DNA of 63,660 nucleotides, filler included, from Klebsormidium nitens (GCA_000708835.1; 5 parts of 5 records of this genome joined end to end with filler, not necessarily neighbours in it), one strand, 5' to 3'. Positions 1 to 63,660 are shown, counted from the whole stretch's first letter. Notes: a model not told the origin generated them from the letters alone. Made by a program: numbers and translations.

Positions 1-744
1 TAAGTCCGAAAAATCCACTCTATACCGTATATCGACGGCTATCATCGAACCTACACAACATCGACGGTTATCGCCAAGTCGTACGGCTGTAACGCTGTAA
101 CCCGCGCGCATTTAACTGTGTAACCGTAACTACAAGTCATTGTCGAAGTACCGTTGATGTCGTGATCCTAAAACCCTAGAATCTTCCAAAGAATCGGTCC
201 TCTGAATGCCTGTATCTCAACAATTGTTCTCGATAATTTTCAATCATTGTTGATATTGCGCAAGACACAGAGCGGTCACCCTCTTACAAGAAGCCTCGAG
301 AAAGGGAGCGCACATGGGATTGGAAGCGTTCTGTACGGGCATGATTCAAAGTGGCTGAATTCTGATTGGGAAGTGTTTTATTTGTTGCGGGGCGAGGGGG
401 TAGACGAGAACCTTTTAAGCTCGAAACCGTCGTAAAGGGCGCGTGAAGGGACATGATATGTCATTAAGAAGTCGGAGTTGGACGATTCCAAGAATGCACT
501 TGACGTCGCCCAGGGCACAGAGGACAAAGGCTCTTGGCAACCCAGATTTGCGTGACTCTTTCGACGGCGGTCATGTCAAGGGGTATTGGATTTAGACTCG
601 GTCTTTGGAACCCCACGAGTATTGTCTCGGGGTCTCTCGAAAACCAGACAATCGACTGCCAAGGAAGGTGCTACGAGCACCGGGAGGGCACCTCCATGTT
701 GAAATCCTATGCCCATCTTCGGAGTCACGAGGGCCTCAACCACC

Positions 745-2060
745 TTCAAACACAAGCGCCTTTACAAAGAAACGCCCTAACTCTCACCAAGCATCTCTTG
801 ATCTGAACAGATTGGAGTAGACCTAGCTCAGGGATTGGACTTGACCATCACATCACAATAGCTCAGGTCAAATCCAAGCCCGTAGCTAGGTCTACTCCAA
901 CCTGGTATAGGTTTACTATCACCCTTAGATACGTGGATATAAAAATCGACGGCCTGCCTTCAATCCCTTTTACAACTACCATCGAACCGTCCACACAAAT
1001 CTTATCTTGATCTTTTGCGCTTATCTTTCCCAAGTTCTTAATCTCTTGAGTCTTTGTAAAAACTGCCCGGCCTTATAATCCACCACCTACTCGGTTTATT
1101 CCCTGTGCATCTGCCGAGCACAAAATCCCTTTTATCTTAATCCATAGCTCTAGCACTTATCTTCCTCTCCGTAAACCCGCCAAGCGTGTAATATTTTCCT
1201 TTAGATCTGCCGCGCACTTAACTTCTTTCGTGTAGATTCGCGAAGCTCTAAATCTCTTCCCACTTAATCAGCGATGCATTTGACTTCCTTTCTGTAGATC
1301 CGTTATGACCTCAATCTCTTTGATCTCAAACTTATGAAATTCAAACAGATTCTTTAAAATTTGACCGTTCAACAATCTTAATCTCAACACTTCAGAGCGC
1401 CCTTGGAGCCCATATTGAAGTTCATGGGGACACTAATTGGAAGCAGGGGTGCGGACAGCTAGGAGTTTGCCTGGAGGAGCTATAACGCACCAGGGCTTTG
1501 CCATGGGGCGCGGTTCAGCTCCCCTGGGGCGCCCAAGCCAGCCGAGTGTTGAGAAACGGCTTTGATTGACGGCCAAATTGTTGAGTTATGCTCGATAGAT
1601 TTGGGCCGTAGGATCGTGAGTTTTTGTCGTGTATTATCGACCGTGCGATTGTGGTTCGTGTTGTGTAATATCGACCGTAGAATAAGAGGTTTGAGTCGTT
1701 GAGTATCGACCGTCGGATATTGTGTTGACTCGGATTGTGGATCGTTGAATGTGAGTCGAATCGAGCAGTATAGTACCCCGACCACTAGTAGTACCTTAAT
1801 ACCGACCACTAGTAGTATAGTGCCCCGGTCACAGGTCCGAGTGGAATATAGGCCGTATTATGAGTGGTACTAGTGACCGGTTGATGGAAAGGAGTTCATA
1901 TACTTGAACCGACCAGTGGGTGGTGGAAGAAGACCCGACCTAGGCTAGACTACATCTAGCTACGGGATTGGAGTGACTTTGGACTGTTGTCATGTGATGG
2001 TATTCATTCTAAGAGATGCTTGAGGGGAAAAAGGCGCTTCTTTGTGAAGGCGCTTATGTG
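745..2060. repeat. Two degenerate, oppositely oriented copies (~745-900 and ~1900-2060) of an LTR-like repeat family that also occurs at 9.4-10.9 kb
   Basis: The reverse complement of 2005-2060 (cacataagcgccttcacaaagaagcgcc...caagcatctctt) aligns with 748-800 (cacaagcgcctttacaaagaaacgcc...caagcatctctt). The 2003-2060 text cattctaagaga...tgtgaag(g)cgctt recurs near 9715-9770. Confidence 0.6.
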
Positions 2061-2860
2061 TAAGGGTGATTAGACCCTAGCTTGTGACAAGCATGAGTGG
2101 ATGATTTCAATACCGAGGCCCGAGCGCCAGTGCCCGGCAAAGTAAGTTCCCAAGTATTTTCGGGCGGAATCTGGGTTCATTCGAGCCGAATTTGTGCATA
2201 TATCGGTCTTTTGCATGGGCTGCTCAAGACGTTTGTCTACGGTATTTGAAGCAGTCGGGCGCACGGCAATCGGGTGCGTGACAAAAGTGTCTGATGCGAG
2301 AAAGTGCTCGAGTCGACGCATCAAAAGATGCAAAAGCGAGCGGCGGCCGGTCAAGCACCAAACAATTCCGGAGACAAATGCAAGCTGACGCAAAGCATCC
2401 GGGGCAGGCTGGTAAGAGGTATATGCAGGCGGAAAACGCAGAAAGGTGTGCTAATGCCAAGCGGAAAGGGTCCGAAAAGTCGAAAGACGAGCTTTACAAC
2501 CTGATAACTCGGTTACTTGGCGCAACAGAAGGTTGACGAGAAGGCCAGCCGGCCCGGTCGTGTTTTGTGCGAGAAGTGATCCTAAACAGAGATGACTCGA
2601 TTGTTATCGTTGCTTGGAACTGGTGAGTTCTTCCACCCGGCTCAAAATCTTTATTTGAACGTTTAAGGCTGATTATGCTTGTTGTGATTGTCTCTTTGGC
2701 GCCGATTTTGCTCACAGCTGATGTAGAGACGGTATAAAATTGCAACGTCGGTTGCCTTTTTAAGTCGAGAGGAGTCGAGAAAACGGTGAAAACCGTCGAT
2801 GGGGTCTGAAGAAATTCGACCTTTTTATTGTGACAAGTATTGCCAATAAAGCTACTCAAC

Positions 2861-2907
2861 TAGGGTTTTAGGGTTTTAGGGTACCTAAAACCCTTAAACC
2901 CTAAAAT
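2861..2907. repeat. Short interstitial telomere-like repeat, (TTTTAGGG)n abutting (CCCTAAAA)n
   Basis: The sequence reads tagggttttagggttttaggg-ta-cctaaaacccttaaaccctaaaa. Confidence 0.6.
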
Positions 2908-3302
2908 CATTTGTGGGTGTCTACTCCTTTCTCTAGTCAACATTTGGCTGCCTAGGTGTTGAATGCAACTTAGCCTTTCCCCCCTCTTCGTGCCTCCTCA
3001 AATGCTCCACGGCTCTTCTAGTCATACAATTTGTTCAATGATTTTAAAGCTTTGCCCCGTCAGTTGAACGTCTTGAGGGCCTGTTTTCTAAAACGCTTCT
3101 CGACACGCTTGCTACAAGCTTCTCCGGCTTGGTGTCCTTGTGAAAACAAACGACGGCCCATACGATCTATCGAATTGCAAGTGATCGAGCGACTTTGAAA
3201 GCATTTCTTCTGTCACCTCCTACTCACTCGAAACCCGCTGTTGAAAGGGGATCCGGTTTTCACTAGAGAAGCGGCTCTTATGTTAAATCAGCGAGGCGAC
3301 CC

Positions 3303-4578
3303 CACGGGGCAGTTATGGTGGTTTTTCGCCCGGCGGAAAATCGCGGCACAATCCGGGCAGAAATCGTGGACATATCGCGCGAAATAGTACTCGGCCGTGC
3401 ACGGTGTCACCGCCGGTAGTGCGCCCCGAATTTTGATGCGGCGCGCAGAATCGCCGGGAAATCGGGGCAGATATTGGCCGATTTAGCTCCGGCTCCGGCA
3501 TTTGCACTCTGTAGGAAAAATGCTTCGAACCGAGTGTCAAAAGCTTCCGCCCTTGTAATCTTCAAGCATGAATACCCGTAGGGTTACCGAAGTACGACAA
3601 ACACTCCACTTTTCGAAAGGAGTTCGTGGCAATTCAGCCGGACGACACCGCCCCAAGGCTGCAAGTACCGTACTGTCTGATACCTGTATCCTGTACTGGG
3701 TCTACCTGCGGTACCCAACACTAAAGGTAAAATGTAGGTACCGGTACCTCTCCGGCCCGGCTCAGTGCCTACTACTTACCCTAGTAGGTACGGTACCTGG
3801 AACCTTAGCTACCTACCTACCCGGGTACCTACCTAGTAGGCAGTAGGTACCGTGGGTACCTATCCTAGGCACTAGCTACTACGGCAGGTTCCTACTTCGC
3901 TAGGTACCTGGTGGTACCGTATCCAGCTTGGACCTCGGTACGGTACCCCTAGGTACGTAGAGCGGAGTACCGGTACAGGTTGTAACCCGTCGCGAATCAT
4001 CGGGCGTTCATTTAGTATATGGACCGACTCAATCAATGTCCCGGGACTAATATACCATGGGTACAAGGCTTGCGATGCATACCCGCTTGGGACCCCCCCT
4101 CTGGCCTAGTGGAATGTGCCCCCATCTTTGGAAATGGAAGTGTAGTGTCAGTCGATCATCTTCCCACGAAATTGAAGAAGCATGGTGGTGAGCACCAAGC
4201 CACCATGAAATAGAAATGGCTCAACTTCACAGCAAAAGCTTAGGAGAATGCTTTACAAAGCTTCTGCATGTGTTGTTAACATCATCTTGGGCCTACTGCA
4301 TGAGTTTCCCACAGACATGTCTCTTAAATCTGCAGTTTTAATAGCCATTTGTAAAGGCCTTTTTTAGGGCTAAAATGCAACAATTAGAAAATTTTGGGGG
4401 CAAATGTGAAATTTTTCGCAGGAATATCCTCGGAAGTACCCATTGAGGTCCTACACATCCCCCGTGTTTCGCTAGCGGAACTTTTCGACACCGTACGGAT
4501 ATGCTACGTCGCGCGCCCGAAATAAATTGGTCTGCGGCAAATTTCCGCCGGGCGAAAAAGCACCGTAACTGTCCCGTG
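3303..4578. mobile_element. Non-autonomous TIR DNA transposon with CAC termini (CACTA/CMC-like), 1276 bp
   Basis: 37-bp TIRs at 3303-3339 (cacggggcagttatggtggtttttcgcccggcggaaa) and 4542-4578 match at 34/37. CCC flanks both ends, consistent with a 3-bp TSD. The interior has a GGTAC/GTACC-rich low-complexity tract (~3660-3980) and no credible ORF. Confidence 0.75.
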
Positions 4579-5149
4579 CCCACAACTTGTGTTCTTGAAG
4601 GCCGTTCTCGTCTTTTGATCGCGAAGGATATGGTGCTGGCCAAGTGGACAGTGGGGCTTCAAGTTTGGCAACAGCAATGGAGAACGCATTAAACTATCCT
4701 TCTCATGGAATGACGGAACCATGTTGGCAAAAACGGTCGCAAAAAATCCCGAAAGACGTGCAGAGCTCAATGGGAGGAAGTTTGAAGACAGGTTCGGAAG
4801 AATGTCGTAGGAAATGAGGAGGCGGGCGTGCGTCTGAGGCATCAAGCGAACAAGCGGAGTCCATGATTGATGAGTTGATGCCGACTTGATCATTGAGCTC
4901 CAGAAGTAACTTTGACTTTGAAAGAAGAAGATGCATAACAAGAGCTACCTGCTTGACATTCGTATCAAGTGCATGAGGTTCAAAAGCTGAATTTCATGAT
5001 AAATCATATGCAAACTCTCTGTAACAACTTGCGGCTCGTCACTGAGCGTCAAATTTGCATACTCGAGCTTGATAATGGACGCACGTAAATGTCGATTCGA
5101 CCCATGCATTGACCACTAGGTTAGGTACAAGACGCACAAGTGTTAAATC

Positions 5150-5470
5150 TTTTATCGCGCTCCCACTCGGGCTACGTACTGGCGCCAGTGTAGCCCGAGT
5201 AACAGCGCGATAAAACTTGACAAAGTGTGGGAACCGGATGACGTCGGAATGACGTCACCGGACGGCCGAGTTGGCCGGGCAGACCTGGGTTCGAGTCCCA
5301 GTGTGGGGGTGGTTTTTCGGCTGACTGCGAACTAAGGTTGCCAATGGGCGTAAAGAGACCTGAGGACAGGAGATAGCGCGCAGTTATTGAGGGGTCGCAA
5401 TGTGGCGAGCCACTCGGGCTACACTAGCGCCAATGTAGCCCGAGTGGCAACGCGATAAAACTTAATAAAA
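5150..5470 (+). repeat. Small element bounded by two direct ~60-bp hairpin-forming repeats, with an internal Pol III B-box-like motif
   Basis: actcgggctac...gtagcccgagt stems lie at 5150-5215 and ~5409-5447, each followed by ...cgcgataaaactt. Between them is ggttcgagtcc, which matches the tRNA T-loop/B-box consensus GGTTCGANNCC. Confidence 0.6.
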
Positions 5471-6829
5471 AGTTCTTTCGAAAAGCGCGAAGATTCTATA
5501 ACCGCAAAAACCAATTTTGGAGCCCTAGGTTAACATCTTTGGTCTTTTGGATGCCATTCTCGCTTTGGCTCTTTGCATTGAAGATGTAGCCCTTTAATCT
5601 CGTTTGGGTGGCAACTTTGAGCATCGTAGACGGTGTTCTAAGGTACGGTACTTGCTCTTTTAGCACTTGCTTAACGCACGTGTCAAGAACCTTTTCAAAG
5701 TGTTGGCATGCAAGTGTCGCCGCAATTATTCGTTAAGGAGCTGACTGGATGGGCACCGGGGCAAGTGGGATGATATTCCGGACGAGACGATCGATATGAT
5801 GTACAGTCGGGATATTCCCCGGATATTCAAAGCACACATCGGGCCGTGGCTCATGCGGCCGGTGATAAGCAGGTGGATCATGATATGGTGGAAATGGTGG
5901 GCGTCCGAAAGGAGGTGTGCCACGACCAGGTCGAGACCTTTGTTCGAGAAACTCACCAACAAGATGCCCCTTACACGGTGAAGGATGCGTATTCACACCT
6001 GCTCTGGTATCCTTTCGAGTAGGGGCGGCAACCATCTCGAGTTCCGCCATTGCTTATTGAGTTGCAACACCTTATCGGTCTTGACAGGCGCATTGGTGGA
6101 GCTTCTCTCCGGATCCCTGGTGCCGATCGCAACACTCGTTGCTTTTACGCGAGCATGGCTATTTGCTCGGAGCTGCCTTGGCCCCAAAGTCTCTCAAAGA
6201 ATCTCAAAGCGACGACCGCCCCAACAGTCCGCCCGGTTGGGGTTTCGAGGAAAGGGGGTTGCGGTTTCGCAGACCGCATCAAACGAGGACGCGCAAATCT
6301 GGCTATGGCTGAAGGAGGAGGGTTTACAAGTGATGGAGAAGTATTTTGCGAGGGGAATGTGCGAGCTTCGAGCACGCTTTGCACCTGACGAGGAACGCCA
6401 AGGGGCTTGCGGACTGCGGGGATAGCGGTGGCCGGCCTGTCTTTACGTCCTGGCCGTGCTTATTGCAATTGGGCAGGATGTATGTGAGCTAAAAGACCTC
6501 TATAACACGGCTCAAACCGAGCGTGACAACGTGAAACGGACGTGCCGCCAAAACATCTACGGGGTTCGGGCGAATACGCAAAGCACCAAGGGGAAGGGGG
6601 CGGCATCGGAGGGCCATAAAGCAAGCGCGTTTGCATGGACGATTGAACGACAACGCGAGCGACTTCATTAATCGACCACCTGTGCCGCCTGCGCAGCCGT
6701 TCGGACAAATATTTCGAGCAAACGCCCGGTGGTCACATTGGACGAGCGACCCCTTCCGGGCCCTTTGACGAAGCGAAAGAGGAGGACCCTCGGCTCCAGC
6801 TTAAGACCCTGTGCACTCTTGCGGTCACT

Positions 6830-7500
6830 AGGGCCAACTCTGGGCAGCTACCGTCTTTCATTCTATTGCAAGACCCTCTTGTGAAAATGGAGCCACGGGT
6901 GGTTCGCCGACGAAAAAGCGTGGAAGAAGTTGAAGGACAACTTTGATAAGAGGAGCAACGCGCGCATGATGCAGCTTACAAGGAAGCTGATGGGTCTAAG
7001 GTTGACCAATAGGAGAGCCACTGAAAAGTACTTAGGGGATTCGGAGAGCTCAAGCTAAAATTGGAAGCGCCGGGACAAACCGACTTGGAGGGTGAGTTGG
7101 CCCTAAACGCCTTGGAAGGTTTGTCGGAGGAGTATGCTGCTTTTGTGGAAGTTTTGGAGCTCGAAGAGGAAGAGCTTACTTTAGATGAGATCATGCAAAA
7201 GCTAATGCAAAGAGAGGAGAAACCAAAGTTGAGGGTGAAACGGGGGTCCTTGAAGGGGACTTCGAATGGGAATGAAGCGGTGGCGTATGCCGCCAATTAA
7301 AGGATAACTCGAGCTCAAAGAAGAGCCGAGGAAGCTCGAACGAGCTGGGAAGAAGCTCGGAGGTGAGAGGCGGGAGCTCAAACCCGCCAACATGCTATAC
7401 TTGGCGCAACGTGGGCCACATAAGATCAAAGAGCATATTGCGCGATGCTGAATTCTGCAAAGTGCGGCAAAAGGGACCACACTAAGGCCGTGTGTAGGCA
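6830..7500 (+). pseudogene. Degenerate Ty1/copia gag (UBN2/Retrotran_gag_2-like region plus two decayed CCHC knuckles)
   Basis: Broken frames read KKAWKKLKDNFDKRSNARMMQLTRKLMGLRL and LEGLSEEYAAFVEVLELEEEELTLDEIMQKLMQREE. Knuckle remnants are CYTWRNVGHIRSKS (~7393) and SAKCGKRDHTKAVC (~7454). Multiple frameshifts and stops are present. Confidence 0.75.
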
Positions 7501-7959
7501 ATGCGTGTTGGAAGCAAGCGCCTTTCAAGTGCACAACTACTAGGAATGAGTGGGGTTATTTTAACATGTGAGTCAAGTCTTAGAGCCTAGCTCAAGCCTA
7601 GCTATTACCCTATGTGTTTCAATCGACGAATCGACGGTCCCTATTCGACGTTGCGTACAAATGAAGCAATCGAACGCCTACACCGAAATACACATCATTG
7701 AAGAACCCATGCACAAGGACTCAATCCTACGGCTTACTTTACGCACATCCTACGGTGGATATTCAATCATGCAAGCTCACAATCGTACGGCCGACCTTAT
7801 GCATCAAACCTACGATTCTATGGACGATATATCATAGGATATTAGGGCGTACTCAAGGCTAGTACCGCGCCCAAATCTAACAGTGCGCACGCGCAAGTTG
7901 CCGCGCCGGGGATAGAGACTTGGCAAAGAATGCAGACGGAGTAGCCTTTACGGCATAAG

Positions 7960-8340
7960 AAGACAACGGTGGTGTGCGCAAAGGGGAGTGGATTGTTTAC
8001 ACGGGCAGCACCTAGCACGTCACGGCCGATTGGAGCCAATTCACGAGCTACCAAACGCTTCTGCATGGCGAGAAGATCGTGGGGATCTATGGTAAGTCCC
8101 TGATTGCGGTGCGAATCGGAGAAGTGGAGCTTAGGTGTCAAACCGCAAGCAGTGTGAGCATGGTAAGGTTGAAGGAGGTCCGGCAAGCTCCGAGTGCACA
8201 AGCGAATTTTTGCTTTGGCGAGAGTAACCGATCCGAGAGCACGAGTGGTGCCCAAGGGAAGGACCACGGAGATCGAAACGGACGGTGTGGTCCGCGTTGA
8301 GGCAATCAAGCGTGGAGGACTGAGGGAGATTGAGACCGAG
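7960..8340 (+). pseudogene. Degenerate Ty1/copia aspartic protease region
   Basis: WIVYTGST*H at ~7989 corresponds to the copia W-x-x-D-S/T-G-x-x-x-H motif. It is followed by IGEVELR...LKEVRQAPSAQANF, matching the copia L-x-x-V-x-x-x-P-x-x-x-x-N-L pattern. No integrase or RT follows. Confidence 0.65.
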
Positions 8341-9279
8341 GGGAAGCGGAGAGCGTTCCTCGTGAGGGTCCCGTCAAGAAGGCTCGGGTGTGCGCCACTG
8401 CAAAGAGGCCGGTAAGGGCGGAAAGCGTGGTAAAACGAACGGTGAAGGTCGTGGAGATCGACCTAGACGAGTCGGACGACAAGAATGGGGGCGTCGAACG
8501 AGAGGGAGAAACTTTTGTGAGGGCGGACGAGAACACGCACAGAGCTTCACAAATAGTCGGAAATGGGGCGGGGTTTGAAGTGACTTGTCAGAAGCATGTG
8601 GATGGTCTTCGTTCCATCTAGATGTACTAGAAATGACCGTACAATTGAGTACTCACTGTGTACATTTGGCTTGACTTGAAGTGCGGGCGAACTCACATTG
8701 TGTGGCGTAGCATAAGAGATGTGAACATCGGCTACCGTGCATTAATTTCAACCCATAACAAGAGCAACAAAATAGGAAAATGCATGGGGGAAGAGTCGAA
8801 CCCTGAGCTATTGGTTGGTAATCTCATGTTCGACGTCATTCGTACAAATATACTTACTTTGGTTTACGAGTTGTGGCTGAGGAAACATATACCATTTTTG
8901 TTTGTTATGGTCGCGCTTCGCGTGTCGAACGTTGATTTTTAGACGGTATTTAAAAGACACCATAAGCGGATGGTACGCTCCACTAGTTTTCTATGGTATG
9001 AAAGCAGCCGATTGTACCTTCTGGTCTTCCTAAATAGCCTCCTCTTGTGAGAATCTTCAAGTCCGAGGTTGCTCGGCACAAGGGCCTTCAATTTGCTTTT
9101 GTACGTACTCGACTTTTTTTCCTTCAAAAATGAAAGTTTGCGTAGAGGATTTCATGCCCGATTCATATTTCCCCTTTTCTAACCCTCAAAAAGCGGAAAG
9201 GCGACACCCGCCCGAGCCCCTATGCCTTTTCCTCTTTGGGCCTCTGTTTCATTGCATTGAAAGGATCAATAATCAAGCA

Positions 9280-10924
9280 TGTTGAAACTCAATTGGAGGT
9301 ATTCGTGGTGTGATTGTTTACTCGTCATCGGATTTGATTACGTTGCCTTGCACCGTGCTCATCACTCGTTGATGGCAGCAATGCATCCTGTTAGAATTCG
9401 GTGATTGTGGTCAGCCGAATTACTGTGATTAGGGTTCGGCCCGAGTTAGGGTTTGGACTAGTGATCGCCGACGTGCGTGTACGGCGGTTGGACGGTTTAA
9501 CCGTTAGGCGGTTTGGAGGTTAGGCGGTTGAGAGCGGCCGTCAGTGTTAGCCGTAGATGAGGATATCGAAGGCTAAGATTGAGTGTGACTGTGAGCTACG
9601 CTAGTGAGCCTAGTAGTGTGTGACTTAGGCTAGTGAGCCTAGTAGGTTATTGAGCCTAGTGGAACGGGAGAGACCCGTGAGACATATGGTGGTGGAAACC
9701 ACTATTGTGATTCATCATTCTAAGAGAAGTTTGTGGAGAGAAGGAAGCCGCTTGTGAAGCGCTTCGTGTGTTCCTCTTAGGATGCATGGCTGCCAGCAAT
9801 GAGTGATCTGCATGGATGCCGGGCAACATGATAAGACCCAATGACGAGTAACCTCAACTACACTACGACTCCCTACCATGAGTTTCAACACCTCCTAAGA
9901 GGAACACACGAAACATTCCAAGCGCTTTCCTTCTCCCAACAAACTTCTCTTAAAATGATGTGTCACGATAGTTGATTCCACCACTTCAAGTCTTACGGGT
10001 CTCCGCCGTTCCACTAAGCTCACTAGCCTACTAGCTCACTAGCCATTATCATACACTACTAGGCTCACTAGCCTAGCTCACTATCATACTCAATCTGAGA
10101 CTTCGATCTTCTTATTTACGGCATACACTAACGGTCCTCTCAATTCGTTTAACGGTCTAACCATCTAACCGCTGTGCACTCACGTTGGCGGTCACTATCT
10201 CAAATTACAATTCGGGTCGAACCCAAATCACACAATTCTTTCGCTAATTGTAATCACTGAATTCTAACACCCCACTCAAACAAATTATTCTAAGCCTCTA
10301 ATCCGTCATGTTCCTCTTGCAAGACATCGTCTTCCGCTTTGGTGTCACCCACACGCCTCCACTTTCCCCATCTTGACTGTTCGGGTAGCAGACCGCGTCG
10401 CTCTTTTTCGGCGACGTCTTCTCTACTCCGTGCTCCACCTCTTCGGCTCTCACCGCTTCCATCGATACTCCCACATTTGCCCGATATACTCGACGGTCTC
10501 CCGTCGCACTCTCGCGAGATATCTTTCCAAAATCCAACTGGAAAATCTTGGCACAGCTCTCAGAGAAGCACGAACCCTAAAACCCTAGAAATTGCTAATT
10601 TTGACCATTTTGGCGTCTCCGGTGGTAAAATTTGCCCACCGCGCGAATTCGACTTTACGACGTTGCGGTGCGTCGGGCGGGCCTAGTTGCGTTGTGAATC
10701 ACCTTGTTAGAATCCGGTGATTATGGTCAGCCGGATTACTCCGTGATTAGGGTTCGGACCGAATTAGGGTTTGAACTAGTGAGCGCCGGCGTGCGTGCAC
10801 AGCGGTTAGGCGGTTAACCTTAAGGTTCGGCGGTTGAGAGGGCTGCCGATATGGAGCCGTAGATGAGGATATCGATGGCTATGATTGAGTGTGAGTGTGA
10901 TCTAGGCTAGTGAGCCTAGTAGTG
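9280..10924. mobile_element. Cluster of LTR-like segments arranged A-B-rc(A)-rc(B), plus a third partial B copy at 10705-10924 cut by a gap
   Basis: A = 9280-9388 (tgttgaaactca...atgcatcc); B = 9389-9779 (tgttagaattc...cctcttag); rc(A) = 9780-9890; rc(B) = 9891-10269. The copy at 10705 starts tgttagaatcc. TG starts are typical of LTRs. Confidence 0.65.
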
Positions 10925-11024
10925 NNNNNNNNNNNNNNNNNNNNNNNNNNNNNNNNNNNNNNNNNNNNTTAATTAATTAANNNNNNNNNNNNNNNNNNNN
11001 NNNNNNNNNNNNNNNNNNNNNNNN
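10925..11024. other. Assembly spacer gap (N44-TTAATTAATTAA-N44); identical spacers at 26704-26803, 40229-40328 and 51400-51499; plain N gaps at 36491-36570 and 55002-55578
   Basis: The 100-base structure is identical four times, and the 12-mer gives stop codons in all six frames. Confidence 0.95.
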
Positions 11025-14000
11025 CGTGTAGTAGATTCGATATATCAATAAGTCGATAGCGTATAATAACGGACGATGCGCGGCCGCGAGTTTGGCGCGC
11101 AGCCAGAAGTCGGTGCGCAGTCGTGCCGTTACAACAGGAGATATTGCGTCCACGACGTCAGCCGCGGCTCCCGGGGCCCCCCTTATGTTGGCAGGTCGAG
11201 GCCTTGCCAACCTTCCCCAAAACGACCGCACTCCTGAAAGTAGCCTAGCAAACCGCTTTTGGCCCTCGCCTGCCGGCGCTCCCCCGCCTCCATTCTCCGG
11301 CACAACAGCGTTGACGTCATCCGGTAGATTTGCACCTGTCTCTTCCATGTCATGCTTATTGTCCTCATCATCTGCGCCCGCAGAAATTGGCTCTTCTTTC
11401 CCGAGGCGGCCAACGGGCAAGGCTGACATCGATGGGCCAGGGTCAACCATCTCCGAAAGCGCACCTTCCCGTTTTAGTGCTGACTGAGCCGCTACTACGC
11501 ACCGACCACTGTGATTTGCGGCTCCGGCGTCCCAAATTGTTGTGCCACCGCTAGAGGATGTCGCGCCGGCCTTGCCAGTGACAGGGTTCGCCCCTTCTGC
11601 GAAGCTCTCAGCCTCATTTTCTTGACCGCTTCCTTCGGGAATTTTAGATTTTCGTGACGGAACAAGAAGCGGAGGGGAAGGCCCGGCCCTGTCCCCATCG
11701 CCTGTGACCTTGCTTTTCTGCGGCGCCTCCATATTGGCTTTCTCTTGCGCCTCTCTAGCTTTTGTCTGCTCCTTCCACTTTCTTTGCGAAGCCATGTACT
11801 CCTTGTATCTCTCATTCAGAATCTCCTGGGCCACGTCAGATTCATACCTGCTCAATAGCGTTTCCAGCGGCGTTTTGAAGAAGGCCTCTTGCACCGCCTG
11901 CTTTAAGCGCTTCACCTTTGCTTTCCGCTTATTGTACTCGTCAATCTGCTTGGAGGTCACGTCCTGGACCTCTCTAAGAAGCGCGGGTTGATTCCGAGGT
12001 ATCCCGAGTGAACGCTTGCCGTGATGTTGAGTTGGCAGCGAGGATACTCTTCTCTTGTCGTCACATAAACCGTCTTGAACGCCTGCAAAAGGAGAGGTCT
12101 AAACTTCAGCATGTTAATCACACAATAGATCTCATGCCCGAGGTGAAACTTGAAGCCCTGGTGACTGCCCGGTAGACTATGCTCGACCATAAGCAGGCAT
12201 GCTACACTCAAGAAGCATTTCTGAGAAGCTGTATCAGGGAATGAGTCTCCCAGCTTCTTCTGCAAAGAGCAGATGCTCTTTGCAGAAGACCAGCAGTAGC
12301 TAGGGTTTCCAGTGCTCAATCGGAGTCATAAACATTCCGAAGGCGTACTAAGTGTTCACCGCAGGAGAAACTTGCAACATCTCCAAGCACGCAAAGGTCA
12401 TATCAAATTGTGTGAGCCTGAAGCAGATTGGCTGGAAAGTAGGATGCTCTTCTTTTGTTTGGTCAAAATGTGTGCCAGTCTCGAATATTTGGCTGGCCTT
12501 GGAAACTCTGCTTGAGAACCTTATGAAGAAAGTCAAGGGTAAGGGTATAGAAGCAGGGCAGCGATGTCATTCATTGTCATTCAAAAGTGATCAGTGCATT
12601 TACCTGCTCAGACTGCTCCTTCTCCAACTTGGAGGACTGGACTGACGCTTGCACGTATGGCACCACCACAGCAAGGTCGGCGGACGAGAAGCCGCTTTCT
12701 GCGAGGTACCTGCACACGACCAGCTCCCTTGTGTTGCTTCAATTGTCCGCGCTTTTGCTCCACAATGACCAATTCACTACTTCTGTAAAGGCTGTAACTT
12801 TAGAGGATTGGGCAGTCGCCCTCTTATGTCTCGAAGTTTGTGGCTTCACATTTGAATCAAGCAACAGCAAGCTCACACCTTTTTGCAAACGCGTCACCGA
12901 GCAGAAAGTTGTAAGAAGCACTCTGACTCCCCTCATGGGAGGGGTGACACAAGATCCGTATCTTCAAATGCTAGCGATGCAAGAAAATATCACACTTGAG
13001 TTTGTAACAATAAGAGCTGGGGGTTAGCAAATCTCACTATTTAACCAAACTCTTGCCTATTGCAACATGTCAGAAATGGTCTCAAGAAAGGTCAGAGCAG
13101 CCACTAGCAGGAAACATGAGATGCTCAAGAAAATTTCCGCATAGGTTGCGAAAAACAATTCAACACCTTTTGGGATGGACTTGGCAAATGGTGGTATCCA
13201 ATCGGTAGATGACTGAGGAAAAAAGGTCCTTCACCATCACAAGAAAGTTCTTGCAGGGTTACGGGTCTGCACAAAGCATCAAGCTTTGACTTACTTTCGT
13301 CGCTCCGTGTATGTTTCCTCTTCCACTTTCCGGATTTTGTCGTCCACTATAAACGCTGGCTTCTCAGGGAATGGACGACCTTCTTGATCATGTCTCCCAC
13401 GCTGAACGATGAAGAGGGGGATTCCAGCTGGGGTTGGGTGCTCGGACTCCAGATCATAGGCCTGCATGAAAACAGGAAAAGCTTGGCTGCCCTCTTCCAT
13501 CTTCAAACCGTCATATAGTAGTGCACTATTGGAAGTGCCTCCTTTCAGATTTCAGATTATCTACCCAACTCTTTCTCCAATCTGAGAATTAACACCTGGT
13601 GGAAAAGATAAGAGTTCGCAATTTCCCAGATTATGGAGAGTGTATTGACAATGGCGGAGCTGGGTGACATCCCTGCATTGCAGTTCAATACGCAGAGCAG
13701 ACATTAGAGTAGCAAGTGAAAATTGTTTGCTAGGGAGAAGGTAGGAGCAATTGCCCTTTCCAAACTCAAACCAGCCTTTCACTAGAAAGCTCATTCAGGT
13801 ATACCCGTCTAGCTGCTCTTTATATTCAAGGCCAAGCACCCCTTGTGCTAGGATGGCCTTTTCTGCAGCATGGAGGACTCTGGGTAAAAACCCTCATCAT
13901 GGCTCTGCTCATCTGGTGCTCCTCAGGTTCAGGCAACATGCGTCACTTGCAACCTGGCGGGCCAATCGCCCAGTCACATGTTGAGAACCAATTCGTGAGA

Positions 14001-14386
14001 GTCTGCTGGTGAAGTCTTACTCTCAAGCTGTCTGCGCAGGCTTGGACATAATGTAAAATGCAGCAAGCTTTGAAGCATTGCAAAAGGTCATGTTAAGTGC
14101 ATCCAAAATACATTGTCCAGACTCTGATAACAAACTTAAGCTTCAAAGGCAGCACCTTTGCCCTCACCTGGCACAATCCAGTCGTCTCAAACAGGTGCAC
14201 CCATTCGTCAGGTGAGATCTTTGGTACTGAGATGACTTCGGCCGCCTTCTTCTCGTCAGGCCCCTTGTCGGCTGGTTCATGCTTTGCTTTATCTATCATG
14301 CTTGCTAGAGCATTCTGACGCGTTTTCAGGTTGAGCAGGCCCGAGGCCAGGTGGCAACCAGGCTGGACACGTTTATAATCGGGCAA
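11025..14386 (-). pseudogene. Decayed multi-exon gene with Upf1/DNA2-NAM7-like (SF1) helicase motif remnants and a charged/low-complexity C-terminal ORF
   Basis: Ordered minus-strand fragments: KMEEGSQA (~13500), RGRHDQEGRP (~13400), LKIRILCHPS (~12950), SNTRE..YLAESGFSSADLAVVVPY (~12740-12655), SFQG (~12500), VYRAVTRA (~12155), then the 11025-11960 ORF running into a gap. Many stops and frameshifts; no clear Walker A. Confidence 0.35.
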
Positions 14387-14936
14387 AGTTAAAATGCTGA
14401 CGTCGCATAATTTGCCAACGGTCGTTGAATCGTGAAATTCAAACTGCGACCGTGGGGCGCATCATTTTGAACACTGAAATGGCCGCTCCCGCAAGCAATT
14501 GCAGCATCAAATCTTCACCAAATCTGGCGGTGTCAAGCTTGTTCGCCTGGAACAGGCCCCGCTGGGACGCGCTCCTTTTTCCAGCTTCAAAAACGTCCAA
14601 AAACAAGGCCTGTAAGCGCAAGAATGGTGCGGTTGCCTTATAGGAGCTATTTTAGCTCGTTTTGAGAGCTGTAAAAACGGGCGCCCTCTCTTGAGGCCTC
14701 TATGTGGCGACTGAGCTTGGCACCGCCAGCAAAGAGCATGATGTGGCCAACCAATAAGGTAGGCAAGAGCCATTTCTGCAGTGCCAAAAGCTTGCGCCCC
14801 ATGAGAGAACTTGGACTTCTCTTGAGAAGTTCAAGTTCTGAGGACGGCCGGCATCCCGGCCGAATTTATAGGTGGCGGGTGGTGGTCCGAGCTACCCGGG
14901 CAAACAACCTGAAACTACAACTCCTAACCAAAAGAA

Positions 14937-15808
14937 ACACCAGCTCCGCACCCGAACCCACCCTAACCACCAAACCAACCCTACCCGTCTCCCGGGCGCC
15001 TATTCTAAGTGTACTCTTGACGAGTCTTGAGTGAAAGTGGAGTCTCGTTTTAATATGACTCCATGTACCGTATGCGGCGGCGTGAGCCATCATTGCGCAC
15101 TTACTGCTCGCTTTTGAGTCAGTCTAACAGTTAACTAGCAATTCGGCAGCTCATATAAAATTGTCCGATTCTAATATCGGACGGCTGTAGGACGGTTTCG
15201 TCAAGGTTGGAGGATTTTGTCGACCTCGGATTCCCGAACCTTGCGCCGCGATTCCCGCCCACAAGATGAGTCGTTGGTCATCGGATGTTGACAGCAAGTC
15301 TCAAACCCCGAATCGCACTCAGGTATCAGCTCGCCGGCCGCGGCCGCGCGCATACACACACTGGCAAGGAGGATCAGTTTCGATATTCAATCATGCGTCG
15401 GTGAGTGGTAGCCTGTAGGTCGTAACTCTCATCATTATGGGTCTGTAATGATTTGAATGATAGTTTACTGAATGTGCACAATCTTGTACCAGCTTGGGCG
15501 CTACCAGATCTGCTAGAGGCAAAGGCCCGGGAAGCAAAACAACAATCCATGGGGGCATGATCGTGACATGATTTATAAATGATATCAAAAACAGCAGTAA
15601 GAGTAGTTAGACGCTGTTTGATCGATACCGATCTGGCTGCTCAGCTCATTCATTTATTAATTCACATACCCAGCGACAATCTATATAAAGCTCGTGTGCA
15701 TGGTCTTTAGAGTAAACTGCCAGGTATTCAGGTATATGGATATAGCAAGGCTGAGACGGGTAAGGGTAATAAGGTCGTTAGGGTGGGTACGGGTGCGGAG
15801 CGGGTGAT
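14937..15808. repeat. ~55-bp degenerate inverted repeats of a G-rich dispersed family (core TTAGGGTGGGTACGGGTGCGGAGC)
   Basis: The core occurs at 15778-15801, as reverse complement at 14943-14966, and as two further direct copies at 50905-50928 and 51017-51040. Confidence 0.65.
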
Positions 15809-16822
15809 ACTTTGGAATCTGAATCAAGCTTTGTAGTGTTAGCTTCGTTCTTACTACAAGTTCAGCGGCCTGCCTACTATATACTTAGTCTAAGAGAGGT
15901 ATCTCACGTGCCTATGGTCAACGGCCAGTTTTGGCATCATGCGCAGGGTCCGAGTTCAGAGGCCTCAGCTTCAAGTTTTATGCATGATAATGTCGATCGT
16001 GACATTGATCTTGCAGAAGACGGAATCAGTCAAGCCGCTGAGCGCCGGCTAGCTCGCAACCACAAGTTGTGCAGCCGCACCGAACGCCGTTGCATGATGA
16101 TGAGCCCAGGCGGCCAGATTATGCAACCGCAGCTAGACACCTCGCCCGAGACCCGACTTGCACAACGCGATCATTGAATCATGCATTACAACGCAGATTA
16201 GTCTCTGAACTCAGAATTGCTTCAACTCACACGTTGTTTTACAAGATACAAACCGTACCGCTGGCTAGCCACGCCACAACTGTGGCACAACATCTAAACA
16301 GCGCAGATCTTCGCAACTAAAGTTGAGACTTAAATCACTCATTACATAGCATGCAAACCTGTAGCGCTTGAGATTATTCTACTGAAGTGTGTGTATATTC
16401 TTTGAAGTTCTATCCGTTTCCTCTCTCCCTATATCGAGTTTGCATCTGCCTTTCTTCTCTAGGGCTACTCCTTTCGAGCTCCTTCAAGACTTCTTCTCAG
16501 TGTCCTGTTCAAACGCTCCCTCATTTCTTCCTCATGCGCTTCCAAAGGAAGCCGCCCTGTTTAACGTGTACTCGTCTTCAGGTCCACACAAGGCAGATGC
16601 CCATTGAGCTTCCCCTTCTTCGCTGAGTATCGTCGCGCACCTTTCCAATGCGACCTCAATGCCCCCTCAATGCCGTCCTTTCAAACCTCTCCTTTGGCTC
16701 CGATCGATTGCACTGCTCTCCGTTTACCATTGCTCTCACAAGATTTCCCTATCCCGAACAGTGATTCCGCTGCCCTTCACTCCTACTCCGTTTCCTGCAA
16801 ACACCCCCGCGCTTTCAAACCC

Positions 16823-19800
16823 CTAGATCCGCTTCAGAACATACTCCAGGGTCGCGAGGACAAACTCGTCCACTTTGCTCTCCGGCCCCGAAGCCTCCAC
16901 TTTACACAGAGCGCCGCTCAGAACCCTTTTCTGATCCCCAGGATCCAGCCGACTCACGAGCTCCTTCAAATGAGTGACAAGCTCCTCATAGACTGTCTCC
17001 ACCATAGCTGCGCTAAGTCCGCCCGTACCGAGGGTACGTACCGTCCGCAGGCAGACCGCAACCGTGTCGGCCAGGGTTCCGACCGGCGCCTCAAAACCCT
17101 GCGGCGCCGAAGCCGCGGCCGCGGCAGAACCCCCGCCAACCTCTGAACCCCCGGACTTAACGGCCAAAGCCGCCGCGCGTAACTCCTCGAAAGAAAAGCT
17201 CTCTGTATCTTCGCTTGGAAGTGGAGCGCCCTCAAAGAGGGATCCCCCCGAACCGCCCCCGAAGCCGAAACCGCCCCCAAAAGGGGATCCCCCCGAATCG
17301 TCCCCGGTAGACGCCCCAAAGATGTTTGGCCCGGTCGGTGAGGCGCCGGAGGTTTGCCCGGTCGAAGCGCTGTGAGTGCCCGGGGCTGGGGAACCGAAGG
17401 GGGACGATCCAAAGGCCGGGACGGAAGCGGAACCGGACGTTTGAACGGGGAGAGGCGCGTTTCCAAGAACGGTGAAAGGCGAGGGTTCGCCAAAGGGGGA
17501 TCCGCTAAGTTTGGGGTTTCCGAAAGGTGCGGAGGAGGGGGCACCGAAATTGGGAGTGGGAGCTGACGAGCCAAAGGCTGAAGAAGTGGGGGTTGTTGCC
17601 GGTGGGCCGAAGACAGATCCTGTCGCCGTTGCAGCGAAGAATGACCTCCCCGAACCGGAACTGGCAGCCGTTGAACCAAAGTGCGAGTTCCCCCACCCAA
17701 AAGCGGGTGTTGTTGCACCAAAGAATGACCCCCGGGCCGAACCGGAAATGGCAGTCGTTGAACCGAAGCCTGACGTCACTGTCCCTGAACCGAAAGTCGG
17801 AGACGGAGATCCGAAGGCTGACCCCGACCAAGTAGCGGCAGCAGTGGAGCCAAAGAGTGCCCCCCCCCCGCCGAAGGCTGGGGTTGGACCAAAGGCTGAT
17901 CCGGTCCCCTGTCCAAACGTTCCGCTGGTTTTCTGACCGAAGGGGCTATTTTGCTCCCCCGAGTCTGCGCCCCAGGTCGACTTCCGAGCTGGGCCGAACG
18001 CACTTGGGTTAGAAAACCCGGTTGACGCTTCGCGCGAAGCGGTAACCGAGGCTCCAAACCCGGAAGAATGGTTGCCACCAAAGATTGGAGACGGGTGGCC
18101 GAAACAGGGACCGGAAAAAGTACCAAACGGAGCGCCTTGGGGGGTTTGGCTGGCGCCAAAAAGGCCTGCGGAGGGAGGGCCGTAACTAGCTGGGGGAGGG
18201 GAAAAGCTCGGGCTAAGACTGACGAAGTTCCACCCGGCCGGTGCGTCCACCGGCTGCGTGACACGTGTCAGCGCCCCGTCGACTTTCTCCGCCCGATCGA
18301 CGGCCACGAAAGCCGTGAAGCGGCTCAGGACCTGGAAGCGCAGCGACGTTTCCAGGATGCGCGCGCGCAGCTCGTCGGGATTTGGGGTTTGGGACGCGCG
18401 CGGCGCGGCCGCGACGGCAAACTGATCGTCCAGGTCGCAGATCCGCGCGCGCGCCCACAGTGCACGCAGGGCGGGGTTTAGGGTTTGTTGCGCAAGCACA
18501 ATCTCCGTTCCGTTTTCCCCGGCCGCTGTCTTTCCGGTTACCGTTACGTAAATCGACTCCTCCACAGGCCCAGTCTCTTCCCCCGTGTTCTCGGGTTTAC
18601 CGCTAATCTGCCCGCTTCCCCGGCTAACCTGCCCGGTTTCGCTCTCTGAACAGTCGACTTCGCCGTTAACCTGCCCGGTTTCCCCCTCGGTTTGGTCGAC
18701 CGAACCACTAACCTGCCCGCTTCCCTTGCTAACCTGCCCGGTTTGCCCCTCTTCGCCGTTAATTCTGGTTTCCATCTCCGAACCCCCGTAACCCCTCTTC
18801 CTGTACCGTCCACTAACCACGACCGGTACCCCGGGGAAAAGCCCCGGCAAGCTACTCGGTGTCACAGTGTGCGCGAGCGGCTCGACGCCGCGGCCGCGCG
18901 GTCCGTCGATTTGGACGTCCGTGAGAAGGGGCGCGCATATAAGCCGGTGGATGCGGTCCATAGCATATCGGAGGCGGCCCTGGCTTTCGACGAGCTCGCA
19001 AGCGCCCCCCGGGGAAAGGGCGGCGAGGCGACGGAGGAAGGCCTCGTTGACGGACTGGTCGATGCCCAGGGTAAAGATGCGGACGCCCTGCAAACATATA
19101 CTAGGAAAAAGTTGAGTTGGCTAGCAATCTGGACTTTGCACGACAATCGACTTGAACGAGTTCGTACGTAATCAGGATTGACGTACACAGCCCTAGCCAC
19201 CATCAAAACGTAACTTTGTTTCAGTGGTGTTCAACCGGAATGGCATCAATTGAAAGATTATTTTTATTGACCGCAGATACATCTGACTATCTGATGCGTT
19301 GCGGTTGAGAGCAGAATGATCGAAAACCGACTTGAAAAGCAAAAGCTGAATCTGACAAATAGGTACTTTTCTTACTGCATGCAATGAAACTTTTCTTCTT
19401 ATCTGTACAAGACCCTTCAGGTACTTCAAATCTGACAAACGTCCGTCCAGAAAACAATGGTGGCAATCAACAGCAGACACAAAGACACTTGCGTCAACTC
19501 AAGAGACGCTTCAAGTTGAACTCGAGGGAACTGACGGGGAGGTTGAGCGCCGTGCGTTGACACAACATGGGCGGACCTGGCGGACCTCCCAGCTTACAGG
19601 CGTAGCTAGTCGAGATTGAAAATCATCATCTCATTTGTTCACGAAAAGTGACTGTAAGACACTACCCCCAAGTACCGCGGAATCTGGATTGATACTGATC
19701 AAGCAAATCGTTAGAGTGAAAACAAGGCCCCAAGCGGAGGAAGAAAGGGCACGTCCGGTGACATTCCTTCCTCCTCCATCCCCGGCAGCTATAGAACAGA

Positions 19801-22800
19801 ATAACAAAGCAGACAGAAGGACGGAAGCACGGAACAACGGAAAAGGGGGTTTTGAGATGAACACCATTCACCTGCAGCTTCGGCGCCAGCTGTCCCAGGA
19901 TCCAGTCCTCGTTCCCGACCTGACCGTCCGTAACCAGCACCATAATCCGGTCCCTAACCGGCGCGTCCTCCACCCCGCGCGCCGGCCAAAATCCGCCGGA
20001 ATCCTCCGCCGGCGCGGCCGAAACTCCCAAACCCCGGAGCGCGTCCGCGGCCGCGAGCAGCGGCGCGGCCATCTCGGTGCCCCCCCTTGCGGTCAAGTTG
20101 GAAAGAAAGGTCGCCGCTCTCTGGCGGTTGTTTTGACTGGCGGGTACTAAATTCGCGGCGTTTGAACCTGGGTTTGTCGGGGGAGAATGAACCACCAGTT
20201 GACTTAACAGACTTAGCGGGGGGTGGGTTATGGGGGCGTTCGTGAAGGGGGTCCCGCCGAAAAGGCTTGTTTGTGGGGGGGTGGCGCTCGTCTGACCGAA
20301 GAGGCCACAGTGGGGGGGTGCACCGAACGCCTTCGTAGAGGGGGTGTGAGCAAAGAGGCTAGTCTGGAGGGTGGCTGTCGGAGGGAGCGGTTGACCGAAG
20401 ATGCTGGTATGGGGGGGTGCGCCGAACGTCGTTGTAGAGGGGGGCTGGCCGAAGAGGCCGGTTTGGGGGGGTGCGCCGAACGTCGTTGTAGAGGGGGGCT
20501 GGCCAACGAGGCCTGTTTGGGGGGGTCCGCCAAAAGTGGTCGCAGAAGGGGTCTTTCCGAAGGGGCTGGTTTGGGGCGGTCCGCTGGTTGCTGCTGTAGG
20601 AGCCAGTTGATCGAAGGCCCTCGTTTGGGTGGTTCCGCCAAATGCATTCAAACAGGGACTTTTGCCGAAGATGCTTGTTTGGCCGAATGCACTTGTAGAG
20701 GCCGGTTGACCGAAGGCGCTCCTTTGAGGGAAAGACGAGGAACCCCACTGATCGCTCGAAGGCGTTCCCGTGGTGAAGAGGGGGCTCTCGATGCTGTTGT
20801 CGAAGGCGAGAACCGTGAAGTTGTCCTCATCCGACAATCTATTGACCTGTTGACAAAAGATGAGAAAAGACGGATGTCAATCAAAGCCTTGAGCTTCTTT
20901 TTCCATTTGGGAAGAAGTCAGGGTATGAATTTTGAACGACTGTTCCTGAGCTTTTTATTGGGTTGAGTGTAATCGAAGCTGCAAGGTTCCGGACCCAAGC
21001 AGCTGTTCCTAGTCGGACGCAGACTGCTAGCCTGACTGATCAGTCGGTTTAACACAACAATTGGTTTCTCCTAAGAACAAAGCGGGAAGCGAAGATATGG
21101 AAGCAAGTGCATTGAACGCGTCCCAACAGAGTATCATTGTAAGGGGGTCTGAACGGTTTGGGAGACCCATGTTACGTCACCTGAGGACCTTCCATCAACT
21201 GATGAGACTCTCGCGAGAGATAGAGAACGTTCCAGATTTTGACAGACAAGACGGTCGTGAGACGTGCCAGCTGATTTGTAGAAATCTTGGAGCGCTCTGT
21301 TCATGTTACCTGAAAGACCAAAGTCTTTTGAAGACAAGAGAACCAAAATAGCTCAACCTTACCATTTTCGCGATCGCATCGCGAGCAGCCAGCATCTTCC
21401 ACCCCGCCATCGATCCGGACCGGTCTACGACAAAGACGACGTCTCGGGGGGTCTTTCCTCCAGCGTTTCCGGCCCCCTGCGGCGCGACCAGCGTCAGGTG
21501 CCACGTGCCCTCCTCTGATTCGTCATCCGCATCGTCAGACATCATAAGCGATGCCGTCACTTTCTCAAGAGCGCTGTTGTCAACCACGTTGAAGCGCAGA
21601 ATGAAGTCTCGGTTCAGGCGGCAGTCCCCGGTGGGATCCAATCTGAGCCGTCGGATGGCGAGAGTGGGTGACGTGGCGGTTTGGGAGACGTCGGAAACTT
21701 CGACGGTGTGCAGGCTGCAGCGGACGTTGGAGACCGGCAGCGAGGTGACGTCAAATTCGACCTGCAAACAATGAAAGTGACGTCAGCTGCCATTGCTTCA
21801 AGTTCAGTCCATCAAATATCGTGGCCTTTCTGCACATCCCTTTTACCCCAATTGATTGGAGCATCTGTGTAAGGACCAAAACGGGTTGAAGACAATCCTG
21901 CCGTTCGTTGGTCAAGAAGTGGAACAACTATCAAAGACGGCAACTTTTTGTCAGCAACAAGGAGCAGCAGAGGTAAATCCTCCCTGGAGCCACTCGCAAA
22001 TGTCGCCCAAGGGTTGCGCCGAACGGGTTGCCTGCAACTGCGAAGCAGTCACTCGTTCAAAGTACATCTGAAGAGCCCGGCAGCATTTGATCAGAAAGCT
22101 AAGGGTTCGACGCTGCTCCAAGAAATATCTAAGAGCTTCTATTCAGGGACCCATTTGACTGATGTCCCAAAATCGCCGACAGCTGAAAGTAAGAGTGACC
22201 TGGCAGCTCAACGAACAAAGAGCATTTAGGCCTGATGCAGGACTTTCAAGAAAGAAGGCGCACAGATCAAGAACCTAGCATGCAGAAGGAGTTCGCCTTT
22301 ATGCATCAGAGCCGACGGAAGTCCCGGACAAGTCGACAGCTCAAATCGCTCTGTGCTGCGTTGACCGGCTACGATTGAGATGAAATTCCACGCCTGCATC
22401 CTCCTCACCTCAATGCCCAGATGAATCGGGTCCGGAAAGCCTGGCAGTGTCACACGCTGCGGGGGGGTGATCCTCGACGCGTCGGGGGTCTCGTTTGTGT
22501 CCTTCCCGACCCCCCCACCAACGTCCATTCCGCTGAGTCCGACCCCCGGAATGTAGCGTGGGGCCACTAGGAGCGGAAAACGGAATGTCGCTTCGCCGTC
22601 GGCAAAGGGGAGGGGCGCAGCCATTGTGAGACGAACGGAAGCGATCTCGCCGGAGCCGATGTTGCCGACACGGATGGAGAAGACCTGCGGGTTACAAGGA
22701 GAGTTTGAGCAGGAAAGCTGGATTCAAAACTGGCTGAGAGCTTAGGGAGTGAAGTGAAGGAAGCTCCTCTAGGACTTACAAACAAAAGTCGTTGGCGCAA

Positions 22801-25126
22801 AGAGCGGATATTGCCAACCCGGATGAGAAGGATCAAGAAGGGTTGAGCTGCGGTCCTCGAGAGCGAAGATTTGTCGGTGCAAAGATGGTTGGGGGGATCT
22901 CGCGACGGTCAGGAAGGGTGTCAGCGAGACGGTTGAAGTGAAAAACATCTTGGAGAATTATTCTGGCTCGATCTCGTGAGTCAGCTTCGGTTGACAGTCT
23001 AAAACCGGGGTTCCGATCTGGTCGGAGAAGGCTACGAAAAATTCAGGCTGTTGATCAAGGAAAGTACGAAGCAGGCTTGCAGTGGGACAGGGGCCTTGGA
23101 AGCGTAGTACCACTCGACAAAAACAGAAGAGATCAAAATGTCTTTTAAATCGCAAGCGGGATTTGGAAGCTTGCGCCGTACACTGAATGAATCCAGTGGA
23201 ACAGCTTTTGGACAGTAGTTTGACAGGAGGAAGGGAGCGTGGGGTAACAGGAGAACCAAGTTGGGTACTGGTGCGGAGCGCGTGAGACTCTGTTTTACCT
23301 CCTTTTGATTTCAACATTTAAGCTCTACTCCCCACTGGGCTTACTGTCCATGAATCGAGCATCACGGAAGGATGCTCGGACTTTCACTAGCTGATTCCTA
23401 ACTGGTATGCAACCAATCGGAGCTAGTGAGCAAGCAGCGGTGACCTCAATTTTGACGTGACATGTGTTCTGCCATTCTGCAAACGGATCCTTCTCTTCAA
23501 AAGGGCAATACTCTCTACCAGTGAACCTCAATCCTGATTTGACATGTGTTCTGCCATTCTGCCAAATGGATCCTTCTCTTCAAAAGGGCAATGCTCTCTG
23601 TAGGAGGGCTGTGATAGGCCAAGCTTTGATTCTACTCCGTGCCAAAGAATTTACTGCAGTTCTTCAATAAGTCTTTTGCAAACCATGCACAGGAGGATGA
23701 CCAGCATCGCAGGCTTTGTACCGAAGCACAGGTTTGCTTTGCCGGCACAGGCTGAGTTTCGATACAAGCATACAATTGGTGAACAAGAACACACCTGCGC
23801 TGTCCGCCAGCCTGTGTATTCTAGCATTCTTAGAATAAGCACATTCTGGTGTAAGAGCAGAGCAAAAGCAACAAGCAAAACATTCTGAATGCACTCACCC
23901 CTTGCCGCTCCTCTTCGGCTATTGCCGCCCTATGGCCAGTCTGCACCGCCTGACTGTACTCTTGCCTTGCCTCCCCCCTCTCTTTAATAACTCCCTCCAC
24001 AACCCGGTTCTTAACCTCCAGCCGGAATGACGTCACCGCCGCTTGCGGAGGGAGCGGGAAAATGTAGGTCGCCTCCAGGGGAGTGTCAAAGGCGTTCAGG
24101 AAGGTCTGGTCCAGTGTGACGTGGCTGCAGAGTCCTGTGAGCTTGGCAAACACCTGCAGAAGGACATGTGTTTGAAAAGGACAACGGAATGTGTTCTAGG
24201 TTACTGGACCTAATTTGAATCTTGGAAGCTCTGAGAATGTGCTATCCCACCTGGTAGGTAACTTGAGTACCTGCAATTTGAATCACTCGTCTTAGCGCAT
24301 GGTTGAGAGACACAACCATTTGACAGCTGAGGAACACCGGCTTGCTTGAGAGTTCCCATTTTTGAGAGGCTGTAGCTCGTGAGTGGTGGACAGTACTGTG
24401 CTTCAACAGGTTCTGCACGGACACAAGTGAGGCACAAGTGAAGGTAATTTTGCGATCACTCCTGTTAATGGAGGGGGAATGGCCATCCGCACTAAAGTGT
24501 ACCATTTGACAGGTGAAAACAGCTCCTGGCTTGCTTGATACCTTTCAACATTTAGAGATGTAGCTCGAGACCGGTGGACAACACTGGGCTTCAACAGGTT
24601 TGTTCTGAACAAACTCAAGGGTGGGATAAGAAGGGACAGAGGCATTTGGGGCAGATTCCAGAGCGTGGTGTGAAGGCGGTTGAATCCTGTAGAGTTGGAA
24701 GTGCAATAGTCTGCTCTGAAACGTGAAGGAAAGGGTCTCAGATCTTATAGGCTGACAGTAGGTGCATAATGACTCGCACTTAAGAAAATCAGAAATTAAT
24801 GTGGACTCCAAAGCTGTCTTTGTTTTACTGATGTGTGCACACATTCTGAAGGATCTGCATGTAGTGTTGAAACACACACCATGTTCTCTACCCTTCTGAA
24901 TTCAACGTAAATGCAAAATGAATAGCTCGAGACTGAACCCCAGCAAGCCCCCAGCAGACAGAAGTTTACGAATGACCAAGGTCAATATCGCACTCACCTT
25001 GACAGAGCGCAATGGAAACATGCCTCTCTCAGATGCCAGAGCCCCAAACCCCGCCTCCTTGTCCTCTTCAGTCTCTCGCGCTGCATTGATTTCGTCGTCT
25101 GACATCATGCTGACAGCGGTCGCCAT
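16823..25126 (-). CDS. VIT + vWA domain protein (VWA5A/inter-alpha-trypsin-inhibitor-domain-like) with FG-repeat insertions, ~1432 aa; exons 25126-24998, 24153-23899, 22684-22409, 21761-21363, 20846-19872, 19087-16823
   Basis: All junctions are GT-AG, phase 0 and in frame. Motifs: VIT TFLNAFDTPLEATYIFPLPPQAAVTSF; FRFPLLVAPRYIPG; vWA MIDAS DVVFVVDRSGSM, TEM, VLVTDGQVGNE and IFTLGID. The start codon is uncertain (25126 or 25165, or an upstream exon). Confidence 0.88.
23457..23601 (+). repeat. Intronic tandem duplication (~62-bp core, ~84-bp period)
   Basis: tgacatgtgttctgccattctg...ggatccttctcttcaaaagggcaat occurs twice. Confidence 0.8.
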
Positions 25127-28100
25127 CTTCTGCGAAAACTCTTGGGTCGCTGGTACGACTGTCATACTTCCGTCCAGGGTACAGGATATGTTCTGTTCTC
25201 TCAGATTTTGTGCGCTCTTTTGAAAGCTGTTGCCCGCTGAGGTGTGCCATTCTTGGAGCTTCGAACTTGAAGCTGGAAGAAAGGCCTGGATGATCCCCGC
25301 ATTTTGCGAGCTTGGACCTTCAACTTGCAAGCTACCGTCTTGTCACTTGTGGCCGTTGATTTGAGCTTTCTTGGTCCACTTGTAGGCTGTACGCCGTAGA
25401 TATCCGTCATCATCCCAGATCTGTTCACTGAACGTGACATGCGGTTGCGTCACCAAGCAGATTCCCAAACCTTTGCCAGGAAGCCGTGGCGCCGGACAGC
25501 CGCACACGCGGGTCGGCCGGCCGCGGCTGCCGTCCAAGCCCCGTCCAAGTCGCTTAATACCGTACTAAGTGGAACGGTATGAATCCGAATCGTTCAAAAT
25601 GGTACTTATTTAATCGAATACGACCTGTTTTGCCGATTTATTCAATGAATCCGACCCTGAATCCGAATTTGCTCGGTAGCTCTCACCGAGCGCGTTTTTG
25701 CCCCATATCTGCGTCAATGAGGCTGCCGGGCTATTTCTTTGAGAATCCGACCGCAACTAAGCAATTATTTATTGAATCCGAAAATCCACTTTCCGAATTA
25801 CTGGAATTAAAAACAGGTAATGTAACGACTCCTTGCACTGTCAGCTCAAAAATATAAGGGGGGACATTTCGAGGGGGTCAAGGATTTACTTTTGATGACC
25901 TTGACATGCGGACAAGGCGTGTTCAAATGTCTACAATGAAAGGACGAAGGCCTGTTCAATATTGTACATCTACGAGTGCGCAACTCTCAGCGTTGCGTCC
26001 AAGTACCACATAACGTGCGAGCTCCGAGTTCCTACACATAAATCATCTTACCGCCAGCTGTCAACCAGTCCAACAGACATTTTGAGCTGTTTCAGTCCTT
26101 TCATGGTCCCGTCTCAATCTGTGTGTCAATCTGCCAGGCCGTTTGTGATACATTTCCTCACCTACGGCGGATCCTATCTCAGATGTCTCCGTCCGTCTGA
26201 AGATTCTTCAGCCTACCCGGCACTCCTCACCTTCTGCGCGTTGCCCCATCAATGACCCGAACGGAAAGCAACATGGTGTCAGCGGAGATCTCTCTGTCTG
26301 CGACTGCTGGACGTGCACGTCCGTGCAACAGCAAGGAATGCTTCCCTTATGACATGACAGCTTATAACCCAACGAGAGCACGGGCCCAGGAGGAGTACAG
26401 AAGATTTCTCACGAATCTCCGCCCTGAAAAAGGACGGTGGTATTCCTTCGGCCTGAACCACGGAACTGAGTCCTTTACGAACGGCGAAGAGCCAACTCAC
26501 CTCCTGCGTCTTGTCCTTGAAAATGGCCTCTCACCATTGTAACCCCGGTCCACTAACCGTCCACTAACCCCCCGCTCTCCCCCGGCCCAGTCCGTACTCT
26601 CGGTCGAAAGCCGCTTCTTTCCCGGCAGATTACGCGCCGCTCAGTCGCTCGGATCCAAAGAACAGATTTACCGCGTCACTCGGCCCCCTCCGATTTGAGT
26701 GTTNNNNNNNNNNNNNNNNNNNNNNNNNNNNNNNNNNNNNNNNNNNNTTAATTAATTAANNNNNNNNNNNNNNNNNNNNNNNNNNNNNNNNNNNNNNNNN
26801 NNNAACTAACCATCTGATGAACAGCATTATTTTTGCCAGCCACAAACCGCCACGTGCCCCCCCCTTCCGGCGATGCTCGCTGCCGCGCCGCGCTAGGGTC
26901 GCCCCCAATAGCCACAGGCCAGTGCAGGTCAGTACCGCTAACCGTCGTCCGCTAACCAGCCTCTAACCATGGTCGCAGTCATGAGGTTTTGCCGTCCGAC
27001 AAATTACTTTGCCGTCCGATCGCCAGCGCCGCGCGCAGTTTTAGCATTCTTTGACTAAGCCACCGACTCAGTGAGGCTGGGCAGTCACTGCCGCAGTGCC
27101 ACGGTGACAGCTGTCATTCAGGCCACGCTGGCTTGGCCGTCCGATCGTGTCACTCAGAAAAAGAAAGGACACGTCACCGTCGATAATTCTTCAGGAAGTT
27201 GCAGAATATGAAACTTGGCGGGCCGGCCGGCCGCTCGGCATGCAGTCTAGCTCAGCAGGCTCTGCAGGTTCTGGAAGCTTTCGTCTGAATCAGCACTCAG
27301 TCGGAAGCTAAAAAGCTTCTTACAGCATATTATTACCAGACAGAAGAACGAATAAACGCATCCACGTAAGCAGAAGAGAGCAAGGAGAGGTGCCTGGCTA
27401 GCCTGTACTTGAAACACTTGGTCTGACTGGTGGGTGGCCATTTCATTCATCCCAAAGTTGAGCAATTTCCTGCAGACCTTTTTTCAATACTTTCTATCAT
27501 TTCAGTCCCTCTCAGCTGAAAGCTAGCGCCTTCAAGCCCATGGGCATATTGCTTCCTTAATAATTGGCCCTACCGTAGTGGTGCCAGCAGCATTTGCAGC
27601 CAGGCTGCAAACGCTGACAGTGTGCTCACAAGCGTCCAACAGCTGAAGCTGCCAGTGGCTGCAAGCGACAACTCTTCTCCATCAGCCTGGGTTGGCATCA
27701 AACCCCAGGAGGATGCCATGGCCCTCGGCCCTTGAAAAGGTGAGTACGTTTTTATTCTTTAAAGACACAGGGCGGGCTGCTCGGTTGGCAGCCCAAACTG
27801 CACATGCTTCTGATCAGACTGGCATAGTGCTCAAGAGATGGCTGCTAAGCGGTCTAACTTGAAGTGGGATCCTAGCTAAATAAGCTCGATTATGTCGGCA
27901 ACCCTAGCCAGCTCGCGCTGGTTTAAGCCAGCTAGCAGGCGCAAATCTGAGCTCGGAATGCCCCTTGGAAGTGGTGTGCTTCACTGATCTTCAAGCCCGG
28001 GCTGGCAGGCAGCATGCATGCACCAATAGTGCATCTCCTCCTTTTTCAGCTCATTCTTCGTACTCCAGAGCTGATAAAGTGAAGCGTTCCAGGAGGGTCT

Positions 28101-30100
28101 GTCCAACTTCGTCCATGCACATTGTTTGCCCAGGCTGTCCAAGGTGTTCGAGCTCTGGCCAAGCTTTCTTTCATCGATTGGAATGCTGACGTTATCTACA
28201 CCTCAACTTAGACCTGCATATATGGACCCGGGCCAAACAGTCCCAGAATATCATAAGGGGTTCTGATCAAAGTGCTGACATCATGCAATCGGAACTATGA
28301 CTATTTAAGTGGAGTATCTGAGTGGGGTCTGTCCAAGTGGTCTCTTGAGTGGTTGTCGTTGACCATACAAATCGTCTGGCACGCCCCTGGCACGCTGTTC
28401 AGGGTGTCCAAGCTCGGGGCAGAAAGTTCGATCATCCGGATTGCTGACGTCAACAGCCTCCCAACAGCCCGAGTACAGCGGCGTAAAGAGCCTTATCTAC
28501 TGCTGACTTCAATGTTGCTATGATTAATCGTATGGTGAACCCAAGTCTCGAGTTCTTTCTTGAGGATTGAGCATGGCAGGGAGCCTCACCGTAATGCTCC
28601 CTGTTCTCAATGTATGCAGCGATGGTCTTGACGACTCGATGGTAGCGTCAGAAGCCACCAAGGGGCTCCATTTGTTGGAGTGATCAGGGTGCATTCGGCT
28701 CCAGCTTCAGCCTCCGCATTTGCTGCAAGTGCGCCTGATCATGAGAGATAGGACGAACATGGAGAGCAGAGAAGGAGATTCCGAACATATGGATGACTTA
28801 CAAATGCAGGTGAGTCTAGGTGAATGCAGCCTTGCATTTTGGCATTCCTAGACTCGTGACTGGCCCAAATTCCCGCTAAAGTTCATCGTTCGCTTCATTT
28901 TTCATCTGATAGCTCGTGCATATGGTTTTCTAAGCATACGTGTCGTGAAACAGCGTTGATGCAAGCGAATTGGAAGTGAATGAATCTTACAAGTTGGTTT
29001 TGTCCTCCGTATACTCTTGCGAATCTGCCCTGTGTCCTGCAATCAGTCTAGCGGTCTGCTACTTTGTCACCTAGACTATAACTAGCAGACTAAGTCGATA
29101 TGAGCGTCTACAGTATCAAGCACGTCTGGTCTGCTCGTCCGTTCCCAAATGCGCGCGGCCCACGTGACCAGACTTCGTCGAAGTCAGCCGGTCAACACGG
29201 TCAAACCGCGGTCAACACTACCCCTACGGTTAACTACCGTACTACAACAATACGCAATCAGTAATAGCTTTAGAATTCTTTGCAAAGTTCTGCCGTGAGT
29301 GTTGGTGTGTCATGCAACCTTATCTTGCCAGGTGGTTGTCTTAGAGGTGCTGTCGGCTGATCTGCAAGCTATTTCGAGATGGTGGTATGAGTGGTTACCC
29401 AGATGTTCAGAGCTGTCGCTAATAGCAGCTGTTGAAAGTTGCTTACGGACTGTGTGCACCCGTGGCACGAGTTTCTGGGGGACAGATCACGTGCAGGCTG
29501 ATCGACCCTGCTGTTTGGGGTACTATTTGCACGTGCAGTGGACATGTTAGGCAGGCTTCTTATTTGTAGCGGGACAGGTTGTATCAAGGTGCCTCTCGCT
29601 ATCGTTTGGCATCGAAGTCTTGACTGGAAGCCGGGTTTCTCGGGTCTGCAGACAAGCCTGATCAAGCCTGATCAGATCAGATCTGCCAAGCCTGATCTGA
29701 TCAGATGTAGGTGGCGTGCAACTCTAAGAAATGATGGATACTTCTTACCGCACAGCGGACAGAAAGATTTTGTACTCTGTTCAGCCAAACAGGGGCATGG
29801 CATACTGCAATTCTTAAGACTTGCACGTTGAAGGATTCTTCTTGAAAGTGGCTTGTGAACCTCAGGTTCAAACACATCCGTATCACGAACGCGTTGTGAA
29901 TTCCAATGGACTTATCCCAGACGACGCTTCTGCTAATGCGGATTTGTTCGAAGTCAAGTCAGAATTTTCGAAAAAGCTTGATTGACGGTACGATCAAAGT
30001 GCTCGAATGATACGAAAGCATATTTTTTTATCTTTCGAAGGAACGTTTATGCAATCCAAGACGTTTATCTCGATTGAATGTGTCTTCTCTCTTTCTACCA

Positions 30101-30646
30101 GGAGAATGACAACACGAGCATCGAATCAGACTCCGATGGAGAGGATGTTGAGGACGCGGAGTTCAACCGCGAGGAAGAATCTTCCGACGAGGAGACCTCG
30201 CAGGATCGCCAGTTTTCGGACGACTCATCGCATCTTCCCATCGCCTCGGTCTCAGAGTACGCTCGGATGGACGCGGAGCTTGGGCAGTCGGACACGGAGT
30301 CGCCAGATCGATTCCAGGGGGGGGCGCAAGCGCACCAAACGCATTGATGACAGCGATGACAGCGCAGAGCCCCCGCCCCTCAGGACAAGCCGGCTTAGAG
30401 TCACGTTGCCGTCCGACTCGTCATCGTCGTCTGACGAGGACGTGCAAGAGGCAGATGAAGCCACTGAGTCGAGCCCGGAGGTCGGAGACCGGTCTGCCAC
30501 GTCGAGCGAGTGGGGCGACCGTCCTGATGACGACGATCCTACGTGGGATTGGGACGATGAGGGGGATTCGGAGGAGCTGCGCGAGTTCTTTGGGGTCTGC
30601 CGCATCGATCTCGGGTTCGAGCTTAATCGCACGGAGTCGGAACAGG
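30101..30646 (+). pseudogene. Acidic Ser/Asp/Glu-rich exon-like segment with a frameshift at a G8 run; product unknown
   Basis: Acceptor ctaccag|GAG at 30100 and donor cag|gtatgc at ~30646. The frame ESDSDGEDVED... switches to GRKRTKRIDDSDD... across G 30317-30324. Confidence 0.35.
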
Positions 30647-31401
30647 TATGCTCGCTCCGTGCAATTGTAGCTTCTGCTTGCTATATCTGAAAGTTGTTCA
30701 AGCGGTACCTCTTAGCGCTCCTTTCAAGAGTGTAGATCCGGATTCATCAACCGACCGCAAACAGGTTGTCCAAGTGTCCAAGGTTTTGCCAAACTCTTCT
30801 GGGGGAACATTCTGCTGACGTCATTGCAACAGTTTCTTGACGACACGTCAACAACGCTGCAATGAAACTTTTGCGCATGGCGGACCCCTTTGTGACCCTA
30901 TCTTCGATTTGGAGTTACGTCCACAATCTAGCACAATGCACCTCGTTGGAACAATCTTCTTCAGCTACGTAGAAACATGTTTAACTCGGCTTGTTTATTA
31001 ATGTACAACAACAGACACGAGCGAATGGCCCCTCCAAGCAATGCTTCTCGAACTATTTGGAAGCTGCGAAACTACACACATATGCCGCTGCATCTTGCGA
31101 TGCACGGCTTACCCATCAATAACGTTTTCTACAGATCTTGTATAGCCCAAGTCGTCTTTGTCATTCATCTACCTCATTAAAGGAGACTTAAAAAGGCCTC
31201 GTCGGTACCAACGCTACCATTCTACCAAGATGCATGATTCGTGTACCTACGGGCTAATATTGATCATTGACTGTCATCGGGAATACCTATTACATAATAC
31301 AGAGCTCCCTGAGTTCGCTTCACTGTCTATTACACACTGAGATACCACCTGTCCTCAGACATTGCGTTTTGAGGACCTTCATATTGTGCTCCTTTCTCCT
31401 C

Positions 31402-34400
31402 TCAAAGCTCCAACGTGGAAGTCGGCGAGTCGGTCTTGCCCGCAGTTAAGGACTTGAGGTGGGTTTCTATGGCTACTTTGACGTCATTTGGGCGAACAGG
31501 CTTTGAAAGAAACGCGTCCATTCCTGCAAGAGGAGAAGCGCACTGTCCGAAGCACGAAAATTTTGACCTGTACTAGCGGTCACAGTAAGAAGGACAGCAA
31601 GACAAGCTGTGGGTCAGTGTCAATCTACCCTAGACCAAGTTGCGCGCATGCGCCATTGCACTCCACAGCAAATGCTTGAATGGATTCTAGATCGACAGGT
31701 ATTGGTACGGCCAAACTGGGCACCAAAGATGAACCCTGGCAAGGGAAAGTAAGATCACAAGAAATGCCGGCGTACTCAGGCATCAGAGGTCGTGTGCACT
31801 CCAAAGTCAAAGCATATGACGCCACAGATACTAGGTTACCAAGTACTAGATTGCAAGACTTGGATATTGAGGAAGTCTGTAGACGCGACTTTGAAGGAAC
31901 AGCGATCAAGTGTTGGAATACTGCAAGCAAGGCCGCAATTAAAGCGAAAGGGTTTCCTGCGCAACCTCGCGAAAACGACCAGATTGGGAATTAACCCCCG
32001 GGAGTCGACGTTCTAAAGTTGGGCAGCAACGAGCTGGGCCTCGCAAAATGCGCAAGATACCACAGTTTGCCTCTGCTTGTGACCCTGCTCAGCCTCTCAC
32101 CTGCTTTCATACATTTCTGCGCATCACCCTCCAAGGCAGACGCTGTAAGGGCGATGATGAGGTGCCGCCGCCCCTGCTTGCATTCATCTATCCGGATTTG
32201 CTGGGTGGCTTGATAGCCGTCCTGGAAATTTGCAGCTGGCCATGAAACCTTTGTAGAGATACACTTCATAAGCAGTGTCCAGCAAACGAAAGTTGAATGC
32301 CAAGACCTTTGGCATCCGGCAGGCGCCCCGAGTCTAGCCTAGTGAGGGCGTTACACTTCCAAAGGCCAACAATTCCAAAATTGAAGATGATGCCAGGATA
32401 TCGCAGACTTGATGGTCAAGAGACGTCCCATTGGTCGATCTAGGTTACGTTGTTTCCTGCTGCTGCCGCTCAGAGAAAACGCTATTGACTCCAGAGGACC
32501 AAACAATTGAGCACACTAGCATCCCTCAATTCAGAGTCCAGAAGCATTGCCATCCTTCCAAGAAAAGACGGTGTGCCCAGGACTACGAGAGGCTTCAGTC
32601 AAAGCTTACCATGTCCGGCATGTGACAGTCCATGAGGACGACGTCGTAGTTCCCTGCCATGCACGCTGCAACGGCTTTCCTGCCATTGTCCACAACGGCA
32701 AAAGTGCAGCCCAGGCTCCGCAGGATTCGGGTGGCCACCATCTGGTTCACGCGGTTGTCCTGCACCAAGGACAGAAGGCGAGTGACTGTGCGCAGACTTC
32801 AGGTAGATCTGCGAGCTCCGCAAGACCAAGGGCTCGCCCTTTCATCTTGAAACCAAGGGCTCGCCCTTTCGTCTTGAAGCTGGTATGCTGGAAGTTCGAA
32901 GAAGACACTCGTCCATCTCGAAAGAGGAGGGGAATTACTATGTCCAAAGTCGACAAGTGCACGTTTCCTGCAGCAGCAGCAGTTTCCGGCCCATACAGCA
33001 GCTTTTTAAAGGCAGCCCATCCATGCCTTCGTGCTCCTTCTGGAAATGGGCATGAGGAACAGAAGCAACTGTACGAACCCGTCTTCACTGCAGAGAACGC
33101 ATTTGATTTCGGGGACTGTACCGGATACACACTTCGGCATTCACAGTTCGTACCCAGCTGTGACACATGACAATCGAAGGAAGCCAGAGTCTCGTTATCC
33201 CGAAGTCTCTGTCAGCCGAAAGCTGGACAATTGCCTCACCTCTGCCACAAGCACGTGCAATCCTTTGACCGTGCTTTCTGGAGTCGACTGGGGATCCAAC
33301 TCATGGCCATCAGGCAGCTCTACCAGCGGTGATTGGACCCGGCTCACACTCTTTGCAGTGGCGCCCTCCGTTGCAGAGAGCTGGAAGCACACAGATCCGC
33401 CAATTTTACATGTGTCGTCGCATGAACTTCCAGCAAGGACCAACAAATTCACAAAGAACGTGTCTTCAAGGACATTGTTCCAGGCGATCCTGTGCGACCA
33501 AAAACGGCAAGGGGATGTGTGGGACCAGACTATAACTAAAGATCATTCACAGTGGAAGCTTGTTGACAGTTTAGCAAGCAGCCAGCGCTCCGGCCGGTTC
33601 AAAATTTATCATTGACTGAGCCAGATTTGCAAATAGGGAACAGCAGGAGGTGAATCCGGAAGAGCAGGCAACGTACAGCGTCAACCAATGCAAGTTCTTG
33701 ACTACCTATGAAGGACGCCCACTATATTTAGCTGGTTCCCAAGAGAGACGACGCTTCCACTACCTGGCCATTCGCCACCGGGTCTTGAGCGGGCACGCCC
33801 AGCCTGACAGTGAAGAAGAACGACGACCCTGTTTGAACAACGCTGTGCAGCCAGATGCGGCCCCCCATGGCCTGTACCAGGCTTTCGCAAATACACAAGC
33901 CCAAGCCCGTGCCACCTGCACAAATTGGAGATGAGGCTTAAGGTACTTTGAGCCTGTCGAGCTCACTGGCCTTCGAACTTCAACCTCTGTTTTGACACGA
34001 GGATGGCGCACAAACGCTAAGACTGGGAGATGCCTCAGGCACAAGTTGTCCAAAAGCAGTGCTTGAAGAACGATCTAGCTTCTATCAGAGTGCAGACTAT
34101 CAGAGTGCAGACAGAAGTCGATGTCAGTGACCGCTCATTTGCAGGTTTGGAGGAGAGGCGTGAGTAGGCAGAGAATGCAAGGAGCTCTTTGAAAGTCTAT
34201 CAAATGTTGACCTGGAGAAAACGTCTTTCCAACATGGAGGAACAACCGCCCAGCAGAAGACTATTGCCCACCATGGCATACATTTGGCCTTCTGACGCAC
34301 AGCTGAGGCCAATAGGATTGAATGGTAAATAGACATCAATTTTGTGAGCAATAGAGCTTTTAGTCCGTGGGAAGTCCGACGTTACTATCAGACAGGATTA

Positions 34401-37400
34401 CCTCCTGAATCCGGCCACATCATGGACTCATTATGACCATCTTAGACCAGATCTTGCTGCAAATGGTGCCCAAGCTCACTGCTGCTTCAACGCAGCACTG
34501 CAAAAGTGGATTGGCTACAGGAGGGAAAACCGAGCAGCGCACATACCGTAGCGCCGGGAGGTACTGCTGTCTGCTTGCATGAACGCGTTGAAGATGCACC
34601 CCCACGCCTCCTCTGCGATACCCACGCCAGTGTCACGAACCTCAAACTCCACCAGCGTACTCGTCATGCCCGAGCCTGCCAGGTACGGAACGGTCTCTGC
34701 AGGCTTTGGCCCCCTTGAAACACTACCTGCCCGCTTGCTTGACTGCCTCTGTTCATTCAACACCCGCTTCTGGGCGTCTCTGGCACTCTGTGCATCCGAG
34801 CCGTCGCTCCGATCGCCCAGGTAACACTCCTCCAAAGTTCTCACAGCATCTCCAACTTCCAATCCGTATTCTACACTTGTTCCATCAGCTCCCGCTGCCC
34901 CCCCCTCTCCCTCCGCCAGCCGCACCTCCACATGGATCCCCCCAGCATGTGTGAACTTGAGCGCGTTGCTGAGCAGGTTCAGCAAGATCTGGCGCAGTCT
35001 CATGGGGTCCCCCACCACGAGATTGGGCACCTGCTCGCTGACGTGGAGGCTCAAGGCCAGGCTTTTCTCCCGGGCGCCCTGGTCCAGCAGCGCCAGCGCC
35101 TGGTGCACCTCCTCCCGCAGCCCGAAGGTGAGCGCCTCCAGCTGCAGGTTCTTTGCCTCGATCTTGGACAGGTCCAAGATGTCGTTGATCAGCTTCAGCA
35201 GTAAGTCGCCAGAGCTGCGGATCGTCTCCACAGATTCCCTTTGCTCCGCACTGAGGGGCGTATCCAACAGCAGCTCCGCGACCCCAATGACGCCATTCAT
35301 CGGCGTCCGAATCTCGTGGCTGCAGTTGGACAAGAACTGCGACTTTGCCTGGTTTGCAGCCTCTGCGTCCTCCTTTGCCGCCCGGAGTGCGGCCTCCGCT
35401 GCTTTTCTTTCGGTGAGGTCGTGCCAGATGCTGATGAAGACCTCCTTCCCCTCCAGGTTAAGCGACTTGATTGAGACCTCCGTGGGAGTCAGGACCCCGT
35501 TGGCCCGCTTATGTAGCCACTCAAAGCGCAGCACCTTCTTCGTCTCCTTGGCCAGCGCCTTTTTGGCCTTTGCTTTCTCCGCCGTGCGCTGCCCGTCTGG
35601 CTGGTACTCGGGGCTGAAGTCCTTCGCGCTCTTCCCCAAAACATCCATCTTGCTCTTGTACCCCAGAAACTCGAGTGCCGCTGCGTTGCAGTCCAGGACC
35701 CCAGTGTCGTCGAAGACGTAGTAGGGATCCGTGGCGAGTTGAAGATGGTCTCGAACTTCTCTGTGGCCGAATGGCGGTCGGTGACGTCATGTACGACCCA
35801 GACCTCGCCCCGTGGCTGAGCGCCTCCTCCGCACTCCAGCAGGCGCTTGCTGCCGTCCTTCCGGTAGAGCTCCAAGATGCGGACAGGGGGGAGTCCCCGA
35901 GAGCTAGCCTGAATCAGGAGGGGAGGCCCCAGCCTTGAGGAAAAGAAAGTAAACGGACCAAGACAGGGAGGGACAAAGCAAAAGTTTTGGGGGATGGCCG
36001 CAGCGCCTAACCATGAGAAGCCCTAAGAACCAGGAGAATGGCAAGGAAATGCACCTGAAGTGAGGAGTCCCTTTTGAAAGCAGGATTCAAGCAACACAGA
36101 TACTCTCAAACTCAGTCGAATCCGAATGAGGTGCCCAGATACCATGAAGTCAACGGCAAGGCGCCCAAGCCAATCACGATTGTCAAGGTCAGTTGTAACT
36201 TCACTCCCACTTTGACAGAAGTTGAACTCAATGTGCTGGAAGGAAGATGTCGCCTTCTGATTGCACTATCAGAGAGATTGACAAAACTTTGACAGGGAGC
36301 GCAGGTACAACGAATCAGGCAGACTTTCACGTCCATCCCCGATCCGACGGGCTCTGCATATGAATCTGGCCTGCGTCCAAGGACTGCCTCCCGCGCCTGC
36401 AACACCTCATTGCCACCATTGATCGACATGCCAGAGAGCTTGGAACATAGGAGGACTATGGGACCAACAACTGCCCCCCACCTTCTTCATNNNNNNNNNN
36501 NNNNNNNNNNNNNNNNNNNNNNNNNNNNNNNNNNNNNNNNNNNNNNNNNNNNNNNNNNNNNNNNNNNNNNNATGATCCTTGTGCAGGAGCTTGAACCACA
36601 CAGACAAAGTGGGCACTTCCTCCTGAGTATACCCAATCAAGCCCTCCATGGCGGGGTTTGGGTACACTGGGGGATCGGCAGGGTCCCCGGTCCGGTCAAT
36701 CTGCAGCGCCCCGACATTGATGTTGTCCACCAGGAGCTGAAGCCGCTGCTTTTCTGACAACACCGCTTCCGCGGCTTGGGCCTCTAGCAGTAGGCGCTTC
36801 AGCTCGGTGATGTCGGTGTAGAATCCGATGAGAGCCTGCCAGACAAGCAATGCAATTGATCTGCAATAGAATCATGCTCAAGATTCGAAACAAAACCGAA
36901 CTTGATTGGTCACTTTGCAAAGCCCTGGTTCTCTCCACAACTTTGAAAAGTTTGACAAGTCACTCTCCTGGCGCATCCCCCACAAGAAGTAAGATTAGTC
37001 AAGCGAACATGGAAACACGCAAGAAGTTTTGAAATCGACAAAGATCCAGTGACATCTATGTGCAATCTGAGCCTTGCAAACAAACACCTCGATAGCCATT
37101 GTTCTCACCTGTCCCCGAATGCAACTCTTGAAGTGGGCCTAGTCCCATTCTCACCTTTTCCCCCGTAATCGTCTTATACGGCATTTGCAGTGCTCGGAAG
37201 TACCGGTTGGGCTCGCCCTTGATGCACTGGTCCTGATAAAAGGTCGTGTGTGCATCCTCGAGAACTTTGCGGTCGTCCTCTTCAAAGAACCGATACAAAG
37301 CCTCAGGGTGCGTGTTTCCCCAGATCTCTCGAACGGTTCGACCAACGACCTCTCCTTTTGGCTTTCTGTACAGCTGGCATAGCGCCTCATTTGCAAACAA

Positions 37401-38208
37401 GTACCGACCCTGGAAGAGAGGCCACAACCTTGGTTACAACAAAGTAACAGCAGCACCGTGTTGACGTCGAGCTGAGAAGACGCATAGGCACATTTTCAGG
37501 AACATCATGCTGGTTTTATCACAATCAGTAGTGCGCAAGCATGAACGCTGAGGCCTTCATCCTGCAGAACCATTGGTAGAAGTCACAATCACGTTTTATC
37601 AACACGTTGATAAAAGGGAGTACCTGTGACGGTCACCCTGACTAGATGAAAGAAAACAAAGCATCTGACATGTAATACACATCTGCAGGCGCTTTAATGC
37701 TCTTCAATCCATGAAGCTGACCATCCTGGCGCCTCACCTGAGCATCTTTGATGAAGACCAGGGTAGGAATCAGATCCAGCGTGTACTCGAATTGTTTTTG
37801 CAACGCGCGTACCTGGTCCTCCAGCTGAGCTGTTCGGTCAGGACAAGGCCAGAAGTGCAGCAGCACCAGGCACTCCGACGATGCAGGACATATTATACTG
37901 CTGGTACTGCATACCTCAAGTGCAGCACGGGCACTGCCACAGCCACAAGTCCCTCCCTGGTGAGCAGGACTGGCAGCCGGATCTGTGTATACCAGCTGCA
38001 TCTCCACCTCAACTCGTAGAGCTCCATTCCTGCTAGACTCTGCCCTCTGCTTTGTGAGCGCGCTTTCTTCAGGCCTGGGCCTGCTTTTCCACGTCCGTAA
38101 ATACGACGAGAAGGATATGAGGCGATCCTGACCGGACGTGAGTTGCCGGACAAGTTCCTCATAGCGAGCTTGGGAGAATGTAGGAAGGAGACCTTCTGGG
38201 ACATGCAT
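31402..38208 (-). CDS. Hybrid sensor histidine kinase (3 PAS + HisKA + HATPase_c + receiver), ~1012 aa, 10 exons: 38208-37915, 37824-37738, 37409-37155, 36835-36482, 35908-34547, 33915-33764, 33380-33240, 32759-32610, 32221-32101, 31523-31402
   Basis: H-box [12 protein letters not shown]; N-box [16 protein letters not shown]; G1 VRDTGVGI; G2 [10 protein letters not shown]; receiver LVAE|[12 protein letters not shown]|DG, IIALTA, G|[11 protein letters not shown] signatures: [36 protein letters not shown]. There is one 1-nt frameshift near 35742 and an 80-N gap in exon 4. Upstream exons are possible. Confidence 0.9.
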
Positions 38209-39519
38209 CTGCGAGGGGGTGAAAAACAACCTTGCTATCAGCACTGGGTCTTCTCAAACCTCCCTGTCCCAGAGCATGAGCAACCCTGGGACATTTAATA
38301 AAAGGCTTTCATTTGGGGAACGAAGTGGGGGACGAGCAAACAGCAGAGGGGGAGAGTTGGTGGGACTATGAAAGAACGAAGTGGGTGGCGCACGAAGTGG
38401 GGGACAAACAATTGAAAAAAAAACACATCTTTCCTTTTAACAAAGTGGGGGTGGGGGGGGGAGCGATAGCCCCCCCCCATAGTCTCGCCGGGGGGCTATG
38501 GGAGGGGACGAAGTGTAGGACCCTCTAAGCTCTATTACGAGTCACTCAGGTGGCCCGGAAGATTTAGGGATTTCTTCGCTTCATCTATCCGGAGTTTCTT
38601 CAAGTTCAGGGAAATTGTAAACAATCACTACTCCTGTCCCCATGCTATGGAGAATTTGGCAACACCAACCTTTTGATTTCAGCTCAGAAAGTGAGCATAT
38701 GTCCAAACTCGTCTTAGTCTCTCCCATTCTATCCATCCCAATGCACTGGCCAGTTCAAGAGAGGATGGCCCAGCAAGCTGAAGACCACCTTGCATTGCTA
38801 GAGGTTGCAGCATACCAAACCTCGTTCTCTGACTCACTAAACTCCTTTCGCTGCAATGCTTTGCAGTTGACAAGCAATGCCAGACTTCGCAGCATACCCA
38901 CCCTCAAATTCTGACTGACAAGATTCCTTCAGCTGCAATGCCATGCAGTTGACAGGGCAGCAGCAATGAGCATTTCCAGAAGACCTCATTCCACAATCTG
39001 ACTGTAACTACATGTGACAGGAACATATGCATCGGACGGTGCATTGTTAGCACTTGTTCTATTGACCAAGCCAATAGTTGCCAGCTACAAGTGCAAAAAA
39101 GTGAACAAAATGTCAGTCGTGCACCTTCACATGGAGCCTTTCGTTACCACAGCAATGGTGAGCACGATCGAGAAAGAACCAGAAAGTCTCAATTTGTTCC
39201 TCGCCGGAGTCGCTGCTCACCTGACAAAGCTCCTCTTCTCCAGTAGACTGGATTGCCTCTAACAAGCCCCTGCTCGCTACTTTACACTGGCCCGAGGACA
39301 AATGCAGGAGGCATTGCAGGGATTGGGTGTGCCAGACAAACTGCTCCATCCTGGACGTATGAAAGCCTAGCAGGATCCTGGCGACTACAAGTACTACAAG
39401 CATCAGAAACCTGCTGAGGCGCAGCGCTAGGACGGTACACAACATCCTCTTGGATGTACGGTAGCGCTTGCGCTGCTGTCCTGCCAACAAGAGCTTTAGC
39501 CTTGAGGTGGGATTCCCAC

Positions 39520-39650
39520 CACTGGCCACGAGCAACGGGCCATGAGCAACGGGCCATGAGAAACGGGCCACGGGCTACTGGCCACGAACCCGCGCTGCAC
39601 GGGCCACGGGCCACGAGCCACACCCCGCACGGGTCACGAGCTACTGGTGC
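39520..39650. repeat. Short GC-rich tandem array of ggccacgag/gggccacgg-type units
   Basis: Repeated gggccatgagcaac / ggccacgagc units are visible directly. Confidence 0.7.
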
Positions 39651-41521
39651 AAAATGGACAAAGCATTTAGTGTTATCAGCTCTCTTGACGGGTGGAAATC
39701 CGCTCGAACTGTCTGAGTTGGTAGCATCCTTCCCGGGGAAACAGCAGCTTAGGGTCGCACACCAACCGGGGAGAAATATCAATTACTAACCGTTTTTAGG
39801 GTTTTGTGCCGGGGGCCATTTCCAGCCAGAGAGTTGGGTTTTTGATGTGGTCGGTAAGCATCGAGTCAGGGTTCATCACAAGGAGACTTGTTAGGATTTT
39901 GTGCCGGGAGTCTCTCTCCGGCCATGAGATTGGGCTTTTAGTGTGGTCGGGGGCCCGAAGTATATACCCGGTACAGACCGGATCGCGGACCAGGATCTTC
40001 TGACACGGCACCAACGCGTGGCGGTAACTGGCGAACATATGGACCTCAAGCGACAGTTCAAAGGCTTCATGGATACACTTTCGGATGCTAATCGAATTAA
40101 GTGCTTTATCGCACGCACGTGCTACGCAAGGGCCACGAGCTCACGCGACGGTACGGTATTCTGGTTTCTCCGTAATGCCAATGATTGGAAGAGAAATCAG
40201 TACTGGTACGAGGAGGGTAGGGATTCTCNNNNNNNNNNNNNNNNNNNNNNNNNNNNNNNNNNNNNNNNNNNNTTAATTAATTAANNNNNNNNNNNNNNNN
40301 NNNNNNNNNNNNNNNNNNNNNNNNNNNNCATGAGAATCAGATGGAGATCAGGGTAAGTCGCTGGCAGCTGCTGGGGGCCTCCACTGGCATTCTGATCATT
40401 CTCATCTATTCCGCTGCTCTTCAGCTGCATTTGAGGGACCACCACATTTCGGCAGTGGCTGGTGTTGACAGTGACGCAACGGCGCAGGACAAATTCTTGG
40501 GGTATGCCTTCAGCACTGACCCCCGTGTACGACCACAAACGAAAAGCGGGCCATCACAGAAGGAGATTGAGGCTATATTGTTGAAAGTTGAGCCAAAATT
40601 TCAGGAGCACTGTGAAAGCATATTGAAAGGAAAGGCAATTCCCACCTATCCAGCTACCCGGCCGTGCCCGGAGGAAACCTGTGCAGGTGTGGTACCGACC
40701 GCCCAGCTACTTGATCTGGTCATTTATCAAGAATTTTATGTTTCGCGACACGTGAGGGTGTTAACACAGGAAGCATGTCGGAGACACTAATAAAATAACG
40801 TACTTCGTCCTACTTGCGACAGTGACTTTGACAGTGACATTGACAGTGGCCGGGGCTTCACTTTGACATTAGGGTTATGTTGCAAACCTGTGACGGTTCG
40901 TGGAGATCGACGGGCGTTTGGTTACGGTTACGTCATTTCCATGTGACATTAGGGTTCCTTTAATACTGACAGTGACAACCGGGCAGATTCCTTTTGTCTA
41001 GTGTACTGTGTACGTAGCCACTTTCTCTGACCCGGTCGCCATCTGTCCCCAGTGGGCCGTACCGCATACTGTACGGTAAAATCTGACAACTGCTCTCTGT
41101 ACATACTAGGCGGCTAGGCCCGCTCAGTGTGGCAAAATGGACAATCTACGCTATTATATTAGTGTCTCCGGTCGATTTGTCAGAGTAAATTCTCTCGCAT
41201 GCCGTCAATCTATGCAGATATTGGCTAGTGGTCTGACGTGTGTCAGAGCGATCTGTTTGCTTGGATCCGGTAACTCCGGTCCCTTTGACTGGGCCCTAGC
41301 ATGGTACCGGGCTACTTCTCGGTCTACGAAGCGTACGCCGGTACCCGGGACGACTTTGGTGGTGTATACGGGTTCCAGGAACCCAGTTTTGGTATATCAC
41401 AGCGGTGTCATCACGGTTTCCGTTCAGGTTTGTCGTGGCTTAAGTCGCAATTACGATGAGAAAATTCTGGTCACTGGTTTGGGGTTGAACTAAACTGATC
41501 GATTGGGATTTCCGGTCAATC

Positions 41522-42047
41522 CACGAGGTGGCAACTCAAGTTTTAAAACACCCCGTGTTTTATTCATCTTATTTTCTAAAAACCGCACAAAATCAAAAGC
41601 GTTGAGGTTTTACTCATAACCAACGGATAGAGCTCGTCAAGAGGCTCCTAAAACACCCCTTATTTTTAAAAATGGACCCCCCCCTGAATTTTAAACCAAC
41701 TTTAAAACAGAATAAAACAGCTAAAACAGCCGCAAGACATGTGCGTCCAAGATGAGGCTCAAAATATCCCTGTTTTAAAAACGGCAAAACAACCAAAACG
41801 TTTTAAAATGCCTTCATCTTAACATATTGGGGTTTTATTTGCGATAAGATAATTGCTTTCAATCTGGATGGATGTAATATGTGCACGAAATCCAAGAAAA
41901 GCCTATAAAACGTAAATAAAACGTCTTTGGGGCGCTTTTCAACCATTTTAAAACGTTTTAAACCAGTTTTAAAACGGTCGAAGCAAGCCAAACGGGGTGT
42001 TTTACTCCGCACATGACATGTTTTAAAACGGGAGTTGCCACCCCGGG
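41522..42047. mobile_element. hAT-type MITE, 526 bp, with an 8-bp TSD (GGTCAATC)
   Basis: TIR cacgaggtggcaactc matches the reverse complement of gagttgccaccccggg at 14/16 and extends into gttttaaaaca. GGTCAATC occurs at 41514-41521 and 42048-42055. The interior is AT-rich with TTTTAAAA repeats. Confidence 0.88.
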
Positions 42048-42069
42048 GGTCAATCCCGGTCGATCAGTC

Positions 42070-42255
42070 AGTCACAGTCACAGTCGCAGTTACACTTGTA
42101 GAGTCACAGTCACAGTCACAGTCACAGTCACAGTCACAGTCACAGTCACAGTCCTTGTTTAAAAACTTGTTACATATTACGGTTGATAATAAGTAGGTTA
42201 AACCGTCTCGGTCACAGTCACAGTCACAGTCTAGTCACAGTCACAATCACAGTCA
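42070..42255 (+). repeat. (GTCACA)n microsatellite, two tracts
   Basis: gtcacagtcacagtc... runs at ~42070-42152 and ~42211-42255. Confidence 0.9.
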
Positions 42256-42711
42256 TCCGATCACCGTCAGCTATAAACCTGGCAGGGCTAACTCCACCCG
42301 TCCAAGTACCCGGCCGTCAATGACAGTGCCCGGAGGACCGCTGTGCAGGTGCGGTACCGACCGGTCAGCTGCTTGATCTGGTCATTTATGTTCGCGGCAC
42401 AAGAGGGTGTTAACACACGCATGATGCTGGAGACACTAATATAATAGCGTACTTTGTCCTACTTGGCAAGTAACTTGCCTCAGTGTGCTGAGGCTTGCTC
42501 TCTGAATACTCCCGCCCGTTGCGCGCGTATATAATTGTGACACGTGGCATGCAGACACTTACTGCTGCATGGACGGGTGTGCGCGCTAAGCCGCGGCCGG
42601 CGCGGTATAAGTGCAACTTCATTGCATGCAGCTAGAGTGCGGAGTCTCCGTCCGTCAGGGTCACGTATAGCACCGGGAGTCGTTCGTGACCACATGCGAC
42701 TGAGTCCGGAG

Positions 42712-43856
42712 TCGGCCCCGGAACATGGAATACTTGACCCCCAGTATTCTGTATTCCAATTTCCAAGGTTCCAAAAAAGGAGTATTCCGTATTCCAAGGT
42801 GCTCAAGTATTCTGTATTCCGTTTCGTAAATGTGTCTTTTGACACTTTGGAAGCTACGTAAGGAGGGCGCTTGTCGTGTGAGTTTTTCTACTGTTACCTC
42901 AAAAACTTACTAACCTCACACACCCACTACCTATACACAAAGCACTGAGCGCGCGCACGCGCGACCGGCGCCGGCCGGATGTAAACCCTGCGAACTCGAC
43001 CCAATCATAGGTGGCAACACCCTTGTCAAGCGTAAACCGGCATTAACCAAGTGGCTGAAGTTGGTGACGTCACAACAAGGAAGCCGCCAAATCGGGAAGC
43101 GACACGTGGCTGTTAGTCCGGAAGAGTCTAGAAAGAGAAGAAAGTGCCCGGAAGCTTCGTAGTCTTCCAGTAGAATCCGAACATAGTACCCGGTACATTA
43201 CCACAGAGAAACAAGTCGGTTCTACTTAGGATAAAGTAGATGTGGGGTCGGTTGCCAGCATGACTGGTCGCTGACTGCCCGTGATAGGCTAGATGAGAAA
43301 GGAAGACAAGATCAAAAGAAAAAGAGAGGAGAATATTTCGAAAATTCTTTCCTGAAAGAGATAGGAAGAATCCACTTGTGTGTGCCTTGCGGCCACCAAG
43401 TGCTTGACCCACTATCTTCTGTTTAATGCGCACCGACCGACCCACTTCAACTATCTATTTGCCACTGTATGTGAATGCTTTGCATGATTTGATGAAGATT
43501 TAATTTGTGGGCTTGTTTATTCTGCTTCACCCTACCAGTCTGCATGTCAGCACTGTATACTTCCTGTGCATTTATGACGTACTCATATGCCATGGCATCA
43601 TACACCTAGCATGTTTCCAAGCAAGGCGATTTCTAAGGTAACACTACAATCTTCTTTCGTTCGAAGCATGCTTTTGGATGTCTTTTTAGTTCGAAGTCAA
43701 GTATTCTGCCGCTGTTTGCCACATGTTGTGTAGTATGCTCGGAAAAGCCCAATATTGTGTATTCTAGTATTCCAAGGCCCAAATTTGGGTATTCCGGATT
43801 CTTTCGCTTCCAAAAATGGGTATTCCGTATTCCATTATTCCATGTTCCGGGGCCTA
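42712..43856. mobile_element. Non-autonomous TIR element (~1.15 kb) with GTATTCC subterminal repeats
   Basis: A perfect 19-bp TIR ggccccggaacatggaata (42714-42732) pairs with tattccatgttccggggcc (43836-43854). A CCGGAG direct repeat flanks both sides (42706-42711, 43857-43862). Confidence 0.75.
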
Positions 43857-44583
43857 CCGGAGAGCCACACGATGCTTACTCGGTATCAGAGTACCGTAGA
43901 TCGATAGGCAGGAATCCGACCGTTGATAGATACAAGTCGAAAGGCCTCGCAGGGAGAGAAGTTAGCTCTCCGCATTAGTAACGTGTCTGGGCAAAGGAAC
44001 TCGATATCTCATTGAGAACTTGCGCTAAGACTTGCTTGGTCTATCGTGCAGGTTCTCTACGGGGCCTCCTTCCGGAGCCTTCCACGAGTCCCGGCGACCC
44101 AGTCATATATAAATAAGGGTCCTTTAGACTTGGGGAAAGGCCGCATAACACTCCGGCCAGAATCGATAGAAGTTAGATACTTTGCAGAACTTTAGCTCAT
44201 TCCTTGTGTTTCCAGATTTCCTAGCTTTTGGAATAGAGCGCAAAGGCGCTAGAAGAGCAGGAACAGGGGATTTGCAGCAGCACAGTCCAATGGGATAGTG
44301 CGCTGTGTGAGCACTAAGACATTCTGTGTGGCTTTAAGGCAGGACGCCTTGTTATATCTCAGGTATTGTTGCCCCTCATTGCATGAATGCTGCGTGACTA
44401 CTGTCACTGCGCACAGTCTCCGCAGGAAGAATACTCATGGCCATGATTAGGGAACTACCCTTGTGATAATATGACATGAGATGTGCCTCCCGGAGCACAA
44501 GTCTGTGAGTGCATTGCTTATGTGAGTGATTGGATAAATAAATGATGAATGAAAGCTTCGCATATGTAATTGCAACCTAAAAG

Positions 44584-45158
44584 TGTTACGATCCGTGTGG
44601 CATATCCATTTGGACCTATCCATTAGGGTAGTCGAATATCTGTTCTGAACCTCTGTTCTGCATATTCTGAGCTATATTCATTTGTCGCTTTAGTCTAGTT
44701 GTCACCCGCACATGAGTACTGTATATGTGCACCGCCGGCTACGTGTCATATCTGATGTACGCATGGCAGTCGGCCCGCGTATTGGACGCGACGACTCACA
44801 CATGACACGAATGCATCTTACTGGATAATGATGTACAACCCGGGCCGGGATGACTCGACTTAGCTCTTTCCAGACTTTTCCACGCGGCCAAGTCTCATGT
44901 ACTGATTACTGTGTTCGATTGAGTACCTGATAGGAATACCAACCTGGGTATGTAGTACGCTTCGTACGTACCGAACCAGGAAGGATGGCCTTGAGGGAGA
45001 ATGTCAATGAACAAGATCACACTTCTGGTGCTGATCTGAAGTAAGCAGTTTTTAAGAGCGCGCAGCTGGTGAGCAAGACAAGGGCTTCCGCAAGTGCATT
45101 CTGATCCGCTATAGGGCCAGCGTAGCCTTATAGGCCTGTAGCGTATCACTGGTATCAG
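44584..45158 (+). mobile_element. Probable 5' LTR (44584-45148) followed by a tRNA-iMet-type primer binding site
   Basis: Termini TGTTACG...CGTATCA form a 6/7 inverted match. TGGTATCAG follows at 45150-45158, upstream of the gypsy gag. No matching 3' LTR was found in the window. Confidence 0.5.
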
Positions 45159-45740
45159 GTTTTTTTCTCTTTCCTTCTTCCTGAGGAAAGGGCCCTTCTT
45201 TCTTGCTTCCAGCTTAGAAAAGCTCCTGCTGCATGTCTGAGAACTTCTCCAGCAGTAGCGAGCAAGAGGAGGTATGGCATAGGTTCCCAGCTTGTAACTG
45301 GAAATACACCTTCTCTGGTCAGCTCAGGGCCATCCGCCTTGAAGGTCCCTTCCATCTCCCCGTCAGGGTGTTCCTCGCTAGGAGGAACAACCAGTCCTGT
45401 CGTTGGAGATAGATTCATCGTGTGAGGTGCGCCAGGGGGACACCATCTTCGAAGTGGAGTGCCGCCAGGGGTTGCATAGGTCGGGGTTCTCGTCTGAGAG
45501 GCTGGCATGCCCGGTCAGCAGGGAGGACCTAATCTCACGAGGAGAGGATCCGGGGCAGGCAAGGTGTGGACCCCGGGCCTTCGTGCAGCTGGATGCTAGT
45601 GTAGAGGATCTGTAGTCCTACTTTAGGGATAATCAGATCTGCACTATCATGTACCTGTAGATAGGAACATACTTACATTGTATATATCAGATACATTGTA
45701 AGTAGACCGTGACCCCATTCTGGTGGTTTCTCTCTCACTC

Positions 45741-48700
45741 ATGAGCACTGGCCAAGATTTGGAGACTGCATTGTCTTCTCTGATCTCGCGGGTTGCTTTT
45801 CTGGAGATTGAAACGGGAGTGAAGAAAAAGGCCCAGTCTTTTTTTGTTGGGTCTATTTGTGTTCATATCGTTGCTGGCTCCGGCAGTCCTGTATCTATTT
45901 ACGTCACGCCTATGCAATTGCGTTCATCCTCTGGAATAGAGGCAACCGTTGGAACGCAGCAAGCTCATGAGGCGATGTCACCGTATGCTGCTGTTACTGC
46001 CTTTCTGACTGAGTGGGCTTCTGCTGATAGTGAAGATGCTCGCATTGCCGTTGAGGATGCACATGTTGCTAGCCCAGACTCAACTGTGGTGGTAGAAATT
46101 CTGAAGAAAAGGTCCGCACGTGATCGTGCAACTATGACAGCTATGGTGGCTCGGGTTGAGGGTAGTGATGCTAACGCCGTTGCTGCGAGAGCACAAGCTG
46201 ATGCTGCCCTGGCAGCACAAGCCTCTGGGTCTGAGAAGTTAAAGCCTGCTCCTCCTCCTAAATTTGAGAACAAGGAGAAGCACATTGAAATCGGGAGATG
46301 GGTTCCCATTGTTGAGGAGCATTATGCAAGCTGATGTTGATTACCTTCGTCTGGCAAGCTTTCATTTGTTTGGCAAGCCCAGTACATTCTAGCAGAGCAA
46401 GCTTGATGCTCGCAAATTTTCTGGAGAGCCTATTGCTGACCCTCGGGCTTTCTTCCGAGATACCATGTGCTCTGGCTATGGTCTGAAGGAAGAGGTTCAG
46501 GGCTACTGGGATGCTTATCACAAGCTTAAGCAGAGTCATGCCATGATATTTCTGAGTACAACTCGGAGTTCGAGCAGGTCATGACCGATCTGTCCAAGGA
46601 GGTCAACTGACGAGCCCGTTAAGATCGAGAAGTACAAATCTGGTCTGCAACCAGCTCTGAGGGAACTAGCAAGTGTGTCGCCAGATGGCACTCGCTGAAC
46701 GTCTTTGTCCTCTCTGATCCCCTACTGTACGCTCCAGTGGCCAACTATCAGGGCCAGGCTGGAGAGGGAGAGGAAGTCGGGCGGCCACAAGGTTGAGAAA
46801 GTGGCGGGGAAGCGCAAGTTCACATCCCCCTCTCGGGGACGTGGAGCATCTGCTGGGCCTCGAGAAGGCAACTCTGGAGCTTCCAGGCACAAGAACCAAC
46901 GGCTGTCTGAGAAAGAGAAGGAGAGACGTAGAGTCAACAAGCTGTGCAACATCTGTGCTAGCCCAGATCACTTTGCTGATACATGCCCTGATCGCACAAA
47001 TCCCTCGGTTCCTAAGAAGCAGTTCAGAAAAAGCAGGAAGGATTTCTTTTAGCTTCAGATAGTCTAGGACAGCTACCTGAAGCAACTGAACTCTCGAACA
47101 GTGCTGTGGACATGTCGTCTGATGACTTTCAAAGCATTATTGCTTTATCTGGCAAGGTCTTTGATCTTGGAGTTCATTCGACAATTGATTCCATAGCAAC
47201 AGAGTGGTGTCCTATTAATGATTTCTGCAAGCAACCTCTAAAGGCAAAGCATGTCTGGATCAATGCCCCCTCTTCTGCAGAGTTGAGGGACCGGGTTATT
47301 GTATTTTCAATCTGAGTATCTTGCAGCCAGCAAGACTACTTCTGCATGCTTGCTTGTTCCTTGCAGGGCATCTATTCCAGCTGTACTTCTGAAAGGTTGG
47401 AGAGAGATTCTGCTACTGCCACGTGGCTCTGTCGTTCGTAAGCAATCTGCTGACGGTGGTTGGCAAAATACTGTAACGAAGGAGGGCCTACGTGTTTTGT
47501 ATATGCCTCCTGTTACTGATGAATCTGCAGCAATTCTGGATGGTGCAATCCATTATGCAATGCAGTCTGCTGCACAGGTTAACTCTAACCTTGGTCTGCG
47601 GATGATGTTTGCAGGTCGAGCTGCTGGCACAAATGCAAGCATCCTATTCGACTCTGGAGCTTCGGATAACTTTGTCTCATCCAAGTTCGCGAAGCAAACT
47701 TGAATTTCTGTTGACCCAACTCCTCGTCAAATTCGGTTAGGCTCTAACGAAGTTGTAACCGCTGAGGGCGAGGCTAATTTGTATCTGAAGTTGGGAACTT
47801 TCCAGTCTCCTGTTCGCTGCTCTGTGATGCCTTTGCTCCACGAGGTAGATGTGATTCTGGGCCAGAAGTTTATGACTGGCCATAAGTGCATTCTGGATTT
47901 TGAGCGCTCTGTTGTACTGATTAAGAAGGGTAGACGGCGGGTTACCGTAGCTAGAGCTCCTCTGCACAGGGAGGTCAGACCTGGGGTTAGTGAAACGCCA
48001 CTAACTGTGCTCAGGGCTACGCAGATGAAGCGCGCGTACATGAAGGGTCTGAGCGTGTTCCTCGCTGTCATCAAACCCATCGAAGTACTGGCTGCCGCTG
48101 TTTCTGGTCAACCTGGTCGACCGCCCCCTCGGGGAACGTTCGCCTGTTTCGACATCTGTACCCCTTTCGGTAAGGAATTTTGGGTTGCTGGCATGGTCTC
48201 GGAGTATTCTGATGTGTTCAAGGATCCTCTGCCGATAGGGCTTCCGCCTGATCGAAAGGAAGGTCATTCCATTCCTACGGAACCCGGACATCCTCCTCCG
48301 TTTAGACCAAAGTATCGGTTGTCTCCTCTAAAATACGAGGAACTTAAGAAGCAAGTCACAGATTTTCTGGAAGCGGGAATTTTGGAATCGTCTACATCTC
48401 CGTATGGCTCTCCTGTTCTCTTCGTACCAAAGCCTAACGGCAGAGGATTACGACTCTCGGTAGATTACAGGGCTCTGAACGCCATTACGGGTAAGAATCG
48501 GTACCCAATTCCACGCATCGATGACTTGCTAGACGCTGTCTCTGGGTCGAATTTCTTCACCGCCTTGATATGACTTCTAGATACTATCAGGTATTAATTT
48601 CTGTGGAAGATCGTCCTAAGACTGCTTTCCGCACTCCTATGGGACATTTTCAATTCAAGGTTCTGATTGAGGGTTTGACTAACGCGCCAGCTACTTTTTA

Positions 48701-50690
48701 CTCTGTTACGAACTCGGTTCTGCATCCTTTTCTGAGGCGTTTTGTCGTTGTCTATCTAGATGACATTCTGAGCTAAGACTCTAAGAACGCTGAGGAACAT
48801 AAACTTCATGTTCGACAGGTCTTAGATATTCCGAGACAAAACCGCTCTTACGTCTGCCAGTCAAAGTCAAACTTTGCGTCTGAAGAGACTAAGTTCTTAG
48901 GACATATCGTGAATTCCAAGGGAATCCGTCCTGATCCTAAGAAAGTCGCTGCTGTTGTTGACTGGCCGAAGCTGCTAAACGTTCATGACGTACGCTCATT
49001 TCTGGATTTAGTTAACTACTTCCGGAAGTTTATTAAAGACTTCGCTTCGCTGGTTGAACCACTGACCAATCTAACTCGGGCTAAAACCCCGTGGGCTTGG
49101 ACTGACTGCTGTCGACAATCTTTTCTTGCACAGAAACACTGTCTGACAAAAGTGCCACTCCTCCGAACGCCCAATGAGAAACTTCCGTATGAGGTAGTCA
49201 CTGACGCGTCTGCTGTTGGTGTGGGTGCGGTGCTGCTGCAAGAAGGTCAACATGTTGCCTTCGAATCCAGAAAATTTAACGACGCAGAAAAGAATTACCA
49301 CACAATTGAAAGCGAAATGCTAGCTGTGGTTCACGCTCTGAAGACGTGGCGATGTTATTTGGAGGGTGCTACGTTCACGGTAGTCACCGACCGTGTCTCC
49401 AATACATTCTTTTAGACCCAGCCGACTCGGTCGAGACTTCAAGCAAGGTGGTCTGAGTTCCTTCAGCGCTTCAGCCCGATTAACTGGGTATTCAGGGCCG
49501 GGAAAAACAACGTCGCGGATCTTCTCAGCAGGTATCCACTCGACAGTCTGGTCGTTATGGCTTCCACTGAGCCCGGGACAAATCTCGGAAGGAAGGCAGA
49601 TACGCTCTGTGATCCCTTTTCAGGGACTCCTGTTATGCTCACGGTAGCTGTGACAAGGAGGGGAACTACGCCTAGCGGGGAACAATCTTGCCGGGCTGCC
49701 CCTGCAACGAGTAACACCTTGGACAAATCTGATCTGACGTTTGACATCCCCGAACTCTCAGGAAATGCAATCCTTCGGGAAAGCCAGTCGCTGCGAGAAT
49801 CTGTACTGCGAGATGTAAACAGTACAGAGAATCGTCTACTGAGTGTCAACTCTCAAGGTTTTGTTATGAGAGGGTCTTGTATAGTGGTTCCGGATAACCC
49901 CGACCTTCGGTCTCTGATTTTGCAGGAGTGTCACCACACCCCTTACTCCGGCACTACGGGACAGCAAACCGTTGCGAGCAGTGGGTAAACTGTTCTGGTG
50001 GCCATCTTTGTCGGCGGATGTTGTCTCGTATATTCTGAATTGTACCACGTGTCAGCGCAATAAGCATCGTCATCACCGACCTTATGGGCTGATGCAACCG
50101 ATGGGGTTGCCTAACGGGCCTTTTGATTCGATCCGTTATGAAGTTATCAGTAAGCTGCCGTTAACTCCTCGGGGTCATGACACCATCTGTGTTTTTGTTG
50201 ACAAGTTCTCGAAGATGGCGATCTTCGTGCCCTGTACAGAAACCATTACAGCTAAGGGTTTCACCAAGCTGTACGTGGATCACGTCCAGGCTGCTCAAGG
50301 ACTGAGTAAGACCTTTGTTTCTGATCGTGATACCCGCTTTACGAGTGCGTTCTGGCAGGAGGTTACCACGCTTCTTGGCACAAGACTGTGTATGTCGTCT
50401 GCCTTTCACGCACAAACTGACGGTCAAACGGAAATTGCCAATCAAACGTTGGAGGCTTATCTGCGTCATTTCATTGCGCCGACAATGACTGACTGGGACG
50501 AATGGCTGTCCAGAGCTCAATTCGCCTATAAAAACTCCTACCACGAAGGCATCCGTGATACACCGTTTCATCTGGTCCTTGGTAGTCATCCTCACACTCT
50601 TTTGGGTGTGTCGACTTCGGATATTAACGCCCTTCTGACGCCTCTGCTTTTGTCGAACGTTTGCAATCTCTGCATGACCGCGCACGCAAG
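45741..50690 (+). mobile_element. Decayed Ty3/gypsy LTR retrotransposon gag-pol (gag, AP, RT, RNase H, integrase), 3'-truncated
   Basis: Gag KPAPPPKF and knuckle CNICASPDHFADTC; protease LFDSGASDNF; RT PYGSPVLFVPKP..DYRALN, KTAFRTP, YLDD; RNase H TDASAVGVGAVLLQ; integrase ECHHTPYSG..CTTC, FVDKFSK, SDRDTRF, QTDGQTE. The order is gypsy-type (IN after RH), with many frameshifts. Confidence 0.95.
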
Positions 50691-51129
50691 ACTAGGGGGA
50701 CGCTAAAATGACCCTTGGTGGATTCTGGTGGAAAACGGAAACGTAACGCGTAACGCTAACGATGATCATAGGGCCTCGGATGCTATCAAAGGGGTTGGGG
50801 GGTGTATGAAGAGTCTGGCAACGGTATTCTAGGCCTAAAGCAATCTGTGCTGGTACATTTAGGTATGGTACGCACTCAGAGGACGGGTGGGGTGCGTTGG
50901 GTGGTTAGGGTGGGTACGGGTGCGGAGCGTGTCATGTTTTGTGTTAGGATTTAGTGCTAGGGGCCCCAAGCTTCTATGGACGGGGCTATTACGGACGGGT
51001 GGGGTTAGTTTGGTGGTTAGGGTGGATACGGGTGCGGAGCGTTTCATTCTTTGTGTTAGGGTTTTAATGTGGGGTGCTCGAGAGGCTTTGCATGTATCTT
51101 GATGCAAGTGGCTAAGTGCAAGCTATAGT

Positions 51130-51390
51130 CAGGCGGACCGCAGAACTTCGCGATGGTCGAAATCGCAGCGCTACCGTCCGATTTCAACATAAGGACTCCA
51201 GTCTGCAAAGTTTAGCCAGGGGGTCGCAAACTTTGGCAGGACCGGTTTCATATTAGGTTTCAAACAAACCCTGCCTAACCATATGCAAACGAAGGATCTA
51301 GAGCGTTCATTTTTTGACGTCAAAATCTGAACGACAGCGCTGCGATTGTTGGTCGTCCCCCAGCTATTTCGTGGTTCTGCGGTCCGCCTG
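51130..51390. mobile_element. MITE, 261 bp, with 17-bp perfect TIRs and a 4-bp TSD (TAGT)
   Basis: caggcggaccgcagaac at 51130 pairs with gttctgcggtccgcctg ending 51390. TAGT occurs at 51126-51129 and 51391-51394, and there is an inverted subterminal aatcgcagcgct. Confidence 0.85.
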
Positions 51391-52043
51391 TAGTGGCCAN
51401 NNNNNNNNNNNNNNNNNNNNNNNNNNNNNNNNNNNNNNNNNNNTTAATTAATTAANNNNNNNNNNNNNNNNNNNNNNNNNNNNNNNNNNNNNNNNNNNNA
51501 CTACATTGACGGGCGACTTGTCAAAAAGCGCACTACGGTTTGCCCGGGGCCCGAGAGACGCGGTGCTGTTCATCGAGCGGTGCCACGTAAAATGTACGGA
51601 ACCGAGTCAGCCAATGAAAAGTGGGGACTTGACAGTCCACGTGGGTCTGACATTTTGGACAGCCTGAATCGCTTTCGTCAGCATACACGCTTCAGCTCCA
51701 ACCATGTCTGGAGCACTGTACTCAGGTGTCACCAGTGTACACTGCAGAGCGGATGTCAGACCACGGTACCCGCTGGCATGTCTTCCATGGAGCGGATGCC
51801 AATTGGCACAGCTAGCTAGCCCTCGCTTCAGTTGCTTCAATTAAGCTCAAGATTGCAGTCAGGAAGCACTTGTCACAGCTAGCTAGCAAGGAGAAGGGAG
51901 GATGTAGACGGGCAACTCTCAAAAATGACTTGTCGGAAGCATGTGATGATGGCCCACGTTTAGATTAAGCTTATTGTATTAAAACTTCTGGTGAGAGCTC
52001 AGAGTTCTTGTGCCGCGGGCCCGACTCTGTAGGCAGTAGCATC

Positions 52044-55000
52044 ATGGACAGGGATCGGGACCGCTTTCGGCCAGTCCATGTCAACAACTGCTCTTTTCAG
52101 CCGGTACAGCCGGCGGTGGCGCCGCAGTGGGTTGCAGCTCCTCTTCTAGCCAGGCTGCCTGTGACTATGCGGCACAACCCTCGGCCACGGCTTGGTGATC
52201 ATCCCATCAATGCAACGCAAGGGCTCCCTCAGGAAAGAACGGCCTTTGGGCAGGCTGAGAACGACGAGAATGTGGCTCCACCGGGGCACGTTCCCGGGGT
52301 GCAGCCAGCTGCTCCCTTTGCTTGGGTAAGCATAGGCGGCAGCACCCGACGCAGCACAGTTAACTGCAGACCTATTCATCCTGTGCCCCAGCTGAAACAC
52401 AGTGCAGTGTTGTAATGGAAGTAGGCTTGTCTCACTTAAGCTTGGCAGCTGATTTACTTCTGATGAGTGCCAGCAGATTGAAGCGACCACAACTGCATAT
52501 CAGACTGTCCAGTGTCCTGCGAAAGTGACATTTTTTTGAGAAACATTGTCTTTCCTCTGCAGCGCCCTGCACCATTTCCGCAAGCCCCCTCGTCTTTCAG
52601 CGTCTTCATCTTCTCACTGGAAAACATGGTAAGCAGAACAGTCATGCAGAGTCAAGGTCTTGACATATCTCTCTTGCGAATCTGCAGTGTGGTTTGTAGC
52701 ATCCATGGCCAGACTTCCATTGTTGCATCTTGTTCATCTGCAAAGAGAGCGATGGCCTGCACCATACAAGCTGGAGAAGATTGGCTGGTGCTCTGTTGGC
52801 TGATTGAGTGGTCAATATATGCCGTCCTCAACACACTTCCAGATAGACTACAATGCTTTCAACCAAGTGGACATAGATTGCAGTGATTATGTGATGAACA
52901 CAGCTCTTTCCAGCGCACTTACGTGTATTGACGTATTGCAATGTCCTTGCAGCCCGTGATCGGCGATGGGACAAGGACAGCTCGCATTAGCGCCGCGATC
53001 AGCCAGCGCGATCGCGCTGGCCTGGAGAAGGTTGCTTCCTACTTCTCCTGTGGGTCTCTGGTGGGTCTCTTGAGTGCGCTCGGTTCAGGCGGACTGATCA
53101 GGCGGACGCAGCAGTTGGCTGCGAATGAAGTTATGGAGCAGAACAGGGCCAGTGCTGCAGCTCTGAGGGGCGAAAGGGATGCAGCCTGGAGAGAAGTCTT
53201 CAAAGTGCAGAGAGACCGGGAAGCGGCAGCAGCAAAGGCTGCGCAGTGGGAAGCGCTCAGCGGGCAGTTGGAAGAGGCAGGGAAGCAGCAAGTCACGGAG
53301 CTTAATCACGAGCTTCGCCGCTGTCGGGCAGACCTGGGGGAGGCGTTAGGCAAGCTGGAGAAGAAGAATCAAGAGGTGGCCACGCTGGCAGGGGAGTTGC
53401 TGCGGAAGGGGAAACTTGCATCGAAGCGGAAGATGGCTGCTCAGGGGCTGAAAGAAAAGGAGACGGAACGATTGCAGCAGGAACAAGACAAGGGTTGGCT
53501 CAAGCGTGAGATGGCTCGCTTGGCAAGGAAGTTCGATGGTTGTGATGGGGGCAGGGCGGCGCAATTGATTGCGTCGCTGGGGGCAAGACAGAGAAGGGGC
53601 AGGGTGTTGAATGCAAAGCGGCGAGCGCAGAACCACCGCAATGCGAAGGTGCGAGACGCCTTGGTTGAGGCCCTCGCCAAGGTGAAGGCTGCTGTTGGGA
53701 CAGGGGACAGCCCGGTGGAGGATGAGAGACGAGCGCTCGAGGCGGTTGGAAAGGCGCTGCAGGTGCGGAGGGGAAAGAAGGTCATCACCGCTCGGCCGGA
53801 GCTGCTTGTGCCGGAGAGGGTGGGAAAGAAGTTGCGGGAAGAGGGAGAGAAGGCGGTGAAAGAGTGGATGCGGAACCCTGCCAGGTGGGTGAAAATGATG
53901 GATGTCGGAGACGTCAGTTTCAGCCGAGCTGACAAGCTGACTGTGGCGTTCCCGCCGGGGTCTAAGCCGCCCAACAAGGACATCATCCACGAGAAGAAGG
54001 TCCTGAACGCGGTGATGCAACAGGTCAACCCAATCTACCCTACTCCGGGGGGGAATGGACACCAGTTCCGGCTTGCGCGCGCGGTCGAGCTTGTGCTCCC
54101 ACTGTGGTTTGACGAGTTGAAGAAGGCACGGCAGCCGATGAGGATCGACTGGGCCACCAAGACGGGGAAGTTGATGGTGAGTCTTGTGAATGCCGCCGCT
54201 CCCCTTTCTAGTTTGTGATGACAGTATTGGTGTAGATACTTGCTGTCGAGCTTTCCGCAGCCTGGTGCTCACAATTCATCGAATGCAGTGGGAAGCCTGA
54301 CCCGGGGTCACTGTTGTCAGGGATTTGTAGGAGCTTATGCTGGAGGGGACTGCATATTATTGTGAGACTCAATCTATTGGTGCACTTTATCCAGACTGCG
54401 GGCGCATCGCCTGACTTCTTGCGTCCGCCTGTCTGGTCAGTCTGAAGTGTACAGCATCCTCGCACGTGATAAGCCCACGAGGGCGCTGCGCACTGGCTGC
54501 AGAGTGGCACCCTCACGGATGAAATCGTGAGAACTTTGGTTGCGTCTTTTTCTTTCAGCGGAATCACCATTGGGATTTCATGTTCACACAGGGCGTCTCA
54601 AATATATTTATGTTTGTCTCATTCTTGCATGCAGATTGCCTGGACAATGGATGCAAGGACCCGGAACCACCGCGACTTTAACACATTGGTGTTTCTGGCC
54701 AAGGAGGACGGCTTGGAGTTCCTGTGGCAGTCGCGCAGATGGGTGTTTACGCACGCGGAAGTCCGGGGCAAGGACAACAAGAAAAACATCGAGGGTGACC
54801 TCAAGCCTGCGTTGCAGGAAGTACAGGTATGTTGCTCTCCGTTCCCACTGTTGCTACGGCTTACCTTAAAGTGGCTTCTTGCTAGCACGTTCCGCATGTT
54901 GCTGGAACCGTAGTTGGAGCAGGAGTAGTAGGAGAAGGGGTGGTCAGGGCAGGAGTGGTCGGGGCAGGAATGGTCGGGGCAGGGGTAGTGGGGGCAGAAG

Positions 55001-58000
55001 TNNNNNNNNNNNNNNNNNNNNNNNNNNNNNNNNNNNNNNNNNNNNNNNNNNNNNNNNNNNNNNNNNNNNNNNNNNNNNNNNNNNNNNNNNNNNNNNNNNN
55101 NNNNNNNNNNNNNNNNNNNNNNNNNNNNNNNNNNNNNNNNNNNNNNNNNNNNNNNNNNNNNNNNNNNNNNNNNNNNNNNNNNNNNNNNNNNNNNNNNNNN
55201 NNNNNNNNNNNNNNNNNNNNNNNNNNNNNNNNNNNNNNNNNNNNNNNNNNNNNNNNNNNNNNNNNNNNNNNNNNNNNNNNNNNNNNNNNNNNNNNNNNNN
55301 NNNNNNNNNNNNNNNNNNNNNNNNNNNNNNNNNNNNNNNNNNNNNNNNNNNNNNNNNNNNNNNNNNNNNNNNNNNNNNNNNNNNNNNNNNNNNNNNNNNN
55401 NNNNNNNNNNNNNNNNNNNNNNNNNNNNNNNNNNNNNNNNNNNNNNNNNNNNNNNNNNNNNNNNNNNNNNNNNNNNNNNNNNNNNNNNNNNNNNNNNNNN
55501 NNNNNNNNNNNNNNNNNNNNNNNNNNNNNNNNNNNNNNNNNNNNNNNNNNNNNNNNNNNNNNNNNNNNNNNNNNNNNNGGAGTGGTCGGGGCAGGAGTGG
55601 TCGACATATCAAGTTGGCTGTGACTAGCTTTTCGGCTGAAATGTTCAAGGAGAATCAGGCTTTGGTTGAATGATCTTGAGCCAGCCAAGATCTGAATTTG
55701 CGTCAGCTGAAGCGCGTACATCTGGCTGGCCAGGTCCTGCTGACTTGCTTTGCCGAAGGGCAGCAGCTCCACGTCAGATGCTTATAAAGCACGAAAAACC
55801 TTCATACGGGCCACTAACACACTGTTTTGCTACTCCAGGAACTGTATGACGGCAAGCCAGTCACGATCAAGCTTCTACACCCCGAGACGCTGCAACTGGT
55901 CGCTGTTGAGGTAACCTTGAAGGTCCTCATTCCTGGCGACATGTCCATGCACTGGTCCCTCTTCCAAGAGGGTGGTGGTCGGGGGGGCAAAGATGCGCGT
56001 CCCTGTGGTCGGTGCAATTGCACCAAGGAGGACCTTGGGAAGGCGTTCCAGAGGTTTGAGGTCAAGGAGGGGGAGACCTTAGAGGACGTCGCGCTCCACC
56101 TTGGATACTCTGCCGACTTTCTGCGAGAGATTAATCCCGCGCTCACCAGCCCTATGGATCTAGTGTACAGGAAATTCCAGAAGGCGGTGCCTGCGCCCCA
56201 GCAGCCGGAGCCCCCTATTCAGCCAGCTTCGAAGAGGAAGAAGAAGCCTGGTCCCCCGCCACCCCCTCAAACGGTCGAGTGGGCTCCTACTCTCTCGTTG
56301 GATAGGGACAGCCTGCCGCAGGACAATCAACCGATTGGAGCAGGGTGAGTGGATCTCCCTTTCAAAAGTTACTCTTGGGAGAGGCTTCACGCCGGCACCA
56401 AGTGACATCCCAAGGGATTGCAAGTGGTCGGGGAAGCCTCCCAAGCTGATGGAATCTGCAGCGGTGCGTTTCTTTGGGGTTCTCTGTGACGTCTTGCAAC
56501 TCTGAAGTCATCAGATTAGTTGGGAAGAGAGGTTCTGGCTGATCGCCGTTCGAGCTGCTATTTTCTTGGTGCGCCGTGATGGGTGTCCTGAAGCCCCGGG
56601 CACTAGATCGTGATTGGAGATCGTGTCCCGAGCTGGAAGCGAGGTGGCACCAGTCTGGTTGGTGATATGTGCCGGTAGCTCTTGACTCAAGAATCTGGTC
56701 GGAGGATCTAGCAGCGACTGACTGCAATATATCCACTTTCGCTTTCTCAGATCATTTAAGAAAGCGGCATAATCTCTTTAGATACTGACAGCGGGTATGA
56801 TCTTCGTAATGGGTAGGGGTTTGCCTTGAGCTGGACAATAGGTAAGCTATTGTGTTCAGGGTACGCTGCGCCGTGCGTGCAGCCCTGGTCAAATGAAGGG
56901 AGTTCAGATCTGCCCCGTCCAGTGTCGGATGAGCAGCTTGTATTCAACCATTCTGATTCGCTCACTTCATTGTTCTCGGTTCAGGTTCATTCGCGTTTTC
57001 ATCAACTGGTCCATGAACCGCGAGTGCCCGCACGCGTACCTGAAGGTCGAGCACGAGGACGCTCCGTTCTGCTCGGAGCACATGACCGCACGAGTGGTCG
57101 AAAACTTCCTCAAGTGGGTGCACATGCGTGCACAAGAGCGGTGAGTGCTCACTATTTCCTTTTTGTGGCATGCTGTCCAGTCGCGGCCGTTGGGCCGTTG
57201 CATACGGAGTCCGTTATTTCCAAGGATTCGTCAGAAGCCGCTTAAGATGATCTCTGAAGCCTGCTCTTGCTTCTTTGGAATACAACGATCGTTAGCGAGA
57301 GAGCTCTGTAACCTGTTTGGGCTTTGCATGTTTCGGCTCCTGAGCTACCTTATTTGTGTCGAGACAATCTGCCGCGGCAGCGCTTCCCATTCGGGAGGGG
57401 TTTGATTAGGCTGCCGCATGCAGCCGCTTCTAAAAAATCATTTTCGCTTGCTGATTATTTCCCTGATATGCAGGGCGCAAGTCGACGAGATCAACGCAAA
57501 GTGGAAGGAGTTGAAGATCAACTACGGCATCAAAAAGAAGCCACAGGGGCAGGGGGAAGGGTACAAGGACCCGAGCTGCAAGGGAAAGGTGGCTCGGGAT
57601 CTTCTGCACAAAGTCGAGGAGTGGGTGCCCCTGTTGCTGAAGCCCGGCGAGGAGCAGATTCTGGAGATCTGGCAGCTGTTCCGGCGGATGGTTGCGACTG
57701 CGCGCGCCTATCACCCCTGCTTCTCGGACATCCAGGAGTTCAAGACGACTGCAGCCCGGCTCTTCATCCTCCACCGACTGCGTCTAACGGACGAGAATTT
57801 TGCTTACTACATCCACACAGTCTGCTGCCATGGTACTTGCGTCGTTCTTATCTCACGTGATATTGACTACTTGTGCTGAGATTCTCTAGTCCTGCGTTAC
57901 AGAATGAAAGTAGGTGGTTTGATTCTTTCCCCTTCACAACTAGACCGGAAAGACCCCAGCTGAATAATACGTGTTAGTTTCTTCCCCTTGCAGGTTATAC

Positions 58001-58919
58001 ATACCTGCTCCGGGGGGGCCTTGGCCGCGTCATGCAAGAGGCTGTCGAGGCTGAGCACCTGGACAAGGACAAGATGGTCGAGGGCACTTTCCAGGGGGGG
58101 AATCCGGGGAACCCATATATGACCAAGACCAAGGGCGAAGACGGCCGATGGCACTATGATAAAGATGGTCCTCGGAGAGAGATGAAGGTTAGAGCTCGCA
58201 TTCACCTTTGCTTCCATTCTTGAAGCGACGCTCGAGGGCCTCGCATAAACAGCTTGCACTTGTTCCGTAATTCTAGCTTCCGTGGGCTCAATCAGCATTG
58301 CTGTGAAGTACGCTTGGTAATTATCTTCCCACGTTTCACTCTCTTTCTCTACTTTGAGGCCCAAAGTGGATCCGAGCACAACACCTGACCAATATAAGAT
58401 TCTGTCACAAACCTGATGTGTCACTTGAACGAGTATTGATGACGGAATTCTGTTCTGCAGAAACAACACATCACCGAGTACGTGATGCAGAAGACAAACC
58501 GGCTTCTATACTACCGATTGAACCATTACTGGAACCAAAGATGGTTAGCTGAGTTGTTCGATAGGGTTAGGGCAAACCTTGGTGCATTCGAGCAAAGCAC
58601 GCAGCAGGCTGTTGAGGCCGAGATAGACGAGGATGACGAGCTTCTCGAAGAAGTTTTAAACGAGCAGGAAGAGGAGGCTAGTCGATGGTCAGGGGCAGCT
58701 GGGCAGGTCAATCATAATGTTTGCGCCATGTGTCAACATGAGGAGGCGGCTAGCACAAACCCTCTGGTAAAGTGCTCAATGTGCTTCCGAAGGTTCCATA
58801 GGTTGTGTCATTCACCTGCTATAGCGCAGACAGAGGGTGAGAGCTCCCAGTGGCACTGCGCAGACTGCCACGACCCAGGTGCTGCGTTAGGAAATGACGG
58901 TGACAGTGACAGTAGCTAG
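52044..58919 (+). CDS. RAG1/Transib-like DDE transposase with N-terminal coiled coil, internal LysM-like motif and C-terminal PHD finger, ~1145 aa; exons 52044-52325, 52563-52628, 52953-54176, 54635-54826, 55839-56344, 56985-57140, 57474-57832, 57994-58187, 58461-58919
   Basis: All introns are GT-AG with compatible phases; the CDS totals 3438 nt and follows the open frames of the ORF track. Motifs in RAG1 order: IAWTMDAR (D1), LIPGDMS (D2), PCGRC, PFCSEH (C/DxxH), CKGKVARDLL, YYIHTVCCH (HxxxxH), GGLGRVMQEAVEAEH (E). Exons 1-2 are the least certain. Confidence 0.8.
54910..55603 (+). repeat. 15-bp minisatellite (gtggtcggggcagga-like) spanning an N gap, inside transposase intron 4
   Basis: Units are visible on both sides of the 55002-55578 gap. 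Confidence 0.85.
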
Positions 58920-59787
58920 CACTTGATGCAAACATGTACTATGTGTATATAATTATTTCCAAGATTGAGATCCATGAGTCGGACTTGACCTGCTAACATG
59001 GCCAGCCTCGGCCACAGTCCCGGGACCTGATTCGTGGTTCATGAGTTGTCATCAACTGCTATACTCTGTGACTGCTGATTAATATATTCAAATTATTCTG
59101 CCTCTCGCAAGCTCGAGATCGACATGCAATTACTTATATAGTTGTCAATGATGGTGACTCTGGCCGGTCGGTCCGGTCATCCTAGGCAGCTAGGCTGAGC
59201 CTAGTAGCCTTGAATGAACCGTCTCATTCAATGGGATGATGTATTCACATATCATCTCAGAGACTGACTGCTAACTTATTGAAGGTGGCTAGTGCATGCA
59301 ATCTAAGGCCGCGGGCGGCTTCAATGATGCAGATGGACATGAGAAACATTGGCCGGCCGCTGCACGCGCATCATCTGGCAACGCCAAACCTGGCCGCGCC
59401 GCCTGGCCCCGATCATGCAAGCCCCTTCATGCGACATACATTTAAGAATTATATAGTATACGCAGTGACACATGTGCACCAAAGCCCCTCGTTCGCCACA
59501 TGCCACATATGCATTTGCTAACGTATGATGATATAGCTTGAATCACATAAACCGCTACTGCATGGGGATGCGGCATTGCATATATATTGAACTCATTTAA
59601 CAGCGCGCTGAAATACGGTATATGCGCATGATTGTGTACTCCATGCCATGCCGCAACTGCAAATGGTACTTGGATTTACAGTTGGATGGCATCATTGCAT
59701 CCGAGCACGATGTGCATTGATGCGGCTGTAACCGAACGGCAGTGCCCACATGCATGAATATCATGAAAGAACTGAATACGATTCTAT

Positions 59788-61173
59788 TCACTTTGGAACA
59801 CGTTTCATTGCGAGGGGATTACATCGAGTGTCCCACTGACTAGCCCCTGCAAGGTTGAACATCTCTAGCCCGTGCATCCTAACCTTCAATTTATCCCCTG
59901 CTGGCGCTAACTCAAAAACAATTGGCAGGTGGATCTCGTACGAGTTCATATCCCCTCCAACCCGTGCGGTTTGCGCATACTTTATCCACCAGTTCTGACC
60001 TAGCAAGGGTACCAGCTGCTCCTTTTGGTCAACTCGAAGCTGGATGCACGATTTCTTCTGGTTCCATGTAGTACAATCTAATAGACTGGGGGGCAGTAAG
60101 GCAACCTCTCGCAAAGTGCAGCGAACACTGCACTCGGGAACCCACTTATCTTTTATAACCGTCTTGTTAGCTACATATGCTTGGAGCCTCTCACCAAGTT
60201 CACGGGCTAGATCTGCAATCATGTCGCTTGCTTCGCTAGTATTCCTATAAGCCTGAGCCTGGAGGTATTTTAGAAGTCGAGGAAGGCTGCTCGGTCCCCG
60301 CGAACTTCCCTCCAGGTTGAAGTCAATATGCTTGAGGAGGCCCGAATCATAATCCCAGACGCTCTGTATCCAGAACATGCAAGAAGTGTGAAAGCAAGCC
60401 GGAAAGCTTTCACAGTACAAAACACAATATAAGATTCGCTCATACCACCTTCTCACTAAGCTTAGAAGAAAGACTCGCATGAAACGTCAGCTTGGTTCGT
60501 CAAACCGGCCAAACAGCCAACCAGCCAGAAATGAGCTCCCAAGACGTTTATCTAGAAGAGATTTTCGAGACTTGCTAACGATCAAACGCGAAGTACAGGA
60601 AATCCGATTACCGAGCGTGGACAAGTGCAATCAGAGAGTAGCATCTGAGCGAGACACACAAAGCTCGGGTTCACTTACCTTGTAGTACAGCCCGTCCAAG
60701 TTTTCTCCCACAAAGAAGGGTTGAACATCCGTCAGATCTAGAATCTCGTCAACTTCAAACTCAGCTCTATGCCTAGTTACGTACACCTCGCTGTCCTCTT
60801 TACTGCCTTGAAAGTCGCTTATACCGGACAGCACTCGAATATCTTCTGCTCGCCAAAAGAAATAGCCTGCCCCTGTCTTTCCTGACGGATGGTTTGGGGG
60901 AAAGAGCTCGGTGATAAGAAGGATGAATGGAGGGGTATTCTCCTGCTCGGGTCGGAGAAACACACACTGTCCTACGAACAGGGTCCCAGGTGAGTCATTA
61001 GGCATCAGCTTATACCAGCCTTTGCCTTTGAAAGTCAACGAGGAAATTAGGGTCTGCTCAATGGAGGGTGCCCACCAGGACAGAACCTGCTCAATAGAGA
61101 CTGTTTCGGAGGTCTCCCAACTCGCTAGAGCTGCAACACAAACCACTTGGATGAGTATGATATGCATGGGTCC
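59788..61173 (-). CDS. BAH-domain protein, last two exons (61173-60679, 60363-59788), convergent with the transposase; likely further exons up to ~63290 are unresolved and possibly decayed
   Basis: LFVGQCVFLRPEQENTPPFILLITELF..GYFFWRAEDI..EVYVTRHRAEFEVDEIL..LYYK|SVWDYDSG fits the BAH pattern (VGD-V-v-P, pyI-I-e, WF-R-e, Elf-s, Y-D-tg). The splice YYK|gtaagt...tacag|AGC is in phase 0. Confidence 0.7.
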
Positions 61174-63660
61174 CTGGAGACAAAATGCACTGCTTTGAAG
61201 ACAGTAGATCATTCACTAGACGAGTTGTGAGCAGTTGGGGCTGAAGCGGTGCATTGCATCCAAGTGTTCCCAGTCAACTCCACACCTCCAACGCCAGTCC
61301 ATGACAGCAAGCAAGACCCACTTCATAGTGCAGAGCAAAAGCGCGCAATCCAAGGTTTTGCTCGCAATCCAAGGGGAGTGCTCCGCACCTGGACCTTTCT
61401 GCTTCTTTCGCGCGCCGGCTGTGCCGCTCTTGACCGGCGACAACCCATCAATATCTACGCCTGCGCATGAAGTGCAGAAAGTGAGCAATCAATGGCACAT
61501 TTGTAATAAATCAGTGCAGACGCACAAAACTGGAAGAGCGATCGCCCCAATCCTGGATTGATTTTTTCAAGGGGTAATGCAACAGGGTGGAAGAGTCCCC
61601 CCTGAAAGATAATTTCGAGCTGTTTCCGAACCACTATTATCCAGGGAGGGGCAAACAACAGAGTAAGGCAGGGCTCCCTTGGGCAAAATGCCGCATGCAA
61701 AGTCACCGGCAACATACCAGGAACACCCCCCCTGGAAGAGGCCGCACAAATCGATTGCGCGGCGCTTTTGCAAGAAGCTCAGTAGTGACAAAGCGAAGCA
61801 GGCCCTATGGACAATTGTGCTGGTCCCAGTTATATAAGGTGGGAGCAATCCTTCCTTTTCAGAGAATACGACACAGACTCTAGACAGCAAGACCACCGCG
61901 GCACACCCGTCAGTGGACAACCGTCAGTCCTGGTATATGAAAGTGCAAGCCCCAAAGCAGGCCCATATGTAAGGTGAGGAACATGGTACTTCTTTGACGG
62001 CATAGCATCTGCCACTTCGCCCTGTTTAAATGAAGACTTAAGGCAGACCGCAACCCTTACTCCCCTGGCATTTGGGTCACTCACCTGCATCTAGCTGTGC
62101 GTAATTATGCACAGCCCGCCTCCGCTTCGCTTCCTTCCCCGCACTTGCAGACGTTGCTGACAACAGTGCAAGACAGCAAGCATTGAGTGTTTAACCCTTT
62201 TGGTACTATGCAAAAAGCAGATTTGCATATTATCAAGGAAGACTTGCAGGGAACAGAAACAATCGGTGATTGCTAATGTTATAATCATGAAAAAAGCGTA
62301 CCAGCAGACCAAACGTTTAATCATTCAGGGAAGTCACTCACATGCCTGGTTCTGCAATACTTCCGGAACAGGAGGCCTTGCAGTTGAGGCTACCGATGCT
62401 GGAGGTTCATCTGCTTGAGCACCGCGCTGAATTCCTGGACCAGAAGCAGGTACGGACCTTCTGGAAGGTGCTGCACAAGTATAAGGGTGTGCGCCAGGTA
62501 AGAAGCACTAGCCTGCCCGGCAAGTGTGGAATATAATCTATGTTGATCGAGAGTGGTTGAAATTGCTAAGTGTTCATGACCCTTGGCAGTCTTGGATTGC
62601 TGGAAAGAGGGAGGAAGCAGCATCTCAGCCACAGGCGCTGCAGGCCCTGCCACTGAAGGAAAGTTTGCAACCGCAGAGCAGTGGCCCCAGTACATGAGAC
62701 ACGCAAGAGCCGGGGAAGTAACCTGTCACAATGAACGAGCAGCAGATAGAGGCTGGATGATTACGAGCGATTATGCATGAATTCCTCTTTCACGCAGCTC
62801 TTCTTCTCTATCCTTACTCAGCTCCGACAAGGCCTGCCAAGGGTTGGCCAAGGGTTGGCCAAGGAATCAACCCAAAAACCCAAAGGATGAGAGAACTTCA
62901 GCGGACCAGTCCTGTCAAAAACAAGCCATCTGTTTACAGAAGGAAACCAAAGCTACAACTTCCATTTAATGCACACATTGAAGACACCTCACCTTTTGCA
63001 ACAGCCGCTACTGCTGGGATGTGCCATGGATAATTCCCCCACAGGTTCGTCAAGTCTGCACTTGGGTCCAGCCGCTTCATACATGCCTCTACTTGCACTT
63101 TGCTTGCCAAATAGACCCCTTTCTTCAGGGCTGGCTCCACCCCCGGGGGCCACATGTACCTGTCCATCCAGATCCGCTGCCCTGTCTTATCTATTGTTGA
63201 CCTACAGCCAACACCCCAGCTGAACCCTGGCGGTGCATATGGAGGCCCCTGCCCCCGCGCATTAGGTCCTACAGGGGGCACTTCAAACATGTTTCAACAC
63301 CAATGAAGTTGCCAGACAAAGGCGGGGCCTGCTCGCTGCAGCCAGAAGGGCCAGCTCGCCCCCGAGACACAAAACCTGGTGGCGCGGCTACAGAACAGGG
63401 GCTTGGCAACAGGGAAGTAGTCCACCCTGACAAAGACAGAATAGGTATAGTAGAGCTCAGCACCTTTTCCTTGACAATGGCGGCTGTGTTCGGTCTGCAG
63501 CTCGCAACAGCCCACCTTTCAACCTCTTTGCCCTGGCAAGGAAGGTGGGCCTAGGTAGATAGTATTACTGTATCGATCTGAGGTAGAGTCAGCATGGCGG
63601 CAGCGCGCTAGCGCACCCTGGCACTGGCGACCGGACCTGGCAGCGGACACGTAGGCCGCA

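Follow-up and report, generated by a model that had tools for sequence, protein, structure and literature searches.

The window (the whole stretch of DNA that was analysed, 63,660 nucleotides with filler) includes an entire Klebsormidium nitens scaffold of 12,161 bp, which corresponds almost exactly to one DNA transposon of ~12.3 kb, only the right tip lying beyond the scaffold. It harbours a transposase gene (52044-58919; nine exons, all with AG/GT borders, a single stop-free frame, 1145 aa) and a convergent, spliced partner gene (~500 aa), whose ATG is at 63290 and whose stop codon (59788-59790) lies 868 nt past that of the transposase, in agreement with the ~0.87 kb of the original prediction. 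The open nine-exon frame and the order of its motifs (WTMDAR, PGDMS, CGRC, CSEH, HTVCCH and QEAVE), also predicted, were borne out by the gene model and its coordinates. The features, with the evidence for each (L numbers denote copies, P numbers proteins and A3 the family alignment), are:

51500-51532, plus strand: left terminal inverted repeat (TIR) at the scaffold start, from base 2, ACTACATTGAC + 13 nt + AAAAAGCGC
52044-52325, plus strand: transposase exon 1, ATG at 52044, 94 aa (open frame, GTAAGC donor, blocks collinear with L004 and L006)
52563-52628, plus strand: transposase exon 2, 22 aa (AG/GTAAGC borders; homologous small exon kept in L001 and L004)
52953-54176, plus strand: transposase exon 3, coiled-coil-rich N-terminal and conserved pre-catalytic region (tblastn, 44-56% identity to L001, L005 and L006; collinear with P0016 and P0012)
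54635-54826, plus strand: transposase exon 4, predicted first catalytic Asp D530 in WTMDAR (codon 54650-54652)
54641-54658, plus strand: WTMDAR, exon 4
54910-55605, no strand: intronic tandem repeat with a 15-nt unit, GTAGTCGGGGCAGGA, containing the assembly gap 55002-55578 (sequence)
55839-56344, plus strand: transposase exon 5, D622 (PGDMS), CxxC, LysM-like insert and Pro/Lys-rich linker (family motif, Pfam, structure)
55932-55946, plus strand: PGDMS, exon 5
56004-56015, plus strand: CGRC with C644/C647, exon 5
~56058-56162, plus strand: LysM-like insert after the CxxC, exon 5
56985-57140, plus strand: transposase exon 6, C(2)H motif CSEH (C598 and H601 invariant in A3)
57070-57081, plus strand: CSEH, exon 6
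57474-57832, plus strand: transposase exon 7, a helical insertion domain with HTVCCH (H923/H928) at its end (homology, model)
57814-57831, plus strand: HTVCCH, exon 7
57994-58187, plus strand: transposase exon 8, predicted catalytic Glu E947, the last E of QEAVE (codon 58047-58049)
58035-58049, plus strand: QEAVE, exon 8
58461-58919, plus strand: transposase exon 9, PHD finger (58722-58868) and stop codon (Pfam PHD, RNA joint)
59788-60411, minus strand: partner last exon, ~200-aa C-terminal domain, QWDTRC motif and stop (homology to copies)
60679-61146, minus strand: partner BAH-domain exon, approximate borders (Pfam, PDB profile, RNA contigs)
61387-61464, minus strand: partner small middle exon, as in the annotated protein KFL_011710010 (P0005 maps here)
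62991-63290, minus strand: partner first coding exon, DUF7081, ATG at 63290 (Pfam)

Exon 4 is the best-conserved exon of the transposase (73-88% amino acid identity), and the pattern P.DM.SHW..GG..C.RC is conserved throughout the family. Exon 7 shows 65-75% identity to the metagenome copies; it is also the best-modelled part and aligns with the insertion domain of RAG1. The gap of Ns falls in intron 4 (between 54826 and 55839), both flanking exons being in phase 0. Since exons 4 and 5 are neighbours across short introns in L001, L003, L004, L005 and L006, and P0016, encoded by a single exon in Cymbomonas, aligns directly over the exon 4/5 junction, no coding sequence is hidden by the gap. Confirmation of the exons by RNA, as proposed earlier, was obtained for the splice 58187/58461 (one contig), while the remaining contigs are unspliced, of low depth and lend no splice support. 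The C-terminal PHD finger exceeds its Pfam cut-off (E=1.5e-6; 28.6 bits vs 24), and the LysM-like insert scores E=4e-6 in the Cymbomonas relatives and E=0.005 in the window, with a structural match of Z ~6.

The partner combines DUF7081 with a probable BAH domain and a C-terminal orphan domain. DUF7081 scores over the Pfam cut-off (E=3.8e-9) and probably adopts an MBD-like fold, judging from sequence profiles; MBD signals are weak (Pfam MBD E=0.01, in the L008 homologue), and a PDB profile search with DUF7081 gave Arabidopsis MBD6 as the sole match (E=0.5). For the BAH domain claimed by the original prediction, the window partner reaches a Pfam E-value of 6e-5, under the curated cut-off, and four of the six homologues match the same part of the model at 14.6-23.4 bits (cut-off 30.8), whereas a profile of the six homologues searched against the PDB retrieved BAH proteins in all 10 matches (best 7cce, E=5.5e-4); the assignment is accordingly put forward with moderate confidence. 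No kelch signal was detected in the partner by Pfam, and the contention that it differs from a kelch-PHD RAG2 held. The last exon shares 52-75% identity with L003, L005 and L006 and 38% with L008; furthermore, the downstream gene of Cymbomonas matches it weakly (E=0.006), with the QWDTRC motif in common. The C-terminal domain is modelled as alpha/beta (AF2 pLDDT 79.5) and has no PDB match, its AlphaFold DB matches being all uncharacterised. RNA contigs at 60729-61067 read through 60972, the exon start of the annotated partner model, and an RNA contig terminates in a loose end at 61464.

The Klebsormidium-type terminus reads CACTACA, with C or G as its first base, and has the form (C/G)ACTACATTCAC..AAAAGCGC, the second conserved block AAAAGCGC lying ~13 nt inward. 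It recurs at L004:317, L005:6908 and L003:10513 as well as on both ends of L006 (2315 and 14882, 12.5 kb apart); homology between copies begins exactly at the TIR, and in the metagenome copies the gene pair is bounded by the window's terminus type. No right-hand TIR of the window copy was found on the scaffold. Assemblers tend to break scaffolds at repeat borders. In Cymbomonas, the termini are CACTACG / CACCACT (CACTACG...GTGGTG TIRs). The alignment of copies yielded TIRs with CAC, but not the anticipated 5-bp target site duplication (TSD): no direct repeat of 2-8 bp flanks the five complete copies (L006 and four near-identical Cymbomonas copies). For a DDE element, the lack of a visible TSD is surprising.

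The gene pair is convergent in four Klebsormidium-type lineages, at a second K. nitens locus (L008, a paralogue of the pair) and in Cymbomonas, that is, in every sufficiently long copy (the window, L003, L005, L006/L007, L008 and L009-L012). The Cymbomonas downstream gene lies inside the shared TIRs; the four copies (5.9 kb) are 99.2-99.7% identical, their homology ends exactly at the TIRs and their flanks differ. These relatives have multiplied recently in Cymbomonas, which is likewise a green alga. The predicted two-gene DNA transposon is therefore upheld by a linked pair in multiple copies with shared TIRs around it, and the homology search found convergent co-occurrence rather than an unlinked partner gene and copies without common termini. 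Transposase and partner rank their relatives alike (L003 > L006 > L005 > L008 > L009), and dN/dS is 0.04-0.2 where computable, dS being saturated. Multiple copies are decaying: L001, L003, L004 and L005 contain stops and frameshifts, which affect both genes in L003 and L005.

Spacing of the transposase motifs was compared with D600/D708/E962 and the zinc ligands C727/C730/H937/H942 of RAG1, the residues cited in the original prediction. D530, D622 and E947 sit in family-conserved motifs, and a putative RAG1-type zinc site consists of C644/C647 (22 residues past D622) and H923/H928 (19 before E947), all four invariant in A3. The distance from the second Asp to the first Cys is 22 residues vs 19 in RAG1, H-x4-H is equal and the distance from His to Glu is 19 vs 20. 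The structure search proposed against RAG1, HzTransib and ProtoRAG proteins returned precisely these as the best matches: the best 48 Foldseek matches in the PDB are all RAG1, BbRAG1L or HzTransib (E 1e-6 to 1e-2), followed by noise, and VIA-align gave Z 11-12 for the same proteins, with the P element as the next family at 6.5. Residues 488-757 of P0016, the confident part of the model, superimpose on mouse RAG1 729-962 (175 residues, 3.4 A), with the CxxC on C727/C730 and E757, invariant in A3, on E962; the models show a RAG1-like fold from the CxxC to the Glu. Because the RNase H part of the AF2 transposase model is of low confidence (pLDDT 53.8 overall), the two Asp are assigned from motif conservation only. 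ESM features of the core also place RAG1 first (0.95; 191/256 features shared).

The claim of a RAG1/Transib-type transposase is supported by structure and ESM features as a likeness to RAG1, but not by sequence as membership of Transib/ProtoRAG. Pfam RAG1_RNase_H, RAG1_ZnC2 and RAG1_ZnH2 had no match in any of the exons or full-length relatives (E up to 10); PDB phmmer and profile searches with the transposase found no transposase, and no sequence-level link to named transposase families emerged (Pfam E up to 10, PDB profile). Structures of EnSpm, Plavaka and KDZ are absent from the PDB, hence RAG1 as the best PDB match cannot separate Transib from the other lineages of the CMCT clade (EnSpm/CACTA-Mirage-Chapaev-Transib, RAG1 included; Kojima 2025, PMC12730594). 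Nor does the match single out Transib, since ESTA, another EnSpm-like CMCT lineage, is also reported to match RAG1 by HHpred (PMC12730594). According to that study, the whole clade has C(2)C and H(3-4)H in common. Motifs and termini agree with its CMCT description; a TSD of 2-5 bp, usual in the clade, did not turn up. The element is apparently an undescribed two-gene lineage of the CMCT clade, with Lanisha outside the comparison.

The strongest competing explanation, to which we give not quite an even chance, is that the element belongs to an En/Spm-like (CACTA-type) CMCT lineage, possibly the moss Lanisha superfamily or a sister of it, instead of Transib/RAG; the RAG1 match would then reflect merely that, within CMCT, structures have been solved for RAG1 and Transib alone, as the behaviour of ESTA and the clade-wide zinc motifs would allow. 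The terminus of En/Spm is CACTA, and two-protein coding (TnpA, TnpD) is typical of it. Accordingly, the CACTACA/CACTACG termini, which share CAC with RAG1/Transib but in their remaining bases resemble En/Spm rather than the CACAATG or CACAGTG heptamer, fit this explanation, as does the two-protein coding capacity. Exon 5 features alone lean weakly to Plavaka and Transposase_21, and fragments of Transposase_21 and Plavaka came up as small matches in an ESM Atlas shape search; Lanisha, moreover, is a cut-and-paste family of a streptophyte placed in CMCT. Against it, Pfam found no Transposase_21, Plavaka or DUF4218 match in any family member, the 3-bp TSD was not seen, and among the best 100 ESM-feature clusters of the whole core many of the listed named sets are RAG1 and none CACTA. 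The best 30 AlphaFold DB cluster matches likewise lack CACTA-type names; they presumably include Nematostella, aphid and amphioxus proteins (by accession prefix).

An unlikely alternative makes the partner a captured host gene, a passenger dispensable for transposition and no RAG2-like cofactor. Hosts use BAH and MBD-like domains as ordinary chromatin modules, the link seen between the two proteins is a genomic one, and passenger genes, TET/JBP among them, are known from transposons of the CMCT clade (PMC12730594). Nevertheless, two algal classes and a paralogous lineage with 31% identity have kept the partner in the same convergent place; its divergence runs parallel to that of the transposase, purifying selection acts on it, and no host family matches its C-terminal domain, the portion whose conservation reaches as far as Cymbomonas. 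Least probable is a domesticated host gene pair in conserved synteny that is no longer mobile: both window genes are intact while most metagenome copies are broken, transcription is low and the diverged L008 pair has ordinary genes around it on a scaffold of 347 kb, where no matching TIRs were found, but the window copy retains the family TIR at its left edge, exactly where the scaffold breaks, sister copies that share its termini show transposon-like decay, and the Cymbomonas relatives are clearly mobile.

The scaffold is thus very probably one nearly complete, autonomous, cut-and-paste two-gene CMCT transposon with a transposase and a co-inherited accessory partner. The 1145-aa protein would act as a DDE transposase through the predicted catalytic residues D530, D622 and E947 and the zinc site C644/C647 + H923/H928; a dimer would bind both ends and cut at the CAC termini, with a nick followed by a hairpin being probable by analogy with RAG1/Transib, and the element would then integrate elsewhere. 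The partner would serve as an accessory subunit, possibly needed for transposition, most likely by tethering the complex to particular chromatin or licensing it there, or else by regulating it. The chromatin-guided transposition of the original prediction is an inference. Such an architecture would parallel RAG2 beside RAG1, or TnpA beside TnpD.

Most RAGL elements carry their two genes tail-to-tail, while the AanRAGL pair of the pelagophyte Aureococcus is described as divergent (PMC9435367). Similar to RAGL/ProtoRAG elements (including AanRAGL), the algal element is TIR-bounded, pairs a large DDE transposase with a second gene, has CAC-initial termini with another conserved block behind them, includes a PHD finger within the system and, in the models, has a RAG1-like fold running from the ZnC2 site via the insertion domain and ZnH2 site to the catalytic Glu. 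It differs in that its transposase has no detectable sequence homology to RAG1L and bears the PHD finger itself, along with a LysM-like insert past the CxxC, in that MBD-like DUF7081, the probable BAH domain and the orphan domain take the place of a kelch-propeller RAG2L, and in its green-algal host. Of the ProtoRAG traits, the convergent partner within shared TIRs was found; the partner shows no RAG2 likeness, and a 5-bp TSD was not seen. Transib itself has a single gene, CACAATG at its termini and TSDs of 5 bp. HzTransib shares with the algal transposase a structural match of Z ~11.5 across the insertion and zinc region, the equal order of D, D, CxxC, H-x4-H and E, and CAC termini with an A-rich inner block; two genes, the CACTACA/CACTACG ends, the lack of a visible TSD and the silent Pfam RAG1/Transib models set the algal element apart. 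With En/Spm (CACTA) and other CMC elements, it has CACTAC termini and two encoded proteins in common, but neither a Transposase_21/TNP2 signature (Pfam) nor a 3-bp TSD, and the partner, by description, has no known relation to TnpA. Lanisha, a superfamily proposed from the moss Ceratodon purpureus (GenBank MT647524; CMCT clade, cut-and-paste), resembles it, in a comparison by description only, in its streptophyte cut-and-paste nature, EnSpm-like similarity and listed CMCT motifs.

A bolder and rather doubtful proposal is that of an independent green-algal, two-subunit RAG-like system, in which readers of chromatin and methyl-DNA (a PHD finger carried by the catalytic subunit, MBD-like and BAH domains carried by an obligatory partner) would select or license the places of cutting and insertion, leaving no TSD, and the C-terminal domain of the partner would be a reusable adaptor, found also with other reader domains in animals. 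If true, it would represent a second, convergent instance of the RAG1-RAG2 logic, outside the lineage behind V(D)J recombination.

The proposal that a two-gene DNA transposon, pairing a RAG1-like enzyme with a BAH-domain partner, resides in Klebsormidium nitens proved largely right, with support from the termini, the linkage of the two genes and the presence of recent copies. The last part of the window (51500-63660) is one entire small scaffold of 12,161 bp from K. nitens, a charophyte alga. With respect to its source, look-up of the sequencing run was consistent with a single organism, present in freshwater metagenomes too. Six-frame inspection and splice-site reading gave the nine transposase exons below, listed together with the partner gene:

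52044-52325, + strand, transposase exon 1
52563-52628, + strand, transposase exon 2
52953-54176, + strand, transposase exon 3
54635-54826, + strand, transposase exon 4
55839-56344, + strand, transposase exon 5
56985-57140, + strand, transposase exon 6
57474-57832, + strand, transposase exon 7
57994-58187, + strand, transposase exon 8
58461-58919, + strand, transposase exon 9
59788-59790 (stop) to 63290 (ATG), - strand, partner gene

All transposase introns are GT-AG and the 1145-aa product is free of internal stops. The motifs WTMDAR (D530), PGDMS (D622), CGRC (C644/C647), CSEH, HTVCCH (H923/H928) and QEAVE (E947) follow one another from N- to C-terminus. The proposed nine-exon, stop-free gene with its motifs in the listed order is confirmed, as is the convergent partner placed about 0.87 kb past the transposase stop, the measured distance being 868 nt. 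Furthermore, a PHD finger in the last transposase exon scores above the Pfam cut-off, and a LysM-like module directly following the CxxC is weak in the window copy (Pfam) and above cut-off in two relatives from Cymbomonas. A run of N (55002-55578) falls within a 15-nt tandem repeat of the intron that separates exon 4 from exon 5. No coding sequence is lost in this gap, since both flanking exons start and end at codon boundaries, are neighbours across short introns in five related copies, and are spanned by an unbroken alignment with the intron-less Cymbomonas protein; the idea of a hidden exon was rejected.

Both genes are partially covered by RNA-derived contigs at low depth. One contig displays the splice 58187/58461 exactly as modelled, while the remaining contigs are unspliced, so that the evidence for expression is weak. 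Intron 57833-57993 is read through by RNA-derived contigs (57618-57868, 57834-58084 and 57910-58062), which could be due to intron retention or to DNA carry-over in the libraries. The annotated partner model, KFL_011710010 (306 aa), was rejected as unfaithful, as RNA contigs cross two introns and conserved sequence is omitted.

Three conserved coding blocks are prominent in the partner: DUF7081, BAH and a C-terminal domain of ~200 aa. DUF7081 is above the Pfam cut-off, and its motif pattern, together with its only, weak matches, points to a methyl-CpG-binding-domain-like fold. The predicted BAH domain falls below the Pfam cut-off in the partner, but it recurs in four of six homologues, and a profile of the homologues retrieved BAH proteins only from the PDB. 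The C-terminal domain was modelled with fair confidence (pLDDT 79.5) and had no PDB match; its AlphaFold DB matches are weak and are to uncharacterised proteins, presumably of a coral series judging by their accessions, and to one protein named as chromo-domain-containing. These matches hint at a reusable adaptor domain. A kelch propeller is absent from the partner.

Exon queries retrieved diverged copies from JGI samples 3300060284 and 3300060285, namely L001 (= L002), L003, L004, L005 and L006 (= L007). In every contig extending far enough (L003, L005 and L006/L007), a convergent partner is found downstream in collinear arrangement; L001 is broken by a Ty1/copia element (9393-13625) straight after the PHD exon, and the L004 contig is too short to show a partner. 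The intron that follows the CSEH exon of L001 also carries a 3-kb insertion (4236-7230), which is not found in the 84%-identical L004. A second K. nitens locus (L008; DF236978.1, 10001-22716; KFL_000290320) encodes a 31% identical transposase, downstream of which a convergent DUF7081-BAH gene codes for 561 aa and includes two DUF7081 copies. This pair is surrounded by ordinary genes (Root_cap; bromodomain/zinc finger), no family-type terminal inverted repeat (TIR) was found there, and the locus may represent an ancient or domesticated copy. In Cymbomonas tetramitiformis, a convergent gene lies 36 nt past the single-exon transposase P0016; its ORFs can be aligned to the BAH block and also contain QWDTRC, a motif of the C-terminal domain. 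Co-occurrence of both genes in multiple convergent copies is observed in K. nitens, the metagenomes and Cymbomonas. Divergence of transposase and partner runs parallel across all linked copies; dN/dS is 0.04-0.2 where computable, with dS saturated and introns unalignable. Stops or frameshifts occur in several copies, with both genes hit in L003 and L005. The reading of the BAH gene as an unlinked host gene is rejected, as the pair is convergent in all sufficiently long copies. Mere orthologous synteny is contradicted by five distinct copies in one sample, by their decay and TIRs, and by 99%-identical Cymbomonas copies with different flanks. Full-length relatives come from a single exhaustive HMMER representative search, which returned only eight proteins; the four looked up belong to K. 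nitens and Cymbomonas. No relatives turned up in two scans of metagenomes, one of prokaryotic genomes and one of viruses.

The transposon reading is strengthened by the termini, which were found via L006 alone and then by a pattern search with the first 15 nt of its repeat. The L006 inverted repeat (2315-2347 / 14850-14882) brackets the gene pair, and the same terminus is found at L003:10513, L004:317 and L005:6908 and, from repeat base 2 onward, right at the start of the 51500-63660 scaffold. The Klebsormidium-type consensus reads (C/G)ACTACATTCAC, 13 nt, AAAAGCGC; past AAAAGCGC the left and right ends are unlike each other, yet conserved among copies. The right terminus of the window copy is absent from the scaffold (right-end alignment to L003, L005 and L006 gave none), and because this end lies off the scaffold, no inverted repeats are found within the window piece. 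The Cymbomonas pair lies between CACTACGTTCTGAC... and ...GTCAGAAAGTGGTG, which are 5955 bp apart, and four copies reside on different contigs:

L009:9410-15364, Cymbomonas copy
L010:5411-11211, Cymbomonas copy
L011:7626-13574, Cymbomonas copy
L012:4520-10320, Cymbomonas copy

These are 99.2-99.7% identical, and the similarity ends exactly at the TIRs, which, as judged from the sequences, is the signature of recent transposition. Their partner-gene region holds a tandem array of ~149-nt units (L009:13365-13890), and the lengths range from 5801 to 5955 bp because the array copy number varies. The 5-bp target-site duplication (TSD) expected in the original prediction did not materialise: none of 2 to 8 bp was seen in the five complete elements (L006 and the four Cymbomonas copies), and offsets up to 3 nt either side gave none that was consistent. 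The right flanks of the Cymbomonas copies have a loose G-N-T-N-T-G pattern in common, and this could reflect either a preferred target or some additional bases of the terminus. The L006 flanks (2290-2314 / 14883-14910) are partly mutual inverted repeats (CGGTACG vs CGTACCG), and look as if insertion had hit a palindromic site. At the termini (window 51500-51532; L009:9410-9456), a CAC block resembling a heptamer is followed by a spacer and then by an A-rich block, which reads AAAAGCGC in Klebsormidium and either AAAAAA or CAAAAAT in Cymbomonas. The spacing is equal at both ends, and the arrangement is reminiscent of the heptamer-spacer-nonamer organisation seen in RSS and at Transib ends.

Pfam searches with every exon and the full-length relatives detected no transposase family; the RAG1, Transposase_21 and Plavaka models were among those without a match. 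Against the PDB, phmmer and profile searches gave LysM noise only, with no transposase chain matched. For the Cymbomonas core, the AF2 model (29-row alignment) is poor overall (pLDDT 53.8), but the stretch between the CxxC and the catalytic Glu is good; TM-scores were therefore unusable and local matches alone were read. As the prediction had anticipated, the best structural matches of this locally reliable model are RAG1 relatives: all 48 best Foldseek PDB matches are RAG1, amphioxus RAG1L or HzTransib. In VIA-align they score Z 11-12, whereas the next family reaches 6.5; P0016 488-757 aligns to mouse RAG1 729-962 at 3.4 A, with the CxxC on C727/C730 and E757 on E962. RAG1 clusters also rank first (0.95) by protein-language features of the core, and the RAG1-first PDB ranking was obtained in a database without structures of other CMCT (EnSpm/CACTA-Mirage-Chapaev-Transib) lineages for comparison. 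In AlphaFold DB, the transposase model also matches the K. nitens protein A0A1Y1IGS4 (C2H2-type, 1233 aa); further matches are, by accession prefix, presumably from Rhizophagus, Naegleria, a rotifer and a coral. Fainter signals point towards Plavaka and Transposase_21, an ESM Atlas shape search was ambiguous, and the ends carry CACTAC like those of En/Spm. The EnSpm-like ESTA lineage is reported to match RAG1 by HHpred too (PMC12730594). On this basis the family, with its predicted RAG1-like zinc and insertion module, is assigned to the CMCT clade at clade level only; given the ESTA match, the PDB limits, the Plavaka and Transposase_21 leads and the CACTAC ends, it may belong to either the Transib or the EnSpm side. 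The "ProtoRAG-like/Transib-type" label is supported in part only, and guidance of transposition by chromatin would be a hypothetical role of the partner. The moss superfamily Lanisha is a candidate relative.

RAGL elements, which carry RAG1L and RAG2L between asymmetric TIRs and have 5-bp TSDs, have been described in animals and in the pelagophyte Aureococcus, and Transib-like proteins have been reported in plants (PMC9435367); neither Klebsormidium nor Cymbomonas appears in the supplementary tables of that study. The literature searched made no mention of the family, of DUF7081 or of any transposase with a BAH partner.

The classic example of a transposase that acts together with a chromatin-reading partner is RAG1-RAG2. 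The architecture of this family is the same: CAC-initial TIRs enclose the gene for a catalytic subunit with a RAG1-like fold and a convergent accessory gene. Its reader domains are unrelated to those of RAG2. The family bears on the open question of the origin of transposase/chromatin-reader partnerships. Transposon identity explains the orphan status of the 12-kb K. nitens scaffold, the CMCT clade gains a lineage without any Pfam model, and integration without a TSD is raised as a possibility. Being a Viridiplantae family with near-identical, apparently recently mobile Cymbomonas copies, it offers a tractable test system for asking whether the site or the timing of cutting by a RAG1-like enzyme is under the control of a BAH/MBD-like partner.
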